Source of the DNA: a bacterium
Lineage (GTDB): Bacteria; Sysuimicrobiota; Sysuimicrobiia; Sysuimicrobiales; Humicultoraceae
DNA: 64,000 nucleotides
Assembly (NCBI GenBank): GCA_041497675.1
Contig: JBGQGY010000004.1
Coordinates: 1,938-65,937 of the forward strand
Reading direction: 5' to 3'
Part shown: positions 1-64,000 of the stretch, piece after piece
How the letters are laid out: every line of letters starts with the position of its first letter
Numbering within the stretch: the first letter of the stretch is position 1
Translations under genes and position numbers: made by a program
Notes under the pieces: generated by a model
The model's input: only the letters and a program-made list of their open reading frames with translations
Databases searched by the model: none
What the model was told of the DNA's origin: nothing

Positions 1-1047
1 CGGATAGGTGATGACCCGCGCGCGGTCCAGGAGGTCGATACAAAACTGCTCCGAGGACACACCTGTCTGTCGGATATCGGCAAACACAAACAGGCTTCCC
101 CCGCTAGGGGCAAAGAGCAGTCGCGCCTCCTGCAGACCCGCCAGCAGCCAGGCGCGGCGGCGCGCGTAGATCGACACGGTTTCTTCGACGCAGTCCTGCG
201 GCCCGGCGATCGCGGCGAGGGCGGCCCACTGGTTTGGCGCGGGCGTGCAGATCGTGTACGTGTCCTTCACCGCCTGGAGCCCGGTCATCAACGGGGCCGG
301 CGCGGCCACCCAGCCGACACGCCATCCGGTCATCGAGTACGCCTTCGAGAAACCGTTCACGGTAATCGTCCGGTCACGCATGTCGGGGAACGACGAGATC
401 GAATGATGTACCGCACCATCGAAGAGGATCTTCTCGTAGATCTCATCGGAGATCACGAGCAGGTTGTGCCGCCGGGCGATGTCGGCCACCGCCTCGAGCG
501 CGTGTCGCGACTGCACGGTGGCCGTGGGGTTATTGGGTGAGACGACGGCGATCGCCTTGGTCCGGGGCGTCAGGTGCCGCTCGAGCGCCGCCGCGTCGAT
601 CTGAAACCCGCCGTCGGGGTCGAGCGGGACGTGCACCGGTGTGCCACCCGCCAGGTGTGCGGCCAGCGCGTACGTCGTGTACGTCGGGCTCGGGAGGATC
701 ACCTCGTCACCGGGGTTCAGCAGGCTCTGCATGATCACGCACAGCGCCTCCTGCCCGCCGGTCGTCACGAGGACCTCGTCCGGACCGTAGTCCACGTGGT
801 TCTCGCGCTTCAACTTGGCCGAGATCGCCTCGCGCAGGGGCACGATGCCCAGGCTGGGTGTGTAGTGCGTATGCCCGTCGCGGGCCGCGCGATGTGCGGC
901 TTCGACGATGTGGGGCGGGGTCGGCAGATCGGGGTCGCCCCGCCCCAGCGAGATCACGTCTTGATACTTCGCGGCCAGGGTCATCATGCGGTTGCGGGGG
1001 CGGGTCGCGAGAAAATTGGCCCGCGCCGAGATGGACGGATGAATCAT
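1..1047 (-). CDS. Class I/II PLP-dependent aminotransferase (aspartate/aromatic type); 3' end runs off the window
   Basis: The reverse-complement translation from the ATG at 1047 reads MIHPSISARANFLATRPRNRMMTLAAKYQDVISLGRGDPDLPTPPHI...NPTATV...NGFSKAYSMTGWRVGW. This is the fold-type I aminotransferase pattern (SKAYSMTGWR is the PLP-lysine region). There is no stop before position 1. The gene is missing from the ORF track because it is open at the window edge. Confidence 0.8.
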   Translation of the reverse strand, partial: MIHPSISARANFLATRPRNRMMTLAAKYQDVISLGRGDPDLPTPPHIVEAAHRAARDGHTHYTPSLGIVPLREAISAKLKRENHVDYGPDEVLVTTGGQEALCVIMQSLLNPGDEVILPSPTYTTYALAAHLAGGTPVHVPLDPDGGFQIDAAALERHLTPRTKAIAVVSPNNPTATVQSRHALEAVADIARRHNLLVISDEIYEKILFDGAVHHSISSFPDMRDRTITVNGFSKAYSMTGWRVGWVAAPAPLMTGLQAVKDTYTICTPAPNQWAALAAIAGPQDCVEETVSIYARRRAWLLAGLQEARLLFAPSGGSLFVFADIRQTGVSSEQFCIDLLDRARVITYP

Positions 1048-1063
1048 CTGAGCGATCTCACCT

Positions 1064-2551
1064 CTACAATCCGCGCAGCACGGGTGGTTCGTAGTCGAGC
1101 CCCAGGATTTCCTGCAGCGTCGCACCGACGGGATCCCGCTCGCGCGCGGCCCGGACTGTGCTCCGGAAGACTCCCTCCGCAGCGCGACGAAGGGCCGGCT
1201 CGTCGGCGTGGAGGACGCGCCCGGCCTCGACGGCCTTGCGGCCTTCCACCCAGACGCTGTGCACATCCTGGCCCGTCCCCGACACAAACAGCGCACGAAT
1301 GGGATCGACCACCGGACCGTAGTGATGCCGGTCGAGGTCGATGAGCACGATGTCGGCCTTCGCGCCGGCCGCCAACCGACCGAGATCATCGCGGCCCAGC
1401 GCCCGCGCGCCGCCCAACGTCGCCGCCGCGAAGATATCGTGACAGGACGGCAAGGACGGGGTGCGATCGACCGCCTTCGCCAAAAACCAGGCCAGGCGCA
1501 TCTCGGCGATGATGTCGGCTGGCCAGATGTCGCAGCCGATCGCCACGTTCACGCCGGCGGCCCGGTAGCGGCTAAACGACTGCAGCGTCTCGCCCCGACG
1601 GGCAAACGGCAGCGGCGAATGCGCGACGGACGACCCGGCATCGGCGATGAGACGAAGGTCCCGCGATGGATCGCCGCCCACGGCGACATGGCCTTGCGCG
1701 TAGATCGTGTGCCCGAGGATGATGCCGGGCCCCAGGAAGCCCAGGTTCGATAGGTGCTCGACCGGCGTGCACGCATATTGCTCCCGGATCCTGCGCACTT
1801 CGAACTCGTACTGTGCGCAGTGCACCTGAACGAGCAGGCCGTGCTCGTCGGCGGCACGTTTGGTCGCCTGCAGGAGCGCCGGGCTGCAATTGTCGACCGC
1901 GTGCGGACACAAGAGGGTCTCGGCGAATCCCCCCCTGGTGCCGCGGTGCCGCGTGGCGAACGCGACGGCGCGGCGCAGACCTTCGAAGCCGAACTCCTCA
2001 TCCCAGTGCCAATCGGCACGACCGTCGGCGTCATAGTACACGCGGCCGGACCGGTAGGAGAGCGAGGCATACACGCGCGCCCCGATACGCGCGGCGGTAT
2101 CCAGCAAGGCCACCTCGTCGCCGGGCGGGTTTCCCATCCACCAGAGGGGGCCCGACCCGGCGGCGTCCACGATCGTGGTCGCGCCGCACTTGAGCATCTG
2201 CACGAGCGAAAACTCTCCCGAGAGCCGCTGCTCCTCGGGCCCGAGCGACGGCGGCAGTTCCCGCTGGGACACGAACGTCTGCGAGGGGCTGTACCGCCCG
2301 CGCCCGGGGCTGTCCGCGGGCGCGTCGATGAACGTCGACATGATATCCACGCCGATGTGGGCGTGGGTGTTGATGAAGCCAGGCGAGACCAGCATCCCCC
2401 TCGCGTCGACCGTCTCGTCCGCCATGCCGGCCCAGCGCGGTCCCGCGTAGGTGATGCGGTCGCCCTCGAAGACGACGTCCCCCTCGGGAATGACGCGGTG
2501 ACGCCTGCCATCGAAGGCCGCGACCCAGCCGCCGCGGATCAGCGTTGCCAC
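1064..2551 (-). CDS. Amidohydrolase-superfamily metal hydrolase (cytosine-deaminase/chlorohydrolase-like; SsnA/MtaD-like)
   Basis: Inner part of ORF 1064..2797(-). Motifs read: LIRGGWVAAFDG...GFINTHAHI...VHCAQ...GHTIY...DIW. The GTG start at 2551 (VATLIRGG) was checked in the DNA. The upstream 80 aa of the ORF are R/P-rich and read as a non-coding extension. Confidence 0.75.
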   Translation of the reverse strand: MATLIRGGWVAAFDGRRHRVIPEGDVVFEGDRITYAGPRWAGMADETVDARGMLVSPGFINTHAHIGVDIMSTFIDAPADSPGRGRYSPSQTFVSQRELPPSLGPEEQRLSGEFSLVQMLKCGATTIVDAAGSGPLWWMGNPPGDEVALLDTAARIGARVYASLSYRSGRVYYDADGRADWHWDEEFGFEGLRRAVAFATRHRGTRGGFAETLLCPHAVDNCSPALLQATKRAADEHGLLVQVHCAQYEFEVRRIREQYACTPVEHLSNLGFLGPGIILGHTIYAQGHVAVGGDPSRDLRLIADAGSSVAHSPLPFARRGETLQSFSRYRAAGVNVAIGCDIWPADIIAEMRLAWFLAKAVDRTPSLPSCHDIFAAATLGGARALGRDDLGRLAAGAKADIVLIDLDRHHYGPVVDPIRALFVSGTGQDVHSVWVEGRKAVEAGRVLHADEPALRRAAEGVFRSTVRAARERDPVGATLQEILGLDYEPPVLRGL

Positions 2552-2558
2552 GGCGCGA

Positions 2559-3860
2559 TCAGGCTCCCACGACGCGACGGCCGTCGACGTAGACGGCGTG
2601 CACGCGATCGAGGCCTGGGGCAAAGACCGCGAGATCGGCCGGGCGCCCCGGCTCGAGCAGCCCGGCTTCGAAGACGCCCGGCAGCCGCCGCGCGACGTTG
2701 CCGGTTGAGAGCGCCACGGCCTGCGGCATCGACACGAGCCCTTCGCGGACGATTCCGGCCAACGGCACCGACACGGGATCGTAGTGACCGGCCGCATAGT
2801 CGGTGCCGACGACGTCGACCAGCCGCTCGCGCACGAGGGTCAGAAAGTTGGTGATGTCCTGCTTCCCCTTGGTGCGCGTGAACAGGTCGAGCCCCGAGAT
2901 TTCGAGCAACGCGCCCTTCGCGCGCAGGGCGCGCGCGTAGCGGACGGATTCTTCCTCGGTAAAGCTCGGATGGTTGCAGTGCCCCGCGATCATGCGGTCG
3001 TTTGCGACTTCGAGGACAACGTCGGCCGACGCGGCGGCGTGGTGCACGATGAACGGCCGGCGCACACGCGCCGAGGCGACCGCGGCCTCGCGCAGCCCTT
3101 CATACGCGTGGGCCATCGACGGCATCACGCATCGCTGTATCGTCTCGATGACGGCAGCCTCGTCGATCCGCCCGGTCAGACCGGCGGTGTCCATCGCACG
3201 GCGTAGTACCGCCCGGTCGAGGTTGGCCGGATCGATCGTCCGGCCCAACACGGCTTCTTTCAGCGCCCTGGCCTGGAATGGATCGATCTGCGCGCCGCAC
3301 CGCTCGCGGATGGCGTTGGGGATGTAGATGTTGTCCTGCATCCCCCCGCCCAGCGTCCCGCCGGCGCCAACCTCACCGATGACCGAGGCCCCTTGTGCCA
3401 CCAGCTCGTCGACCGTCGCCTTGCGGTGGGCGTCGGTCAAACCCTCCCCATCGGACTGCTCGGCGGCCCGGATATTGGCGGGAGTGTGCGCGGTACACTT
3501 CGTGACCTTCAATGGGTGCCGGTCGCGGAGCGCCAGATACTCGGACCACAGCGGAAACCCGTCGACCGACAACACCGACGTCGTGCCGCCGCGCAGGTGC
3601 CGCTCCTTGAAGGCGTGGACCTCGGCCTCAGTCGGGGACTTCGACCCGGTCGCGTGCGCGGGGCCCAGCGTCACGCAGTGGACGTGGATGTTGATCAATC
3701 CTGGGGTGATGACGGCGCCGGCGTAGTCCATGGTCGCACGCCCTGGGCCGCGACCGGCGCCGACCTGCGCGATCCGCGTCCCCTCAATCACGACGTAGCC
3801 CGGTTCATGGACCGTGGCGCCGTCACCGGTCACCACTGTCCCGGTCAGGACTTCGGCCAT
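2559..3860 (-). CDS. Amidohydrolase-family protein (second metal-dependent hydrolase)
   Basis: ORF 2559..3860(-) begins MAEVLTGTVVTGDG...VIEGTRIAQVG...GLINIHVHC, the typical amidohydrolase N-terminus. The ATG at 3860 is preceded by GGGAG. A 7-nt gap separates it from the downstream hydrolase. Confidence 0.7.
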   Translation of the reverse strand: MAEVLTGTVVTGDGATVHEPGYVVIEGTRIAQVGAGRGPGRATMDYAGAVITPGLINIHVHCVTLGPAHATGSKSPTEAEVHAFKERHLRGGTTSVLSVDGFPLWSEYLALRDRHPLKVTKCTAHTPANIRAAEQSDGEGLTDAHRKATVDELVAQGASVIGEVGAGGTLGGGMQDNIYIPNAIRERCGAQIDPFQARALKEAVLGRTIDPANLDRAVLRRAMDTAGLTGRIDEAAVIETIQRCVMPSMAHAYEGLREAAVASARVRRPFIVHHAAASADVVLEVANDRMIAGHCNHPSFTEEESVRYARALRAKGALLEISGLDLFTRTKGKQDITNFLTLVRERLVDVVGTDYAAGHYDPVSVPLAGIVREGLVSMPQAVALSTGNVARRLPGVFEAGLLEPGRPADLAVFAPGLDRVHAVYVDGRRVVGA

Positions 3861-3880
3861 TGGCGCTCCCTGCCTCAGAT

Positions 3881-4597
3881 TCAGCGGGCTGTGACGCGCT
3901 GGTCCACGCGATCGCTCGCGGCCGCCAGCGCGGCCAGGACCTCATCGGTGGTTTTGATCTTGGCGAACACCTCGTTGAGCACCCGCAGGGAGAACTCGTG
4001 CATGTCGTGGGTCCAGGTGCCGCAGGCGTCGTCCACGACGAGCACCCGGTAGCCCAGATCCTTCGCGTCGCGGGCCGCGCTCTCGACGCACCCACCGGTC
4101 ATCACGCCGACCATGATCAGGTTCCGGATGCCCACGTTTTGGAGGGCATAGTGGATCGTGGTCGAGTTGAAGACGCTGCCGGTGGTCTTGTCGAAGACCA
4201 TCTCGTCCCCGACCGGCGCCAGGTCTGCCAGGATCTCGGCTTCCTTCGCGCCCGGGGGGAACATGTGGCCCAGTTCCTTGTGCGCCAGGCTCCGGTCGCG
4301 GCCGTCACGCGTCAACGAACGGATGCGTGTAAAGACGACCTCAACCCCACACGCGCGGCACGCGTCTTGCAGTCGGCGGATATTGGGGACAATCAGGTCC
4401 ATCCGCCGCTCCATGTAGTCGAGCCCGTTGGTGTACCCGTGGTCGCGGCGGTGTTTGAAGATGCCATAGTCTTTGTGGGCGTCGGCGTATTGCATGTCGA
4501 TGACGAGCAGCGCCGTGTCCTGACGGCGGAGCAGCGGGTCGGTCAGGCGAGGCCGCCAGCCGATGTACGGATCGTCGCGCGAAATCGGTGTCGTCAT
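3881..4597 (-). CDS. Isochorismatase-family cysteine hydrolase (RutB/PncA-like)
   Basis: ALLVIDMQYADAH...VFTRIRSL...DKTTGSVFNST...LIMVGVMTGGCVESAARDA reads as an isochorismatase fold with the catalytic Cys in GGCVES. The ATG at 4597 (MTTPISRDD) has GGGGAGGA 4 nt upstream, verified in the DNA. Confidence 0.8.
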   Translation of the reverse strand: MTTPISRDDPYIGWRPRLTDPLLRRQDTALLVIDMQYADAHKDYGIFKHRRDHGYTNGLDYMERRMDLIVPNIRRLQDACRACGVEVVFTRIRSLTRDGRDRSLAHKELGHMFPPGAKEAEILADLAPVGDEMVFDKTTGSVFNSTTIHYALQNVGIRNLIMVGVMTGGCVESAARDAKDLGYRVLVVDDACGTWTHDMHEFSLRVLNEVFAKIKTTDEVLAALAAASDRVDQRVTAR

Positions 4598-4762
4598 GTC
4601 CTCCCCAGTAATCGCCTCGTCGCCGGCGGCCACCCGTCAGGAGGATTCACCGGCGGTTGACACGAAACGCGACTTACCCACGAGTCAGTTCCGCCTTCGC
4701 GCGAAAGGAGTCGTTTCCTGCCGACCGCCATACTACGAACGAACCGCGACAACCTTGTCCGG

Positions 4763-5593
4763 ATGGCCGTTGCGGGCATCATCGCGCCCCCGACGTTGAC
4801 GCGCGGCGGCCCGCATCGCGTCACGGCCCGCGGCGAGGCGTTCGTGCCTATCGGCATGGCCGGCATCGTCTACAACGCGCGCCCGGGCTGCCCGGCGTTT
4901 GGCTGGGCCGCCGATCACCTCGAGCCCGCCGTGTGCGTAGACGCTCCAGACACCCAGGAGCATCATGCGCTGCACTACCTGACCAACCTGGGCAATGACG
5001 CGGTGGTCATCTCGGGAGAGGCGAAGGGCGCGCGGGGGATCGTCATGGGCGAGCACGCCCGATTCATCGTCGATTTCGCCCCGGCCGACATGGATCGGAT
5101 GTGCCCGGGTGACCGCGTGCAGATCGCGGCGTGGGGGACGGGGCTACGGCTGCTCGACTATCCCCAGGTCTCTGTGTGGAAGCTCGACCCGCGGCTGCTC
5201 GACCGCATGGGGATCGAGGAGGCCGGGGGCGCGCTGCGCGTGCCCGTCACGCACATCGTGCCGTCGCGGATCATGGGCTCGGGCTGGGAGCTGAACCCCG
5301 AGTACGTCGACCAGGACATTTGCTCGAACGACCCGGCGACGGTCGCGGAGTTCGGGCTCGAACGGCTGCGCATCGGCGACGTGATCGCCATCAGCGACGC
5401 GGATCATTCGACGGGGCGCGCCTACCGTAAGGGCGGGGTGACCATCGGCGTGATCCCCCACGGCAACTCGTGGATGCTGGGCCACGGACCGGGGTGTGTG
5501 ACGGTGCTGTCGTGTCCGACGCCACAGCTGCAACCCGTCGTCGATCCCGGCGCAAACATCGCGCGCTACATGGGCTGCGGAGCCTTCGCGTGA
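4763..5593 (+). CDS. DUF4438-like protein (uncharacterised; family assignment tentative), copy 1
   Basis: ORF 4763..5593(+). Conserved blocks shared with the next gene: GIVYNxRxGxxAFGWxA(D/E)HxEP, LxxLGNDxxVISGEAKGARG, GVxIGVxPxG. The amino-acid composition is realistic for a real protein. Confidence 0.6.
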   Translation: MAVAGIIAPPTLTRGGPHRVTARGEAFVPIGMAGIVYNARPGCPAFGWAADHLEPAVCVDAPDTQEHHALHYLTNLGNDAVVISGEAKGARGIVMGEHARFIVDFAPADMDRMCPGDRVQIAAWGTGLRLLDYPQVSVWKLDPRLLDRMGIEEAGGALRVPVTHIVPSRIMGSGWELNPEYVDQDICSNDPATVAEFGLERLRIGDVIAISDADHSTGRAYRKGGVTIGVIPHGNSWMLGHGPGCVTVLSCPTPQLQPVVDPGANIARYMGCGAFA

Positions 5594-6465
5594 TGGTGGC
5601 CACGAACGCCGATCGTCTGATCGCGATCTCCGTGGCGGGCGACATCGTCGCGCCGCGGATGCCGGGGCTTCCGGCGACGCCCCACATCATCTCCAGGACG
5701 GGGCACCCGATCATCGTGCCGCCGCTGGGCGGCATCGTCTACAACGTCCGCGTGGGCGACGCGGCCTTTGGCTGGGTGGCTGAAAACGTGCACCCGGGTG
5801 TCTCGATCAAGAACCGCGAAGACGGCGCGCACGTGGCCCTGCACACGCTGGCCTGCGTCGGGAACGACGTCATCGTCATGTCGGGTGATGCCAAGGGAGC
5901 GCGCGGCACGGTCACGGGCAAGAGCGGGCGGTGGTCCGAACACGTCATCGTTCATTTCCCGGCGAGCGCCCTCGAGCGTCTGACGATCGGGGATCGCCTC
6001 GTGGTGAAGGCGATGGGTGTCGGTCTGGCCTTCGCTATAGTCCCACAGGTGACGGCCAAGAACCTCTCCCCACGTCTGGTGGACGCCTGGGGGATCGAGC
6101 AGCGGGGCGAGATGCTCGACGCGCCGGTCGTGGCGGTGGTGCCGCCCGAACTGATGGGGGCCGGGAGCGGGCTGTCCAGCGACGGGGGCGTGCTCGATAT
6201 CCAAACGGGCGACGCGGCACTGCTCAAGGCGCGAGGCCTGGCGGATCTGCGGTTGGGCGATCTCGTGGCCTTCCAGGATTGTGACGCGACGTTCAACTCC
6301 GGATACCACAAGGGCGCGGTGAGCGTCGGCGTGGTCGCCCAGGGCGACTCGTATCGGGCGGGATTCGGCCCAGGTGTGACGATCCTGTTGACGTCGCGGG
6401 AGGGCGCTATCCGTCCTGTCGTGCGTCCGGGCGTCAACATCGCGGCATTGCTGCGGCTCTCGTGA
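5592..6465 (+). CDS. DUF4438-like protein, copy 2 (tandem paralog)
   Basis: Starts at ATG 5592, overlapping the TGA of copy 1 (TGATG). It carries the same blocks: GIVYNVRVGDAAFGWVAENVHPG, LACVGNDVIVMSGDAKGARG, GAVSVGVVAQGDSYRAGFGPG. Confidence 0.6.
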
Positions 6466-6493
6466 GCGCGTCGCCGCGGGTCGGGGTGCGCGC

Positions 6494-7873
6494 GTGATCG
6501 CCGACCTCGTCATCCGCGGAGGCACGCTCGTGACCGGCGATGGCGAGCGCCGCGGAGCGCTGGCGATCAGCGGCGGGCGCATTGCGGCCGTCGACCGCGA
6601 CGACGCGATGCCCGAGGCCCGCGAAACCATCGACGCCTCCGGCCGGCACGTCCTCCCCGGAGTCATCGACACCCACGTGCACCTGCGCGATCCGGGCAAG
6701 GTCGAGCGTGAGGACTGGCTCACCGGCACGCAGGCCGCGGCCGCGGGCGGCATTACGACCATCCTCGAGATGCCCCTGGCGATCCCGCCGGTGCATTCGG
6801 CCGCAATCTTGAAAGAGCGGGCGGCCCACGTCCAACCGCGGTCGATCGTCGATTTCGCCCTCTATGCCGGCGCAAACGGCGACATCCTCGACGAGATCGA
6901 GCCGATGGCGTCGGCGGGCGCCATCGCGTTCAAGACGTTCCGCACCCGGCCGCCCAAAGGGCGCGAGCCGGAGTTCGTGGGCATCACCTGCCCCGACGCT
7001 GGGCAGATGCTGCTCACCATGCAACGCACGGCGCCGACGGGTCTGCTGCACGTGGTGCACGCCGAGGACCAGCAGATCCTCGACGTGACCGAGGCGCAGG
7101 CGCGCGCCACCGGCCGGCACGACGGCAAGGTGCACGCACTGTCGCGGCCGGAAGTCGTCGAAACAGCCTCGGTGGCGCAGTGTATTGCGCTGGCCGAAGC
7201 CACGGGCGCCAGGCTGCAGATCGCGCACATGAGCGCCGCCGCGGCCCTGGATCTGGTGGCCCGCGCGAAAGCCGATGGGCTCAAGGTGACGGCGGAGACC
7301 TGTCCCCACTACCTTTTGTTCACCGAAGAGGCGCTCGCCCGGTGGGGCCCCTACGCGAAGTGCAACCCGCCGCTGCGTCCGCTCGAATCGCAACAGCGGT
7401 TGTGGGAGGCGGTGCGGTCGGGAGTCATTGATGTCATCGGGACCGACCATTCGCCTTACACCGACAAAGAGAAAGCCGACTATGTCGACAACATCTGGGA
7501 TGCGCGGGCCGGGGTTCCCGCGTTGGAAGAGTTCGTTCCGCTGATGCTCACCGCGGTGTCACGCGGGCATCTCGGCCTGCCGCTGATGACGCGCCTGATG
7601 AGCGAGAACCCCGCGCGCGTGTTTGGGTTGTGGCCGCGCAAAGGGGCCTTCGCGGTCGGGAGCGACGCGGACGTCGCGATTGTCGATACCCGGGTCGAGC
7701 GCGTGCACGATCACCGTACCCTCTACACGAAGTCCCGGGATACGGCACTCATGTACGACGGCATGCGCATGCAGGGTGCGCCCGTCATGACCATCGTGAG
7801 AGGGAAGATCGTCATGCGCGACGGCCGGGTGACGGGTGAGGCCGGGTGGGGACAGTGGGTGCGGCCGAGCTGA
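6494..7873 (+). CDS. Cyclic amidohydrolase (dihydropyrimidinase / hydantoinase / allantoinase / dihydroorotase family)
   Basis: IRGGTLVT...ISGGRIAAV...VLPGVIDTHVHLRDPG...AFKTF...HAED...GTDHSPY...VGSDADV. These are the metal-binding HxH, the carboxylated-Lys context and the DHSP motif of this family. Confidence 0.85.
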   Translation: MIADLVIRGGTLVTGDGERRGALAISGGRIAAVDRDDAMPEARETIDASGRHVLPGVIDTHVHLRDPGKVEREDWLTGTQAAAAGGITTILEMPLAIPPVHSAAILKERAAHVQPRSIVDFALYAGANGDILDEIEPMASAGAIAFKTFRTRPPKGREPEFVGITCPDAGQMLLTMQRTAPTGLLHVVHAEDQQILDVTEAQARATGRHDGKVHALSRPEVVETASVAQCIALAEATGARLQIAHMSAAAALDLVARAKADGLKVTAETCPHYLLFTEEALARWGPYAKCNPPLRPLESQQRLWEAVRSGVIDVIGTDHSPYTDKEKADYVDNIWDARAGVPALEEFVPLMLTAVSRGHLGLPLMTRLMSENPARVFGLWPRKGAFAVGSDADVAIVDTRVERVHDHRTLYTKSRDTALMYDGMRMQGAPVMTIVRGKIVMRDGRVTGEAGWGQWVRPS

Positions 7874-7889
7874 CGGCCGGGAGGGCATC

Positions 7890-8345
7890 ATGATCAGGGG
7901 CATCAAGCACATCGCGATCGCCGTCCGAGATGTCGACGTGGCGCTCCGCCGGTACCAGGCCGTCCTCGGGGTGTCCGAGGTGAAGCGGCACTCGTTTGAC
8001 AAGGCGCGAAGCCACGAGGCGCACTTCATGCTGGGGGACGTGCAGATTCAGTTGTGCCAGTCGTGGGACGCGGACGGCCGCTTCGCGCGCTACCTCGCCG
8101 ATCACGGCGAGGAGGGCGTCCACCACGTCTGCTACACGGTGGACAACATCGAGCGATCCCTCGCCGACGCCACGACGAAGGGCGCGACCCTGAAACCCTG
8201 CGCGGCATGCAAGATCGTGGGCCCGCACAAGCACTCGGAAGGCTGGGTCGCCTTTCTCGAAGACACGCTCACGGGGATGGAAACGGAGTTCATGCAGGTC
8301 TACAAGGCGGGTGAAGGACCAGATGTCGGTCCCCGCACCGTCTAG
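7890..8345 (+). CDS. VOC/glyoxalase-family protein (methylmalonyl-CoA-epimerase-like fold)
   Basis: MIRGIKHIAIAVRDVDVALRRYQAVLG...HHVCYTVDNIERS reads as a VOC beta-alpha-beta-beta-beta module. It is the last gene of the plus-strand operon. Confidence 0.7.
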   Translation: MIRGIKHIAIAVRDVDVALRRYQAVLGVSEVKRHSFDKARSHEAHFMLGDVQIQLCQSWDADGRFARYLADHGEEGVHHVCYTVDNIERSLADATTKGATLKPCAACKIVGPHKHSEGWVAFLEDTLTGMETEFMQVYKAGEGPDVGPRTV

Positions 8346-8348
8346 ACA

Positions 8349-9461
8349 TCACTCCAGTTTCTTTTGGAACCGCGCCACGCTGTAGGCGAAGAAGACCGCG
8401 CCGAGCAGCACCATGGGGATGATCTGATCCCACAGATATGACAGACCCACGCCCTTGAGGATCATCCCGCGGACGATCTGCAAAAAGTAGGTGATCGGAA
8501 GCGCATAACCCAACCACTGCAGGAAGTCGGGCATCCCCTCGCGGGGAAACATGAAGCCCGAGATGATGAAGGTCGGCAGCAGCACGAAGAACGACGCCTG
8601 CATCGCCTGCCGCTGGGTCTTTGAGATGGTCGAGATCAGAATCCCCATGCCGAGGCTCGAGAAGTAGAAGAACAACGTGACGAAATAGAGCATCGCGATG
8701 CTCCCGCGAATCGGCACCTGGAACCAGTACGCGGCCACGAGCAACGCGAGCGTGACATCTACGTAGCCGACGAGCACATACGGCAGGATCTTGCCCAGCA
8801 TCAACTCGCCGCGGCGGATCGGCGTGACGACGAGCTGTTCGATGGTGCCCAGCTCGCGCTCGCGGACGATCGCAATGGCGATCAGGCTGAGGGTGATGTT
8901 CTGCAGCACGACCGCCAGCAGGCCCGGCACCATGAAGTTGGTGCTGCTGAGGTCGGGATTGTACCAGGCCCGCGTGCGGACCTCCAGCGGCACCTGCACG
9001 CCGCCGAGCAGCCGCCCGACGATCTCCAGCGACGTCACCTGCCCGATTGATTCCGCCGCGCTCAGCGCGCTGCGTGCCACCAGGGGATCGGACGCGTCGA
9101 CGATCACCATGGCCCGCGCCGGGAGACCCCGCCGCAGCCGTACCGCGTAGTCGGGTCCGATCATCACGATCACGCGCGCTCTACCCCGCTGTACCTGTTC
9201 TTCGGCAATCTGCAGGCTGTCGGTGTTCGCGCGGAGCGTGAAGAAGCGGCTGGCAGAAAACCGGTCGAGCAGCGCGCGGCTCTCCTGTGTCCTGGAGTGA
9301 TCGACCACGATGGTCGGCAGGTGCTCGACCTCGGTGGTGATCGCATAGCCGAAGAGCAGCAGCTGGATGATGGGCAACATGATGGCCATCATCAGGGTGC
9401 GCCGGTCTCGCGTCAGCTGGATGAACTCTTTGATGATGATCGCGGTCAGACGCCTACGCAT
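8349..9461 (-). CDS. ABC-2 family transporter permease
   Basis: ORF 8349..9623(-) from the internal Met at 9461: MRRRLTAIIIKEFIQLTRDRRTLMMAIMLPIIQLLLFGYAI. Six predicted TM segments and the ABC-2 signature follow. It overlaps the upstream ATPase gene by 8 nt. Confidence 0.8.
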   Translation of the reverse strand: MRRRLTAIIIKEFIQLTRDRRTLMMAIMLPIIQLLLFGYAITTEVEHLPTIVVDHSRTQESRALLDRFSASRFFTLRANTDSLQIAEEQVQRGRARVIVMIGPDYAVRLRRGLPARAMVIVDASDPLVARSALSAAESIGQVTSLEIVGRLLGGVQVPLEVRTRAWYNPDLSSTNFMVPGLLAVVLQNITLSLIAIAIVRERELGTIEQLVVTPIRRGELMLGKILPYVLVGYVDVTLALLVAAYWFQVPIRGSIAMLYFVTLFFYFSSLGMGILISTISKTQRQAMQASFFVLLPTFIISGFMFPREGMPDFLQWLGYALPITYFLQIVRGMILKGVGLSYLWDQIIPMVLLGAVFFAYSVARFQKKLE

Positions 9462-10383
9462 GGTCCACCAGGGCGACAAAGACGTCTTCCAACGTCGGCA
9501 TGATGGGTGCGATGCGCCGAACATGCACGCCGGCGGCGTCGAGATCGGCGCGGAGCGCCGCGGTGGCCGCGGTGGGGTCGCGCACGAGCGCGTGGATGGC
9601 GGTGCCGTAGAGCGCCGCGGCACTCACCAGCGGTGATGCCTGCACGACGTCCAGGGCCGGCATCCATTCATCGGCCTGCACCTCGAGCAACTGCCCGGGC
9701 ATGTGGCGCTGCTTGATCTCCGACGGCGCCCCTTCCGCGACGATCCGGCCCCCGTGGATGAAGGCGAGCCGGTCGCAGTGCTCCGCCTCGTCCATGTAGT
9801 GCGTCGTGACCATGACGGTGGTGCCCTCATCCGCAAATCGATAGATGAGATCCCAAAATTCGCGTCGGGACTGCGGATCGACGCCGGAGGTCGGCTCGTC
9901 GAGCAGCAGCAACTCCGGGCGGTGCATGATCGCGCACCCAAGCGCCAGACGCTGCCGCCATCCGCCGGACAGCGTGGACACCAGATCCCGTTCGCGGCCG
10001 GCAAGACCCGCGGTCTCGATCCACCCCTCCACTTTCCGGCGACGCGTCGCGTCATCGAGCCCATACACCCGGGCGTAAAAGTCGAGCTGCTCGGTCACGC
10101 TCAAGTCGGCGTAGAGACTCGACCGCTGGCTCATGTAGCCAATGCGCGACTTCAAGTCCTCGGCCTGACGGCGCACGTCAAGGCCCAGGACCTCTGCCTC
10201 ACCCTCGGAAGGATCCATGATCCCGCACAGCATCCGGATCGTCGTCGACTTGCCCGCGCCGTTGGGTCCGAGAAAGCCGAAGACCTCGCCGCGGCGGATC
10301 TCGAGATCGACGTGATCCACGGCCACCAGGTCTCCGAATCGCTTGGTCAACCCGCGTGCGATCACCGCGGCGTCAGGCGGCAT
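9454..10383 (-). CDS. ABC transporter ATP-binding protein (second ATPase of the efflux pump)
   Basis: Walker A GPNGAGKST, signature LSGGWRQRL, Walker B LLLLDEPTSGVD, H-loop TTHYM. The ATG at 10383 was verified. Confidence 0.9.
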   Translation of the reverse strand: MPPDAAVIARGLTKRFGDLVAVDHVDLEIRRGEVFGFLGPNGAGKSTTIRMLCGIMDPSEGEAEVLGLDVRRQAEDLKSRIGYMSQRSSLYADLSVTEQLDFYARVYGLDDATRRRKVEGWIETAGLAGRERDLVSTLSGGWRQRLALGCAIMHRPELLLLDEPTSGVDPQSRREFWDLIYRFADEGTTVMVTTHYMDEAEHCDRLAFIHGGRIVAEGAPSEIKQRHMPGQLLEVQADEWMPALDVVQASPLVSAAALYGTAIHALVRDPTAATAALRADLDAAGVHVRRIAPIMPTLEDVFVALVDHA

Positions 10384-11335
10384 GCTGATCCTCCGGGGGC
10401 GCGCCTGACGACGCCATCAGCGTAATGAAGACGTCCTCCAGTGACGGCGGGGTGACGCGAATCGAGCGCACCTCAACCCCCGCGCGCTCCATGGCCGCCC
10501 GGACCACCGGCTCGGCCGCCGCGGCATCGATCACGGACAGGTGCAGCGTGTCACCAAAGACGCTGCCGGTCCGCACGATGTCGAGGCCACGCACGGCCGC
10601 CAGCGCCCGCCGGCGCGGCTCGGCCGCGACCTCGAGCACGTGACCGGTGGTGCGCGCCTTCATCTCCACGGGGGTGGCAACCGAGAGCAGCCGGCCCCCA
10701 AAGATGAAACCGATCCGCGTGCAGCGGTCGGCTTCATCCATGTACGGCGTGGCGATCAGCACGGTGGTGCCCCGCCGGTTCAAGTCATACAGGATGGCCC
10801 AGAACTCGCGCCGCGAGACGGGATCCACACCGGTGGTCGGCTCATCGAGCAGCAGCATACCCGGTTCGTGGATCATGGTGCACGCGAGTGCCAGTTTCTG
10901 CCTCATCCCGCCCGACAGGTGCTCGGCCAGATGCTGCTGGAACGGACCCAGCCGGCTGAAGGCCAGCAGACGTTCAAACCGGCCCGGTATTTCCCGCGGC
11001 GGGACCTGGTATGCCTCCGCAAAAAACCGGAGGTTTTCCGTGACGGTCAGGTCGCGGTACAGCGAGAATGCCTGCGGCATGTAGCCGATCCGCTGGCGGA
11101 GCAGCTCGGGTTCGGTGCGGACATTCGCGCCCGCGACCGTGGCCGACCCTTCGTCGGCATCGAGCACGCCGGCGAGGATGCGAAGCAGCGTCGTCTTGCC
11201 GGCGCCGTCTGGGCCGACAAGCCCGAACACCTCGCCCGGCCGCACGTCGAACGACACGCCGTCAATCGCCGCCACACGGCCGAAGCGACGCCGCAGCGAG
11301 TCTACCGTGATGCCGTGCGGCGGGATCACGGTCAT
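10373..11335 (-). CDS. ABC transporter ATP-binding protein (first ATPase of the efflux pump)
   Basis: Walker A GPDGAGKTT, signature LSGGMRQKL, Walker B LLLDEPTTGVD. The ATG at 11335 was verified. The stop overlaps the next ATPase. Confidence 0.9.
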   Translation of the reverse strand: MTVIPPHGITVDSLRRRFGRVAAIDGVSFDVRPGEVFGLVGPDGAGKTTLLRILAGVLDADEGSATVAGANVRTEPELLRQRIGYMPQAFSLYRDLTVTENLRFFAEAYQVPPREIPGRFERLLAFSRLGPFQQHLAEHLSGGMRQKLALACTMIHEPGMLLLDEPTTGVDPVSRREFWAILYDLNRRGTTVLIATPYMDEADRCTRIGFIFGGRLLSVATPVEMKARTTGHVLEVAAEPRRRALAAVRGLDIVRTGSVFGDTLHLSVIDAAAAEPVVRAAMERAGVEVRSIRVTPPSLEDVFITLMASSGAPPEDQHAA

Positions 11336-11338
11336 AGA

Positions 11339-12652
11339 TCAGGGCGTCCCGGTGTGGATCCGCGCGTCGGCAGGCATGCCGGGCTTGAGCAGGCCGTCTT
11401 TGTTGTCGAGGGTCACGCGCACGGCAAACACGAGCTTCACGCGCTCCTGTTTGGTCTGCACGTTGCGCGGCGTGAACTCGGCCTGGTTGGCGATTTCGGT
11501 GACGCTCCCGTCAAACGGGCGGTCGGGGAAGGCGTCGACAAACACCTCTCCGCGCTGTCCGACCTTCACCTTGCCCAGCCCTTTTTCGGGGACGAAGATG
11601 CGCAGCCACACCGTGCGGACTTCGCCCAGGGTGAGCAGGGACGTGCCTGCCCCAACCACCTCGCCCGGTTCGATGTTGCGGGAGAGCACGACGCCGTCGA
11701 TGGGCGATGTCAACGTCGCGTTGGCCCGCAGCGCCTGCACATATCTCAGAGTCGCATCGGCCTGTACGAGCGTGGCCTGGGCCGCCGCGACGTCCTGCTC
11801 GCGCTGCGCGACAAGATCGTTCGCGCCGCGGGCCCCCGCGGCCGCGGCCTTTGCCTGCGCCTGCTGCGCCTGCGCGACCGAGACATCCTGGCGACGGATC
11901 GTGACCTGCGCCTGGCTCGCGAACACCTGACCCAGGACGGCACGCGCCTGCTCGACCTGGCGAGCGGCGGCGGTTTCTTGAGCGGCGGCGGCCCTTTCCT
12001 GTGCGGCCAGCACCTCGACCGCGGCCCGAGCCGCTTCGGCCGTCTGCGCCGACACGGCGCCGTCCCGATAGAGCAGGTTGGCCCGCGCCAGGTCGTCTTC
12101 GGCGCGCTTGAGGCCGGCCCTGACCGCGGCCCGGTTGGCGGCCGCCGCGGCCTGCGCCGCTTCGGCCGTGGCCACCGCGGCGCGTGCCTGAGCGACCTGC
12201 TGCTCCCACTGCTGCTCGGTGAGCGTCACGGCGACATTGGCCTGGGGCACGCGAACCTCGGCCGCGCGCTGGGCCGCATCGGCCTGCTCGATCGTGGCGA
12301 CCGCCTGTCTGCGCTGCGCGCGCAAGGCCGCGTCGGCCTGCGCCACGCGCACGCGTGCTGCGGTGACCGCCGCTTCAGCCTGCGCGATCTGCGCGTCGAG
12401 CTCATCTGTATCGAGGCGTATCAGGACCTGTCCGGCAGCGACGTTGTTACCTGACTCCACCAGGACCTGCTTCACGCGCCCGGGGATCTTGGCGGCAATC
12501 TGCACCTCTGTCGCCTCGATCGTCCCGGACCCGTCGATGAAGGGCCCGTTGGCAGCGCGCTCCTGCCGCACCCTGGAAATGGCATACGCGGCGAGCGCCA
12601 GGACGATCACGATTCCGACGATCGGGACTCGCCGCCGGCGTGGGGTCGCCAT
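11339..12652 (-). CDS. HlyD-family membrane-fusion (periplasmic adaptor) protein
   Basis: MATPRRRRVPIVGIVIVLALAAY is a single TM anchor. A long Ala/Gln-rich coiled coil follows, then a beta-barrel/lipoyl region (EVFVDAFPDRPFDGSVTEI...PGMPADARI). The ATG at 12652 was verified. Confidence 0.85.
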   Translation of the reverse strand: MATPRRRRVPIVGIVIVLALAAYAISRVRQERAANGPFIDGSGTIEATEVQIAAKIPGRVKQVLVESGNNVAAGQVLIRLDTDELDAQIAQAEAAVTAARVRVAQADAALRAQRRQAVATIEQADAAQRAAEVRVPQANVAVTLTEQQWEQQVAQARAAVATAEAAQAAAAANRAAVRAGLKRAEDDLARANLLYRDGAVSAQTAEAARAAVEVLAAQERAAAAQETAAARQVEQARAVLGQVFASQAQVTIRRQDVSVAQAQQAQAKAAAAGARGANDLVAQREQDVAAAQATLVQADATLRYVQALRANATLTSPIDGVVLSRNIEPGEVVGAGTSLLTLGEVRTVWLRIFVPEKGLGKVKVGQRGEVFVDAFPDRPFDGSVTEIANQAEFTPRNVQTKQERVKLVFAVRVTLDNKDGLLKPGMPADARIHTGTP

Positions 12653-12653
12653 G

Positions 12654-14033
12654 CTACTCCACCGGTCCTCCCGCCGCGCGTTCGAGTTGCGCGCGGGCGA
12701 CATTGACATTGAAGAGCGCCTGAATGCGATTGCCCGCCGCCTGCGACTGCGCGGCCTGGGCCAGGATGACTTCTAGGTTGGTGGAGACCCCCGCCGCGAA
12801 GCGGACGTTGGCGATCCGCAATCCTTCCTCCGCCTGTTCGACCGTCTTGTCGGCGGTCACGAGCTCCTCGGCGGCCGATCCATAGGTCAGCAGCGCCCGG
12901 CGGATGTCGAGCTCGACCGCCTGCCGCAACTGCGCTTCACCGACCCGTAGCTGCTCAACGCGTAGTTCGGCTTCGCGGACACGTTGCGTCGTCACGCCGC
13001 CGTCGAACAGGGGGACGGTCGCCGCCAGCGTGACGCTCCACCCCGCAGTCGCCGAACCCGTGGATGTCCCACCGACGCTGTTGCCATAGTTTGGCCCACC
13101 GGAGAACACCAGCGCGGGCCGACCTCCGGATTTCGCGACCTCGATGGCCGCCGTCGCGGCCTCGAGACGCGCGCGCAGCTCCGAGAGCTCCGGTCGCGCC
13201 TCGAGCGCCCGGCGAATCAGGGCCGCGGTGTCGCCGCGCACCGTGACCATCGTCATCGTTTCGCGCGGGGCGAGCGCCGTATCCAACGGGAGGTTCGCGA
13301 CGGCGTTGAGCCCGTGCTGGGCCAGCGCCTGCGCGTTCCTCGACCGGATCAACCCCTGACGCGCGTTGGCGAAGTTCACCTCGGCCTGGATCTCGTCAAA
13401 CCGGGGAGATACACCGGCGGTCACCCGCGCCCTGGCCACGCGCAGGTTCTCCTCGGCCGCCGCCACAGTGCGCTGCGCGACGTCCATGCTGGCCTGCGCC
13501 AGCAGCAACTGGAAGTAGGCCTGCTTCACGTCGAGCACGAGTTGCTGCTTTACGCGTTCCAAGGCGGCGTCGGCCCCCTTGAGATTGGCCTTGGCCAGCG
13601 CGATCTGTGACTCGATGCGGCCACCGGTCAGCAGCGGGACCTGATAGGTCAGCGCGGTGGAAAACAGATCGGAGCTCGGTGGCGACAGCGTGATTGTCAA
13701 CGGCGCGGGTATGATTGGCGGCGTGGCCGGAATCGTGATCGTTGAGCCGGCCCGATCGTTGATCCGCGTGTACGAGCCCGTCAACACCACCGTGCCAGAT
13801 CGGAAGCCCTCGGCCTGGGCGAGTTGGGCGCGCGCGACCTGGCTCTCGAAGGCGGCGATCTTCAAGGTCAGGTTGTTTTGTGCGGCGAGCGCCAGCGCTT
13901 CAGACAGCGTGATCGTTCGGGGCGCCGGGGCGGCCGGTGGCGTCTGCGCCGCGGCCTGGGGAGGCGCCGCGCCGGTCACCAACGCCACCGCGCAGCAGCC
14001 GGCCAGGAATCGGATCAGTGATCGTGTGCTCAC
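12654..14033 (-). CDS. TolC-family outer-membrane efflux channel
   Basis: GTG start at 14033 (verified). A signal peptide (LAGCCAVALVTGAAPPQAAAQ) is followed by two repeats of the TolC coiled-coil/beta-barrel module (LSEALALAAQNNLTLK...). Confidence 0.85.
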   Translation of the reverse strand: MSTRSLIRFLAGCCAVALVTGAAPPQAAAQTPPAAPAPRTITLSEALALAAQNNLTLKIAAFESQVARAQLAQAEGFRSGTVVLTGSYTRINDRAGSTITIPATPPIIPAPLTITLSPPSSDLFSTALTYQVPLLTGGRIESQIALAKANLKGADAALERVKQQLVLDVKQAYFQLLLAQASMDVAQRTVAAAEENLRVARARVTAGVSPRFDEIQAEVNFANARQGLIRSRNAQALAQHGLNAVANLPLDTALAPRETMTMVTVRGDTAALIRRALEARPELSELRARLEAATAAIEVAKSGGRPALVFSGGPNYGNSVGGTSTGSATAGWSVTLAATVPLFDGGVTTQRVREAELRVEQLRVGEAQLRQAVELDIRRALLTYGSAAEELVTADKTVEQAEEGLRIANVRFAAGVSTNLEVILAQAAQSQAAGNRIQALFNVNVARAQLERAAGGPVE

Positions 14034-14050
14034 GTGTGCCTCCGCCGTGA

Positions 14051-14695
14051 TCAGACTGGCACCCGGTGGTTGAGGGCGCCGTGAAGAAATTGCCTGACAG
14101 CCTCACGCACGAACGTGCGGTACATGGACGGGGTCATCCGCCTGCCCAACAAGACCCGCTGGCTCAGCGTAACCATGAAGATCATGGCGGGGAACGCGCG
14201 CCCGGCCACCGCGGGGTCGAGGTCCCGCCGGTACACGCCACGGGCCATCCCTTTTCGTAGATGCGCCTCGAGCATCCCGGCGGTCGCCATCGGCATCAGC
14301 CGCATGTACTCTTCGCGCGCGCGCTGGCTGAGATGGGGTAGCGCCGAGAGAAAGACCTTCACAAACCGGACGTTGCCGCTCACCCGCTCGACCATCGCCT
14401 CGCCCATGGCAATCAGGGCGCGCTCGGCCGCCTCGGCCGTGTCGACTTCGGGGAGCGCCGCGAGCTGCTCGAGCACCGGCCCGGCGATATGCCTCGGAAT
14501 GTGGATCAGCAGGTCTTCTTTGCTGCGGAAGTAGTTGTAGATCGTGCCTTCAGCGACATGGGCGGCGCGGGCAACGTTTTCGATCGTCGCGGTCGCGTAG
14601 CCGCGGTCGGCGAACACGCGCGCAGCGGCCCGCAGGATCTGCCTGCGGCGCTCGGCGCTGTGTGTTCGGCGGTCGTGCGCGGGCAGGCGTGGCAT
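14051..14695 (-). CDS. TetR/AcrR-family transcriptional regulator
   Basis: The helix-turn-helix ATIENVARAAHVAEGTIYNYFRSKEDLL is the TetR_N signature. The start is taken at MPRLPAHDRR (14695). It sits immediately upstream of the efflux operon. Confidence 0.85.
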   Translation of the reverse strand: MPRLPAHDRRTHSAERRRQILRAAARVFADRGYATATIENVARAAHVAEGTIYNYFRSKEDLLIHIPRHIAGPVLEQLAALPEVDTAEAAERALIAMGEAMVERVSGNVRFVKVFLSALPHLSQRAREEYMRLMPMATAGMLEAHLRKGMARGVYRRDLDPAVAGRAFPAMIFMVTLSQRVLLGRRMTPSMYRTFVREAVRQFLHGALNHRVPV

Positions 14696-14714
14696 CGGAG
14701 TCGGTGCGCCAATT

Positions 14715-14760
14715 AATGAGTGGGTGCTCACTCCAAGAAATGAGTGAGTGCTCACTCATT
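14715..14760. promoter_or_regulatory. Tandem palindromic operator pair upstream of the TetR gene (putative TetR binding sites)
   Basis: 14738-14760 is AAATGAGTGAG-tg-CTCACTCATT, a perfect 10-bp inverted repeat with a 2-bp spacer. 14715-14733 is an imperfect copy, AATGAGTGGG-tg-CTCACTC. Both lie 20-65 bp upstream of the TetR start codon. Confidence 0.5.
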
Positions 14761-14803
14761 TTACTGCTGGCGGTCACCGCCTGTCAACGCACGTGACGCG
14801 CGA

Positions 14804-15406
14804 CTATCGCCAGCGGGCGAGTGCGGGATCGTGCGCCAGCATCCAGGCTTCGTTGAAACGCCACGGCGACAGCGCCGCCGGCTGGACGATCACCTGTTTG
14901 GCGGTCCACCGGACATCGTCGCGGGCGCGCGCGGTACCGTCGGCCTGATGGCGCCACTTCACGTCCTGGGTGAGAAACCAGAGGAAGTGCGTGTAGGTCG
15001 AGGCGACGATCTCATCCACCGTCATCTGTCCCGTATCGAAAACCCCGATCGGGGATTCACCCGACGGATCGGTGCGGTCGAGCAGCAAGACGAACGGGCC
15101 GCCCGCGCCGTCGTTGCCCACCTCCACGTAGGCGTCGGTCCAGCCCAGCGGGCCCCAGTACGAGCGGGCCTGGCGGGTCGCGAAGACGAGATCGAGCGCC
15201 GACTGGATCGGCGGCACGCCCATCACGGGCTCGCTCACCATCATGCCGCCGTTGAACGTGCCCAGGACCGTGCGCATCGATCGCGGCAGGCGAACGCCCA
15301 GCTCATTTTCGGACTTCGCCAGATCGCGCTCGGACGCCGGGGGGTTCAACCGGATCACCCCGGGGTCGAAAAACCCGAGCTCACGCAGGAGGTCGTCAAT
15401 TCCCAT
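14804..15406 (-). CDS. SMI1/KNR4-family protein (SUKH superfamily)
   Basis: MGIDDLLRELGFFDPG...LGVRLPRSMRTVLGTFNGG...DGAGGPFVLLLDR is the typical SMI1/KNR4 pattern. The ATG at 15406 was verified. Confidence 0.6.
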   Translation of the reverse strand: MGIDDLLRELGFFDPGVIRLNPPASERDLAKSENELGVRLPRSMRTVLGTFNGGMMVSEPVMGVPPIQSALDLVFATRQARSYWGPLGWTDAYVEVGNDGAGGPFVLLLDRTDPSGESPIGVFDTGQMTVDEIVASTYTHFLWFLTQDVKWRHQADGTARARDDVRWTAKQVIVQPAALSPWRFNEAWMLAHDPALARWR

Positions 15407-15426
15407 CGGGCGGCATCGGCTCCCGT

Positions 15427-16263
15427 CTACCGACTGCCCGCCCGCCAGCCTCGGAGCCAGCGGCCTGGCTCGACGATGGCCTCCCCACCGGCGCCCTGGC
15501 CGCGGTACGTCGCCAGCGCCAGATACCGGTCGATCCTCTTGTCGGCGGGCTGTTCTGACTCTACTAATACCCCAATGCCGACGACCTCAGCCCGGCACTC
15601 GCGCATGAGGTCGTGCACGCCGCGGGCGGTCCCTCCACCGCGCAGAAAGTCGTCGATGAAGAGCACACGCGCACCCTCCGGGATCGCCCGGAGCGGCACC
15701 GTCATCGATTGGACCAGCCCGGAGGAGCCCGAAACATAATTCACGCTGACCGACGGCCCTTCGGTCACCGGCCCTCGCCGGATCGTCACCAGCGGAACGC
15801 TGAAGGCCCTGGCCGTCATCAGCGCGAGCGGGATCCCCTTCACCTCCATGGTCAGTACGACATCGGGACGCCCGTCGGCGAACAAGGTGGCGAAGACCTC
15901 CCCGATCGCCTCGGCCATTGACGGGACTGAGATCAGGTCTGTGGTGTGGAGAAATCCCCCCGGCTGCGCCCGACCGGGCTCACGGAGACGCCCGCAAATC
16001 TCCTCAATGAGGCCGCTGATCTGCTCCGGCGTTCGAAGCGGGACGTAGCGAACGCCGCCGGCCGCGCCCGCCACGGTCTCGACGCGGCCGAGGCCAAACC
16101 GTTCGCAGACACCGCGCAGGAAGGTCAGGTCCTCGCTCACCGTCGACTTGGCGACATTCAGCAGTTCGGTGAACGCGGACAGCGAAAACAGCCGGTAGGG
16201 CGCGTTCATCAGCCGCTGCGCGAGGACAACCATGCGCTCACCGCGTCGCAGCCGAGCCGGCAT
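15427..16263 (-). CDS. purR: Purine operon repressor PurR
   Basis: The N-terminal wHTH (AKSTVSEDLTFLRGVCERFGLGRVETVAGAAGGVRYVP) and the C-terminal PRTase fold (VLFIDDFLRGGGTARG) match the Bacillus PurR architecture. Confidence 0.8.
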   Translation of the reverse strand: MPARLRRGERMVVLAQRLMNAPYRLFSLSAFTELLNVAKSTVSEDLTFLRGVCERFGLGRVETVAGAAGGVRYVPLRTPEQISGLIEEICGRLREPGRAQPGGFLHTTDLISVPSMAEAIGEVFATLFADGRPDVVLTMEVKGIPLALMTARAFSVPLVTIRRGPVTEGPSVSVNYVSGSSGLVQSMTVPLRAIPEGARVLFIDDFLRGGGTARGVHDLMRECRAEVVGIGVLVESEQPADKRIDRYLALATYRGQGAGGEAIVEPGRWLRGWRAGSR

Positions 16264-16264
16264 C

Positions 16265-17023
16265 TTAGTGGTCGGGCCCGGCCTCGACCGCGGCGCGCAA
16301 GATCGCGACGTTGCCGGGCCGCTCGGCGTCGAGATCGAGGGCGAGTTCCGGGCCATCGAGGATCACAGCCTTGCCATGGACCCCGGCGACCTCGAAGATC
16401 CGGGTTTCCATCTCGGCGATCGTCAGGTTGCCGGCGGCGAGTTTCAGGACTGTTGTCCATCCGAAGAGCTGCGCCAGCAGCCAGGGCTTCTTCCGGCCGT
16501 CGATCACGCGTTGCACGAGGGGTCGCACTTTGTCGATGAGGGCGGGATTGAAGAGCAAGACGCTGCCACCGCAAAACACGCCGTCGGCCACGCGGACAAA
16601 CGTCTTTTGCGCATCCGGGAAGCGTCGGTGGAGCGCGGCCTGAGGAACGACGGGATAATAGAACCCCGCCTCACCGGTGCACAGGTCCAGGAAGTGACTG
16701 AGCGCCTGCGGGGTGATCAACGGGAGGTCGGCCGCCACGGTCAGCACCAGCGGCACGCCGGTCAAGTACGCCGCGGCCGCGGCCATATTGTCGATCAGGC
16801 TCGGCTGCTCGGGGATGACCTCGATGGAAGGATCGACCAGCGCCCGCACCGGTTCGACCGGTCCAACGACGACGATCCGGTCGACAGACTGGGTCGCCCG
16901 AATCGCGTCCACGACGCGCGCCAGCAACGGGCGGCCGCCGAATTCGAGAAACGCCTTGTTAGGCAGTCCGGGGGCGAGCTGCGGGTCCGGCGGCCCGCCG
17001 GCCAGGACGATCGCCGCGGGCAC
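16265..17023 (-). CDS. Nucleotidyltransferase-family protein (MobA/IspD-like NTP-transferase fold), function uncertain
   Basis: IVLAGGPPDPQLAPGLPNKAFLEFGGRPLLARVVDAI...VDRIVVVGP reads as an NTP-transferase Rossmann core, but it lacks the canonical GxGxR(M) of IspD and MobA. The GTG start overlaps the ispE stop (TAGTG). Confidence 0.55.
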   Translation of the reverse strand: MPAAIVLAGGPPDPQLAPGLPNKAFLEFGGRPLLARVVDAIRATQSVDRIVVVGPVEPVRALVDPSIEVIPEQPSLIDNMAAAAAYLTGVPLVLTVAADLPLITPQALSHFLDLCTGEAGFYYPVVPQAALHRRFPDAQKTFVRVADGVFCGGSVLLFNPALIDKVRPLVQRVIDGRKKPWLLAQLFGWTTVLKLAAGNLTIAEMETRIFEVAGVHGKAVILDGPELALDLDAERPGNVAILRAAVEAGPDH

Positions 17024-17889
17024 TACCTCTCCTCGGCGAAGGTCCGCGTCACAAATACATCGACGTCCGGCAGCTGTCTGAGATCCTCGGCGACGCGCTG
17101 CGCCGCCGCGTCGTTCGCCATGAGGCCAAAGACGCTCGGGCCCGTCCCGCTCATCGCCGCCCCGTAGGCCTCACCCCGCAGGATACGGCTCTTGAGCTCG
17201 CCCACAACAGGATGGCGCCCCACGATCATCTCTTCGAAGACGTTGCCGAGCAGCCGGCCGACCCCGGGCACGTCGTGGCGGCGGATGGCCTCGACCAGGG
17301 CCGCGACCTGTGGGCGGGCGGATTGGTCATTGCCGTGAAAGTGCTTGTAGGCCCATTCGGTCAGCACAGAGATCCTCGGGCAGGCCAGGACCACCCACGT
17401 CGGCGGCAACGCCGGGAGCGGCTGCAACCGGTCGCCGCGACCACGGGCGACCGCCGCGCCACCGCTCAAGAAGAAGGGGACGTCGGACCCAAGCCTGGCG
17501 GCCAACGCTGCCAGCTCGCGCCCATCCAGCCGCAGCTTCCACATTTGGCACAACCCCATCAGGGTCACGGCGGCGTCGGCGCTCCCCCCACCCAGACCGG
17601 AGGCCACGGGAATTGTTTTGCGGATCTCGATTTCGACCGGGCGCGGCACCTTGTATTCCTCGCGCAGCAGGGCCGCCGCCCGATAGACCAGGTTCGTGCT
17701 GTCAGACGGCACGGTCTCGGCGTCCGCCACGACGGTGATGCCTTCCCCAGATTCGCGGAGTGTGATCAGGTCGTGGAGGACGACGGTGTGCAGGACGGTT
17801 TCGATGTCGTGATAGCCATCATCGCGCTTACCGAGGATGTTGAGGGCCAGATTCACCTTGGCGTAGGCGTTGAGGCGGAGCTCCTTCAC
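17023..17889 (-). CDS. ispE: 4-diphosphocytidyl-2-C-methyl-D-erythritol kinase
   Basis: AYAKVNLALNILGKRDDGYHDIETV...IPVASGLGGGSADAAV is the GHMP-kinase signature with IspE-specific N-terminal motifs. Confidence 0.9.
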   Translation of the reverse strand: MKELRLNAYAKVNLALNILGKRDDGYHDIETVLHTVVLHDLITLRESGEGITVVADAETVPSDSTNLVYRAAALLREEYKVPRPVEIEIRKTIPVASGLGGGSADAAVTLMGLCQMWKLRLDGRELAALAARLGSDVPFFLSGGAAVARGRGDRLQPLPALPPTWVVLACPRISVLTEWAYKHFHGNDQSARPQVAALVEAIRRHDVPGVGRLLGNVFEEMIVGRHPVVGELKSRILRGEAYGAAMSGTGPSVFGLMANDAAAQRVAEDLRQLPDVDVFVTRTFAEER

Positions 17890-18000
17890 GAGTCGAGCCT
17901 CCTGAGCGTCAGAGCGGCACTGGAGGGGTTAGGTGTCCAAGGGCGCAAGTCCTCTGCGCCTTCATTGCGTGACACCAGACCTTCTCGTAAGATAGGACTC

Positions 18001-19308
18001 GTGGGAAATCACGACCCCTACACTGTTCCCCCCCAGGAGACCCCGCCGGTAGCGGCGATTCCGACCCGTCCCACGCGGCGGTGGTGGCGGGTGCTGGCAT
18101 GGGCCCTGCCGACGCTCGTGCTGCTTGCGGGCGTGCTCGGGCTGGGGACCTACCTGTACGTGCTCAGCCACATCTCGCTCAGCAGCGGCGAGACCGTCCC
18201 GCGGAAGCGCGCCGACGTCTACGCGTGGCCGCTACGGATGGTTGACCGGCTCAACGTGCTGATCATTGGCGTGGACGTGACGCTGGACAACAAGCGGCGG
18301 GTTGTGAACGTGGCTCGGGCGGACACCCTGGCGCTGGTCACCTTCGATCCGGAGCGCGAGCGTATCGCCGTGGTTTCCATCCCCCGGGACACCCGGGCCC
18401 TGATCCCGGGGCACGGCGAGACCAAGATCAACGCGTCCCACGCCTACGGTGGCCCTGCGCTGACGGTCAGGACCGTCGAACAACTGGTTGGGGTCAAGAT
18501 CGACGCCTACGTCAAGCTGGGGCCCGAGTCGTTCGCGAAGTTCATCGATGCCATCGGCGGGATCGACGTCGACGTCGAGAAGGATATGAAATACACCGAC
18601 AGCTGGGCCGGATTCAGGATCAATCTCAAGAAGGGTCTGCAGCACCTCAACGGCGAGCAGGCGACCGGGTATATCCGGTTCCGGCACGACGAGATGGGCG
18701 ACATCGGACGGGTGGAGCGGCAGCGCAAGGTGCTGGTGGCCCTGTTGAAAAAGCTCAAGGACCCTTCGACCGTTCTCGCCTCGCCGCAGTTGCTGCAGGC
18801 GTTCGTGCAACACACTCAGACCAACCTGACCTCGTACGAGCTCATGGCGCTGGGCATTTTCGCGCTGCGCACGCGCGACCACCCCATGGAGATGCAGACC
18901 CTCCCGGGGACGTTCGCGCCGTCGTACTGGGAGCCGGATAGTCCGAAGGTGCGCGCTCTGGTGGCGGATGTCTTCTACGGGGTGACGCTGAAGGATCTTG
19001 CCGGGCTACCCGTCGAGATCATCAACGGCAGCGGCAGCGCCGCGGTCGGCCAGCGCGTCGCCGCCCGGCTTACCGCCATGGGGTTCCGCTCGGTCAAGGT
19101 GCGGACCGCCCAGACGACGGTGCAGGTGACCACCATCGTCGACCGCACAGGCCGCAAAGGGTTGGGCCGGATGGTGGCCGTGGCGCTGGGCCGGGCGATC
19201 GTCACGCGCGAACCGTCAACAGGTGGTCCCTCGATCACGGTGCTCGTGGCGCGCGATGCGGCGCGCACCCTCTCCGGCTCTCTCCAGCAGCGCGGCACAC
19301 CGGAGTAA
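18001..19308 (+). CDS. LytR-CpsA-Psr (LCP) family cell-envelope phosphotransferase
   Basis: C-terminal part of ORF 17212..19308 from the GTG at 18001 (in frame). A cytoplasmic tail and one TM segment are followed by the LCP core (LNVLIIGVD...RADTLALVTFDPERERIAVVSIPRDT...INASHAYGG) and a C-terminal LytR_C-like domain. The first 260 aa of the ORF overlap ispE antisense and are rejected. Confidence 0.85.
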   Translation: MGNHDPYTVPPQETPPVAAIPTRPTRRWWRVLAWALPTLVLLAGVLGLGTYLYVLSHISLSSGETVPRKRADVYAWPLRMVDRLNVLIIGVDVTLDNKRRVVNVARADTLALVTFDPERERIAVVSIPRDTRALIPGHGETKINASHAYGGPALTVRTVEQLVGVKIDAYVKLGPESFAKFIDAIGGIDVDVEKDMKYTDSWAGFRINLKKGLQHLNGEQATGYIRFRHDEMGDIGRVERQRKVLVALLKKLKDPSTVLASPQLLQAFVQHTQTNLTSYELMALGIFALRTRDHPMEMQTLPGTFAPSYWEPDSPKVRALVADVFYGVTLKDLAGLPVEIINGSGSAAVGQRVAARLTAMGFRSVKVRTAQTTVQVTTIVDRTGRKGLGRMVAVALGRAIVTREPSTGGPSITVLVARDAARTLSGSLQQRGTPE

Positions 19309-19428
19309 AAACGTCAGCGGCCGCCTGCTGCCGAGTTAGGCCGGGTTGCTCCCGAAGGAGTACCTCCTCCCACCTCACCCAGCGGCGCACCGCTGACGGT
19401 CGCAATCTAACACGGGCCCGATGACCGG

Positions 19429-20688
19429 TCAATTCGAAACGTTCGTTCCCCTCCTGTGGATCGTGTGGACAGGTGACGGCAGATTGCGTCGCACGAGCGC
19501 GGCGAGACGTGCGATGCCACTTCGGATCTGATCCTCGCTCGGGTATGAAAAGTTCAGACGCATCGTGTTCCGACCGCTGCCGTCGGCGTGGAATGCGCTG
19601 CCCGGCACGTACATGACCGCCTCTTCAGCGACGGCGGTCTTCAACAACGCGCCCGCGTCCAACCCCTCCGGCAGACGGACCCAGAGGAACAGCCCGCCTT
19701 CGGGTTTCGTCCACGTCACACCCTCGGGCATCTCACGGGCGAGCGCATCGATCATCGCCTGACACTTTGCGCGGTAGAGCGCCACGGTATTGGCGAGCCG
19801 GCGCTGCAGGTGCCCTCGGCGGAGCAGTTCGGCCGCAATCGCCTGCGTGAACGACGGGCTGCAGAGATCCATGGCCTGCTTGGCGGTGACGCACTGCGAG
19901 ACCACCGGCTCGGGACCGGCGACCCAGGCAATGCGCAGACCCGGCGCCAGCGTCTTGCTGAACGTCGACAGGTAGATCGTGCGGGCGCTGTCATCCAGCG
20001 CGTAGATCGGCGGGGGCGCGGTGCCCACAAACCGCATCTCGCGGTACGGGTTGTCCTCCACCACCAGCGTGCCGAACTCGCGCGCCAGGTCGAGCACTCG
20101 CTCTCGCCGCTCGCGCGTCCAGGTGATACCGGACGGGTTCTGGAAATCGGGGACGGCATAGAGAAACTTGGGCTTCCGGCCGTCGCGCCGCAGTCTCACC
20201 AGCAGGTCGGCCAGGTGGACGACGTCGATGCCGTCTTCGTCCTGCGGTACTCCCACAAGCTCGGCGCCGTAGGTGCGGAACGCCTGCAGCCCCCCCAGAT
20301 ACGACGGGAGTTCGACCACCACGACGTCACCGGCGTCAAGGAACACCTTGCCGATCAGGTCGAGGGCCTGTTGCGACCCGGTCGTGATCAGGATGTTGTC
20401 CCGCGCGGCGGTAATCCCGTCCTTCGCCATCCAGGGGATGAGGGCGTCACGCAGATTCGGATCGCCTTCCGTTGGGCCGTACTGGAGCGCCAGCGCCGCG
20501 TCCGTGGCCAGCACGTCCTGCGTCACCTCGCGCAGTTCGGCCACCGGGAACGTCGCGGGATCCGGGAATCCCCCGGCAAACGAAATCACGGCCTTGCCCG
20601 TGCGCGACAACTTCAGCAGCTCGCGGATCAATGACCGTTCCATATCGCGTGTATGGGTGGCATAGAACGACGTGTAGTCGATCATCAT
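19429..20688 (-). CDS. PLP-dependent aminotransferase (class I/II; MocR/AspB-like catalytic domain)
   Basis: LIRELLKLS...VISFAGGFPDP...QYGPTEGDPNLR...LYAVPDFQNPSGIT...STFSKTLAPGLRIAW. The start MMIDY at 20688 has AGGAGG 5 nt upstream, verified. Confidence 0.8.
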   Translation of the reverse strand: MMIDYTSFYATHTRDMERSLIRELLKLSRTGKAVISFAGGFPDPATFPVAELREVTQDVLATDAALALQYGPTEGDPNLRDALIPWMAKDGITAARDNILITTGSQQALDLIGKVFLDAGDVVVVELPSYLGGLQAFRTYGAELVGVPQDEDGIDVVHLADLLVRLRRDGRKPKFLYAVPDFQNPSGITWTRERRERVLDLAREFGTLVVEDNPYREMRFVGTAPPPIYALDDSARTIYLSTFSKTLAPGLRIAWVAGPEPVVSQCVTAKQAMDLCSPSFTQAIAAELLRRGHLQRRLANTVALYRAKCQAMIDALAREMPEGVTWTKPEGGLFLWVRLPEGLDAGALLKTAVAEEAVMYVPGSAFHADGSGRNTMRLNFSYPSEDQIRSGIARLAALVRRNLPSPVHTIHRRGTNVSN

Positions 20689-21557
20689 GGCCTCCTGGAA
20701 ACGTCGTGCCCCTGTTCCACAAAGGTCCGCGCCAGGCCTGCGAACTCGTCCACTGAAAGACTCTCGCCGCGGCGGCGAGGGTCGATGCCGGCCGCCCGGC
20801 ACCACGTCTCGACGGCGGCGGCCGTCAACCCGTCGCCCACGCGCTGCAGGGCGCTCCGCAACATCTTGCGCCGCTGCCCAAACGCGGCGCGTGTGACCGC
20901 CCGAAGCACCGGCATCTGTGTCTTGGAGAGGATCGGACGCTCATGGACCTCCAGTGTCACCACCGCCGATCGCACCTTAGGTGGGGGGAAAAAGGCGGAC
21001 GGGGGAACGCGCATGGCCACCTTGGGATGGGCCTGCGATTGCACCGCGACCGACAGCAGACCGTAGCGCTTGCCGCCCGATCTGGCCACGATGCGGTCGG
21101 CGACTTCCTCCTGCACCATCACGACGAGCCGCCGACCGATCTGTTCGTCCAACAATTTTATCAACAGCGGCGAGGCGATCGAATACGGCAGGTTGGCCAC
21201 GACCTTCGTGGGCGTTGCCGGCAACGCCTCGAGCGGCAGATCCATCGCATCGGCGTGGATGATATGGACGCCGGGGTACGGCGCGCACGCCGCACGGAGC
21301 ACCGGGACGAACCGGGCATCGACCTCCACGGCCACGACGCGCGCGCCGGTGCGTGCCAGCGCCACGCTCAGCGTCCCGATCCCGGCGCCCACTTCCAGCA
21401 CGACGTCGTGTGCCCCGACGTCTGCGACTTCGATGATCTTGTCGAGCACCCGGCGGTTGACGAGGAAATGCTGGCCCCGCGAAGGGCGCAGCCGCAGGCC
21501 CGCGGCCGCGAGCGCGGCACGCACTCCGGCCGGCGTGGCCAGGTCGTCTGGCGGCAA
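20685..21557 (-). CDS. rsmA: 16S rRNA (adenine1518/1519-N6)-dimethyltransferase
   Basis: GQHFLVNRRVLDKII...VLEVGAGIGTLS...VVANLPYSIASPLL is the KsgA/Dim1 signature. Confidence 0.9.
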   Translation of the reverse strand: MPPDDLATPAGVRAALAAAGLRLRPSRGQHFLVNRRVLDKIIEVADVGAHDVVLEVGAGIGTLSVALARTGARVVAVEVDARFVPVLRAACAPYPGVHIIHADAMDLPLEALPATPTKVVANLPYSIASPLLIKLLDEQIGRRLVVMVQEEVADRIVARSGGKRYGLLSVAVQSQAHPKVAMRVPPSAFFPPPKVRSAVVTLEVHERPILSKTQMPVLRAVTRAAFGQRRKMLRSALQRVGDGLTAAAVETWCRAAGIDPRRRGESLSVDEFAGLARTFVEQGHDVSRRP

Positions 21558-21565
21558 GGCGCGGT

Positions 21566-22558
21566 CTAACGCTGCCCCGGGGTGGAGAGAATGTACACTT
21601 TCACCACACGCCGCCCGAAGTTCAGGGCCTCGCGGATGGTGTTGTAGCCGAGGTCGATGCGGTGGCCCACGATCGCGCCACCGGTGTCGCCGGCGATCGC
21701 GCGGCCGTAGCCTTCAATAAACAGCTCCGACCGATACGGGATCACCGTGGGATCGATGGCCACGACGCCATAGCCGGCCTTCATCCCGATCGACGTGATA
21801 TCGTTGGTCCCCGGCCCATCCCACGGCGCGTAGGCCGTCGCTTCCATCATCACGATTTCCTTGCCGGCGAACGGGCCGCGGCTCGCCCAGACTCGGCGGG
21901 TGCCTATTTGCAAAATCCGGTCCTGCGGCGGGTTGATGACGATCATCGCGACCACCTGCCGTTCGATCACCACACCATCGGCGGTCGTCGTGGCGATCTG
22001 ACGCAGCCTCGTGCCCGGACGGCCGGGCTGGAACACGCGCGTCACACCGCGCGGCAACGACGCATCGGGTCGTGCCACCTGCGCGTACGGCACGCGCTCG
22101 GGTTCGCTGGTGATCTTTGTTTCGATGCGGACGATGCGCACGACCGCCCCGGCCCACAAGGCATCATACGGCGAGGGGTACACACGATCGCGCGCCCGCA
22201 CCACGACGCCCCCGGGGTGCCCCGCAAGAAACTCATCGACCGTCGTCGCGACGGTCATCACGGTGCGCTGCCGCCCATCGGCGATCAGTGTGACCGGAAA
22301 CGCGCGCTCGTGCACGATGTGCATGCCGCTGGCGAGCCGCGTCGATGCGGCCGGCGTGATGCGGTCTGCCTGGGCGGGTGTGACACCGAGATCCGACAGC
22401 ACCTCGCCGACTGTCGAACGAAACGTCGAGACCTTGTGCAGGCCCGACACGGTCTCGACGACAACAGCCTTGGGCAGACCGGCCACCGCGCCGGCGCCGA
22501 GCGCGCTGACGCCCATAATGAGAAGCAGTGCGAATCCGGGAAACCGGAGCACACGCAT
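21566..22558 (-). CDS. YabE-like cell-wall protein (DUF348 + G5 + 3D/MltA-like domains)
   Basis: A signal/TM is followed by DUF348-like repeats, a G5 domain (TSEPERVPYAQV...), then the 3D domain (EATAYAPWDGPG...SIGMKAGYGVVAIDPTVIPYRSELFIEGYGRAIAGDTGGAI). Adjacency to ksgA mirrors Bacillus ksgA-yabE. Confidence 0.8.
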   Translation of the reverse strand: MRVLRFPGFALLLIMGVSALGAGAVAGLPKAVVVETVSGLHKVSTFRSTVGEVLSDLGVTPAQADRITPAASTRLASGMHIVHERAFPVTLIADGRQRTVMTVATTVDEFLAGHPGGVVVRARDRVYPSPYDALWAGAVVRIVRIETKITSEPERVPYAQVARPDASLPRGVTRVFQPGRPGTRLRQIATTTADGVVIERQVVAMIVINPPQDRILQIGTRRVWASRGPFAGKEIVMMEATAYAPWDGPGTNDITSIGMKAGYGVVAIDPTVIPYRSELFIEGYGRAIAGDTGGAIVGHRIDLGYNTIREALNFGRRVVKVYILSTPGQR

Positions 22559-22753
22559 CTCGCCACCCCCCTCACATCAACGGAGCGGTACAAGACGTAC
22601 GTGCCGGAAAAAAATGGATCGAGGCCAGATTGACTGGAGGATAACCCTGCCGGCAGCAAGGTCGTCACTCCGAAACATTTTTGATGACGCGGAAACAACA
22701 GCAGTATACACGATAAGGGGGTGGAATGCCAGCGTCGCGTAGTGGACCAGTTG

Positions 22754-23176
22754 CTAGCGCGCTGGCCGTTCGACCAGTTCGATCAGAACACCGTTCGTAT
22801 CCTTGGGATGGAGAAAGGCGATCCGCGTGTTGTGCGCGCCGCGCCGTGGCGTGGCATCGATCAACGCGATACCCGCACGCCGAGCCGCGTCGAGGGCCGC
22901 GACAATGTCGCGCACGTCAAACGCGATATGGTGGATCCCTTCACCCTTTCGTGCCAGGAATCGCGCGATGGGTCCATCGGATCCCAGCGGCTCGAGGAGC
23001 TCGAGACGCGTCCCCCCGGTGACAATAAACGCGGCGGACACGGCGTCGTCCGGCAGCGTCTCAGCCGGGCCGACCGTCAGACCCAACGTTTCGTAGAAGC
23101 CGCGCGCGACCGCGATGCTGCGGACGGCGACGCCAAGATGATCCACGCGGTCGGGCAGCCACGCGGGACGCGTCAC
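22754..23176 (-). CDS. mce: Methylmalonyl-CoA epimerase (VOC family)
   Basis: VDHLGVAVRSIAVARGFYETLGL...GGTRLELLEP...GEGIHHIAFDVRDI...NGVLIELVE is the classic methylmalonyl-CoA epimerase pattern. It lies next to meaB. Confidence 0.75.
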   Translation of the reverse strand: MTRPAWLPDRVDHLGVAVRSIAVARGFYETLGLTVGPAETLPDDAVSAAFIVTGGTRLELLEPLGSDGPIARFLARKGEGIHHIAFDVRDIVAALDAARRAGIALIDATPRRGAHNTRIAFLHPKDTNGVLIELVERPAR

Positions 23177-24120
23177 GGCCGGTACGCGAGCAATCGGTCG
23201 GCGGCCTCGTGCGGATCGAGTTCGCCCGCGGCGACGCGCTCAACCAGCGTATCCAGCGTCGCTGCGATGGCCCCGTCGAGATACAGCGCGCGCAGCCGCG
23301 TCTCGGCGATCCGCACGATCTCTCGGCGCCAGCGCGATTGCCGGCGCGCCGCCAGGCCGCCGGTCGCATCCAGATGCCGGCGGTGATCGGTCATCGCCGC
23401 CAGCACATCCTGCACACCCTTCCCTGTCGTCGCGATCGACGTCAAGACCGGAGGATGCCATGCCACCTGCGCGGCGAGTCCGAGGGCCATCTTGAGTTCC
23501 GTCACTGCGCGATCCACGTCGGGCCGATCGGCCTTGTTGACGACGAACACATCGCCGATCTCCATGATGCCCGCCTTCAGGGATTGGACGCCGTCACCCA
23601 GACCTGGGATCGTGACGACGACGACGGTGTCCGCGGCGGACACCACGTCGACCTCAGCCTGCCCCGTGCCCACCGTTTCGATAAACACCACCGCGGCGCC
23701 CCACGCGTCCAGCACCGAGACCGCCTGCGACGTGTGCGGCGCGAGACCGCCCAGGCTGCCCCGCGTCGCCATCGAGCGGACGAAGACCTCGGGATCGGTG
23801 CTGTGGTCCTGCATGCGGATCCGGTCGCCCAGGAGGGCCCCGCCGGAGAACGGGCTGGTGGGGTCGACCGCGACGACCCCGACGCGCCGCCCTTGCGCGC
23901 GCAGCCCACGGACCGCCGCGTCGACGAGGGTGCTCTTGCCGGAGCCCGGCGGTCCGGTGATTCCGACGATGTGCGCCCGACCCGTGTGAGGAAACAGGGC
24001 CCGGAGGGCGCCGGAGGCGCTGTCGCCGTCGTTTTCGATCACGGAGATCAGGCGCGCCGCAGCCTGGGACGAGCCGGCGACGACCTCGGCGACCAGGTCG
24101 CGGTTACGAGGTGTAGACAT
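23173..24120 (-). CDS. meaB: Methylmalonyl-CoA-mutase-associated GTPase MeaB/ArgK
   Basis: P-loop GITGPPGSGKST, then VDPTSPFSGGALLGDRIRM, then NKAD. The start MSTPRNRDLVAEVVAGS at 24120 was verified. The upstream 64 codons of the ORF are rejected. Confidence 0.85.
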   Translation of the reverse strand: MSTPRNRDLVAEVVAGSSQAAARLISVIENDGDSASGALRALFPHTGRAHIVGITGPPGSGKSTLVDAAVRGLRAQGRRVGVVAVDPTSPFSGGALLGDRIRMQDHSTDPEVFVRSMATRGSLGGLAPHTSQAVSVLDAWGAAVVFIETVGTGQAEVDVVSAADTVVVVTIPGLGDGVQSLKAGIMEIGDVFVVNKADRPDVDRAVTELKMALGLAAQVAWHPPVLTSIATTGKGVQDVLAAMTDHRRHLDATGGLAARRQSRWRREIVRIAETRLRALYLDGAIAATLDTLVERVAAGELDPHEAADRLLAYRP

Positions 24121-24166
24121 CTTTGAGTAGAATACCAGGCCGGCGCCGGGTGCTCCAGAGAGGTCT

Positions 24167-26248
24167 ATGGGTCCGCCCGCAGTGGGTACGTATTCTGACG
24201 TGAGCGCCACAACGCAGGGCTCGCTCCGCGTGCTCGATCGTCTCCTCAACCCGACAACCCGACCGGGTCTTGAGGCCACCGAGCACTTCATGTCGTGGTT
24301 GCGATTTGGCATCAGCGCGCTCGGGACCGGGGCGTATTTGCTCTCGCTTCCGTACTTCCAGCCCGTGGATGTCGGCGTGCAGATCCTGATTGGCGTCGCC
24401 TTTCTCTACTCCATTCCCCATATCTTCATCCAGCCGGGCCAGGCGACCCGGTGGACACGCGCACGCATCCTGTTCAACACGATCCTGGATTTCGTGCTGG
24501 CCACTTCGGCCGTGGCGATGACAGGTGGGATCAACAGCGGGCTGACCTGGCTGTTTCCCCTCACGATCGTCGGCAATGTCCTCCGGTACGGCGATGCCGC
24601 CGGCGCGCTCACGGCAGCCGGGAGCATGATTGTCTTCGCGGGCACCGCCCTGTGGCAGGGCGCACCGCCCAACACCGTCATTCCGATGCTGGTCTCGCGT
24701 CTGGGATTCTACTGGGTGCTCTATCTGATGGTGGCCCATCTCAGCCGCTACGCCACACGAATGGAGCGTGTAGCGCGAAAGGGCAGCCAGTTGATGGAAG
24801 CGATCGGCCGAATCGGCGTTCCCGTGAACCTGGCGGGCAATGTGTCGCTCGCGCTGACGGCGGTCTGCCAGGAGATCAGGGTGCTCTTCGACGTCGACCA
24901 CGTGTTCATCTGGCTCGTCGACGGTCAGGAACTCTTCGGGGCCGCAGCGACATCTGAGAGCAAGGACATCCTCGGCACGCGCCGCCGGCTGGACGATTCC
25001 GATGTGTTTGGAGCGCGCGTCATCCGTGGGCGCCGGCCGATGCTGATGAACGGCGTCCCCGCGGGTGGCGACGGTCTCGACGCCAGGATCGCCCGCGCCC
25101 ACGCCCTCAAGGCGGTCATCGGTATTCCATTGGTGCACGGCGATGCCGCGGTGGGTGTGATGATCCTGGCGGATTCGCGCAATCCGCACCGTTTTCGTGA
25201 GGAAGATCTGGCCCCGGCAATGCTCCTGGGCAACCTGGCCGCGACGGCCCTGTACCACGCGTCGATGCACGATCAACTCCGCCAGGCGTATGCCCGGACC
25301 CTGGAGACGCTCGGCGAGGCGATCGACGTGCATGACGCCTACACCGGCGGCCACTCGCACCGCATCGCGCGCTACGCGGAAGAAATCGCGCGGGCGCTCG
25401 ATTGCTCCGCCGAAATGCACGATCAGATCCGCACCGCGGCCATGCTCCACGATGTGGGGAAGATCGGGGTGCCGGACAGCGTGCTGCTGAAACCGGGCGG
25501 GCTCTCGCCCCACGAGATGGAGATCATGAAGAGCCACTCGCTGATCGGCGCGCGGCTCCTGCGGACCGCGGGTTTCACCGGTGAGGTCGTGACGTTCGTC
25601 CGCCATCTGCACGAGCGGTACGATGGGTCGGGGTATCCGGCCGCGCTGAAGGGTGACGACATCCCGCTCGGCTCGCGTATCCTGGCCGTGGCCGACACGT
25701 ATGAGGCGATGACGTCGGATCGCATCTACCGCTCCTCGCTAAAGCCCGAGGAGGCTCTGTTTGAGCTCCGGCGGTTCAGCGGCACCCAGTTCGACCCGAC
25801 GATCGTAGAAACATTTGCCAGGGTTGAGGCGTCGCTCCACGTGGGGCCGCCGGCCGGCGAGACGGCCTCAGCAGCCAGCGTCGACGACGTGTTCTCGGTC
25901 GTGATGGGACGCGTGGTTGACCGGTTCCGCGAGTTTGCCGGCAGCCAGGTGACCGATGGTCTGCTGGCCGGTGCGGCGGCCGAGTGCGCACGAAGACATT
26001 GGGCGCTGCGCACCGTCGATGGCCGGTACGACATCCAAACCCCTGAGCGTCAGTCCGCGCTCGAGGCCAGGCGTCACATCCTGACCTGGTTGTTCGCGCG
26101 GATCGAACAACTGGGCGGCCGTAGGATCGCGTTGCACCTCCTGGCCGAGGGCATCGAGAACCTGACCCCGGCGGCGCAGGAGACCTATCGTCTGTTGCTG
26201 GCTCCGGGGGACGCGGCGGGCAAACCCAAAGCGACGGCAAACGACTAA
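24167..26248 (+). CDS. Membrane-anchored GAF + HD-GYP phosphodiesterase with a C-terminal ~140-aa extension
   Basis: Five to six N-terminal TM helices, then a GAF-like region, then HD-GYP (HSHRIARYAEE...MLHDVGKIGVPD...HHERYDGSGYP...DTYEAMTSDR). The alternative start MSWLRF is at 24290. Confidence 0.8.
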   Translation: MGPPAVGTYSDVSATTQGSLRVLDRLLNPTTRPGLEATEHFMSWLRFGISALGTGAYLLSLPYFQPVDVGVQILIGVAFLYSIPHIFIQPGQATRWTRARILFNTILDFVLATSAVAMTGGINSGLTWLFPLTIVGNVLRYGDAAGALTAAGSMIVFAGTALWQGAPPNTVIPMLVSRLGFYWVLYLMVAHLSRYATRMERVARKGSQLMEAIGRIGVPVNLAGNVSLALTAVCQEIRVLFDVDHVFIWLVDGQELFGAAATSESKDILGTRRRLDDSDVFGARVIRGRRPMLMNGVPAGGDGLDARIARAHALKAVIGIPLVHGDAAVGVMILADSRNPHRFREEDLAPAMLLGNLAATALYHASMHDQLRQAYARTLETLGEAIDVHDAYTGGHSHRIARYAEEIARALDCSAEMHDQIRTAAMLHDVGKIGVPDSVLLKPGGLSPHEMEIMKSHSLIGARLLRTAGFTGEVVTFVRHLHERYDGSGYPAALKGDDIPLGSRILAVADTYEAMTSDRIYRSSLKPEEALFELRRFSGTQFDPTIVETFARVEASLHVGPPAGETASAASVDDVFSVVMGRVVDRFREFAGSQVTDGLLAGAAAECARRHWALRTVDGRYDIQTPERQSALEARRHILTWLFARIEQLGGRRIALHLLAEGIENLTPAAQETYRLLLAPGDAAGKPKATAND

Positions 26249-26264
26249 CGAAATCGACGAGGCA

Positions 26265-27850
<1,586 letters not shown>

Positions 27851-27854
<4 letters not shown>

Positions 27855-28396
27855 GTCGTGCCCTCCGGGACGATCCGGATCACCACGAGGATCTGGTCCC
27901 CCGCGACTTCCTGGCCGGGCCGCACGCGCACCTCTTCGACCCGGCCGGCGGTCGGCGCCGGAACCTCCATTTGCATCTTCATCGCCTCGACGACGGCCAC
28001 CGCGCTCCCCCGATCGACGTGCTGGCCGGCGCTCAGGGGCAGCGCGACCACCAGCCCGGGCATCGGAGCCCGCACCTCGACGCTGCCGCCTGGGGCGCCG
28101 GTCGCCGAACGGCGGGACGGGACGGGTAGCGCTCGCCGAACCGTGACCGCAACGCGCTCAGCCCCGACGATGACGTGGATCGCGCCATCAGCCTGACGCA
28201 GCCGGACCGGGATCGTCATGCTGTTCAACGTGAGACGCCACCATTCCGTCCCCTCGAGCGGCTCGAGCCGCACCGGGGTTGCGTCCATCCCAGGGATCAC
28301 CGAGCGCACCCACAGACCGGCGGGCCCACGTTCGACATCGATACGGCGCGGCCCCCCGCGCGCCGCGACCTCGAAGTGTACTGTCCCCCGCCTCAT
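27851..28396 (-). CDS. Biotin carboxyl carrier protein (biotinyl-domain subunit of acyl-CoA carboxylase)
   Basis: The C-terminal biotinyl domain contains the EAMKMQ motif ([22 protein letters not shown]). The start is taken at ATG 28396, overlapping the biotin carboxylase stop (ATGA). Confidence 0.75.
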
Positions 28397-29871
28397 CGCA
28401 CTCCCTCCTCGCGGGCCGCCGCCACCCAGGCAGGCGCCGTACCGTCGACCGGGAGCGTAAGCGTCTCTAGACTCCTGTATGCCCATGCGGCGGCGGCGAG
28501 CATCGCGATCTCGGTTGCACGCTCCGAGACCGGTCCCTGTTGCCACGCCTCAGCGAATCGTACGTCGTAGCGCCCGGCTGCAAACTCGGGCCGGTCGAGC
28601 GCCCACAGGTGGAACGGGATGGTGGTGTCCACGCCGGAAATGACGTACTCGGTCAGCGCCCTGCGCATCCGACCGATCGCCGCATCTCGCGTGGGCGCCC
28701 AGGCGATCACCTTTGACAGCAGCGGGTCGAAGTGCCGCGACACCACCTGCCCGACCCACAACCCGCTGTCGACCCTGATGCCGGGACCCGCGGGCTCTCG
28801 CGCGCCGTCGATGATACCGAGCCTGGGCAGGAACCCGCTGTGGGGATCCTCGGCGCTGATCCGGCACTCGATCGCGGCTCCGGTGCCTTGTACCTCATCT
28901 TGCGTGATCGGCAACGGCTCGCCCTCTGCGATGGCCAGTTGCGCCGCAACCAGGTCGATGCCGGTGATCATCTCGGTCACCGGATGCTCCACCTGGATGC
29001 GGGCGTTGATCTCCATGAAAAAGAAGTCCTCACCATCGATGAGGAACTCGATCGTGCCGGCGTTGCGGTACCCCAGCACGCGCGCCACCGCGACGGCGGC
29101 CTCACCCAGGGCCTGACGCAACCGGGGCGACAGCCCTGGCGCCGGCGCTTCTTCGATCAGCTTCTGGTGCCGGCGCTGCACCGAGCACGCGCGTTCCCCC
29201 AGATGCACCGTGCGGCCGTCACTGCCGGCGAGGATTTGCACCTCAACGTGTCTGGGGCCGTCGATCCACCGTTCGAGATAGACCCGGTCGTCGCCAAAAG
29301 CGCCCTGGGCCTCGCCCCGCGCCAGCGCCACGGCGCGTTCGAGTTCATCCGCCGATCGGACCAGGTGGATGCCCTTTCCCCCCCCGCCGGCGGCAGCCTT
29401 GATGAGCAGCGGAAATCCAATCGTTTCCGCCGCGCGCGGCGCGTCGTCATCCGCAATGGCCCCGGTCCCCGGGAGGATCGCTACACCCGCCGCGGCCACG
29501 GCCGCGCGCGACGCCGCTTTGTCGCCGCACCGCTCGAGTATCTCGGCCGGCGGTCCGACAAACGTGATCCCCGCCGCCGCGCAGGCGGCCGCAAACGCCG
29601 GGTTCTCGGCCAGGAATCCATAGCCGGGGTGGATGGCGTCGGCGTTGGCGCGTCGCGCCAGCCCGATCAGCGACTGGATGTTGAGATAACTCTCGGCAGG
29701 AACGTCAGCCGGCAGCGGCAGGGCGTCATCGGCCAACCGTACATGAGGAGCATTGGCGTCGATCGGAGCGTACACTGACAGCGGCGTAATGCCGAGGTCA
29801 CGGCACGCGCGGATGACGCGAACCGCGATCTCCCCACGATTCGCGATCAGCAGCCGGCGAATTCGGGGCAT
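28393..29871 (-). CDS. accC: Biotin carboxylase subunit of acetyl/propionyl-CoA carboxylase
   Basis: IRRLLIANRGEIAVRVIRACRDLGI...GYGFLAENPAFA...ATP-grasp (GGGGKGI) and the EMNARIQVEHPVTE motif. Confidence 0.9.
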   Translation of the reverse strand: MPRIRRLLIANRGEIAVRVIRACRDLGITPLSVYAPIDANAPHVRLADDALPLPADVPAESYLNIQSLIGLARRANADAIHPGYGFLAENPAFAAACAAAGITFVGPPAEILERCGDKAASRAAVAAAGVAILPGTGAIADDDAPRAAETIGFPLLIKAAAGGGGKGIHLVRSADELERAVALARGEAQGAFGDDRVYLERWIDGPRHVEVQILAGSDGRTVHLGERACSVQRRHQKLIEEAPAPGLSPRLRQALGEAAVAVARVLGYRNAGTIEFLIDGEDFFFMEINARIQVEHPVTEMITGIDLVAAQLAIAEGEPLPITQDEVQGTGAAIECRISAEDPHSGFLPRLGIIDGAREPAGPGIRVDSGLWVGQVVSRHFDPLLSKVIAWAPTRDAAIGRMRRALTEYVISGVDTTIPFHLWALDRPEFAAGRYDVRFAEAWQQGPVSERATEIAMLAAAAWAYRSLETLTLPVDGTAPAWVAAAREEGVR

Positions 29872-29880
29872 CGCCGGGCG

Positions 29881-30396
29881 TTACTCTTCCTCTTCTTCTT
29901 CTTCTTCCTCATCCGGCTCGCGGGGTCGATCGGGGCGGTAGACGAGGGCATAGCGGGCGATCTGGAATCCGACGGCCTCCCAGAAGCGCAGGCCGCGCAG
30001 ATTACCCGCCACGACGCCCGACTGAATCTCGACAGCGCCGTTGGCCTTCAACCACTCGAGCAGCGCCTCGGCCATGCGGCGGCCCATGCCTTCGCGACGG
30101 TATTCAGGGTAGATGAAGAACTCGCCGACCTGTGCGATGGTCTTAGCCTGATCGGCCCAGTGCTTCGTCATCACCACAACGGCGAACCCGACTTTGCGAG
30201 AGGCGTCGACGCCCCACCAGATGTGCCGGCGCTTCCCCTGTTCGGCGAAGAGCACTTCGAGGTAGTGGTTCAACCACGCGTCCGGCGCCGGTTCGCCGGT
30301 CGTCTCCTCACGATAGCGCCGCATCCAGTCGCGAAAGCGCGTGTCGCCCGCATCCACGGGTTCGAGCTTCAGGACCGCTCCGCTGGACGTCTTCAC
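29881..30396 (-). CDS. GNAT-family N-acetyltransferase with a C-terminal poly-glutamate tail
   Basis: Acetyl-CoA binding motif EFFIYPEYRREGMGRRMAEAL...ANGAVEIQSGV. The protein ends PDEEEEEEEEE, encoded by a (CTY)9 tract at 29884-29910. Confidence 0.7.
   Translation of the reverse strand: MKTSSGAVLKLEPVDAGDTRFRDWMRRYREETTGEPAPDAWLNHYLEVLFAEQGKRRHIWWGVDASRKVGFAVVVMTKHWADQAKTIAQVGEFFIYPEYRREGMGRRMAEALLEWLKANGAVEIQSGVVAGNLRGLRFWEAVGFQIARYALVYRPDRPREPDEEEEEEEEE
29884..29910. repeat. Trinucleotide microsatellite (CTC/CTT)9 on the plus strand = (GAG/GAA)9 in the GNAT reading frame
   Basis: ctcttcctcttcttcttcttcttcctc was read directly. It encodes the E9 C-terminal tail. Confidence 0.6.
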
Positions 30397-30441
30397 GACT
30401 GATCGGACAAGTTCAACCCCAGCCCAAGGGATTCCTCGCCC

Positions 30442-30954
30442 TTACACCCGCGTGTCTTCGAGGACCTCGCACGCGAGGACCAGGAAGTCGAGCGTCTCCA
30501 CCGGGGCGCCGTGCTGGCGAAGCATGGCCATCACCTGAGACCGATGATGCACCTCATGGTAAGAAAATTGCGTGAACACCTGCAGCGCAGATGCCCTGAC
30601 GCGAAACGTCCGGCGGCCCGGCGTCGGCACCGTGAACTCGATGCGCCGGTCCCAGTCGCGCTCGCCCTGGATGAGGTCGATCGTCCGCTGCTCCTGCGCG
30701 TGCCACGCCGACTCGAGCGCCGCGAAATCAGTCACGCGTTGCGCGGAAAACGGACGCTCACCGTCCGGACCCCCGCTGATCTGGCTCATCAGGAACCACT
30801 CGGCACCGGCCATGTGCAGGAGCGTGCGGCGAACCGACCGCAGCCCAAACGGAAACTCCTGCGCATACTGCTCCGCTGTCAGGCCGCGCACCGCATCGAG
30901 GATCCGCCGCCGGGCCGCAGTCAGATATTGAAAATGATCACTCGAGCTCAGCAT
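30442..30954 (-). CDS. DinB/YfiT-family (DinB_2) four-helix-bundle metalloprotein
   Basis: LHMAGAEWFL...YHEVHHRSQV shows the His-triad spacing typical of the DinB_2 family. Confidence 0.7.
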   Translation of the reverse strand: MLSSSDHFQYLTAARRRILDAVRGLTAEQYAQEFPFGLRSVRRTLLHMAGAEWFLMSQISGGPDGERPFSAQRVTDFAALESAWHAQEQRTIDLIQGERDWDRRIEFTVPTPGRRTFRVRASALQVFTQFSYHEVHHRSQVMAMLRQHGAPVETLDFLVLACEVLEDTRV

Positions 30955-30969
30955 GAGACCGACCTCATG

Positions 30970-32517
30970 TTACAGCGGGATGTTGCCGTGCTTGCGGCGC
31001 GGGTTGCTGGCCCGCTTACGATGGAGGACCTCGAGCGAGGCAATCAGCCGGCGGCGGGTCTCGCGCGGCGGAATCACGTCGTCAACGTATCCGCGCGAGG
31101 CGGCCACGTAGGGATTGGCAAACTGGGCGCGGTACTCGGCCACGAGTTCGCGGCGGCGGGCCTCCGGGTTGCCGGCCTCGGCGAGCTCTTTGCGAAAGAT
31201 GATATCGATGGCGCCCTCGGGCCCCATCACCGCGATTTCGGCCGTGGGCCACGCCAGGTTGAGGTCGCCGCGGATATGTTTGCTGGACATGACGTCGTAG
31301 GCGCCGCCGTAGGCCTTACGGGTGATGACGGTGAGCTTGGGCACCGTCGCCTCGCAGTACGCGTACAGGAGTTTGGCGCCGTGACGGATGATGCCGCCGT
31401 GTTCCTGCGCCACCCCGGGCAAGAATCCGGGCACGTCGACGAATGTGACGAGTGGCAGGTTGAACGCGTCGCAGAATCGTACGAACCGCGCGCCCTTCAC
31501 CGATGCGTCGATGTCCAGCACGCCGGCCAACGCCGCGGGTTGCTGTGCCAGCACGCCAACGGGCCGGCCATGCAGGCGGGCGAACCCCACGATCATATTG
31601 CGGGCAAACGCCTCGTGCACCTCGAGAAAGTCGCCGCCGTCAACCACGCGGCGGACCACCTCATGCATGTCGTATGGCTTTGTGGGGTCGTCCGGCACGA
31701 CGTCATCGAGTGCGGGATCGGCGCGGCCGGGGTCGTCCGTGGACGGGCCGCGCGGGGGTTCATCGAGGTTGTTCGATGGGAGGAATCCCAGCAAACGTCG
31801 GATCAGCAGCAGGCAGTCCTCATCGTCCGTGGCGACGAAGTGCGCGATACCGCTGCGGCTCGCGTGGACGTCGGCCCCGCCCAGGTCTTCAAACGACACG
31901 TCCTCGCGTGTCACCGTCTTGACGACCTGCGGCCCGGTCACAAACATGTACGCTGTGCCGCGCACCATGATCGTGAAGTCCGTGATCGCCGGCGAGTACA
32001 CGGCGCCCCCCGCGCACGGCCCCATGATCGCCGAAATCTGCGGGACCACGCCGCTGGCCAGCGTGTTGCGAAGGAAGATGTCGGCGTACCCGCCAAGGCT
32101 GACAACACCCTCCTGGATCCTCGCGCCACCAGAGTCATTCAACCCAATGACCGGCGTTCCGGTCCGCATGGCGAGATCCATGATCTTGCAGATCTTCTCG
32201 GCGTGTCCCTCGCCCAGCGATCCTCCCAGGACGGTAAAGTCCTGGGAGAAAACGTGCACGGGCCGGCCGTCGATGGTCCCGTGACCGGTGACGACGCCGT
32301 CCGCAGCGGCCTCCACTCGATCGAGGCCGAAGTCGCGGCTCCGCGGGGTGACGAATGGATCGATTTCGATGAACGATCCGGGGTCGAGCAGCACGTCGAG
32401 ACGCTCACGTGCCGTGAGCTTACCGCCCTCATGCTGGCGGCGCACGCGATCCGCGCCGCCCATGCCAAGAATCCGCTCACGGCGGCGACGCAGATCGTCC
32501 AGGCGGTCAGAGGACAC
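30970..32517 (-). CDS. pccB: Propionyl-CoA carboxylase beta chain / acyl-CoA carboxyltransferase
   Basis: [16 protein letters not shown]...[26 protein letters not shown]...[15 protein letters not shown]...[13 protein letters not shown], a full-length two-domain carboxyltransferase. Confidence 0.9.
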
Positions 32518-32535
32518 GAAGGGCTACGCGTTCAC

Positions 32536-33759
32536 CTACGACGGCGGACCAGACTCCGGCGGCAGCGGGCTGTACGGGCGGATCGCGATAATCCCGTGTT
32601 TGAACACCAGCTCGTGAATCCCGTTGACCTCAACCATCAGACAGTAGGTCCCGTATTCTCTGACGATCGCCGACGGGATCTCGTAACCGTCGCGGCATCG
32701 AATATAGACCGGCGCGCCAACGCTCACCAGCCGCCGGTAGAATGCGTCCTCCATCGACATCTTCGGCGGGGCTTTGGCCACCGTCGAGCCGTCATGACGG
32801 TACTCCTCGCGCATCACCGTGACTGCACCTCCCTGGAGTTCTGGACGAATATCGGCCATGTCTCGAATCACGTCGGCATCGGTGACCTGGGCACGCACCT
32901 GCGGTAGCGTGGCCACCCGCGGCCCCGGCGTTTGTGGTGGTGGTCCGGACTCGCGGCCGGACGACGGGGGTTCGGGTTCTCCGGTCTCGTGGCCAACGAC
33001 CTCCGAGGCGAGACTCGCAGCCGCCGGCTCCTGTCCCGGGCGGATCAACTGCTCGTAGTGGCGGCGCAACCCTTCGAACTGGAGCTGACGATCGACCCGC
33101 GCGCGCCCCGCCGGCGCGATCAGCCTGGCCGGCTTCTGGACCGCATCGAGCACGGCTTGCACCACCGCCTCGGCTTCGCTCGCGGTCACCGGTTCGGCAC
33201 CCATCTGGATCTGGCTGGCCTTGTCAGTGGTGAGGGACACGGCGACCATCGCCACCGTGGCACCCGCGAACGGTATCAGGCTCAATCCTTCCAGTGAGGG
33301 CCGAGCGCCGGAGCGTTCGAGCAATGGGCGCAGGGCCTCGATCGCCGCGAGCGCCACGGTGCGCAGCCGCTGCGCCTGACCCGGGGTCGCCTGCGCGGAT
33401 CCCGTCGTGGTCTTCTGCGCGCCTTCGCGTTCGTAGCGAAGGTCAACCACGACCCGGGTCATGGCCTCGGTGATCGTCTCTTCCAGCCGCACCAGATGGC
33501 AGTGGGGAAACGCCTCCGAACCCATCACGGGCTCGAGGTGGGCGATCTGTACTCGCCAACCTTCGATCGGCAGGTTGAACTGGCTCATCAGCGCTGAGGT
33601 GATGGCCCTGCGGATTCCCCCGTCGTCACGGCCGGATTCGGTGGTGACGTAGATGCGCTCGATCTCGCCCGCCTCGTTCGCCACCACGCGGGCCGCCGTA
33701 ACAGTGTCAAGCCGTTCGAGGAACGCTTCAATCTCTTCTGCGAAGACTTCTCGGGGCAC
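32536..33759 (-). CDS. Protein with a C-terminal Hfq-like Sm domain fused to a ~320-aa N-terminal region of unknown repeats
   Basis: The last ~60 aa, EDAFYRRLVSVGAPVYIRCRDGYEIPSAIVREYGTYCLMVEVNGIHELVFKHGIIAIRP, align residue-for-residue with the Hfq Sm1/Sm2 motifs (PVxIYLxNG...FDxFxILL...YKHAIST). The N-terminal 320 aa have realistic composition with three loosely repeated ~80-aa units and a Pro-rich linker. The real gene could instead start at the internal MSMEDAF, giving a stand-alone 62-aa Hfq. Confidence 0.6.
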   Translation of the reverse strand: MPREVFAEEIEAFLERLDTVTAARVVANEAGEIERIYVTTESGRDDGGIRRAITSALMSQFNLPIEGWRVQIAHLEPVMGSEAFPHCHLVRLEETITEAMTRVVVDLRYEREGAQKTTTGSAQATPGQAQRLRTVALAAIEALRPLLERSGARPSLEGLSLIPFAGATVAMVAVSLTTDKASQIQMGAEPVTASEAEAVVQAVLDAVQKPARLIAPAGRARVDRQLQFEGLRRHYEQLIRPGQEPAAASLASEVVGHETGEPEPPSSGRESGPPPQTPGPRVATLPQVRAQVTDADVIRDMADIRPELQGGAVTVMREEYRHDGSTVAKAPPKMSMEDAFYRRLVSVGAPVYIRCRDGYEIPSAIVREYGTYCLMVEVNGIHELVFKHGIIAIRPYSPLPPESGPPS

Positions 33760-33811
33760 GGGATGCTCCGTTTCGTTGGCTGTAAATCGAGATCATGCCA
33801 CCTGTTCTGCG

Positions 33812-35065
33812 TCAGCCCAACCCATACCTGCGGCCAAATGCCATCAGGGCGTTCTCGAAACACTCTTGTGGTGCGCGCACAAGACCCGCCCCGATGATCG
33901 GGTGCCCGGGTTCCTTGTGGGCGATGGCCGTGTCAATGATCGGCAGGATGCCGGTCCGCACGACCTTGCGGATATCGATACCCACCGGGGAGCCCTCGAA
34001 GGCAAACACGGGCATGCGATAGGTGGGACTCGCGGCGATGGTGATCTCGCGCATGTCCCGACTGTACTGGAGCGCGGCCTCGGGGGTGCCGCCAACAAGG
34101 CTCAGGATCCCCGGGGCGCCGCCGAGCACGAAGCCGCCCCACCCCACGGTCTCCGTGATCGCGGAATCCCCCATGTCGCGCCCGGCATCTTCGACCGTGT
34201 ATCCCGGGAGGTAGAGACCCTCGATCCGTGGCGAGGGTGCCGTACACCACTCGCTGCCGAGCCCGCTCACCCGGATGCCGAACTCCGTCCCATTGCGCGC
34301 CATGGCCGTGACAATGGTGCTGTACTCGATCCCGGATGCGGCGTCGGCGGCAGCCTTGCCGGACGCCATGGCCAGTGCAAGAAAAAACACCTCGTGATTA
34401 CCCAGCAGCCGCAGCGTCTGCACCAGGTGGTCCTGAGGAACCCCGGCCTCGATCATCGGCACGGCCATAGCGTTCGCAAACAGGCTGGACGCCGCTACCG
34501 AACGGTTGTGCAGTTCGTCGCCCATCTGCAGCGCCTTCGCGATGAGCGACTTCAATGCGAGCCCTCCCATCCGACGGAGGCCTGACCGGAGCGACGGCGC
34601 CCAGATGTCCCGCCACGCCCGCAGGCCGCCCAGCGCCTGGTCGCTATAGTCGCCGAATTGTTGCCGGCTCTCGACCTGCCGGCAAAACGCGCGATTGCCA
34701 TGAGCCCGGTTCTCGACAATGAAGACGGGCAGCGAACGTGTGATGGTGCCCGCCATGGGACCCACGGCCTGGTGATGGTGGTTGGGGTCAAGGCGGATGG
34801 CTCCGCGCTCGAAAAGCGCGATCGCCGCGTCGGCGGTATCGGCCCAGCCCTCAAACAACACCATCCCGATCACCGCGCCGCGCTGCGCGCCGCACATGTG
34901 CTCCCAGTCGACCGGCGGACCCGCGTGCAGGACCATACGATCCTCGAGTCCGGGGATGACCTCGCCGGCCGGCGCGATGTCGACCAGGACCGGGTCGGCC
35001 GCGTTGATGCGGCGCACCGTCTCGGCGTTGGCGGCTTCAATCCGTTGTGTGAGATCCTGCGTCAT
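33812..35065 (-). CDS. DUF1116-family protein (YlbE/AllG-like), assignment tentative
   Basis: C-terminal 417 codons of ORF 33812..36280(-) from the ATG at 35065 (verified). The rest of that ORF overlaps the downstream substrate-binding-protein gene in another frame and is rejected. It is co-oriented with, and 11 nt downstream of, the BMP transporter genes. Confidence 0.6.
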   Translation of the reverse strand: MTQDLTQRIEAANAETVRRINAADPVLVDIAPAGEVIPGLEDRMVLHAGPPVDWEHMCGAQRGAVIGMVLFEGWADTADAAIALFERGAIRLDPNHHHQAVGPMAGTITRSLPVFIVENRAHGNRAFCRQVESRQQFGDYSDQALGGLRAWRDIWAPSLRSGLRRMGGLALKSLIAKALQMGDELHNRSVAASSLFANAMAVPMIEAGVPQDHLVQTLRLLGNHEVFFLALAMASGKAAADAASGIEYSTIVTAMARNGTEFGIRVSGLGSEWCTAPSPRIEGLYLPGYTVEDAGRDMGDSAITETVGWGGFVLGGAPGILSLVGGTPEAALQYSRDMREITIAASPTYRMPVFAFEGSPVGIDIRKVVRTGILPIIDTAIAHKEPGHPIIGAGLVRAPQECFENALMAFGRRYGLG

Positions 35066-35076
35066 GATCAGGCGTC

Positions 35077-36195
35077 CTACCTCGGCTGTCCGACGACGCC
35101 CTCGGCGAGCCAGTCCATGCGGCCGATATCCTGGTTCGTCAGCACCTGCCCCGCCGCGACGCGCTCGGTGCCCCGGTTGTCCCTGATCGGCCCCTGGAAG
35201 ACGTTGAGCTGCCCGCCGATGAACGCCTGCTTGGACGCGTTGACCTTGCGAATCGCCGCCTGCGGGACGGCGGGGCCAAACGGCGCGATGGTGAGGAAGT
35301 CGCTGGCGAGGCTCCCGAAGAGCGCCTCGGACTTCCAGGTGCCGTCTATGACCTGTTTCGCGAAGCGCGTGTAGAGGTTGCCCCAGGTAAAGGCGATCCC
35401 ACTGATCCACCCTTTGGGCGCGAACTTCTGCAATCCGCTGAAGTGGTACCCGACGGACAACACGCCGCGGCGCTCGGCAATCTGCACGACGGTGATCGGT
35501 GAGTCGACGATCATGGCCAGCACGTCCACCCCCTGGTCGAGCAGCGCGTTCGCGGCCGTGGCCTCCTTGCCCGGATCGAGGAAGGTACCGGTGAAGACCA
35601 CGCGGGTCTCGAAGCGCGGGTTGATCGTGCGCGCGCCGAGATGAAACGCGTTGACGTTGGCGAGGAAGAAACTGATGGGCAGCGCGACGACGAAGCCGGC
35701 CTTCCCGGCCTTGCTCGCACTGCCGGCGGCGATACCCATCACGTAGAACGCCTCGGGGGTACTCGCCCAGTACGTGCCCAGGTTCGGCGCCAGTTTGAAG
35801 CCGCCGGGATGCACGAACTTCACGTCGGGGTACTTTCTCGCGACGTTGAGCGCAGGGTCGAGATACCCGAAGGACGCAGGGATAATGAGCTTCGCGCCCT
35901 GGCGGATCATATTCTCCATGACCCGTTCGGCGTCGGCGCCTTCGGGGACGTTCTCGACCTCGATCACCTTGACGTCGGGCAGGTTCTTCTGCAGGACTTT
36001 GATACCCTCGGCGTGAGCCTGGTTGTACCCGCCGTCGTTGACGGACCCCACGTGCAGGATGCCGACGATCAGCGCCGGCTGTGGCGCGCCCCACGCGGGC
36101 AACTGCCCCGGACCGCCTGCCCCGGCGGCGAAGAGCAGCGCGGCGCACGCGAGGATGACACCGAGCACTCGCACCGTGCGCACATGTGTCCCCAT
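35077..36195 (-). CDS. BMP-family (basic membrane protein / nucleoside-binding) ABC transporter substrate-binding protein
   Basis: Signal peptide, then ALIVGILHVGSVNDGGYNQAHAEGI...VKFVHPGG...VDSPITVV, the Bmp/PnrA/Med family pattern. Confidence 0.85.
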   Translation of the reverse strand: MGTHVRTVRVLGVILACAALLFAAGAGGPGQLPAWGAPQPALIVGILHVGSVNDGGYNQAHAEGIKVLQKNLPDVKVIEVENVPEGADAERVMENMIRQGAKLIIPASFGYLDPALNVARKYPDVKFVHPGGFKLAPNLGTYWASTPEAFYVMGIAAGSASKAGKAGFVVALPISFFLANVNAFHLGARTINPRFETRVVFTGTFLDPGKEATAANALLDQGVDVLAMIVDSPITVVQIAERRGVLSVGYHFSGLQKFAPKGWISGIAFTWGNLYTRFAKQVIDGTWKSEALFGSLASDFLTIAPFGPAVPQAAIRKVNASKQAFIGGQLNVFQGPIRDNRGTERVAAGQVLTNQDIGRMDWLAEGVVGQPR

Positions 36196-36218
36196 TTTCC
36201 CTCAGCCTCCTTGTGTTC

Positions 36219-37136
36219 TCATTCCGTGCCTTCAAACACGCGCCCCAAGCTCGCGGGAGCGGCACGCCTGCGGGCACCACCCCACAACAGCAGGACTCCG
36301 AGACTCAACAGGTATGGCAGCATGTCGAGCAGGAACGACGAGACCGGCACGCCTCGGGCCTGCATCTGCAGTTGAAAGGCGACCGCGCCCCCAAACAGGA
36401 GCGCGCCCCACAGTGCTGTCAGCGGGTGCCATGCGGAAAAGATGACCAGTGCCACCGCGATGAAGCCCCGGCCGCCCGTCATCCACTCAGCCCAGGTCTT
36501 GGCCACCCCCAGCGACAGATACGCGCCGGCGACCCCGCCCAGCAGGCCTGCGACGATGAGGGCCTGAAACTGGACCGTCGTCGGATTCACTCCGGCCGCG
36601 AACGCCGCAATAGGGCTCTCGCCGACGGCGCGCAGCCGCAGGCCCCAGCGGGTCGAGAAGAGCATCCACCAGACGACGATCGCCGTCGGGACGGCCAGGT
36701 AGACGATGATATCGTGCGCGAAGAGCATCGGTCCGATGACGGGGAGATTCGAAAGCACGGGGACTCTGAGTTGGTTGATGCCCTCGATCCGGCTGCCGAT
36801 ATAGGGCGCCCCCACGAGCGCCGACAGGCCGACGCCGCAGAACATCAGCGCGAGCCCGGCGGCCAGCTGATTTGCGCGGCGCGCTATCACCAGATACCCG
36901 AATATCATGTTGAACACCGCGCCCGCGAGCGCCCCCGCCGCGACACCCGCGCCGGCGCTGCCGGTCTGAACGGTGGCGGCGAATCCCGCCGCCGCCCCCA
37001 TCAGCATGACGCCTTCGAGGCCTAGGTTGACGATCCCCGCCCGCTCGCCGACGACCTCGCCGAGCGTCGCGTAGAAGACCGGGGTACCCGATAACACGGC
37101 CCCGAGCAGGACGCTCTCGATGAGCGACGCAGCCAC
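36219..37136 (-). CDS. ABC transporter permease (BMP/nucleoside-type, second permease)
   Basis: C-terminal 305 codons of ORF 36219..37784(-). The GTG start at 37136 overlaps the TAG of the upstream permease (TAGTG), verified. It has multiple TM helices and the branched-chain/ribose-type permease fold. Confidence 0.8.
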   Translation of the reverse strand: MAASLIESVLLGAVLSGTPVFYATLGEVVGERAGIVNLGLEGVMLMGAAAGFAATVQTGSAGAGVAAGALAGAVFNMIFGYLVIARRANQLAAGLALMFCGVGLSALVGAPYIGSRIEGINQLRVPVLSNLPVIGPMLFAHDIIVYLAVPTAIVVWWMLFSTRWGLRLRAVGESPIAAFAAGVNPTTVQFQALIVAGLLGGVAGAYLSLGVAKTWAEWMTGGRGFIAVALVIFSAWHPLTALWGALLFGGAVAFQLQMQARGVPVSSFLLDMLPYLLSLGVLLLWGGARRRAAPASLGRVFEGTE

Positions 37137-38152
37137 TACGGCCCCCTCTGGTCGCGGCGGGCGAGGACGACGAACAGGATCAAGGCCATCAAGATGTTGA
37201 CCACCGAACCCGGCAGCCGCTGGGTCATCTGCAAGATGTCCCCGCCGACCGTGATGATCGCCAGGAGGAACGCCGCGGCGACGATACCCGCCGGATGCCC
37301 CCCGGCCATCCACGAGACGAGAAAACCCGCAAAGCCGTAGCCGGGCGAGAGGCTCGGCCGCAGGCGTCCCTGGATCGCCGACACCTCGGTCATGCCGGCG
37401 ATACCGGCCAGCCCGCCGCCGATCAGCATCGCGACCACGAGATAGCGGTCGACGGCGATCCCGCAGCGCCGCGCGGCCACCGCGTTCCCGCCGATGGCGC
37501 GCATCTCCAGCCCCCACCGCGTGCGCGAGAGCGCGAACGCGTAGGCAACGAGCGCGGCGACGGCCAATGCGGCGCCGAGGTGTACGCGGGTCCCGAAGAA
37601 TGCAGGCAATTGGGCCGACGCCGCGAGCTGTGCCGTCTGCGGGTAATTCGCGCTCTCTGGATCCTTCATTGATCCAAAGACGAAGAAGCTCACCAGCAGG
37701 ATGGCCACGTAGTTGAGCAGGAGGGTCGAGATCGTCTCGCTGGCCCAGCCCTTCGCGCGCATCACGCCCGTGAGACCGGCCCACGCCCCGCCACCGACAA
37801 ATCCCAGGGCGGTGATCAGCGGCAGCAGGATCCAGGCGGCCAGCCCGGAGAAGGTCAGCGCACCCCAGGTCGCCGCGAGCGCGCCGAGGTAGAGTTGTCC
37901 TTCGCCACCCACATTGATCAGGCCGATCCTCGAGGGGATCGCCACGGCGAGCGCCGTCAGGATCAGCGGGATCATCTTCACCAGCACTTCCGAGAACCCG
38001 TAGCCGTTCGCCAGTGTGGCGGTGAAGATGTCGAGATAGGCCCGTAGGGGATTCTTCCCGGCCGCCAGCAGCACGATCGCGAAGGCCGTGAATGCGAAGC
38101 CGAAGACGAGCGCGAACTGGGTCAGTCCCGCAGGGCTAGCGCGGCGCCCCAT
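37136..38152 (-). CDS. ABC transporter permease (BMP/nucleoside-type, first permease)
   Basis: ORF 37136..38212(-) from MGRRASPAGLTQFALVFGFAF. It has eight to ten predicted TM helices. Confidence 0.8.
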   Translation of the reverse strand: MGRRASPAGLTQFALVFGFAFTAFAIVLLAAGKNPLRAYLDIFTATLANGYGFSEVLVKMIPLILTALAVAIPSRIGLINVGGEGQLYLGALAATWGALTFSGLAAWILLPLITALGFVGGGAWAGLTGVMRAKGWASETISTLLLNYVAILLVSFFVFGSMKDPESANYPQTAQLAASAQLPAFFGTRVHLGAALAVAALVAYAFALSRTRWGLEMRAIGGNAVAARRCGIAVDRYLVVAMLIGGGLAGIAGMTEVSAIQGRLRPSLSPGYGFAGFLVSWMAGGHPAGIVAAAFLLAIITVGGDILQMTQRLPGSVVNILMALILFVVLARRDQRGP

Positions 38153-39728
38153 CGCGGCGTCCTCCACGATCATGCGACCCGACGGCGGCCACGCGCTCGG
38201 ATTCGCCGCCACCCGTCATCAGGCGGCCCACCTGATCGGCCGTCGTCTCCTGGGGCTTGAACTCGGCGACAATGCGCCCGTGGTAAAGGACGATCAGGCG
38301 GTTGCTGAGCGCGAACAGCTCGCCCAGGTCTTCAGAGATGAGCAGGACGCCGGCGCCGGCGTCTCGCGCGGTCACGAGTAGCTCGCGCGCGGCAATCGCA
38401 CTCTGCACATCGAGTCCCCGGGTCGGATAGGACGCGACGATGAGACGGGGATGACGGGCCATCTCCCGCACCAGGACGACGCGCTGGAGGTTGCCACCCG
38501 AGAGCGATCCCGCCCGTGCCGACAGCGCCGGCAGTGGCATCGACAGGCGCTCGACCGTGCGTTCCGCGTCGCGCCGCACGGCATCCCAGTTCATCGCCAG
38601 GCCGCCCCGTCGCGCGTACCCATGACTGTTGCTCAACGCGAGGTTTTCCTGGACGGTCAGGGACGGGACGACGGCCATCGACAGCGGATCTTCGGGGATG
38701 TACGCCACGCCGCCCGCCCGGATCGCAGATACGGACCACCGCGTGGCGTCCTCGCCGAACAGGAGTTTCGTGCCGTGCACGGCCCGCTCGAGTCCCAGAA
38801 TAAGATCACCCAGCTCCCGCTGCCCGTTGCCCGAGACTCCGGCGACGCCGACGATCTCGCCTGGGGCGATTCGCAGATCGATGCCCCGCAGGCTCGTGGC
38901 CCGGCCCTCGCCGCGGGTATCGACGCCGCGGAGCTCGAGCAGCGGTTCTGTAGAAGCCGCTCGGGCCCCGTCGGACCGGATGGTCACGTCGGCCGGCCCC
39001 GCCCCGAACATCAGCGATACCAGGCCGGACTCCGTCGCGTTGGCGCGCGCGAGCGTCCCGGCCACCCTGCCGTGGCGCATGACGGTAATGCGGTCGGCGC
39101 AGGCCAGCACCTCGTGCAGTTTGTGGGTGATGAAGACGATGGCATATCCGTGGCTGCAGAGATTGGCGAACACGTGAAAGAGGCCCTCGATCTCGTGCGG
39201 CGCCAGCACGCGCGTGGGCTCGTCGAGGATCAGCACGCGCGCATCGGCCAGAAGCAGCTTCAGCAGCTCAACCTTCTGCTGCTCGCCGATCGAGAGTTGC
39301 CCGACCGGCGCATGCGGATCGATCGACAACCCGTACGCGCTCGAGCGGTCTTCGATGCGCCGGACGATCGCCGCCCGGTCGAGCACGCGCGGCAGCGCCG
39401 GTTGGAAGAGTGCAATATTCTCGGCCACGGTCAGGGCCGGGATGAGCGTGAACGATTGGAACACCATGCCGATCCCGAGCGCGCGGGCGTCGTGCGGTGA
39501 GCGGATCTGCACGGGGGTGCCCCGCAGGCGGACCTCTCCGGCGTCCGCGCGGTAGAACCCGTAGAGGACTTTCATCAGGGTGCTCTTCCCCGCCCCATTT
39601 TCGCCGAGCAGGGCGTGGACCTCGCCGGCGTAGAGGTCGATGTCGACGTGATCGTTGGCCAGGACATCGGGGAAGGACTTGGTCACACCACGGGCGGAGA
39701 GAAGCGGCTCAGGCCTTGCGTGCGCCAT
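38136..39728 (-). CDS. ABC transporter ATP-binding protein with duplicated ATPase domains (sugar/nucleoside importer type)
   Basis: Two ATPase cassettes. Cassette 1: GENGAGKSTL, LSIGEQQKVEL, LILDEPT. Cassette 2: SGNGQREL, LSGGNLQRV, ASYPTRGLD. The ATG at 39728 has GGAAGGAG upstream, verified. Confidence 0.85.
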   Translation of the reverse strand: MAHARPEPLLSARGVTKSFPDVLANDHVDIDLYAGEVHALLGENGAGKSTLMKVLYGFYRADAGEVRLRGTPVQIRSPHDARALGIGMVFQSFTLIPALTVAENIALFQPALPRVLDRAAIVRRIEDRSSAYGLSIDPHAPVGQLSIGEQQKVELLKLLLADARVLILDEPTRVLAPHEIEGLFHVFANLCSHGYAIVFITHKLHEVLACADRITVMRHGRVAGTLARANATESGLVSLMFGAGPADVTIRSDGARAASTEPLLELRGVDTRGEGRATSLRGIDLRIAPGEIVGVAGVSGNGQRELGDLILGLERAVHGTKLLFGEDATRWSVSAIRAGGVAYIPEDPLSMAVVPSLTVQENLALSNSHGYARRGGLAMNWDAVRRDAERTVERLSMPLPALSARAGSLSGGNLQRVVLVREMARHPRLIVASYPTRGLDVQSAIAARELLVTARDAGAGVLLISEDLGELFALSNRLIVLYHGRIVAEFKPQETTADQVGRLMTGGGESERVAAVGSHDRGGRRDGAPR

Positions 39729-39798
39729 GGGCCCACTCCTTCCCTGAGGGGGGCCGGTCACACCTTCAGCGTACCGAATCCCGTGTACAGCGTATTGC

Positions 39799-40308
39799 TC
39801 AGAATCTCGGAAACGCCGGTGGGCGACCGATGGGCTTCTCGATCATCACGCCCTCGCCGCCCAACGCCTGGCGGTCCTGCCCCTCGATGAGCAGACGCAC
39901 CTGCTGTGCGGCGGGCAGTTGCGTCCCCGTATAGACGATCTGCCAGAGCCGCGCCAGCATGCTGGTCGATCCTCCACCGCTTGCCATGGCCGAGGTCAGA
40001 TCAACAAACACAATCCCGTCGCGCACCGACAGCGCGCGCAGACGCGTGCCGCCCGGGATTTCAGTAGTCAGGCCCTTGCCTCGCTCCTCGGCCGTGGGTC
40101 CCAACAACAGGGCCTCGACGGCGCCGCGAAGCAATGCGTCGGGGTGACGGCCCTCGATCCTGCGCTCGACCTCGACCAGCGTCTGCGCCCCATCAACCGG
40201 GCCGATGAAATACACCTTGAGGCGCCGCTCGACGGGTCTGATCTGCGTGACCCAGATTGCGGCGCCCGCGGCCGCCAACACGATGATCCAGATGAGCACG
40301 CGCCGCAC
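39799..40308 (-). CDS. GerMN-domain protein (spore-germination/Gmad2-like lipoprotein fold)
   Basis: An N-terminal TM (VLIWIIVLAAAGAAIWV) is followed by KVYFIGPVDGAQTLVEVERRI...IVFVDLT, the GerMN pattern. Confidence 0.65.
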   Translation of the reverse strand: MRRVLIWIIVLAAAGAAIWVTQIRPVERRLKVYFIGPVDGAQTLVEVERRIEGRHPDALLRGAVEALLLGPTAEERGKGLTTEIPGGTRLRALSVRDGIVFVDLTSAMASGGGSTSMLARLWQIVYTGTQLPAAQQVRLLIEGQDRQALGGEGVMIEKPIGRPPAFPRF

Positions 40309-40309
40309 G

Positions 40310-42647
<2,338 letters not shown>

Positions 42648-42656
42648 CGCGTCCTC

Positions 42657-43886
42657 CTACGATGCCGGTGCCAGCACCGCGGCTTCGAATGCACGCAGCG
42701 TCGGCTTGATGCGCACGGTCTCCGGGAGCCTGCCGGCAACCGCCTCCTGTGCCTTCAGCCCCATGCCGGTGACATAGGCGACCGTCGTGTGTTCCGGATC
42801 GATCGCCCCGCTGCGGACCAACTTGCGTAGCACGGCCACGGTCACCCCACCGGCCGGCTCGGTGAAGATACCCTCGGTGTGGGCCAGCAGCTCGATACCT
42901 TCCACGATCTCCTCATCCGTAACGGCTTCGATCCGTCCACCGGTCGAGCGGACGGCGGCAAGAGCGTACCGGCCGTCGGCCGGCGTGCCGATCGCCAGCG
43001 AGTGGGCGATCGTGTTCGCGCGCACCGGCCGCACGCGATCGGTGCCGTCTTTGAACGCGGCAGCAACGGGGTTGCACCCCTCGGCCTGCGCGCCGTGCAC
43101 GCGTGTCTTTGGCGCGGCGATCAAGCCGAGTTCGGCCAGTTCTCGAAACCCGGTATGGATCTTGACCAGCAGGTTGCCGGAGGCCACGGGGACGACGACC
43201 GCGTCGGGGGCGCGCCAGCCGAGTTGCTCGGCGACTTCGTACGCCAGCGTCTTGCCGCCCTCACTGTAGTACGGCCGCATGTTGACGTTGAGGAAGGCCC
43301 ACCGGTGCTCTTCACCGATCTGGGCGCACAGCCGGTTGACGTCGTCATAGTCGCCGTCGACCTCAACCACAGTCGCGCCGTAGACGGCCGCCGCGAGGAC
43401 CTTCGCCCGCTCGATGCCGGCGTGGACGAACACACAGGCCCGCATGCCGGCTCGTGCGGCGTGTGCCGCCACCGAATGGGCCAGGTTGCCGGTGGACGCG
43501 CACGCCAAGACATCGTAGCCGAAGCGCCGGGCCGCGGCGGTGCCGATCGACACCGAGCGATCCTTAAACGACCACGTCGGATTCACCGAGTCATTCTTGA
43601 CATAGAGATGACGCAGTCCCAGCGCCTCGCCAAGACGCCGCGCGGCGACCAGCGGCGTGAACCCGGGCGAAAGATCCACGACAGGATCGTACGGCACCGG
43701 GAGCAGATCGGCGTAGCGCCAGATCGACTTCGGGCCCGCCTCGATCCGCGCGCGCAGCGGCAGCCGCCGCAGCGCGTCAAAATCGTACGCCGTCTCCAAC
43801 GGCCCCAGACATGCCTCGCAGACATACACAGGACCACCAGGGACCTCGGTCCCGCACTCCCGGCAGCGCAGCCGATCAACGGCCAT
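42657..43886 (-). CDS. thrC: Threonine synthase (PLP fold-type II) with an N-terminal zinc ribbon
   Basis: Start MAVDRLRCRECG at 43886, verified. The zinc ribbon is CRECG...CEAC and the PLP lysine is in SFKDRS. thrB lies upstream. Confidence 0.85.
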   Translation of the reverse strand: MAVDRLRCRECGTEVPGGPVYVCEACLGPLETAYDFDALRRLPLRARIEAGPKSIWRYADLLPVPYDPVVDLSPGFTPLVAARRLGEALGLRHLYVKNDSVNPTWSFKDRSVSIGTAAARRFGYDVLACASTGNLAHSVAAHAARAGMRACVFVHAGIERAKVLAAAVYGATVVEVDGDYDDVNRLCAQIGEEHRWAFLNVNMRPYYSEGGKTLAYEVAEQLGWRAPDAVVVPVASGNLLVKIHTGFRELAELGLIAAPKTRVHGAQAEGCNPVAAAFKDGTDRVRPVRANTIAHSLAIGTPADGRYALAAVRSTGGRIEAVTDEEIVEGIELLAHTEGIFTEPAGGVTVAVLRKLVRSGAIDPEHTTVAYVTGMGLKAQEAVAGRLPETVRIKPTLRAFEAAVLAPAS

Positions 43887-43948
43887 GTTCGCGTTCCCTC
43901 CCCCTTCGACTGTTCCGAGCGCCAATCTGATCGGACACTGGTTGTCTC

Positions 43949-44863
43949 TTACACGTCGAGCGCACCTTGCGCTTCGATACCGGTCACGATCGCACGGCTG
44001 CCCACACCCGCGCGCTGGAATGCCTCGACCATCGCCTCCCCGACGTCCTGCGCGCTTGCGGGCGGCGCGAGCGCGGCGACCGTCGGACCGGATCCGCTGA
44101 GGACCGCGCCGTACGCCCCGGCGCCGGTGGCCGCGGCCGTGACCTTGTCGAACCCGGGGACCAGGTGCCGGCGATACGGTTGGTGCAGACGATCAGTCAG
44201 CGCGTGGCGCAGCAGCTCCGGCCGGCCCTGCGCCAGCGCAATGAGCAGCAACCCCGCATGACCCAGGTTGTAGACTGCATCTTCGAGACTGACCTGGCGA
44301 GGCAGGACCGCACGGGCCGCGGCCGTCTCGACCTGCAGGGCCGGCGTCACCAGCACGACGGCCAGCGGAAATCCCGGCAGGATGCGCGCCCACCGCATGA
44401 CCGCGTCGTCACGCGTGACGACGACCACCCCGCCCAGCAGGGCGGCGGCCACGTTGTCGGGATGTCCTTCGAGTTCGGTCGCGATGCGCAGCAGCTCGTC
44501 GGCCCCAAGGGAATCGCCGAGCAGGCGGCTGGCCGCGACCGCGCCACCCACAATGGCCGCCGCGCTGCTGCCGAGCCCACTGCGCAACGGGATCGGCGAG
44601 TGCGCTTGGAGCGCAAACGACCCCGCGTAGCCCACTCGTTGTGCCACGGCGGCCGCGCTCCGGTAGATGAGATTGGAGGAATCTTGGGGAACGTCGACAC
44701 CGGTGACCGCCACCTGGGGAGAGCGCGCCGGTGCCAGCGTGATTTCGGCGTGCACGCCAACCGCCGCCGCCAAGACGTCGAAGCCCGCACCGAGGTTGGC
44801 GACGGTTGCGGGGACACGTATGGTGACGCGCTCGAGCGCGACGGTCACGCTGGCCTCCACCAT
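43949..44863 (-). CDS. thrB: Homoserine kinase
   Basis: The GHMP kinase motif PIPLRSGLGSSAA and the ThrB N-terminal VPATVANLGAGFD are present. Confidence 0.85.
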   Translation of the reverse strand: MVEASVTVALERVTIRVPATVANLGAGFDVLAAAVGVHAEITLAPARSPQVAVTGVDVPQDSSNLIYRSAAAVAQRVGYAGSFALQAHSPIPLRSGLGSSAAAIVGGAVAASRLLGDSLGADELLRIATELEGHPDNVAAALLGGVVVVTRDDAVMRWARILPGFPLAVVLVTPALQVETAAARAVLPRQVSLEDAVYNLGHAGLLLIALAQGRPELLRHALTDRLHQPYRRHLVPGFDKVTAAATGAGAYGAVLSGSGPTVAALAPPASAQDVGEAMVEAFQRAGVGSRAIVTGIEAQGALDV

Positions 44864-44870
44864 GATGCAA

Positions 44871-44903
44871 AAATCCCCTCCACTTCCTGCATTGGAGGGG
44901 ATT
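44871..44903 (-). promoter_or_regulatory. Perfect 11-bp inverted repeat with a U-run in the thrB 5' leader (attenuator or SD-sequestering hairpin)
   Basis: The minus-strand RNA reads AAUCCCCUCCA-AUGCAGGAAG-UGGAGGGGAUU-UUUGCAUC-AUG(thrB). The 3' arm contains the only Shine-Dalgarno-like GGAGG. The stem is followed by U5 directly before the start codon. Confidence 0.35.
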
Positions 44904-45008
44904 CCATCCTCTCATCCGCCGGAACTGGACCCGCGGGGGTTGGCACCTTGCCATTCGGCAGGCTGCCGGGGGTCATCGGGTCCGTCCCTCACCCACTCTT
45001 GATAAGAG

Positions 45009-45038
45009 TTGCTATTCAATTGAAAGTCACACTAGCAT
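45009..45038 (+). promoter_or_regulatory. Candidate sigma-70-like promoter for lgt inside an AT-rich island
   Basis: TTGCTA (45009-45014), an 18-nt spacer, then TAGCAT (45033-45038), 54 nt upstream of the lgt ATG. The surrounding 40 bp is the only markedly AT-rich stretch in this ~70% GC window. Confidence 0.25.
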
Positions 45039-45091
45039 ACGCATCCGGACGCGTCAAGGCGGGCGGGGAACGTCACCCAAGTCCTGGTAAG

Positions 45092-45850
45092 ATGTTCACT
45101 GTGAACCCCGTCATCATCCAGTTTGGTCCGCTGGCCATCCGATGGTACGGGGTCATGCTCGCCACCACGATTGCGCTCGGCATCTACGTTGGTGGTCGCT
45201 ACGCCCCGCGGTTCGGCATCCCCGCGACCGTCTATGATGCCGTCGCGGTGCCGTTTACGATTGCCGCGCTGGTCGGCGCGCGCATCGGGTTTGTGATCTC
45301 ACACTACTCCTTGTTCGACAGCCCGCTCGAGTTCGTTCGTATCGACCGCGGCGGGTTGGCGTCGCACGGCGCCATTGCGGCCGGCCTGCTATATCTGATC
45401 TGGGCGTCTCGCCGGCACGGCGTGTCGATGTGGTCCCTGGCCGATGCCATCGGGTGGGCGATCCCGATTGGCAACATCTTTGTTAGGATCGGCAACTTCA
45501 TCAACGGCGAACTCTACGGCAACCCGACGACGCTCCCCTGGGGGGTCCGGTTCCCGGGTGCGGGCGATGCGCCGCGCCACCCGCTGCAGGTCTACGAAAT
45601 GATCCTGGCCGGCGTCATCATCCTCGTCACCCGCCGGGTCGCCGCCCGCCGCCGTGTTGAGGGACAGGTGTTTTGGACGATCATGGTGCTGACCTCGATC
45701 GGACGTGTGATCTTCGACGCGCTGCGCAGCGACATGCGGGCGTTCGGGGTCTTCACGCTGGGACAGATTCCGGCGGTGCTGTTGATCGTCTGGGGGACGG
45801 TCGTGTTGGTCAGCGGAGGAACGCGCCTACCCGATGCGCAATCGCGTTGA
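45092..45850 (+). CDS. lgt: Prolipoprotein diacylglyceryl transferase
   Basis: C-terminal part of ORF 43967..45850 from the in-frame ATG at 45092. It carries FGPLAIRWYG, HGAIAAGLLY, the signature GNFINGELYG and the TM topology of Lgt. Confidence 0.85.
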   Translation: MFTVNPVIIQFGPLAIRWYGVMLATTIALGIYVGGRYAPRFGIPATVYDAVAVPFTIAALVGARIGFVISHYSLFDSPLEFVRIDRGGLASHGAIAAGLLYLIWASRRHGVSMWSLADAIGWAIPIGNIFVRIGNFINGELYGNPTTLPWGVRFPGAGDAPRHPLQVYEMILAGVIILVTRRVAARRRVEGQVFWTIMVLTSIGRVIFDALRSDMRAFGVFTLGQIPAVLLIVWGTVVLVSGGTRLPDAQSR

Positions 45851-47255
45851 CGGTCGACGGCGCGATCCCCATCTGCACCACCGCGGCGGCGGCAAGGACG
45901 AGCACGACGTTCACCAGGGGGCTGCGGTTGATGCGCACGTCCGCGGATAACTCGCCCGTAAACATCACATAGGCCACCCGCAGGTAGTAATACACGGAGA
46001 CCACACTCGACAGCACACCGATCAGCACGAGCAGCAGCCCGACCCGCCCGCCGCCTTCGACGGCCGCCTCGAACACACCCAGTTTCGCAAAGAATCCCGC
46101 AAGCGGAGGCAGACCGGCCAGCGAAATCATGAAGAGCGCGGTCGCCACTGCCAGGAGCGGCGCTCGGTGGTACAAGCCGGCATAGTCGTCGATGCGGTCG
46201 GCTTCTTGGCCGTTACGCTCCACCGCAATGGCGACGGCGAAGGCGCCGGTGGTCATGGCCGCGTAGACAACCAGGTAGTTCAGCACCGCCGAGATCGCCG
46301 CCGGCGTGCCCACCGCCACGCCGATCAACAAGTATCCAGCGTGCGCGATGCTCGAGTAGGCCAGCAGGCGCTTGTAACTCGTCTGCCCGAGGGCGGCCAG
46401 GTTGGCGAGGATCATTGTCACCGCGGCGAGGGCGCCGAGCACCACCGTCCACTGCGCCGCCAGCGCCCCCAACGACAGCGGGAACACGCGCAGGAGCGCC
46501 AGAAAGGCGCCGATCTTGGCGATCACCGCCATGAACGTGGCCGCGGGCAGCGGGGCGCCCTCGTAGACGTCGGGCGCCCAGGTGTGGAACGGGACGAGCG
46601 CGGCCTTGAAGCCCAGCCCGATCGTCAGCAGCCCCACACCGGCAGCGGCGCTCGTACTCGACGGCATGCGTTCGAGCGCCTGGCCGAGATCCGCGAGCCG
46701 AGTGGTCCCGGTCGCGCCGTAGAGCAACGCGACACCATAGAGGAAGAACGCGCTGGCAAACGCGCCGAGCAGGAAGTATTTCATGCCGGCTTCCTGTGAG
46801 CGGACGTTGGCACGGCTCGTCGCCGCCAGCACGTAGAGGGGGATCGAGAGCGTCTCCAGCGAGAGAAACAGCATCAGCAGGTCTCGGCTGGCGCCCATCA
46901 GCATCGCGCCGCCACCCGCGGTCAACACCAGTACGTAGTATTCCCCTCGTTCCAGACGCGTCCGGCGGAGGTATTCGGGCGCAACCAGGATCCCGAGTCC
47001 GACCACGGCCAACGCCAGGAGCTGGCCCGAGCGCGTGAGCGCGTCGCGCACGTACATGCCCGAGAAGCCAATGCCGTCGGGCACGCCCGCGGCCGACCAG
47101 CCGGCCCATGCCACACCCGCCAGGCCGACGCCGACAAGCCAACCCCGGCGGTTGGGCGGCAGCCACAGATCGATCATGAGGATGAGGAGCGCGGTCCCAA
47201 ACACCATGAGCTCTGGCGCGACCAGCGCCAGGTCGGCGACGAGGGTGGCGCTCAC
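45810..47255 (-). CDS. nuoN: NADH-quinone oxidoreductase subunit N
   Basis: C-terminal 481 codons of ORF 45810..48665. The GTG start overlaps the nuoM TGA (GTGA, verified). It is a typical antiporter-like subunit (LAYSSIAHAGY, FHTWAPDVYEGAP). Confidence 0.85.
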   Translation of the reverse strand: MSATLVADLALVAPELMVFGTALLILMIDLWLPPNRRGWLVGVGLAGVAWAGWSAAGVPDGIGFSGMYVRDALTRSGQLLALAVVGLGILVAPEYLRRTRLERGEYYVLVLTAGGGAMLMGASRDLLMLFLSLETLSIPLYVLAATSRANVRSQEAGMKYFLLGAFASAFFLYGVALLYGATGTTRLADLGQALERMPSSTSAAAGVGLLTIGLGFKAALVPFHTWAPDVYEGAPLPAATFMAVIAKIGAFLALLRVFPLSLGALAAQWTVVLGALAAVTMILANLAALGQTSYKRLLAYSSIAHAGYLLIGVAVGTPAAISAVLNYLVVYAAMTTGAFAVAIAVERNGQEADRIDDYAGLYHRAPLLAVATALFMISLAGLPPLAGFFAKLGVFEAAVEGGGRVGLLLVLIGVLSSVVSVYYYLRVAYVMFTGELSADVRINRSPLVNVVLVLAAAAVVQMGIAPSTVNAIAHRVGAFLR

Positions 47256-48748
47256 CGGCGGCTCACCGGGGCCGCCACCGCCTGCTCGATGCGCGTCAGC
47301 GCCGCCTTCACCGTAGCCTCGGATTTGTCCAGAAGCGCCCGCGGGTACAACCCGACGGCGAAGATCATCGCGATCAGCGGGACGAAGACCAGCATCTCGC
47401 GCGGTGTCAGGTCGACGAGGCGCTCCGGATGTTTGGCCGTCACCGGCCCGTGCATCACCTGCTGGTACGCCCACAGCAGGTAGACCACCGACAGGACGAC
47501 GCCGCCGACCGCGAGAGCGGCCCACCAGGACGACGTACGAAACGCGCCCAACAGGATCAAGAACTCGCCGACGAATCCATTGGTGCCAGGCAGGGCCGCG
47601 GACGAGACCGCCACAATGGTGAACACGGCCGCGAACCGCGGCATCAACGCGGCCACGCCCCCGTAGTCGGCGATCGCGCGCGAGTGGGTACGGTCGTAGA
47701 GTACACCGACGATGAGGAACAGCGCGCCGGTGCTCACGCCGTGATTGATCATCTGGATCAGCGCGCCCTGCAGACCCTGCACGTTGAGCGCCGCGATCCC
47801 CAACATCACAAACCCCAGATGACTGACGCTGCTGAACGCCACCAAACGCTTGAGGTCGGTCTGGACCCACGAGACGGCCGCCCCGTAGAGGATCCCGATG
47901 ATGGCCAACGTGGCGATCAAGGGCGCGGAAGCGGCCAGCGCCTGCGGGAAGAGTGACGGCCCAAAGCGGACGAACCCGTAGGTGCCCATCTTCAGCAAGA
48001 CCGCGGCCAGAATCACGCTGCCGGCGGTCGGGGCTTCGGTGTGCGCGTCGGGCAGCCACGTGTGCAGCGGCCACATCGGCACCTTGACCGCAAAAGCCAG
48101 GGCGAAGGCGGCGAACAGCGGCCCCTGCAGACCGGCCGGGAGCCCCATCTCGGCCAACCGCTGCAGGTCGAAGGTGCGCTCGCCGAGCCGGCCGATGCCG
48201 ATCACGTGGAGGGCGATAATGGCCACCAGCATCAGCACGCTGGCCGCCATTGTATATAGGAAGAACTTGATGGCCGCATACCGTCTGTTGGCGCTCCCCC
48301 AGATGCCGATGAGAAAGGCCATGGGGATCAACACGGCTTCCCAAAAGACGTAGAACAGGATCAGGTCGAGGCTGAGGAACGTCCCCAGGACCGCGGTTTC
48401 CAGACCGAGCATGGCCAGGGTGAACGCTTTCACCCGCTCGGTGATCGACCCCCAGGAGCCCAGCAGCGCGATCGGAAAGATGACGGCGGTCAGACCTACG
48501 AGGAGCAGCGAGATGCCGTCGACGCCGACATGATACCCAATCCCCAACGACGGCACCCAGGGCGTCTGTTCGGAAAACTGCATGCCCCCGGACGAGCCGT
48601 CGAACAACTGGAAGAGGCGGGCGGCCAGCAACAGTGCCCCCAGCGTGACCGACAACCCGAGCCAACGGATCATGTGTTCGCGGTCGCGTGGGACGAACCC
48701 GATCAGGACGGCACCGGCCAGCGGCAGGAAGATCAGCGTCGAAAGCAT
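47252..48748 (-). CDS. nuoM: NADH-quinone oxidoreductase subunit M
   Basis: Starts MLSTLIFLPLAG. WLPDAHTEAPTAGSVILAAVLLKMGTYGF is the NuoM signature. A +/-1 nt uncertainty in my manual indexing near 48748 is noted. Confidence 0.9.
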   Translation of the reverse strand: MLSTLIFLPLAGAVLIGFVPRDREHMIRWLGLSVTLGALLLAARLFQLFDGSSGGMQFSEQTPWVPSLGIGYHVGVDGISLLLVGLTAVIFPIALLGSWGSITERVKAFTLAMLGLETAVLGTFLSLDLILFYVFWEAVLIPMAFLIGIWGSANRRYAAIKFFLYTMAASVLMLVAIIALHVIGIGRLGERTFDLQRLAEMGLPAGLQGPLFAAFALAFAVKVPMWPLHTWLPDAHTEAPTAGSVILAAVLLKMGTYGFVRFGPSLFPQALAASAPLIATLAIIGILYGAAVSWVQTDLKRLVAFSSVSHLGFVMLGIAALNVQGLQGALIQMINHGVSTGALFLIVGVLYDRTHSRAIADYGGVAALMPRFAAVFTIVAVSSAALPGTNGFVGEFLILLGAFRTSSWWAALAVGGVVLSVVYLLWAYQQVMHGPVTAKHPERLVDLTPREMLVFVPLIAMIFAVGLYPRALLDKSEATVKAALTRIEQAVAAPVSRR

Positions 48749-48750
48749 GA

Positions 48751-50628
48751 CTACCTCAGCACCCAATAGCCCACGATGAGGATGGTCCCGATCAACAGCA
48801 CCAGGGCGTACTGCCGCGCGTATCCCGTCTGCAAACGGCGCGCCGCCTCGCCAAACCCTCCGAACACGTGGCCGACGCCGTTGACGGCGGCGTCGATCAG
48901 CCCCAGGTCGATCGGACCTGCCAACCACCGGGCGAGCGTTTTTCCGGGAGCGACGATGACGGCCTCGTACAGATCGTTGATGTACCAGCCGCGCTCAAAG
49001 AAGGTTCCGGCCACCCCCAGCGACGGATCACGCCCGTCGCGGTAGGCCGTCCATCCAATGAGGACACCGGCAAGGGCCACGGCAATTGAGACACCGGCGA
49101 GCAGGAGCGCAGGGGGAGAACTCGCGATCTCCATCGCCGGTGCCATCAACGGGCCGAGAAAGCGGAGGAGCGGCTCGCCTGCGGCCTGCGCTCCGAGCGC
49201 CCCGCCACCCGCCGCGAGCACGGCGAGCACACCCATCGGCCAGAGCATGAGCGGGGGCGACTCGTGCGGGTGCGCGTTTTGGTCGGCCGGCCGGCCACCG
49301 AAGGTGAGCATCGCCGCCCGGGTCATGTAGACCGCGGTCACGAAGGCTGTCAGCAGGCCCAGCGCATAGGGCAGATAGTTACCCGTGTGCATCCCCAGCG
49401 CGAACGCGTGCTCGAGGATCAGGTCTTTGCTGAAGAAACCGGCAAACGGCGGGATCCCCGCAATCGCCAACACGCCGATGACGAACCCGCCGGCGGTCCA
49501 ACGCAGCGGTCGCGCGAGCCCGCCCAGGCGGCGCATATCGATGACATCGTGCATGGCGTGCATCACACTGCCGGCGGCCAGGAACAACAGCGCTTTGAAG
49601 AACGCGTGCGTGACGAGATGAAAGATGCCTGCGGCCGGCGCCAGAGATCCCATAGCCACGAACATGTAGCCGAGCTGGCTGATGGTCGAGTACGCGAGCA
49701 CGCGCTTGAGATCGTGCTGGCGCAATGCGACCGTTGCGGCGTAAAAGGCGGTCAACGCACCGACCATCGCGATCACGACCGGCACGCCCGGTGCGGTCAA
49801 GAAGAGACGGTCGAGCCTGGCAATCAAGAAGACGCCCGCCGTCACCATCGTGGCGGCGTGAATCAGGGCCGACACGGGCGTCGGGCCTTCCATCGCGTCG
49901 GGCAGCCACACGTGCAAGGGGAGCTGGGCGGATTTCCCCGTGGCGCCCGCAAACAGCAACAACGCGGCGAGGGCGCGCGCGCCGTCCGAGAGACCTGCGG
50001 CGCCGTCACGAATCTTCAGGATGTCCAGCGTGTTCAGCGAGGTGAACAGGATGAGGAGACCGAGCAGAAACGCGGCGTCACCGATACGGTTGACGACAAA
50101 CGCCTTCCGCCCCGCGGTGGCCGCCGCCGGGCGTGTGAACCAGAACCCGATGAGCAGATACGAACAGAGCCCGACGAGCTCCCAGCCGACGAACAGCACG
50201 AGCAGGTTGCCGGCGAGGACCAACAGCAGCATCGAGAACATGAACAAGTTCAAGTAGGCGAAGTAGCGACTCGCGTGAGGGTCTTCGGCCATGTACCCGA
50301 TCGAGTAGACGTGGATCAACAACCCCACGCCGGTGATGGTGAGCACCATGACCAGCGACAGCGCGTCCACGAGCAGGCCGGCCTGCACGTCCAGATCGCC
50401 GGCACCGAGCCACGAATAGAGCGGGAGACCGATCGACAGCGACATTCCGGGCGCACGGGTCTCACCAAACGCGGAGAGGACGACGAGTGCGGTCGCGAAA
50501 CTGGCGGCGACGGCCAGGGCGGCCACCCAGCCCGAGAGCACGCGGGGCAGGCGCCGGCCGATCAACCCGTTGGTCAGCCATCCCAAGAGGGGCCAGAGCA
50601 GGATCCACGGCGCGAACTGGATCGTCAC
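48751..50628 (-). CDS. nuoL: NADH-quinone oxidoreductase subunit L
   Basis: 625 aa with WLPDAMEGPTPVSALIHAATMVTAGVFL and the long C-terminal amphipathic helix region. Confidence 0.9.
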   Translation of the reverse strand: MTIQFAPWILLWPLLGWLTNGLIGRRLPRVLSGWVAALAVAASFATALVVLSAFGETRAPGMSLSIGLPLYSWLGAGDLDVQAGLLVDALSLVMVLTITGVGLLIHVYSIGYMAEDPHASRYFAYLNLFMFSMLLLVLAGNLLVLFVGWELVGLCSYLLIGFWFTRPAAATAGRKAFVVNRIGDAAFLLGLLILFTSLNTLDILKIRDGAAGLSDGARALAALLLFAGATGKSAQLPLHVWLPDAMEGPTPVSALIHAATMVTAGVFLIARLDRLFLTAPGVPVVIAMVGALTAFYAATVALRQHDLKRVLAYSTISQLGYMFVAMGSLAPAAGIFHLVTHAFFKALLFLAAGSVMHAMHDVIDMRRLGGLARPLRWTAGGFVIGVLAIAGIPPFAGFFSKDLILEHAFALGMHTGNYLPYALGLLTAFVTAVYMTRAAMLTFGGRPADQNAHPHESPPLMLWPMGVLAVLAAGGGALGAQAAGEPLLRFLGPLMAPAMEIASSPPALLLAGVSIAVALAGVLIGWTAYRDGRDPSLGVAGTFFERGWYINDLYEAVIVAPGKTLARWLAGPIDLGLIDAAVNGVGHVFGGFGEAARRLQTGYARQYALVLLIGTILIVGYWVLR

Positions 50629-50930
50629 TACCCCCGCAACAGATCGACGTCGTCGATATCCACGGAGTCCCGCGATCGAAAGATGTCGACGATGAGCGCG
50701 AGACCGACCACGACTTCCACGGCGGCCACGACCAGGACGAAAAACACGATGACCTGACCGTCCACCGTGCCCAGCTGTCTGGCAAACGTCACGAAGGCCA
50801 GGTTCACCGAGTTCAGCATCAACTCAACGGCCATGAAGATGATCAGGGCGTTGCGCCGCACCAATACGCCGACGGTGCCCAACACAAAGAGCACCGCGGA
50901 CAGCAGCAGATAGGCGCCCGGCGGGACCAC
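50628..50930 (-). CDS. nuoK: NADH-quinone oxidoreductase subunit K
   Basis: 100 aa with three TM helices and [10 protein letters not shown]. Confidence 0.9.
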
Positions 50931-50933
50931 CGG

Positions 50934-51440
50934 CTACCGCGGCTCCTCGCCGGATTGGCGGCGACCCAGCACGACCGCGGCGATCATGCCGACCAGCAGG
51001 ATGATCGACGCCAGTTCGAACGGCAGGATGTAGGTGCCGAACAGGGACTGCCCCACCTGCTGCGCCGTCCCGAAGTCGGGCTCGACCTGCGCGAAGGGTC
51101 CTGTCGCGGCCAGGACCGCGACGGCGAGGACCACCAGGTAGACCGCGCCGAGGACGATGGCGGCGGCGCGCTGGCGGGGCAGTTTCTCGCGCGACCCCTC
51201 TCCCCGCCTCGCGTGCAGCAGCATGATCACAAAGAGGAACAAGACGACGATGGCCCCAGCGTAGACGATCACTTGAAGCACCGCGATGAATTGCGCCGCC
51301 AGCAGCAGGTACATGACGGCGAGCGCCGCCAGCACCATCAGCAGCGCGAGCGCGCTGTGCACAGGTTGCCGGGACGCGATCACCCCAACGCCGCCCGCCA
51401 GGGCCAGACAGGCCGCAGGCACAAAGATCAGCCACTCCAC
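50934..51440 (-). CDS. nuoJ: NADH-quinone oxidoreductase subunit J
   Basis: 168 aa with a NuoJ-like TM profile (VIVYAGAIVVLFLFVIML). Confidence 0.85.
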   Translation of the reverse strand: MEWLIFVPAACLALAGGVGVIASRQPVHSALALLMVLAALAVMYLLLAAQFIAVLQVIVYAGAIVVLFLFVIMLLHARRGEGSREKLPRQRAAAIVLGAVYLVVLAVAVLAATGPFAQVEPDFGTAQQVGQSLFGTYILPFELASIILLVGMIAAVVLGRRQSGEEPR

Positions 51441-51446
51441 GCGGCG

Positions 51447-51920
51447 CTAGACCTCCCGCCCCGGGTCGCGACCGGACGCGCCGGGTGACGGCTCAGTCAG
51501 CATCGGCTTCGTATAGATCATCGACTCGCGGGTGTACCCCGCGAGCTCATACTCGTGACCCAGGACGATGGCGCCGGTCGGGCACGCCTCCTCGCAGAAT
51601 CCGCAGAAGATGCAGCGGAGCATGTTGATCTGGAAGTCCTCAGCGTACCGCTCGCCCTTACTCACCTGATGTTCGGGCGTGTTCTCGGCGGCCTTGACCA
51701 GGATCGCCTGTGACGGACACACGATGACGCACAGCTCGCACCCCACACACCGCTCCAGACCGTCGGCGTAGAGGGTCAACCAGTGGCGGCCTTTGAAGCG
51801 CGGCTCGACGCGCGTCTTTTCGTCCGGATACTGCGTGGTCACCGGCGGGCGCAGCGCGTAGCGACCCGTCACGAGCAAGCCCCGCAGCATGGCCACCGCC
51901 TGCCTCAGGACCGTTGGCAT
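51447..51920 (-). CDS. nuoI: NADH-quinone oxidoreductase subunit I (2x[4Fe-4S])
   Basis: The two ferredoxin motifs CVGCELCVIVCP and CIFCGFCEEACP are present. Confidence 0.9.
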   Translation of the reverse strand: MPTVLRQAVAMLRGLLVTGRYALRPPVTTQYPDEKTRVEPRFKGRHWLTLYADGLERCVGCELCVIVCPSQAILVKAAENTPEHQVSKGERYAEDFQINMLRCIFCGFCEEACPTGAIVLGHEYELAGYTRESMIYTKPMLTEPSPGASGRDPGREV

Positions 51921-51924
51921 CCTC

Positions 51925-52923
51925 CTACCCTCCGGTCAGCGTGATGACCACGGCCGTCGCCGCGACGTTGAGCAATCCAACAGGGATCAGCACCTTCCAG
52001 CCGAGGGCCATGAGCTGATCGTGGCGGACCCTCGGCAACGTGGCGCGGATCCAGATGAAGAAGCTGGCGAAGAGCAGGGTCTTGATCACGACCCACAGGG
52101 GTCCGGGGAGCAGCGGACCGTGCCATCCGCCGAAGAACAACGTCGACGCGAGCAGACTCATGGTGACCACACCGACGTACTCGCCGATGTAGAACATCGC
52201 GAATTTGAAGCCGCCGTACTCAGTCTGAAAGCCCGCGATCAACTCTTGTTCGGCCTCGGGAAGATCGAACGGGGCCCGGTTCGTCTCGGCGAACGCGCCG
52301 ATCATGAAGATGACGAACGCCACCGGCTGCAGCGCGACAAACCAGATGCGCCGCTGCGCTTCGACGATCTGGACCAAGCTGAGGGAGTTGGCGGTGAGCA
52401 CCACCGACACGACCGCCAACCCGATCGCCAGCTCGTAGGAGATCAACTGTGCGCTGGACCGGAGGCTGCCGAGCAGCGAGTACTTGTTGTTCACCGACCA
52501 GCCACCAAGGATGACGCCGTAGACACCGATCGACGATGCCCCCAGGACCAGCAGGATGCCGACGTTCGGATCGGACAGACGCAGCGGAATCGTCTGGCCG
52601 AAGATCCGCACCTCGGGCCCGATCGGGATCACCGCATAGACGAACAGCGCCGCGATCATCGACAGCGCCGGGGCGACCCAGTACACGATGACATCGGCGC
52701 CGGCGGGAACAAAGTTCTCTTTGAAGATCAGCTTGATGCCGTCGGCAAGCGGCTGGAGGAGCCCAAACGGCCCGACACGGTTTGGTCCGTGACGCAACTG
52801 GAAACGCGCGAGCAGACGGCGCTCGAGCAGGGTCATGTAGGCGCAGGCCGTCAGCAGCAGCACCAGCAGGATGGCGCTCTTGACCGCCGCGCCCACCAGA
52901 TCGCCGACCTGCACCGACGTCAC
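51925..52923 (-). CDS. nuoH: NADH-quinone oxidoreductase subunit H
   Basis: MTLLERRLLARFQLRHGPNRVGPFGLLQPLADGIKL. The GTG start at 52923 overlaps the nuoG TGA (GGTGAcg, verified). The upstream 22 codons of the ORF are rejected. Confidence 0.9.
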   Translation of the reverse strand: MTSVQVGDLVGAAVKSAILLVLLLTACAYMTLLERRLLARFQLRHGPNRVGPFGLLQPLADGIKLIFKENFVPAGADVIVYWVAPALSMIAALFVYAVIPIGPEVRIFGQTIPLRLSDPNVGILLVLGASSIGVYGVILGGWSVNNKYSLLGSLRSSAQLISYELAIGLAVVSVVLTANSLSLVQIVEAQRRIWFVALQPVAFVIFMIGAFAETNRAPFDLPEAEQELIAGFQTEYGGFKFAMFYIGEYVGVVTMSLLASTLFFGGWHGPLLPGPLWVVIKTLLFASFFIWIRATLPRVRHDQLMALGWKVLIPVGLLNVAATAVVITLTGG

Positions 52924-55262
52924 CGGTGCGCTCCCGTCCCGGTTGCGACCAGGGGACGAACCTCGGCCCGAGCCGCGGTTTCCGGCCATCGGAGGAGCGC
53001 ATGCACCGGCACCTCGTCATACCCGCGCGGCAGCAACACCTGTCCGGCCGGCGCCTCCCGGGCGACGCGCGCCTGCACCACCACCGCGCCGTGGGGACTG
53101 CGGATCTCTACCAGCCCTCGATCCGTCACCGCCAGCCGCGCCGCGTCGTCAGGGTGGATCAGACAATGCGGCGCGCCGGCGAGATCGCGGATGCCCCGGC
53201 TGCGACCGGTCATGTTGCCGTGCGTGAAGAGCTGTTCAACCAGGACGACCCACAGGCGTGCGCCATCGTTCGCCGGCGCGCTTGGTGCGGCCGGCACCGC
53301 CTCCGCAACCGGCGGGATCGGCGTGATCGCCCCCACCGCGAGACCAGGCACCATCGCCCGCATCTCGCCGAGCAGCTCGTCGGCCGTCCCAAACGTGATG
53401 AGGTGTCCCAGCCGCCCGGCCAGCATGCCAAAGATCTCGCGGTCGTCGCGTGCCTGCCCCGGCCCCTGAACGGCGGCTGTCAGCGGCAGGGTGCGCCCTT
53501 CCATGTTGGTCACCGTCCCGGACTTCTCCGGGAGGACCAGCGCCGGGAACACCACGTCCGCCTCCTCGGCCGTGCGGGAGAGGAACGCCTCGTGCACGAC
53601 CACAAACCCCACGCCCCGCCGGGCGGCGCCCCACGCCGACCCGTCGGTCACGGCCGTCGCGGGATCGCTCCCCGCCACGTAGAGCACATCCACGTCGCCG
53701 GCCGCCGCACGCTTCAAGATATCGGGCGCAGACCAGCCTCCGCCTTCGGGCGATAACCCGAAACGGTGGGCGCCAATGTCGTTGCCGTGACCCCGCATGA
53801 TGTGCAGCGTGCCCGTGGTGCGCGCTGCAAGATCGCGCGCGGTACTGAGCATCGACGCACCAAACGGCGCGTCGAGCGCGAGCCGGCCAACGAACAGGTG
53901 CACACGGTGTCCGGCACCGATGGTCTGCGCCACATCGGCCGGCAGGTTGGCGAAGACCTCGGCGAGTCTGTCGTACGCCGGCGCCAGTTCGTGAGACGCG
54001 TATCGGGCGATCTCGAGATGTTTGGCGTGCACGATGACCAGCCGCGCGCCGTGATCGACGGCCTGCTTGATCCGCAGCCAGAGAACCGGATACTCCTCCG
54101 TCAGATCGCAGCCGGCCAGCACGAAGACATCGCCCCGGCCGATCTCATCGATGGATGCGCGGAGCCCCCAGGTGGTGCTCAGGCTGGCGCTGCCGGGCGG
54201 TGCGTCGATCCGATGATCGATGTGCGGCGTGCCGGCGACGTCCCTGAAGAACCTAGCCGCGGTCAGCGCCTCTTCGTTGGAGAGCCGCCGGCCCCCCAGG
54301 AACGCCACCCGGCCGGGGGCGTGCTCCAGTGATGCGCGCAGCCGCGAGGCGACCAGATCGAGCGCATCGTCCCAGGTGGTCTCGACGAGGCGGTCCCCAC
54401 GCCGCACCAGCGGCGTGGTCAACCGGTCGTCCGCGCCGACGTAGTCGTGCCCGAAGAACCCGCGGTCGCACAGCCAGATGTCGTTGACCTCGCCCAACTC
54501 GCGCGCCCGCGTGCGCGTAATCTGGCCGCCGCGCACGTCGAGCCAGATCGCGCAGCCGAGCCCGCAATGCGTGCAGGTCGACGGCACCGGCTGGTTGTCC
54601 CACGGCCGGGCCCGAAACCGGTAGGTCTTGCTGGTGAGCGCGCCGACCGGGCAGATCGCGATCGTGTTGCCGATGAACTTCGATTCGACGGGAAGCGTAA
54701 ACGGCGTGTTGATCTCGCTGGTGAAGCCGCGTTCGAACCCCTTGAGCGCGTCGTCCCCGGCAATGATCTCTCCAAACCGCACGCACCGCCAGCAGAGGAT
54801 ACAGCGTTCGCGGTCCAACGCCAGCACCGGACCTAGGGAAACGGGTTTGGCAAAGTCGCGCTTGGCTTCGATGAAGCGGCTGTGCCCCGGTCCCCAGCGA
54901 TACGTCTGGTCCTGTAGCGGGCACTCGCCGCCCTTGTCGCAGATCGGGCAGTCCAGCGGGTGGTTGATCAGCAAGAACTCGAGGATGGCCTCCTGGCCCG
55001 CCTTCACCTCTGGCGAGACCGTGTCGACCACCATCCCCTCCCCCACCGGCAGCGTGCACGACGTCTGCAGTTTCGGCATCTTCTCGACCTTCACCAGACA
55101 CATCCGGCACGCGCCCAGCGGCGGCATCCGGTCGTGATAGCAGAAGATCGGAATCTCGATCCCGGCGCCGCGGGCCGCCAGGTATGCCGTCGTGCCCTTG
55201 GGCACCGTGACGGTCCGGCCGTCGATCGTGAGCGTGACGACGTCGGTTGGGTTAGTGACCAT
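52920..55262 (-). CDS. nuoG: NADH-quinone oxidoreductase subunit G (75-kDa Fe-S subunit)
   Basis: Start MVTNPTDVVTLTIDG at 55262, verified. A 2Fe-2S motif (CYHDRMPPLGACRMC), 4Fe-4S motifs and the molybdopterin-oxidoreductase-like domain are present. Confidence 0.9.
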   Translation of the reverse strand: MVTNPTDVVTLTIDGRTVTVPKGTTAYLAARGAGIEIPIFCYHDRMPPLGACRMCLVKVEKMPKLQTSCTLPVGEGMVVDTVSPEVKAGQEAILEFLLINHPLDCPICDKGGECPLQDQTYRWGPGHSRFIEAKRDFAKPVSLGPVLALDRERCILCWRCVRFGEIIAGDDALKGFERGFTSEINTPFTLPVESKFIGNTIAICPVGALTSKTYRFRARPWDNQPVPSTCTHCGLGCAIWLDVRGGQITRTRARELGEVNDIWLCDRGFFGHDYVGADDRLTTPLVRRGDRLVETTWDDALDLVASRLRASLEHAPGRVAFLGGRRLSNEEALTAARFFRDVAGTPHIDHRIDAPPGSASLSTTWGLRASIDEIGRGDVFVLAGCDLTEEYPVLWLRIKQAVDHGARLVIVHAKHLEIARYASHELAPAYDRLAEVFANLPADVAQTIGAGHRVHLFVGRLALDAPFGASMLSTARDLAARTTGTLHIMRGHGNDIGAHRFGLSPEGGGWSAPDILKRAAAGDVDVLYVAGSDPATAVTDGSAWGAARRGVGFVVVHEAFLSRTAEEADVVFPALVLPEKSGTVTNMEGRTLPLTAAVQGPGQARDDREIFGMLAGRLGHLITFGTADELLGEMRAMVPGLAVGAITPIPPVAEAVPAAPSAPANDGARLWVVLVEQLFTHGNMTGRSRGIRDLAGAPHCLIHPDDAARLAVTDRGLVEIRSPHGAVVVQARVAREAPAGQVLLPRGYDEVPVHALLRWPETAARAEVRPLVATGTGAHR

Positions 55263-56526
55263 GCGCCGATCCTCCGGCGGCAACCTGCGCGGCACGGCCG
55301 ATGTGGGCCTCATACTCGCCGCGGAAGTGCCGCAACGACGCGACCAGGCTCGGCGGCACGCTCTCGCCGAGCGGGCAAAAACACGTGCCGGTCATGCCCT
55401 TCGCGACGCTCTCCAACAGGGCCAGGTCGGCGGCGCGACCCCGCCCGTGCAGGATCCGCTCGAAGACCTGGCCGATCCAGACCGTCCCCTCCCGGCAGGG
55501 CGTGCACTTCCCGCACGACTCTTCACGGTAGAACTCGACGTGCCGCGCCATCACCTCGACGATGTCCGCCGTGTCGTCGAGCACCACGACCGCCGCCGAG
55601 CCGAGCATCGTGCCTGCCGCGCGCAGGCTGTCGTAGTCCATTCGCACATCCAGTTGGTCTTCGGTCACCAGCATCGATGACGATCCCCCGGGGAAGGCCG
55701 CCTTGAACCGCCGCCCCGCCCGCAGCCCACCCGCGTGCGTGAAGATCATGTCCCGCAGCGTCGTGCCCAGCGGCAGCTCGTACACACCGGGTGTGACGAC
55801 GTGGCCGCTGACCGAAAAGAGGGCGGGCGGGCCGAGTTCTTTGTATCGCTCGGGCCCCAGGGTCAGGATCGCCGGCACGTGACACAGCGTCTCGACGTTG
55901 TTCAGCAGCGTCGGCTGCTGATACAAACCCGCCTGCGCCGGGAAGGGCGGTCTGAGCCGCGGCATCGCGCGGCGGCCTTCCAGCGACTCGAGCAGCGCGG
56001 ATTCCTCACCGGCGATGTACGCCCCAGCGCCCGAATGGACCACGATGTCCACGGTGTGCGGGCCGCCGAATATCCGTTGCCCGACGAAGCCCGCCGCCTG
56101 CGCCTGCGCCAGCGCTTCGTCCAACAGCCTGCGCCCCTCGTAGAACTCTTTGCGCAGATAAATGTAGGCCTTCTTCGCGCCAACCGTGACCGACGCAATG
56201 ATGAGGCCTTCGAGCAGCAGGTGCGGGCAGCCTTCGACCAACGTCCGATCCTTGAAGGTCCCCGGTTCACCCTCGTCGCCGTTGACCACGACGTACTTGA
56301 CCGGCGCACCGCGCGGGATGAACTTCCACTTCTGCCCGGTCGGGAAGCCCGCTCCGCCCTTCCCCCGCAGCCCGGACTGCACCAGGATGTCGATGACCGA
56401 GTCGGGCGGCACCTCGCCGAGCGCGACGCGTCGCGCGGCTTCATAGCCGCCCCGCGCCCGGTACGTCTCGAGGTCGTGCGTCCCGCCATCGCGGGTCCAC
56501 GTGAGCAGGATCGACTCGGCCATCAT
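55252..56526 (-). CDS. nuoF: NADH-quinone oxidoreductase subunit F (FMN/NADH-binding)
   Basis: Start MMAESILL at 56526 (ATGA overlap with nuoE, verified). The FMN motif GAGAYIAGEESALLESLEG and the 4Fe-4S motif ESCGKCTPCREG are present. Confidence 0.9.
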   Translation of the reverse strand: MMAESILLTWTRDGGTHDLETYRARGGYEAARRVALGEVPPDSVIDILVQSGLRGKGGAGFPTGQKWKFIPRGAPVKYVVVNGDEGEPGTFKDRTLVEGCPHLLLEGLIIASVTVGAKKAYIYLRKEFYEGRRLLDEALAQAQAAGFVGQRIFGGPHTVDIVVHSGAGAYIAGEESALLESLEGRRAMPRLRPPFPAQAGLYQQPTLLNNVETLCHVPAILTLGPERYKELGPPALFSVSGHVVTPGVYELPLGTTLRDMIFTHAGGLRAGRRFKAAFPGGSSSMLVTEDQLDVRMDYDSLRAAGTMLGSAAVVVLDDTADIVEVMARHVEFYREESCGKCTPCREGTVWIGQVFERILHGRGRAADLALLESVAKGMTGTCFCPLGESVPPSLVASLRHFRGEYEAHIGRAAQVAAGGSAHGH

Positions 56527-57014
56527 GGATACCGATTCAGCAGCTCGTCGACGCCGGCCGTGTTGATCCGGGCGTGGCGGTCTTCGTCGATCAACAACAC
56601 CGGCGCCTCCTCGCACGCGGCAAGGCATTCCGCGGTCTTGAGCGTAAACCGCCGGTCCGGCGTCGTCTCACCCGGCGCGACCCCCAACCGGTCCTGAAAC
56701 TGCTGCAGCACCTTCGCGCAGCCGTTCAACATGCACGAGAGGTTCGTGCACACTTGGATCACATGCCGGCCCACCGGCTCCAGGTGCAGCAGGTGATAGA
56801 ACGACGCCACCGAGGTGACCTCTGAGAAGGGCAGACTCAACGTGTCGGCCACGCCCTGAAGCGCGTCCGGGGTCAGCCAGCCGGTCTCGCCTTGCGCGAC
56901 GAACAGCGCAGGAAGCAAGGCCGACTGCCGATGCTCGTAGAGCCCGGCGAGCCGCCGGATCTCGGCGTGTGCGGCGTCGCTGAGACCTGCCGTGTGCGCG
57001 TGACCTTCGATCAC
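56523..57014 (-). CDS. nuoE: NADH-quinone oxidoreductase subunit E (2Fe-2S thioredoxin-like)
   Basis: CTNLSCMLNGC...CLAACEEAP is the NuoE cluster-binding pattern. Confidence 0.9.
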   Translation of the reverse strand: MIEGHAHTAGLSDAAHAEIRRLAGLYEHRQSALLPALFVAQGETGWLTPDALQGVADTLSLPFSEVTSVASFYHLLHLEPVGRHVIQVCTNLSCMLNGCAKVLQQFQDRLGVAPGETTPDRRFTLKTAECLAACEEAPVLLIDEDRHARINTAGVDELLNRYP

Positions 57015-58189
57015 CGATCCACGTCCCCGAGCACGATGTCGATGCTGGCGATCGCCACGACAACGTCGGCGATGTAGCCGCCGCGGACCATCACCGGTAG
57101 CGCCTGAAGATTGTTGAACGACGCCGACCGCACCCGCACGCGCAGAGGGCGGTTGCTGCCGTCGCTGGCAATGTAGTAGCCCTTCTCACCACGCGGGGAC
57201 TCCACCGCCGCGTAGACGTCCCCGACCGGCGGCCGGATGCCCTCGCTCACCAGCTTGAACTGGTGGATGACCGCCTCCATGCTCCGGACGAGTTCGTGCC
57301 GCGGCGGTAGCGCGACTTTGCGATCCTCGACGATCCAGGGGCCGGGAGTGATGCGGCCGAGCGCCTGCCGGATGATGCGAACGCTCTGCCGGATCTCTTC
57401 CATGCGGATCCTGTAGCGGTCAAAGGCGTCGCCGTTCTTTCCCAGGGGCACGTCGAACTCATACTGCTCGTACCCGCTGTACGGAAACGCCTTGCGCACG
57501 TCATAGTTGACGCCCGATCCTCGCAGCGTCGGCCCGGTGCAGCCATAGCGCAGCGCGTCCGCGGGCGAGAGCAGCGCAATCCCCTCAGTGCGTTTCCGCC
57601 AGATCAAGTTGTCGGTGAGCAGCGCCTCATACTCATCGACCCGCGCCGGTAGCGCCTCAATGATCCGGCGCACCCGCGTTTCGAAGTCTTCCGGGAGGTC
57701 CCACTGCAGACCGCCGATCCGGAGGTAGCCGTGCATCATGCGCTGGCCGGAGACGGCTTCGAAGAGGTCCAGGATGCGCTCTCGGTCGTCGAAGCAGTAG
57801 ATGAAGACGCTCGTCACGTTGAGATCGATGGCGCTGGTGCCCAGCCAGACGAGGTGGCTCGCGATGCGCGAGAGTTCCATCAGGATGACACGGGCCACCT
57901 GGGCACGAGGCGGTGGGGTTGCGCCGAGCAACTTCTCGACAGCCAGACAGTACGCGGTCTCTTCGATAAAGGTCGCAAGATACTCGATGCGGGCCGGAAA
58001 GACGATGTTCTGATGGTACGTCCGATTCTCCATCTCTTTCTCGAACCCGGTGTGGAGGTACCCGATGACCGGGACGGCGTCGCGGACGACCTCGCCCTCT
58101 AGTTCGAGGATGACGCGCAGGACCCCATGGGTCGCGGGGTGCTGCGGTCCCATGTTGATCGTCAGGGTTTCGGTCCGCCCGCTAGACAC
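57011..58189 (-). CDS. nuoD: NADH-quinone oxidoreductase subunit D (49-kDa)
   Basis: TLTINMGPQHPATHGVLRVILELEGEVV...GYLHTGFEKEMENRTY. The start is placed at the GTG at 58189 (VSSGRTETL) and is uncertain. An ATG at 58153 is the alternative. The upstream 59 codons of the ORF are rejected. Confidence 0.85.
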   Translation of the reverse strand: MSSGRTETLTINMGPQHPATHGVLRVILELEGEVVRDAVPVIGYLHTGFEKEMENRTYHQNIVFPARIEYLATFIEETAYCLAVEKLLGATPPPRAQVARVILMELSRIASHLVWLGTSAIDLNVTSVFIYCFDDRERILDLFEAVSGQRMMHGYLRIGGLQWDLPEDFETRVRRIIEALPARVDEYEALLTDNLIWRKRTEGIALLSPADALRYGCTGPTLRGSGVNYDVRKAFPYSGYEQYEFDVPLGKNGDAFDRYRIRMEEIRQSVRIIRQALGRITPGPWIVEDRKVALPPRHELVRSMEAVIHQFKLVSEGIRPPVGDVYAAVESPRGEKGYYIASDGSNRPLRVRVRSASFNNLQALPVMVRGGYIADVVVAIASIDIVLGDVDR

Positions 58190-58248
58190 GGCACACTCGC
58201 ATTCGGTGACCGGCGCGCAACTGCGCCCGGCCGGCCCGTTCGCGCCTC

Positions 58249-58773
58249 CTACGATCGTGGTGGCGACTTGGGGATGATCGTGCTCGGTACCTTCGGGACG
58301 TGCTCGACGAACTCGACCGGTTCCTCGGTCAGCGGAACATCTCTGCGGAGCGGGTACCCTTCCCAATCATCCGGCATCAGGATACGCGTCAGGTTCGGAT
58401 GCCCGTCGAACCGGATACCGAAAAAGTCGTAGACCTCGCGTTCCAACCAGTTGGCCGCAGGCCACAAACCGGTCGCGCTGGCGATGACGGGCGAGTCCCC
58501 CGGCAACCGCGCTCTCACCCGCAGCCGCACCGACGCAGCATACCCAGTGAGCAGGTAGACCACTTCAAAACGGGGCTCGTGCGGGTGTCGATCGAGAGCG
58601 GTCAGGTCGGTGAGCACGAACGGCCCACCGGGCGCAGCGCCGAAGGCGCCGAGGACGTCGAGCACGCGCTCCGCTGGGACGGTGACCGTGGTCTCAGCGC
58701 GGAACTCGGTCACGTCCAAGGCGACGCCCGTGTGCTGCTGAACCCTCGCCACCAGGTCGCCGACCGCGCTCAC
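58249..58773 (-). CDS. nuoC: NADH-quinone oxidoreductase subunit C (30-kDa)
   Basis: The GTG start at 58773 (GTGA overlap with nuoB) has CAGGAGG upstream, verified. [20 protein letters not shown] is the NuoC signature. Confidence 0.85.
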
Positions 58774-59270
58774 CGCCGGCCTCCTGTCGCCGCGATCTTT
58801 TCTTGCAGCTTGATGATCCCGTACAACAAGGCCTCGGGCCGCGGTGGGCAGCCCGCGATGTAGACATCCACCGGGATGACCTTGTCCACACCCTGGACCA
58901 GCGCGTAGTTGTTGAAGACGCCGCCGCAGGACGCGCAGTCCCCCATCGCGATGACCCATTTGGGTTCGAGCATTTGATCGTAGATGTGGCGGATGACCGG
59001 CGCCATCTTCTGCGAAACCCGGCCGGAGACGATCAGCAGGTCGGCCTGGCGGGGCGACGCTCGAAACAGCTCACTCCCGAAACGCGCGATGTCGAAGCGG
59101 GCGGCCGCGGCGCCCATCATCTCGATGGCGCAACAGGCCAGCCCAAACTGCGCCGGCCAGAGGCTGCCCGCGCGCGCCCACCCGAGCATCCGGTCGACGG
59201 TCGTGACCAGCAGACGCTTCTCGAGGTCGGCCGCCTCGCGCTCGATCCCTGCCCGCGGCGTTACTGCCAT
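58770..59270 (-). CDS. nuoB: NADH-quinone oxidoreductase subunit B (20-kDa, N2 cluster)
   Basis: [10 protein letters not shown]...[14 protein letters not shown]...GCPPRPEAL, the conserved Cys ligands of NuoB. Confidence 0.9.
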
Positions 59271-59614
59271 TCCAACGCCCCGCGTTTCCAGGCGTAGATC
59301 AGACCCAGGCCGAGGATGCCGACGAAGACCAGCATCTCGAGGAGCCCGGTAAGCCCGAGACTCCGGTAGACGACGGCCCAGGGGAACAAGAACACGGTCT
59401 CGATGTCAAACAGCAGAAACAGCATCGCGATCAGATAGTAGCGGATCGGGACGCGCTCGCGGGCGCTCCCGATCGGCCACACGCCGGATTCGTAGGGCTC
59501 TTGTTTGGGAGGGGTGGGCCGGCTGCCCCCGAGGAGCGCATGAGCGGCCAGCAGGACGACGGTAAGGCCGACGACCAGGGTGAAGTGAACGAACACCGGG
59601 AGGTATTCAGACAA
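59261..59614 (-). CDS. nuoA: NADH-quinone oxidoreductase subunit A
   Basis: PYESG...[24 protein letters not shown] is the NuoA signature. The start is uncertain. It could be the TTG at 59614 (LSEYLPVF) or the ORF-maximal start at 59710, whose first 30 aa are hydrophilic and unlike NuoA. Confidence 0.8.
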
Positions 59615-59619
59615 TGCCG

Positions 59620-60780
59620 TTACCGTCGCCGCGCCGCAGGGCGCCGGATATTCGACAGGATGGTGGGCAGCACCATCAGCACAGTGTCGATCTCTTCGGC
59701 GGTGGTCCACCGACCCAACGAGAACCGCAGCGTCCCCATCGCGTAGGTCTCCGGCATGCCGAGCGCGGCAATCACATGCGACGGCTCAAGGCTGCCGGAC
59801 GTGCACGCCGACCCGCTGGACGCCGCGATGCCGTCCAAGTCGAGCGCGAGCAGCAACGATTCGCTATCCGCCTCAGCGAAGGAGACGTTCACGATCCCCG
59901 GGAGCCGTGCGCTTGGATGACCGTTCAGCATCGCCCCATCGATCGCCCCGAGCCCGGCCGCCAGACGGTCGCGCAGCGCAGCGATCGTGGCGGCGTCGCC
60001 GGTCATCCGCTCAGTCGCGATGCGGGCGGCCTCGCCGAAACCGGCGATCCCCGGGACGTTCTCGGTGCCGCCGCGGCGGCCGCGCTCCTGGCTGCCGCCG
60101 TGGAGGAACGGCTCGATACGCACACCGGCGCGGACGTACAGCGCCCCGACGCCCTTGGGACCGTAGCGCTTGTGCGCCGACATGGACAGCAGATCGACAT
60201 TCAGGCCGTCCACGTCGAGCGGCACGATGCCCACGCTCTGCGTCGCGTCGGTGTGAAAACGCACACCGCGCTCGCGGGCGATCCGGCCGATCTCAGCGAT
60301 CGGCGCCAGCGTCCCGATCTCGTTGTTGCTATGCATGATGGTGATAAGTACCGTCTCCGGTCGGACCGCGCGGCGCACGGCGTCGGGATCCACGCCGCCG
60401 TACCGGTCGACCGGAAGCACCGTGACCTCGACGCCGTGTCGGGCCAACCACCGGCACGGTTCGAGGACGGCATGGTGCTCGGTGGCTGCGGTGATGACGT
60501 GCCGGCCGGGCATGTCACGCGCATAGACCGTGCCGAGGATCGCGGCGTTATTTGACTCAGTGGCCCCGCTGGTGAAGACGATCTCCTTCGGTTGGGCGCC
60601 GATGAGACGCGCCACGTACACGCGAGCTTCATCCACAGCGCCCCGAGCGGCTTGCCCGAACTGGTGGACGCTGCCGGCATTGCCGAACGTCTCGGTGAAG
60701 TGACGCTGCACGGCGGCCGACACCCCCGGGTCGACGGGCGTTGTGGCAGCATAATCGAGATAGATCGCAGTCCGACTCAT
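59620..60780 (-). CDS. iscS: Cysteine desulfurase (IscS/NifS class V aminotransferase)
   Basis: IYLDYAATTPVDP...FTSGATESNN...SMSAHKRYGPKGVGALYVR...SSGSACTSGSLEPSHV, with the PLP lysine and the active-site Cys loop. Confidence 0.85.
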   Translation of the reverse strand: MSRTAIYLDYAATTPVDPGVSAAVQRHFTETFGNAGSVHQFGQAARGAVDEARVYVARLIGAQPKEIVFTSGATESNNAAILGTVYARDMPGRHVITAATEHHAVLEPCRWLARHGVEVTVLPVDRYGGVDPDAVRRAVRPETVLITIMHSNNEIGTLAPIAEIGRIARERGVRFHTDATQSVGIVPLDVDGLNVDLLSMSAHKRYGPKGVGALYVRAGVRIEPFLHGGSQERGRRGGTENVPGIAGFGEAARIATERMTGDAATIAALRDRLAAGLGAIDGAMLNGHPSARLPGIVNVSFAEADSESLLLALDLDGIAASSGSACTSGSLEPSHVIAALGMPETYAMGTLRFSLGRWTTAEEIDTVLMVLPTILSNIRRPAARRR

Positions 60781-60817
60781 GTCACCACCCAGTATAGCGC
60801 AGACGACCTCGTTGACT

Positions 60818-61471
60818 TCACGGGTCGGCCAGCACCCGGATCATGCTGCTGATGATCCGCGCCGTCGCGCCCCAGATGACATGCGGCGGGTAGTCGAAGA
60901 AGATGATCTCCCACTCCTGCCCCTCGCGCACAACGCGCTCGACCCGGCGTTGAGCGGGGTTCAAGAAGACCTCGAGCGGCACGGTAATGATCTGATCGAT
61001 CTCGTTCGGGTTTGGCCGCAGACCGTCAGGCGGGGGGATCTTGCCCACGTACGGCGTGATGGCGAACCCGGACACCACGGTTTCGGTCTCATCGAGACGC
61101 CCCCACACCTCGACGGCCGAGGGGTCGAGGCCGATCTCTTCGTACGTTTCGCGCAGCGCGGTATCAAGCAGGTCCCTATCGCCGGGCTCCTCGCCGCCAC
61201 CGGGGAACGAGATCTGCCCCTTGTGGTGCTGGACCTTGTCGGTCCGCTTAGTGAGCAGCAGATACGCCGAGCCCGTCGCTTCGAAGATCGGGACCAGCAC
61301 GGCGGCTCGCTTGTAGCTGTGGGGGGGAAGGTCACGCGCCGGGGCCGACCGGAGCCGCTCCCGAAGCGTCCCAACGAGGTCCACGCGGTGGAGTTGGCCG
61401 CCGGACCCGGCCTCTCCTCCCACGCCCCCGGGCGCACGACATGTTGGGCCCGGTCCACAGGTTATCCACAA
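60818..61471 (-). CDS. NUDIX hydrolase (CoA pyrophosphatase-like)
   Basis: The Nudix box GQISFPGGGEEPGDRDLLDTALRETYEEIGL and a preceding AAVLVPI...LLLTKR region match the CoA-pyrophosphatase subfamily. The exact start is uncertain. Confidence 0.7.
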   Translation of the reverse strand: MWITCGPGPTCRAPGGVGGEAGSGGQLHRVDLVGTLRERLRSAPARDLPPHSYKRAAVLVPIFEATGSAYLLLTKRTDKVQHHKGQISFPGGGEEPGDRDLLDTALRETYEEIGLDPSAVEVWGRLDETETVVSGFAITPYVGKIPPPDGLRPNPNEIDQIITVPLEVFLNPAQRRVERVVREGQEWEIIFFDYPPHVIWGATARIISSMIRVLADP

Positions 61472-61540
61472 GATGTGGGGGCTGCCAGCAGGATTTCGTC
61501 CGCTGACGCTGAATTAGGCGGCGACCCCGGGGGGAAGGCC

Positions 61541-63034
61541 ATGAACCCACAATTCGCCTCTATCGACGGCTCTCCATCGCAGCGACTTCGCGACATCTAC
61601 CTCCTTAGCCCCAGGCTCCTTCCCCCTGAGGTTATAGCCGTGGCCTTCGCCAAGACCTCGCGCAGCCCCAAGCCCTTTCGCGAGATCGCCGACGAGCTCA
61701 CACAGGAACAATCGAGTGAGTTTCACGAGAAATGGGTGCTGGGGTACGGGCACGGGTCGGTGGCCGAGCACGCGGTGCTGCACCTCGCGTTGGAGAACCT
61801 TTCGCGTCTCGCCATCGAAAGCCTCGAGAGCAACCGGCTCTGCTCATACACCGAGAAGTCGACGCGCTACCAGATCTTCGATGCTTTCTACGTCCCCCGC
61901 GCGATCGCCGCGTCCGGTCATGCCGAACGATATGCGGGCGCCTGCCGAGAGCTCTTCGAAGCGTACCAGGCCAGCCTCGAGCCGGTGCGCCAGGTGATCG
62001 AATCCTGGCACCCGCGGAAGGCGGACGAGACCGAACGGGCCTACGGCGCGCGCACTCGCTCGAAGTACATCGACGTCTGCCGGTTCCTGCTCCCGTGCGC
62101 AACCCTGGCCAACGTGGGGATGACGGCCAACGCGCGGGCGCTGGAGCACGCGATCACCAAGATGCTCTCGCACCCCCTGGAGGAAGTGCGCGCAATCGGC
62201 ACCGAGGTCAAGCGGGTCGCAGCGGCTGAGGTGCCCACCCTACTGAAATACGCCGACCCCAATCCGTATCTCATGGAGACCGCTCAGGGGCTGACGGCGG
62301 TGGCGGAGCACCATGTCAATGGACACTCGGGGCCGGAAGAGATCGCAAGCGTGCGTCTCGTACACCACGATCGTAACGCCGAGATCCGGGTGCTCGCGGC
62401 ATGCCTCTATCGGTTCGGCCGGCGATCGTATCCTGACGCCTGGGCGGAGGCGTCGAATATGACGGCACCAGAACGGGCCGCCGTGCTGGACCAAGCGTTG
62501 GGGCGGCTGGGCCGGCATGACACTCCTATCCGCGAGCTGGAACATACCACCTACACCTTCGATATCGTCTGCGATCAGGGCGCCTACTTCGACCTGAAGC
62601 GACACCGCATGATGACGCAGACGCCGCAGCCTCCGACGGTCGACCTCGGCTACGCCGTCCCACGCGCGATGGACGAAGCTGGATGTGGCCACCGGTTCCG
62701 GGATGCAGTCGAGCGGGCCACGGACACCTATCAGGTCATCGCCCGCGACTTCCCACTGGACGCGGCCTATCTGGTCACAAACGCGCACAACCGCCGCTTC
62801 CTGGCCACGATGAACCTGCGCGAGCTGTACTCGATGATTCCGCTGCGGGCCCGCGAGTCCGGACATTTCTCCTACCGGCGGGTCGCGTTGCTGGTGTACG
62901 AAGCGGTGCGGGTTGTGCACCCCGCCTTGATCGGGTACGTGCGCTTCGGCTACGAGCCGCCGACCGCGTCGGCCCTGGAGACCCAGTTCTTTGCGGACAC
63001 GGTCGCCCGCTCCACGCCGACACCCGTGGGCTGA
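61541..63034 (+). CDS. thyX: FAD-dependent thymidylate synthase, long (~500 aa) form
   Basis: C-terminal part of ORF 60779..63034 from the ATG at 61541 (GGGGAAGG upstream, in frame). The second half has a canonical ThyX motif (FDLKRHRMMTQ...RESGHFSYRRV). The first half has a degenerate copy (HGSVAEHAVLHL...ESNRLCSYTEKSTRYQ). Confidence 0.8.
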   Translation: MNPQFASIDGSPSQRLRDIYLLSPRLLPPEVIAVAFAKTSRSPKPFREIADELTQEQSSEFHEKWVLGYGHGSVAEHAVLHLALENLSRLAIESLESNRLCSYTEKSTRYQIFDAFYVPRAIAASGHAERYAGACRELFEAYQASLEPVRQVIESWHPRKADETERAYGARTRSKYIDVCRFLLPCATLANVGMTANARALEHAITKMLSHPLEEVRAIGTEVKRVAAAEVPTLLKYADPNPYLMETAQGLTAVAEHHVNGHSGPEEIASVRLVHHDRNAEIRVLAACLYRFGRRSYPDAWAEASNMTAPERAAVLDQALGRLGRHDTPIRELEHTTYTFDIVCDQGAYFDLKRHRMMTQTPQPPTVDLGYAVPRAMDEAGCGHRFRDAVERATDTYQVIARDFPLDAAYLVTNAHNRRFLATMNLRELYSMIPLRARESGHFSYRRVALLVYEAVRVVHPALIGYVRFGYEPPTASALETQFFADTVARSTPTPVG

Positions 63035-63088
63035 CCGGCGCGTGTCCACCCGCATGACACACCCACGACCCGGGAGGTGGTGGATCCA

Positions 63089-64000
63089 ATGGGTTTCTTG
63101 AAACTGGTCGTCTACATCATCGGGTTTGCAATGGCGTTCCTGGTGGCCCGGCAGTCAATCACCATGCAGCAGACCGGGCCCGGACGGTCGCGCATGGTGG
63201 GCGCGAGCGCGGGGGCCGTAGTGCTCGCGCTGCTCATCGCAGTGCTCACAATGGCTGTGGCCGCCAGTTTCGGACAGGTGCCGGCCGGCTACCGAGGCAT
63301 TGTCCTGCGGTTCGGCGCGCCGAGTGGGGAAATCAAGGGTGAGGGCTTGTTCATGGTCGCGCCCTTCATCAATGCCGTCGAGCTGATGTCGGTACAGGTT
63401 GTCTCCTATGACGCCGTCGCCGAAGCCGCCTCCCGCGACCTGCAGGATGTCAAGGCGAAGGTCACGCTGAACTACGCGCTCGACGCCACGGAGGTCGTGG
63501 ACATCTACCGCAGGCTGCGGCACGAGTACGAGTTCCGGATCATCAAGCCGGCCATCCAAGAGGCGGTGAAGGCCGCCACGGCCCGGTTCACCGCCGAGGA
63601 GTTGATCACGCGGCGGCCGGAGGTTCGCGACGCCATCCAGAAGAACCTCGAGGAACGCCTCGTCAAGTTCCATATCCATTCCGAGGCGATGTCCATCACC
63701 GACTTCGCGTTCAGCAAGTCGTTCAACGAAGCCATCGAGGCGAAGGTCACCGCGACGCAGCAGGTGCTGAAGGCCGAACGCGACCTGCAGCGGGTCAAAC
63801 TCGAGGCGCAGCAACAGATCGAGCAGGCCCGCGCCCAGGCCGAGGCGTTGCGCATCCAAAAGGAAAATGTCACGCCCGCGCTGATCGAACTCCGGCGCAT
63901 CGAGGCGCAGATCAAGGCGATCGAGAAGTGGAACGGCCAGATGCCGACCTATGTGGCCGGCCCGGTGCCGATCCTCGACGTGTTCAGGAACGGCAAGTAG
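63089..64000 (+). CDS. SPFH/band-7 (prohibitin/HflK-like) membrane protein
   Basis: An N-terminal TM is followed by the PHB domain (YRGIVLRFG...LMSVQVVSYD...TLNYALDATEVVDIYRRL) and a C-terminal coiled coil. The alternative start is at 63077. The stop TAG is at 63998-64000. Confidence 0.8.
   Translation: MGFLKLVVYIIGFAMAFLVARQSITMQQTGPGRSRMVGASAGAVVLALLIAVLTMAVAASFGQVPAGYRGIVLRFGAPSGEIKGEGLFMVAPFINAVELMSVQVVSYDAVAEAASRDLQDVKAKVTLNYALDATEVVDIYRRLRHEYEFRIIKPAIQEAVKAATARFTAEELITRRPEVRDAIQKNLEERLVKFHIHSEAMSITDFAFSKSFNEAIEAKVTATQQVLKAERDLQRVKLEAQQQIEQARAQAEALRIQKENVTPALIELRRIEAQIKAIEKWNGQMPTYVAGPVPILDVFRNGK

Follow-up and report, generated by a model that had tools for sequence, protein, structure and literature searches.

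What does a tandem pair of DUF4438 proteins contribute to a cluster of hydrolase genes? The window, by which we mean the whole 64,000-nucleotide stretch of DNA analysed, carries two divergent, tightly packed operons at positions 1-8345. The minus-strand operon encodes a class I/II aminotransferase, two amidohydrolases (AH1 and AH2), and an isochorismatase-family cysteine hydrolase; the plus-strand operon encodes DUF4438-A, DUF4438-B, an L-hydantoinase-like cyclic amidohydrolase, and a VOC protein. The original prediction described a regulator-less ring-opening amidohydrolase cluster built around the two paralogs and serving N-heterocycle degradation. Open reading frames at the predicted positions and Pfam matches agree with its back-to-back operons and its gene mix.

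Layout of the divergent operons

1-1047, minus strand: class I/II PLP aminotransferase (PF00155, E 1e-66), C-terminus beyond the window start
1064-~2551, minus strand: amidohydrolase AH1 (NF004801, "chlorohydrolase family protein", 441 bits, cut-off 416)
2559-3860, minus strand: divergent amidohydrolase AH2 (weak PF01979 match, 35.8 bits)
3881-4633, minus strand: isochorismatase-family cysteine hydrolase (PF00857, E 5e-36), first gene of its operon
4690-4722, strand not given: conserved intergenic block, candidate operator, CGCCTTCGCGCGAAAGG...CGTTTCCTGCC with palindrome TTCGCGCGAA
4763-5593, plus strand: DUF4438-A (PF14505, E 8e-41; PF20999, E 6e-42)
5593-6465, plus strand: DUF4438-B (PF14505, E 3e-45; PF20999, E 4e-37)
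6494-7873, plus strand: cyclic amidohydrolase of the hydantoinase/allantoinase/dihydroorotase family (TIGR03178, 390 bits; TIGR00857, 310 bits)
Open reading frame from 7836, likely start 7890, to 8345, plus strand: small single-domain VOC protein (PF13669, E 3e-16), last gene of its operon

Spacings of 7-28 nt within both operons fit co-transcription of each. The window edge truncates the left, minus-strand operon, leaving the aminotransferase as its last visible gene; in the related locus L016, 92% identical to the window at the DNA level, genes for a Gfo/Idh/MocA oxidoreductase and for an SBP_bac_5 binding protein come next. AH1 likely starts at a GTG ~7 nt after the AH2 stop, and length comparison with relatives makes ATG 4597 the more likely start of the isochorismatase-family gene. 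The conserved N-terminus of A is encoded from position 4730, where the ancestral start codon, ATG or GTG in relatives, is ATA in the window. The TGATG coupling of A and B had been recognized correctly, with TGA at 5591-5593 and ATG at 5593-5595, an overlap of one base; B therefore starts at 5593 and not at 5592, as had been given, and the frame from 5592 runs into stop codons on translation.

The DUF4438 pair and its relatives

We define DUF4438 membership as PF14505 followed by PF20999, both above the gathering score (24.9 and 27 bits), in a protein of ~280-300 residues. A scores 139 and 143 bits and B 154 and 127 bits, well above these cut-offs and as anticipated for PF14505, and both share the fold of TM1086. 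The description of the two neighbors as clearly homologous is borne out by 39% full-length identity (BLASTP E 2e-63). Two of the sequence blocks ascribed to the pair, GIVYNxRxGxxAFGWxAxxxxP and GNDxxVxSGxAKGARG, are present in both proteins; the third, GVxxGVxxxG, is exact in A (GVTIGVIPHG) but only approximate in B (AVSVGVVAQG). Membership of a characterized enzyme family with known substrate, which would have undone the prediction of a new component, did not emerge: the only structural relative is TM1086, and a search on DUF4438, PF14505, PF20999, and TM1086 returned nothing functional within the literature library used, its only relevant match being a crystallization note.

TM1086 of Thermotoga maritima (3DCL, 3N99), by which structural genomics represents the family, has the same two Pfam domains as A and B. 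It is encoded by a single-copy gene and is presumably homo-oligomeric, whereas the window carries an ancient A/B duplication inside catabolic operons. Other single-copy TM1086-type genes stand in unrelated housekeeping contexts in Thermotoga, Caloranaerobacter, and Zhenhengia, where no common metabolic partner was seen; in Thermotoga sp. KOL6 the gene adjoins one for a rhomboid protease. DUF4438 chemistry is thus not tied to the present pathway.

Conservation separates the two members of the pair. Eight polar residues (H52, E54, H98, S173, D183, D185, H233, and H241) are 100% conserved in 83 A and 60 TM1086-type sequences, which share them across ~40% identity, and Gly172-Ser173 forms an invariant pair, at which self-cleavage as in pyruvoyl enzymes would be conceivable. 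All eight positions are replaced in the 81 B sequences, which have conserved His and Cys residues of their own, so B may still bind something. B is conserved like A (mean Kimura distance 0.61 versus 0.55), and neighbor-joining bootstraps recover A, B, and the TM1086 type as monophyletic in 30/30, 30/30, and 29/30 replicates. A representative search also found one natural 636-residue protein (P0242) in which a B-like module is fused to an A-like module; two further candidate fusions, P0243 and P0306, were rejected as apparent frameshift artefacts. The constant, ordered A-B pair in clusters for nitrogen-compound breakdown suggests that A and B are probably distinct subunits of a two-subunit protein. 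This heteromeric arrangement is well supported, if indirectly, by universal adjacency and order, coupling, complementary residue loss, and the natural fusion.

The pair may alternatively have no enzymatic activity and form a large pentamer-based scaffold, cage, or ligand-binding particle that organizes or protects the pathway enzymes. TM1086 crystals contain 5 or 30 chains per asymmetric unit, amounting to >1 MDa (PMC2661377), which indicates that the fold oligomerizes. The fold consists entirely of beta-barrels resembling oligomerization crown domains, and we found no relationship to a catalytic family. However, eight invariant His, Glu, Asp, and Ser residues are what one would expect at an active or metal site, no cargo signal or cargo gene is recognizable, and members of this small family are always encoded in operons with enzymes. 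We therefore consider a purely structural particle very doubtful.

Neighbourhood of the pair across genomes

A precedes B in 86 of the 86 loci in which both genes were detected; in the four loci with no detected B (L003, L004, L013, and L016) the sequence ends within or just after A. The tblastn matches of the two genes mostly lie 6-72 nt apart. The pair is spread over at least five bacterial phyla, with carriers among Chloroflexota, Armatimonadota, Ca. Sysuimicrobiota, Trueperaceae, Alphaproteobacteria, and Acidobacteriaceae, and at least two records, Tropicimonas sp. IMCC34043 and Microvirga arvi BT689, appear to be cultured isolates. The gene set and arrangement of the window recur in its closest relatives (L009/L010, L014, and L016), AH2 orthologues being 75-78% identical and in the same position in L009 and L014. 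Large variation of peripheral genes between loci is what chance juxtaposition would produce, but the pair and its core partners recur in several phyla and the full arrangement is found in L009, L014, and L016. Such conservation, the check called for by the original prediction, refutes an accidental grouping, to which we give almost no credence.

Across 58 loci with full flanks (10 kb for the cyclic amidohydrolase), a Chloroflexota-dominated set whose members are not phylogenetically independent, the partners are an aminotransferase (83%), VOC (79%), SBP_bac_5 (72%), Ldh_2 (72%), GntR (64%), the cyclic amidohydrolase (50%), a 2-hydroxyacid dehydrogenase (40%), AstE/AspA (28%), an isochorismatase-family gene (12%), and AH1 (7%). 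Ring opening, around which the cluster was said to be built, is thus represented in only half of these loci, well behind the aminotransferases and VOC. With VOC, Ldh_2, aminotransferases, a peptide-type ABC transporter, and GntR as its constant partners, the A-B pair stands at the centre of a modular catabolic island and is not a ring-opening accessory.

Gene order illustrates this modularity. An amidohydrolase and an M20 gene directly follow B in L009, L011, and L014, with the VOC gene next in L009 and L011, whereas VOC directly follows B in L007; comparison of these orders suggests a module inserted between B and VOC. At 371 bits (cut-off 204), TIGR01879 identifies the M20 protein of L009 as a hydantoinase/carbamoylase-family amidase. 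In the window, a tblastn search with M20 finds no such gene, only 16 nt separate the amidohydrolase stop at 7873 from the VOC start at 7890, and there is no Ldh_2 gene.

A dedicated accessory subunit or activator of ring opening, in a pyrimidine, hydantoin, or purine pathway, would explain why the cyclic amidohydrolase directly follows B in the window, L009, L011, and L014, and the other hydrolases of the window suit heterocycle or ureide chemistry. Yet half of the full loci lack the enzyme within 10 kb, it stands directly after B in only 1/58 of them as against 31/58 for VOC, and the close relatives L001 and L007 (A 77-79% identical) keep the pair without it. Nor is any cyclic amidohydrolase of this family known to require partner subunits, which counts against such a role. 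On balance we judge it distinctly improbable.

Peptidases of the M14, M20, M24, and M32 families recur in related loci, as do sugar-type enzymes (Gfo/Idh/MocA, SDR, DegT, and NAD-epimerase). The latter hint at glycated or opine-like substrates, outside the scheme proposed below.

Catabolic context and proposed role of the pair

The enzymes of the window resemble several known systems. The aminotransferase, whose full-length orthologue in L016 has 385 residues, falls below every NCBIfam equivalog cut-off. AH1 belongs, by its sequence, to the deaminase/chlorohydrolase branch of the amidohydrolases; it retains the HxH, H, H, and D metal-ligand motifs, and among solved structures it comes closest to 8-oxoguanine and MTA deaminases and triazine hydrolases. 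AH2 yields end-on matches only, to many amidohydrolase models of NCBIfam. Neither Pfam nor NCBIfam placed any of these eight proteins in the AtzD/barbiturase family, to which the name "ring-opening amidohydrolase" usually refers.

The isochorismatase-family protein shares its fold family with the ureido-amide cysteine hydrolases, which are among its nearest named solved relatives. Closest of all are 6XIX and 6XJ4, deposited simply as "cysteine hydrolase"; the N-carbamoylsarcosine amidase 1NBA, the "putative amidase" 6AZO, and the biuret hydrolase 6XJM come after them. Segments consistent with the Asp/Lys/Cys triad of the family can be read by eye. It nonetheless lies far below the equivalog cut-offs for BiuH (66.2 bits versus 370) and RutB (TIGR03614, 64.5 bits versus 377.95), which speaks against its description as RutB-like, and no other Rut components were detected.

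The cyclic amidohydrolase retains, in its DTHVH, AFKTF, HAED, AHMS, and GTDHSP motifs, all the metal ligands by which we recognize a hyu-type enzyme (HxH, carbamylated Lys, His, His, and Asp). Its specificity is ambiguous, as it passes both the allantoinase model (TIGR03178, 390.3 bits against 357.85) and the dihydroorotase model (TIGR00857, 310 against 279), whereas its best solved relative is the L-hydantoinase 1GKR (292 bits, with ≤230 for others). The comparable hyu system of Arthrobacter aurescens comprises HyuH (1GKR), the carbamoylase HyuC, and the racemase HyuA; a racemase and an M20 carbamoylase accompany this L-hydantoinase in its native operon. Relatives of the window have a hydantoinase/carbamoylase-family M20 amidase right after the cyclic amidohydrolase. 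The window differs from hyu in having no M20 carbamoylase, Asp/Glu-type racemase, or hydantoin permease, and in its additional deaminase-type amidohydrolase, AH2, cysteine hydrolase, and DUF4438 pair.

Could the pair, perhaps with VOC, supply the racemase or epimerase, either replacing a missing hydantoin/N-carbamoyl-amino-acid racemase or epimerizing the released amino acid? The kinship of the amidohydrolase to 1GKR, the order A-B-hydantoinase-carbamoylase-VOC in relatives, and the resemblance of the VOC protein to methylmalonyl-CoA epimerase (TIGR03081, 69 bits, below the cut-off of 115) are compatible with this idea, and the Asp/Glu/hydantoin racemase family is absent among the window proteins (Pfam) and the annotated related loci. 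Against it, the pair occurs just as often where no hydantoinase is present, the DUF4438 fold has nothing more than a generic barrel in common with known racemases, and single-copy relatives occur in non-metabolic contexts. A racemase function accordingly seems improbable.

Two further pathways offer partial parallels. In the allantoin pathway (AllB, the M20 enzyme AllC, and the Ldh_2 enzyme AllD), the window's amidohydrolase passes the AllB model, and related islands carry AllC-like M20 and Ldh_2 genes that the window does not. Those M20 and Ldh_2 proteins fail the AllC (267 bits versus 598) and AllD (154-169 versus 496) cut-offs, the latter being closer to type-2 malate or sulfolactate dehydrogenases; no ureidoglycine/ureidoglycolate enzymes were detected, and allantoate amidohydrolase is absent from the window. 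We also rejected Ldh_2 as a Pyr2C/Pip2C reductase of the hydroxyproline or D-lysine route, DpkA being only the twelfth-best PDB match, after the type-2 malate/sulfolactate dehydrogenases. With ectoine degradation (Doe/Eut), related islands share aminotransferases and M24 and AstE/AspA proteins whose best or only NCBIfam matches include DoeA (M24) and DoeB (AstE family). Their scores are far below the cut-offs (103 versus 403 bits and 43 versus 575 bits), the aminotransferases are class I/II and not class III, and M24 and AstE/AspA genes are absent from the window. An N-heterocycle or ureide route, as originally suggested, is reasonable for the window's own hydrolases (AH1, the isochorismatase-family protein, and the cyclic amidohydrolase), but across phyla the ring opener is present in only 50% of loci.

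Our preferred explanation, held at a little under even confidence, is that A and B supply the two kinds of subunit in a single hetero-oligomer with the TM1086 (DUF4438) fold, which would form the unvarying core of a modular, widely distributed island for the catabolism of small nitrogenous compounds. We infer the complex, the identity of its catalytic subunit, the order of steps, and the substrate from the genes, families, conservation, residues, and neighbourhoods described above. Small nitrogenous organics would be imported by a peptide/opine-type (SBP_bac_5) ABC transporter. A would be the catalytic subunit, probably metal-assisted, because it keeps the putative ancestral polar site of eight residues that is invariant in the TM1086 type too; B, in which all eight positions are remodelled in a conserved way, would serve a structural or regulatory purpose or act with altered specificity. 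Different lineages would plug in different hydrolases to free an amino-acid-level intermediate from N-blocked or cyclized precursors. In the window these would be the deaminase-type amidohydrolase, the second amidohydrolase, the ureido-amide-type cysteine hydrolase, and the L-hydantoinase-like ring opener, a set that could take a cyclic ureide, amidine, or hydantoin to an amino acid by way of an N-carbamoyl compound. A/B and VOC may then carry out a cofactor-independent step (isomerization, elimination, or hydrolysis) on the released intermediate, and the class I/II aminotransferase would turn the product into a 2-oxo acid.

A bolder version, possible but on the unlikely side, would make A/B a new two-subunit metalloenzyme with a fold unrelated to characterized enzymes, pairing an active subunit with a remodelled pseudo-subunit, maybe in pentamer-based particles. 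It would act as a new type of epimerase, C-N lyase, or amidase and supply a missing common step by which Chloroflexota, marine Alphaproteobacteria, and other aerobic heterotrophs break down N-blocked, cyclized, or conjugated amino acids. For DUF4438, a crystal structure has been available since 2008-2010 but no function, and the ancient A/B pair with its complementary residue pattern and reproducible partner genes now makes it a defined, testable target. An enzymatic function for the pair would bring a new fold into amide or amino-acid catabolism and help to annotate several hundred sequence families; a scaffold alone would be of limited interest.

The dedicated binding protein and the GntR regulator could be screened for their ligand. 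As the operon continues beyond the window, GntR occurs in 64% of related loci, and a palindromic block is conserved between the operons, the description of the cluster as regulator-less is not established. A riboswitch or leader RNA in place of the missing regulator was considered and rejected: the divergent intergenic region has no Rfam match and no significant RNA structure (fold z-score -1.0, weak consensus structure), and a DNA operator is the more likely role for the block. The block at 4690-4722 is kept in the window, L016, L014, and partly L009, while the flanking intergenic DNA diverges.

Organization of the operons and identity of the pair

The feature under study consists of two divergent, tightly packed operons at positions 1-8345 of the window, in a region of ~68% G+C.

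Genes of the feature under study and the adjoining efflux operon (window coordinates)
1-1047, minus: class I/II aminotransferase, running off the window
1064-~2551, minus: AH1, deaminase/chlorohydrolase-type amidohydrolase (NF004801, 441 bits against a cut-off of 416)
2559-3860, minus: AH2, divergent amidohydrolase
3881-4633, probable start 4597, minus: isochorismatase-family cysteine hydrolase, nearest the divergent promoter region (PF00857, E 5e-36)
4763-5593, plus: DUF4438-A (A)
5593-6465, plus: DUF4438-B (B)
6494-7873, plus: cyclic amidohydrolase
7890-8345, plus: small VOC protein
8349-14755, convergent: separate efflux operon (ABC-2 permease, two ABC ATPases, HlyD-family adaptor, TolC-like outer-membrane protein, TetR)

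In L016, a contig from a metagenome-assembled genome that is 92% identical to the window at the DNA level, the minus-strand operon goes on past the window edge with genes for a Gfo/Idh/MocA oxidoreductase and for an SBP_bac_5 substrate-binding protein. The closest named relatives carry the labels Armatimonadota and Candidatus Fervidifonticultor (phylum Ca. Sysuimicrobiota).

A and B both score well over the cut-offs for PF14505 and PF20999, are 39% identical over their full length (E 2e-63) and join at a TGATG. The original prediction of two homologous, DUF4438-like, overlapping genes is borne out in these respects, as are the shared sequence blocks that it quoted; the start of B moves from 5592 to 5593, since reading from 5592 gives stop codons. 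The start of A is less straightforward. Relatives begin ~11 codons further upstream, with M-L-R-T-N, and the ancestral start codon, at window 4730, is ATA here, ATG in the related loci L016 and L012, and GTG in L014 and L009. The frame from 4730 still codes for the conserved N-terminus ILRTNRDNLVR, and the first canonical start is the ATG at 4763. Translation may thus begin at the ATA or at an upstream CTG (4718), or the protein may be 11 residues shorter.

DUF4438 is a small family, contributing 665 clusters (50% identity) to a set of 1.84 billion representatives, and NCBIfam holds no model for A or B. Their sole solved relative is TM1086 of Thermotoga maritima (3DCL, 3N99), a structure without an assigned function. 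The literature searched makes no mention of DUF4438, and the single paper in it that names TM1086 deals with crystallisation methods, giving >1 MDa per asymmetric unit for the native crystals (PMC2661377).

Conservation of the pair and divergence of its polar site

A scan of one genome per species identified 552 relatives, from which the best 80 loci were kept along with 11 from exact-protein look-ups; the window's proteins and 16 neighbour families were then searched against these loci by tblastn. Wherever both genes were detected (86/86 loci), B comes after A on the same strand, and the four loci where B went undetected (L003, L004, L013, L016) all end within or just past A. The loci belong in the majority to Chloroflexota, and further to Armatimonadota, Ca. 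Sysuimicrobiota, Trueperaceae, Acidobacteriaceae and Alphaproteobacteria (Microvirga arvi BT689, Tropicimonas sp. IMCC34043, Rhodobacteraceae, Alsobacter). The pair and its arrangement thus recur in relatives, and the pair is real; the original prediction withstands both of the conditions set for refuting it, a hit to a characterised enzyme family with known substrate and a neighbourhood not conserved in related genomes. When 83 A, 81 B and 60 TM1086-type (single-copy) sequences are aligned together, A, B and the TM1086 type each form a monophyletic group (30/30, 30/30 and 29/30 neighbour-joining bootstraps, respectively), and B is as conserved as A.

Eight polar positions (H52, E54, H98, S173, D183, D185, H233 and H241, A numbering) are 100% conserved in A and in the TM1086 type. 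The corresponding residues in B are C/N, H, S, A, S, H, Q and Y/F, mostly conserved replacements. What all three groups have in common is mainly glycines, together with Y37, N38, W48, N78, D117, D206, D214 and N265. From this alignment pattern, we read A as probably retaining an ancestral site for catalysis or metal binding, which B would carry in remodelled form.

The same division appears within P0242, a metagenomic protein of 636 aa (L095:865-2775) in which a signal peptide is followed by a B-like module and then an A/TM1086-like module; the polar site is gone in the former and intact in the latter. As a fusion, P0242 is a single Rosetta-stone case for physical association of A and B, and a heteromer of the two has good indirect support. 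P0242 also suggests an extracytoplasmic version of the pair and hints that its chemistry may do without cytoplasmic cofactors.

Gene neighbourhood and proposed pathway

We interpret the A/B pair as the constant centre of a modular catabolic island, in which the surrounding hydrolases differ by lineage. The window's full arrangement was found again in L009/L010 and L014, with proteins 72-79% identical. These loci add an octopine-dehydrogenase family gene, a DegT-family aminotransferase and, between the cyclic amidohydrolase and VOC genes, a hydantoinase/carbamoylase-family M20 amidase (in L009, TIGR01879 at 371 bits against a cut-off of 204); L009/L010, unlike L014, also have DAO-family and Ldh_2 genes downstream. 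The window's own locus has neither an M20 nor an Ldh_2 gene.

Families near the pair in the 58 loci that extend 7 kb or more to either side (percentages, family probes; counts, clustering of the remaining neighbour genes; the last two entries are given by locus)
Aminotransferase: 83%, two or more copies in 38 loci
VOC: 79%, directly after B in 31 loci
SBP_bac_5: 72%
Ldh_2: 72%
GntR: 64%
Cyclic amidohydrolase: 50%
2-Hydroxyacid dehydrogenase: 40%
AstE/AspA deacylase: 28%
Isochorismatase family: 12%
AH1: 7%
Gfo/Idh/MocA: 22/58
SDR: 19/58
M20 peptidase: 16/58
M14 carboxypeptidase: 10/58
NAD-dependent epimerase: 10/58
Luciferase-like monooxygenase: 9/58
M24 peptidase: 8/58
M32 carboxypeptidase: L091
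Second conserved unknown protein, ~460-480 aa: at least 17 loci, including L091:16402-17832 and L057:1969-3354

The original prediction envisaged a ring-opening cluster built around the pair. In partial agreement with it, the window's plug-in hydrolases fit a heterocycle or ureide, and judged by their homologies they would form a coherent set for a cyclic ureide, amidine or hydantoin substrate: AH1 falls in the amino-heterocycle deaminase branch; the nearest named solved relatives of the cysteine hydrolase include N-carbamoylsarcosine amidase and a biuret hydrolase; and the cyclic amidohydrolase, its metal ligands all in place, has an L-hydantoinase as its closest solved relative and scores above the allantoinase cut-off. 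It is not the ring opener that accompanies the pair constantly, however, but VOC, Ldh_2, aminotransferases and a peptide-type transporter. Given these partners, we propose that A/B, with VOC, would act at the amino-acid or 2-oxo/2-hydroxy-acid level. The varied hydrolases would share one role, each freeing a product at the level of an amino acid from a precursor that is N-blocked, cyclised or peptidic. For the A/B step itself, our preferred chemistry is an isomerisation, elimination or hydrolysis that is metal-assisted and independent of cofactors. The locus should be better labelled a 'DUF4438-A/B core island with lineage-specific heterocycle or ureide hydrolase module', and the pair is a solid lead for enzyme discovery, if not yet a surprising result.

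Assignment of the Ldh_2 proteins as DpkA or AllD is not supported, as they are closer to type-2 malate or sulfolactate dehydrogenases. Sugar-type enzymes (Gfo/Idh/MocA, SDR, NAD-dependent epimerase, DegT aminotransferases) occur near the pair across L001-L091 and, with the octopine-dehydrogenase-family and DAO-family genes, may point, for some lineages, to substrates of an opine-like or glycated amino-acid type. The second conserved protein often adjoins the cyclic amidohydrolase and is absent from the window; two representatives are 37% identical, and the one searched had no Pfam, NCBIfam or PDB match. Single-copy TM1086-type genes of Thermotoga and Clostridia (L092, L093, L094) lie in unrelated contexts and not in catabolic clusters, beside a rhomboid protease, an Rce1-like CPBP membrane protease or an unknown 547-aa gene.

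Regulation and flanking DNA

No transcription factor gene lies inside 1-8345, the nearest being the TetR of the efflux operon. The cluster had been described as regulator-less, a description we do not uphold because the window edge truncates the minus-strand operon, a GntR gene occurs with the pair in 64% of loci, and a conserved block lies between the divergent operons. This block (4690-4722; CGCCTTCGCGCGAAAGG...CGTTTCCTGCC, with the 10-bp palindrome TTCGCGCGAA) is retained by L016 and L014 and in part by L009, amid sequence that otherwise diverges. Neither an Rfam match nor a significant RNA structure was found in the divergent intergenic region, so that the simplest reading is a candidate DNA operator whose regulator would be encoded elsewhere.

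The efflux operon at 8349-14755 takes the place held by the DAO and Ldh_2 genes in L009. Further along, 15427-22558 carries purR, ispE, ksgA and a 330-aa ORF, a putative 3D/G5-domain protein, in a Bacillota-like gene order that fits a Terrabacteria lineage such as Ca. Sysuimicrobiota.

Follow-up and report, generated by a model that had tools for sequence, protein, structure and literature searches.

An Hfq/Sm domain behind a folded LeuA-like module in Sysuimicrobiota, with a predicted internal start for a short Hfq

Results

A single open reading frame joins an N-terminal module to an Hfq domain

We analyzed a stretch of 64,000 nucleotides (hereafter the window) from contig JBGQGY010000004.1 of the Sysuimicrobiota genome assembly GCA_041497675.1. 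All features for which coordinates are given below lie on its minus strand. Positions 32536–33759 form one open reading frame with a GTG start, encoding a protein of 407 amino acids (HfqX-L) that consists of a sensor-like N-terminal module (N-module), a linker and an Hfq domain. A Shine-Dalgarno (SD) sequence, GGAG (33766–33769), is found 6 nt before the GTG; it is part of the sequence ACGGAGC that is common to the close clade, in which the primary start codons are the weak GTG or TTG. The N-terminus MPREVFAEEIE is kept at the same start position among homologues, and the GC content at third codon positions (0.69–0.85) is coding-like in each segment of the reading frame.

The original prediction had left two possibilities for this locus, a novel large Hfq-domain protein or a small Hfq of its own that begins at MSMEDAF, the 1 kb before it belonging to another gene or being untranslated. 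The large protein is supported by the occurrence of the full-length architecture in more than 120 protein clusters (36–100% identity) and at least 53 species-level genomes, all of them from the phylum Sysuimicrobiota (CSP1-3), and by an N-terminal part of 215 residues that is predicted to fold with high confidence (AF2 pLDDT 91) and has stand-alone homologues. The source organisms of these loci are uncultivated. The reading in which the open reading frame is an annotation artefact and only the MSMEDAF protein is made could draw on the absence of a stop codon between the parts, and the sequence of a single genome cannot decide the matter by itself. It is effectively refuted by the conservation at protein level of the N-terminal 215 residues in the clusters mentioned and in hundreds of stand-alone homologues, and by the codon-position GC pattern all along the reading frame. 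In addition, M334 and M336 are variable (V, I, L or Q in homologues) and lack a preceding SD sequence, and in the absence of a stop codon ribosomes on the N-module must continue into Hfq.

In public records these proteins are named "RNA chaperone Hfq" or "hypothetical protein," and neither name reflects the architecture. A literature search did not find any description of an Hfq preceded by a folded, sensor-like module, and two genomic papers on CSP1-3/Sysuimicrobiota make no mention of Hfq.

The fusion gene is linked to propionyl-CoA and methylmalonyl-CoA genes

As originally proposed, the fusion gene is placed with genes for propionyl-CoA carboxylase and methylmalonyl-CoA mutase. It lies directly upstream of pccB (30970–32517), encoding the carboxyltransferase subunit, with a gap of 18 nt, or of 72 nt if pccB starts at the ATG at 32463. 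The rest of the cluster (23173–30954) comprises genes for DinB, a GNAT protein, AccC, BCCP, methylmalonyl-CoA mutase and MeaB. That the fusion gene is the first gene of an operon could not be established, as the AllG gene lies 52 nt upstream in the same direction, and a promoter and terminator scan of the minus strand found no terminator or sigma-70-like promoter between AllG and the fusion gene, nor any such signal between the fusion gene and pccB. Across the phylum, 46 of 50 loci have pccB directly after the fusion gene; at loci that lack pccB and accC, the genes for GNAT, methylmalonyl-CoA mutase and MeaB come directly after it. In the window and in one related locus (L013) five genes are inserted upstream, and the fusion gene has stayed with pccB. 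The conserved block also holds the unrelated upstream genes ligA and Germane.

Upstream of the fusion gene an invariant GCAGAA motif (33805–33810) was found, which lies 44–51 nt before the start in the close clade and 27–36 nt before it in four more distant loci. The motif travels with the fusion gene, both where Germane lies upstream and where AllG does, and is a candidate promoter or operator element. RNAalifold gave no consensus structure for the 65 nt upstream and thus no support for hairpins that had been suggested there by eye. A search with Rfam at gathering thresholds of the window and eight related loci returned no RNA family near the fusion gene.

The N-module combines a separate domain with a LeuA-type allosteric fold

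The N-terminal 215 residues form a folded module. Its first domain, D1 (33538–33741, residues 7–74), has an alpha-beta-beta-alpha-beta order and is net acidic. It is followed by D2 and D3 (33136–33501, residues 87–208), two beta-beta-beta-alpha repeats that together adopt the fold of the allosteric domain of LeuA and citramalate synthase (CMS). Three loosely repeated units of about 80 residues had been proposed for this region; profile comparison with hhalign related only two of them (residues 84–150 and 151–212; probability 94%, E 1.2e-7) and showed the first ~78 residues to be a domain unrelated to these repeats. LeuA was the top match in both structure searches (Foldseek E 1.8e-5), and 106 of 115 residues could be superposed on the LeuA/CMS domain, with both units packed alike as a single domain. 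At the sequence level, PF08502 is matched by 24 of 121 stand-alone relatives (best E 2.9e-6), a recurrent and weak signal, and does not match the window protein. Pfam and NCBIfam searches with the N-terminus and its stand-alone relatives gave no family at threshold. An N-module profile found nothing significant among PDB sequences, where ribosomal protein L22 (E 0.04) ranked best and no LeuA chain was matched. The catalytic domain of isopropylmalate or citramalate synthases is absent, and the architecture is D1, LeuA-like domain, linker and Hfq.

We considered whether the beta-beta-beta-alpha units are instead related to double-stranded RNA-binding domains (dsRBDs), which would make the protein a multi-site RNA binder with tandem dsRBDs and Hfq and not a ligand-regulated one. 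Foldseek does list tandem dsRBD proteins (TRBP, DCL3, Loqs; E 5e-4 to 3e-3), arginines R131 and R133 at the start of the D2 helix are conserved, and stand-alone relatives are encoded upstream of a leader bearing repeated AGCGAAGCGG motifs. The dsRBD proteins are, however, secondary matches to LeuA, the two units pack as in the LeuA/CMS domain, and the Pfam family that recurs is PF08502 and not a dsRBD family. Moreover, helix alpha1 of the alpha-beta-beta-beta-alpha dsRBD order is absent, and the N-module is net acidic, whereas a dsRBD has basic RNA-contact regions. We regard this reading as very improbable. From the LeuA-type fold we infer that the N-module may sense a small molecule.

The N-module (~210 amino acids) also exists as a stand-alone family. 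Phmmer identified 327 representative proteins at E ≤ 1e-3; the stand-alone ones, with E-values down to 1e-14 to 3e-14, cover residues 1–210 and thus all three N-terminal domains. In a tblastn search a Desulfitobacterium member matched the window with E 8e-13. The members, among them Desulfitobacterium Desdi_0479 and proteins of Carboxydothermus and Fimbriimonadales, are about 215 amino acids long and annotated as hypothetical. Unlike the fusion, they are separate proteins with no Hfq nearby, and downstream of their gene come a small hydrophobic ORF and then a MASE9-HD-GYP gene. Five of five loci from genomes, and 44 of 52 from metagenomes, have the HD-GYP gene after the stand-alone gene. No fusion locus has an HD-GYP gene immediately downstream on the same strand. 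Only the window and L013 have one in the vicinity; it encodes a TM-GAF-HD-GYP protein and lies on the opposite strand at a distance of about 6 kb, a proximity that is possibly coincidental. An unfused N-module gene beside hfq, as expected for an evolutionary intermediate, was not present among 80 metagenome loci collected with a narrow N-module alignment as query.

A basic helix and an acidic linker lead to the Hfq domain

Between the N-module and the Hfq domain lie a basic amphipathic helix and an acidic disordered linker whose length varies. The helix (33043–33090, residues 224–239, DRR.Q.E.LR.HY.RLIR) carries a charge of about +3.5 and lies beyond the ~210–220 amino acids spanned by the stand-alone proteins. 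The linker (32851–33042, residues 240–303) is rich in Pro, Ala and Glu and predicted to be disordered (pLDDT < 50), so the Pro-rich linker noted earlier is real. In homologues it is 20–118 amino acids long with a mean charge of −9.5 and no sequence conservation.

The last ~65 residues form a genuine Hfq/Sm domain (32566–32757, residues 335–398), with a predicted N-terminal helix (alpha1) followed by five strongly bent strands, an Sm2 motif F386-K387-H388-G-I, and the sequence IRCRDGYE, which is invariant in and specific to the fusion family. The peptide that had been put forward as the Hfq match corresponds to residues 337–395. The match as such holds, since this region scores as Hfq; taken alone, the window protein stays below the curated cut-offs, with 19.3 bits (full length) and 23.8 bits (C-terminal 74 amino acids) against a gathering score of 27 for PF17209, and 16.6 bits against a cut-off of 61.7 for TIGR02383. 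PF17209 is matched by all 41 homologues (best E 4.4e-9), a profile of the fusion family matches only Hfq chains in the PDB (best E 2.5e-7), and Hfq was returned by each of the Pfam, NCBIfam and PDB searches.

Alignments indicate that the uridine-pocket triad of the proximal face is kept, as Y372 is equivalent to F42 and K387 and H388 to K56 and H57, and these three residues are invariant in 41 sequences. Other residues of enterobacterial Hfq are replaced: an invariant E337 is found in place of Q8, V345, S346 and G348 in place of the rim arginines R16, R17 and R19, and an invariant R354 in place of Y25 on the distal face. The core is about neutral in charge and not basic. The Q8, rim arginine and Y25 positions vary also among accepted Gram-positive Hfq proteins. 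Because of these replacements and the nearly neutral core, RNA-binding specificity, or RNA binding itself, may differ from that of E. coli Hfq.

A conserved putative internal start points to a second, short Hfq

The linker ends at an invariant motif, IRPExxGGA (32824–32850, residues 304–312), which encodes an internal SD sequence, GGAGGTG (32826–32832), in the codons of G310 and G311 and the first base of A312. The wobble positions upstream of Gly-Gly are unusually A/T-rich (ATT, CGT, GAA). The two invariant glycine codons are GGA and GGT in 36 of 48 loci each, compared to a background of 16% and 11%, respectively (binomial p about 1e-19 and 1e-25, uncorrected for phylogeny and with related loci counted as independent). 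Control invariant glycines are mostly encoded by GGC or GGG, and the Ala wobble position next to Gly-Gly is unconstrained.

The predicted internal start codons, GTG (V315) and ATG (M316) at 32812–32817, follow GGAGG at distances of 10 and 13 nt. All 36 SD-positive loci and five of the 12 SD-negative ones have an in-frame GTG or ATG 4–13 nt downstream; of the other GGAGG sites within these genes, only 38 of 214 are followed by such a start. Where valine is encoded just past the motif, SD-positive loci use GTG for 27 of 32 codons and SD-negative loci for one of six. The predicted internal start has a reduced GC content and weaker local folding in SD-positive loci (mean z +0.69), but not in SD-negative loci (mean z −0.57). 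The lineage uses SD-led starts, and the primary start, a GTG or TTG with an SD sequence of only 4 nt, is the weaker one. SD-positive loci occur in at least two families of the phylum. One clade, which includes the Kaftiobacteriaceae, lacks the internal SD sequence and so manages with the fusion alone.

These patterns strongly indicate that, in most lineages including that of the window, the internal SD sequence and the in-frame GTG/ATG are under selection at synonymous sites. By the same comparative evidence, two products are strongly indicated for the single open reading frame, the long form of 407 amino acids and a canonical-size Hfq of 92–93 amino acids (Hfq-S; 32536–32817), which shares frame and stop codon with the long form. 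A short Hfq thus survives from the original prediction in modified form, with its start placed at V315/M316, 20 codons upstream of MSMEDAF. The invariance of IRPE at the amino acid level is not explained by the SD sequence alone, and Gly-Gly may for this reason have a function in the protein as well.

Discussion

The explanation that we prefer as a whole, with somewhat better than even confidence, is that the gene encodes a phylum-specific modular Hfq. Two other readings question parts of it, and we consider both unlikely. According to one, only the full-length fusion is made, and the conserved GGAGGTG and GTG/ATG serve another purpose: possibly an elongation pause that aids separate folding, a binding site at the RNA or DNA level, or the decaying relic of the ribosome binding site of a pre-fusion hfq. 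The invariance of IRPExxGGA as a peptide, the high frequency of SD-like sequences in these GC- and Glu/Gly-rich genes (about five per gene) and the clade without an internal SD sequence would fit such a reading. Against it, the synonymous sites are conserved between lineages with just 35–48% protein identity, distances at which a relic would be expected to have decayed, and a start codon accompanies the SD sequence in 36 of 36 loci. GTG is favoured over GTC, and GC content and local folding are lowered, only where the SD sequence is present. According to the other, the Hfq domain is mainly a ring for oligomerization or protein docking and not an RNA chaperone, and the N-terminal sensor is the working part that is hexamerized by the ring; a docking-type role has reportedly been proposed for cyanobacterial Hfq. 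The loss of Q8, the rim arginines and Y25 and the lack of a basic core agree with this, as do the independence of the N-module elsewhere, where it is tied to genes for HD-GYP signalling and not to RNA genes, and the faster evolution of the fusion gene compared to its neighbours (35–76% identity versus 75–90% for PccB). The uridine-pocket residues Y372, K387 and H388 are nevertheless invariant, and the predicted short isoform without the N-module would be sensible only if the ring functions by itself.

A further reading concerns the gene neighbourhood and has nearly an even chance in our judgement: the place at the head of the propionyl-CoA carboxylase/methylmalonyl-CoA mutase cluster could be inherited gene order within one phylum, without regulatory meaning, and the protein a general Hfq. 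Every locus comes from a single phylum and no known Rfam RNA element is nearby. The linkage may be mere synteny because the functionally unrelated ligA and Germane-domain genes share the conserved order. On the other hand, the linkage has outlasted a five-gene upstream insertion and the loss of pccB and accC in some lineages, and the gap of 18–72 nt to pccB is short and free of terminators. In its known homes the LeuA-type fold binds branched-chain amino acids, whose breakdown feeds propionyl-CoA. A regulatory link of the fusion protein to propionate metabolism may exist.

Returning to the modular Hfq that we prefer, a mechanism can be proposed in which the Hfq domains would assemble into a hexameric ring, as is usual for Hfq, long and short subunits would co-assemble, and the ring would bind RNA via its proximal face. 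The LeuA-like modules might pair up, since in LeuA and CimA domains of this fold dimerize around a small ligand, and the paired modules and the acidic tether could tune how readily RNA reaches the ring, depending on a metabolite or second messenger. The role of the tether is argued by analogy with acidic Hfq C-terminal domains, which autoregulate RNA binding (PMC5606850, PMC6561178). The outcome would be post-transcriptional control coupled to metabolic state, possibly of the adjacent propionate/branched-chain catabolic genes. In its most far-reaching form, which we put forward as a rather improbable speculation, the protein would be the first allosterically gated Hfq, with a LeuA-type module on an acidic linker that switches the chaperone by a metabolite, a sensitivity set by the mix of long and short subunits from one open reading frame, and direct control of the adjacent propionyl-CoA/methylmalonyl-CoA pathway. 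Candidate ligands would be a branched-chain amino acid, a compound related to acyl-CoA or, because stand-alone relatives are linked to HD-GYP genes, a cyclic dinucleotide.

With canonical Hfq (PF17209; Thermotoga 4y91, Caulobacter 6gwk, E. coli 1hk9) the protein shares the Sm fold of alpha1 and five strands, the Sm2 motif (F/Y)KH(A/G)I, an aromatic residue at the F42 position and a predicted short product of canonical size. It differs in that the Sm domain lies at the C-terminus and is preceded by some 330 additional residues, 215 of them folded, in the Q8 to E and Y25 to R replacements, the missing rim arginines, the family-specific IRCRDGYE and the about neutral core, and in a gene position outside the usual miaA-hfq-hflX context. 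A disordered acidic or low-complexity extension on the Sm core, which may compete with RNA, is also found in those Hfq proteins of E. coli, Caulobacter and Acinetobacter whose C-terminal tails are long or acidic (PMC5606850, PMC6561178, PMC11617691); in the fusion such an extension lies on the N-terminal side of the core and, instead of ending free, holds a folded sensor-like module. The allosteric (dimerization) domain of LeuA and CimA (PF08502; PDB 3fig, 3f6g) has the same two beta-beta-beta-alpha units in the same packing, whereas the fusion has no synthase catalytic barrel and carries an extra alpha-beta-beta-alpha-beta domain in front. Eukaryotic and archaeal multidomain Sm/LSm proteins (ataxin-2, Edc3, LSm14/Scd6, archaeal SmAP3) likewise combine an Sm fold with other folded domains and disorder; their Sm domain is usually N-terminal and their partner domains differ, and to our knowledge they have no evolutionary link to the fusion beyond the Sm fold. 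The predicted short form resembles bacterial proteoforms from in-frame internal initiation, as in ClpB, IF2, CheA and ArcB (bioRxiv 10.1101/520783, PMC11005335), where an SD sequence and start within the reading frame yield a C-terminal proteoform able to co-assemble. Unlike these cases, internal initiation is not known to have been reported for hfq, and it is predicted here from comparative sequence only.

The analysis defines a widespread family of ~215 amino acids with a LeuA-like fold, present in Bacillota, Armatimonadota and other groups and tightly linked to genes for MASE9-HD-GYP c-di-GMP phosphodiesterases. Descriptions of Hfq normally present a small protein with a single domain, of which the disordered C-terminal tail is the sole variable part, and a phylum-wide Hfq placed after a folded module that resembles a sensor is an unusual architecture. 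If the N-module binds a ligand, a small molecule would act directly on a global RNA chaperone. The predicted internal start would offer a simple, testable case of one gene that provides two subunits of one ring.

An Hfq fusion protein conserved across the Sysuimicrobiota

The fusion gene is an uninterrupted ORF of 407 codons on the minus strand (32536..33759) with a GTG start and a GGAG located 6 nt upstream. Homologues share the position of the N-terminus MPREVFAEEIE, which fixes the GTG at 33759 as the start. In each of the ORF's four segments GC3 lies at 0.69-0.85, comparable with the adjacent genes (0.82-0.86), in a window of 67% GC. The original observation was essentially right; the peptide that it quoted corresponds to residues 337-395.

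A search of 5.8 billion proteins identified 127 clusters, nearly all of 355-473 aa with 96-100% query coverage and 36-100% identity, and 53 loci, one in each species genome where found, came from scanning a single genome for every GTDB species. In the family alignment the N-terminal 235 residues are conserved and are followed by an unconserved linker with many indels, the invariant motif IRPExxGGA and the Hfq domain. Because this architecture recurs in the 127 clusters and 53 species loci, the fusion is real, as proposed when a large Hfq-domain protein was suggested. Named carriers are Candidatus Fervidifonticultor, Geohabitans, Thermofontivivens and Calidihabitans, four genera spread over three families of the phylum Candidatus Sysuimicrobiota (CSP1-3), and 'Armatimonadetes bacterium CSP1-3'. 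The proteins are publicly annotated as 'RNA chaperone Hfq', 'sRNA-binding regulator protein Hfq' or 'hypothetical protein'. Neither Hfq nor the propionyl-CoA pathway is mentioned in the two genomic papers on the phylum, and literature searches turned up no account of this architecture.

The C-terminal domain is a divergent Hfq

A PF17209 search, proposed earlier as a check, matched Hfq, with the window protein on its own remaining under the gathering score of 27 (full length, E 8.7e-4, 19.3 bits; last 74 residues, E 3.4e-5, 23.8 bits). The sole NCBIfam matches of this protein were three Hfq models, each far under cut-off, and a phmmer search of PDB sequences returned only Hfq or Hfq-like chains (top match Caulobacter Hfq, E 0.004). 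The signal of the single sequence is thus specific, yet sub-threshold. Across the family the assignment is secure: PF17209 matches each of 41 diverse homologues (best E 4.4e-9), a profile built from the 41 family sequences retrieved 36 PDB sequences that are all Hfq or Hfq-like (top match Thermotoga Hfq, 2.5e-7), and the AlphaFold model of the domain has one helix and five strands (pLDDT 92-96).

Residues were compared using HMMER alignments to Caulobacter and Thermotoga Hfq and the invariant columns of the family alignment. The Sm2 block F386-K387-H388-G-I, part of the originally noted match to the Sm motifs, is retained, as is the aromatic Y372 (equivalent to F42). In contrast, the Q8 and Y25 positions hold an invariant Glu (E337) and an invariant Arg (R354), and the rim arginine patch is replaced by V/S/G. 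The motif IRCRDGYE is invariant and family-specific, and the net charge of the Hfq core is about zero. These matches, together with the retained and altered residues, identify the C-terminal domain as a genuine, though divergent, Hfq.

The N-module also occurs as a stand-alone protein

No Pfam or NCBIfam family was assigned to the N-terminus of the fusion protein. The full-length model has pLDDT 86-98 across most of residues 11-210, and residues 1-215 modelled with a broader alignment reach a mean pLDDT of 91. Three domains are predicted in this N-module: D1 (residues 7-74, alpha-beta-beta-alpha-beta), D2 (residues 87-149) and D3 (residues 153-208), the last two both beta-beta-beta-alpha. D2 and D3 are related (hhalign 94%, E 1.2e-7, 62 columns) and D1 shows no relationship to either; the three repeats described originally are therefore one distinct domain and two repeats. 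In a Foldseek search with D2+D3 the top three hits were LeuA entries (E 1.8e-5 to 1.3e-4, probability 1.0), with tandem dsRBD proteins ranking second (E 5e-4 and weaker).

Residues 1-235, used as query in an exhaustive HMMER search, matched 327 representative proteins at E<=1e-3. Most non-fusion matches are stand-alone proteins of about 205-250 aa spanning residues 1-210 (E down to 3e-14). Named members are from Desulfitobacterium, Desulfosporosinus, Carboxydothermus, Acididesulfobacillus and Fimbriimonadales, all annotated 'hypothetical'; a Desulfitobacterium protein matches the window directly in tblastn (E 8e-13). PF08502, the LeuA allosteric/dimerisation domain, weakly matches 24 of 121 stand-alone relatives (best E 2.9e-6) and is by far the most recurrent family among them, which adds sequence support to the structural match.

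The next same-strand gene after the stand-alone gene encodes a MASE9-HD-GYP phosphodiesterase in all five genome loci, often followed by DUF5317, and in 44 of the 52 metagenome loci with enough downstream sequence. MASE9-HD-GYP proteins are membrane-sensor c-di-GMP phosphodiesterases (bioRxiv 10.1101/2021.11.05.467447). An Hfq gene was found near the stand-alone gene in none of 80 metagenome loci. Given this independent occurrence and constant context, the fusion joined to Hfq a module that already existed and is probably ligand-binding or signalling.

The stand-alone N-module gene and the HD-GYP gene are separated by a spacer of ~250-300 nt (L008 7655-7917, also L010-L012 and L066-L145, loci from other genomes and metagenomes), which had no match in Rfam. 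It contains 2-3 direct repeats of AGCGAAGCGG(A/T)AAA, a strong SD and a small ORF, conserved and hydrophobic, of about 24-45 aa (e.g. MSKLYKVLAILVTLVLAGGANYKI), in a cassette bracketed by a long-range inverted repeat (e.g. TTGGCCGACT...AGTCGGCCA). The spacer may act as a regulatory leader, or the N-module protein may use it as an operator. In Carboxydothermus pertinax (L010 5643-6965) two genes for cold-shock proteins and one for a ribosome hibernation factor lie ahead of the stand-alone gene; such a neighbourhood, related to RNA and translation, was not seen at the other loci examined.

Past the end of the ~210-220-aa stand-alone proteins, residues 224-239 of the fusion protein form a basic amphipathic helix. 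Residues 240-303, the linker originally described as Pro/Gly-rich, are Pro/Ala/Glu-rich, acidic and predicted to be disordered; across the family the linker has a mean charge of -9.5 and a length of 20-118 residues. D1 is acidic too (charge about -5). Such acidity speaks against RNA binding by the N-terminal part. By analogy, the linker recalls the acidic C-terminal tails of E. coli and Caulobacter Hfq, which compete with RNA (PMC5606850, PMC6561178).

An internal ribosome-binding site predicts a second, short Hfq

The original prediction offered as an alternative a separate small Hfq starting at MSMEDAF. M334 and M336 are not conserved and have no SD, and this start was rejected. A short Hfq is nevertheless probably co-produced from V315/M316. 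Twenty codons upstream of MSMEDAF, the Gly-Gly of the invariant IRPExxGGA is encoded by GGA-GGT, which with the G of the next Ala codon gives GGAGGTG. In the window a GTG (V315) lies 10 nt and an ATG (M316) 13 nt past GGAGG.

Codons were compared in 48 loci. The first Gly is GGA in 36 of them (GGA usage elsewhere in the same genes, 16%) and the second is GGT in 36 (elsewhere 11%). The invariant control glycines G358 and G370 are mostly GGC/GGG, and the remaining Gly-Gly pairs mostly GGCGGC or GGCGGG. The wobble position of the following Ala codon is free (13, 13, 11 and 10 for the four codons). Upstream of the Gly-Gly, I304, R305 and E307 are unusually often ATT, CGT and GAA. An in-frame ATG/GTG/TTG follows 4-13 nt downstream in 36/36 loci with the internal GGAGG (SD-positive) versus 5/12 without it (SD-negative), and Val codons right after the motif are GTG in 27/32 and GTC in 5/6 cases, respectively. 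At other GGAGG sites in the same genes an in-frame start follows in only 38/214 (Fisher p 4e-23, a value inflated, like the others for this site, by the phylogenetic relatedness of the loci). In SD-positive loci the 45-nt stretch around the site is less stably folded than the remainder of the gene (mean z +0.69; 34/36 positive); in SD-negative loci it is more stably folded (mean z -0.57). SD-led starts are in use in the lineage, with a 4-mer SD before 26 of 44 called genes, and the long form has a weaker primary start (GTG or TTG, GGAG only).

Even with this inflation, synonymous conservation between lineages of only 35-48% protein identity, covarying with start codons, is difficult to account for without selection at the mRNA level. 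The simplest reading of these sequence patterns is in-frame internal initiation, which would yield a 92-93-aa Hfq (32817/32814..32536, minus strand) besides the fusion. With no stop codon between the two parts, translation of the N-module must always give the long form.

Humicultoraceae and Thermofontiviventaceae are among the SD-positive loci. Kaftiobacteriaceae and Candidatus Calidihabitans belong to the SD-negative clade (L007, L037, L038, L042, L044-L048, L055); there GGAGG was lost or never present, GGC-GGN is followed by GTC rather than GTG, linkers are shorter and GC around the site is higher. In these lineages the fused form seems to suffice by itself.

The fusion gene is linked to propionyl-CoA metabolism genes

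Downstream on the minus strand, pccB starts at GTG 32517 (18-nt gap; a 515-aa protein with a typical PccB N-terminus) or at ATG 32463 (72-nt gap; 497 aa), the start picked by gene callers; no SD is evident before either. DinB, GNAT, biotin carboxylase, BCCP, methylmalonyl-CoA mutase and MeaB genes lie beyond on the same strand. The order ligA - Germane - fusion gene - pccB - GNAT - accC - BCCP - MCM - MeaB is nearly universal in the phylum. The originally noted placement with carbon-metabolism genes is conserved across the phylum: pccB follows directly in 46 of 50 loci, and the remaining four continue directly with GNAT-MCM-MeaB. In the window (33812-39761, minus strand) and its close relative L013, a five-gene insert (binding protein, two permeases and ATPase of a Bmp-family ABC transporter, and an AllG/DUF1116 protein), missing at that position in other members of the phylum, separates the Germane and fusion genes; the fusion gene remained with pccB despite it. 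Sequence divergence is much faster in the fusion gene (35-76% identity) than in its neighbours (75-90% for PccB).

Scans for terminators and sigma-70-like promoters found none on either side of the fusion gene. That it heads the operon, as originally suggested, is plausible but unproven. In the close clade an invariant GCAGAA (33805-33810, minus strand) lies 44-51 nt upstream of the start, whether the Germane or the AllG gene precedes it; no consensus RNA structure was found in this region, and in many loci GGCAGGAGAC precedes the motif. The linkage to the PCC/MCM genes may serve a function or may simply be inherited gene order.

Between the methylmalonyl-CoA mutase and MeaB genes, on the opposite strand (24167-26248, plus), lies a gene for a 693-aa membrane-anchored GAF-HD-GYP (HD_5) protein, present among the fetched Sysuimicrobiota loci only in the window and L013. 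Its proximity is curious given the HD-GYP neighbours of stand-alone N-modules, and may be coincidence. A SAM (S-box) riboswitch (44909-45008, minus strand; 78.5 bits) precedes GHMP-kinase - PLP-enzyme - ThiS genes, an arrangement shared with the distant relative L007.

Proposed mechanism

We infer a mechanism of hexamer formation, dimerisation and ligand gating. The Hfq domains probably assemble into the usual hexamer, with RNA bound at the proximal face, where the key residues are invariant. In known contexts the LeuA-type domain is a dimer with Leu or Ile bound at the interface (PDB 3fig, 3f6g), so a ring of six long subunits could carry three of these dimers, and rings might also mix long with short subunits. 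If a ligand altered the N-module, the change could pass through the basic helix and acidic tether and expose or occlude the surfaces that bind RNA. Branched-chain amino acids, which the LeuA-type fold binds and which are broken down to propionyl-CoA, on which the adjacent pathway acts, are one set of candidate ligands. The link of the stand-alone relatives to c-di-GMP phosphodiesterases is a separate hint at the ligand.

Within a well-known family the fusion protein represents a new variant in architecture, which a whole uncultivated phylum has conserved, and the predicted two-product feature of its gene is unexpected and testable.
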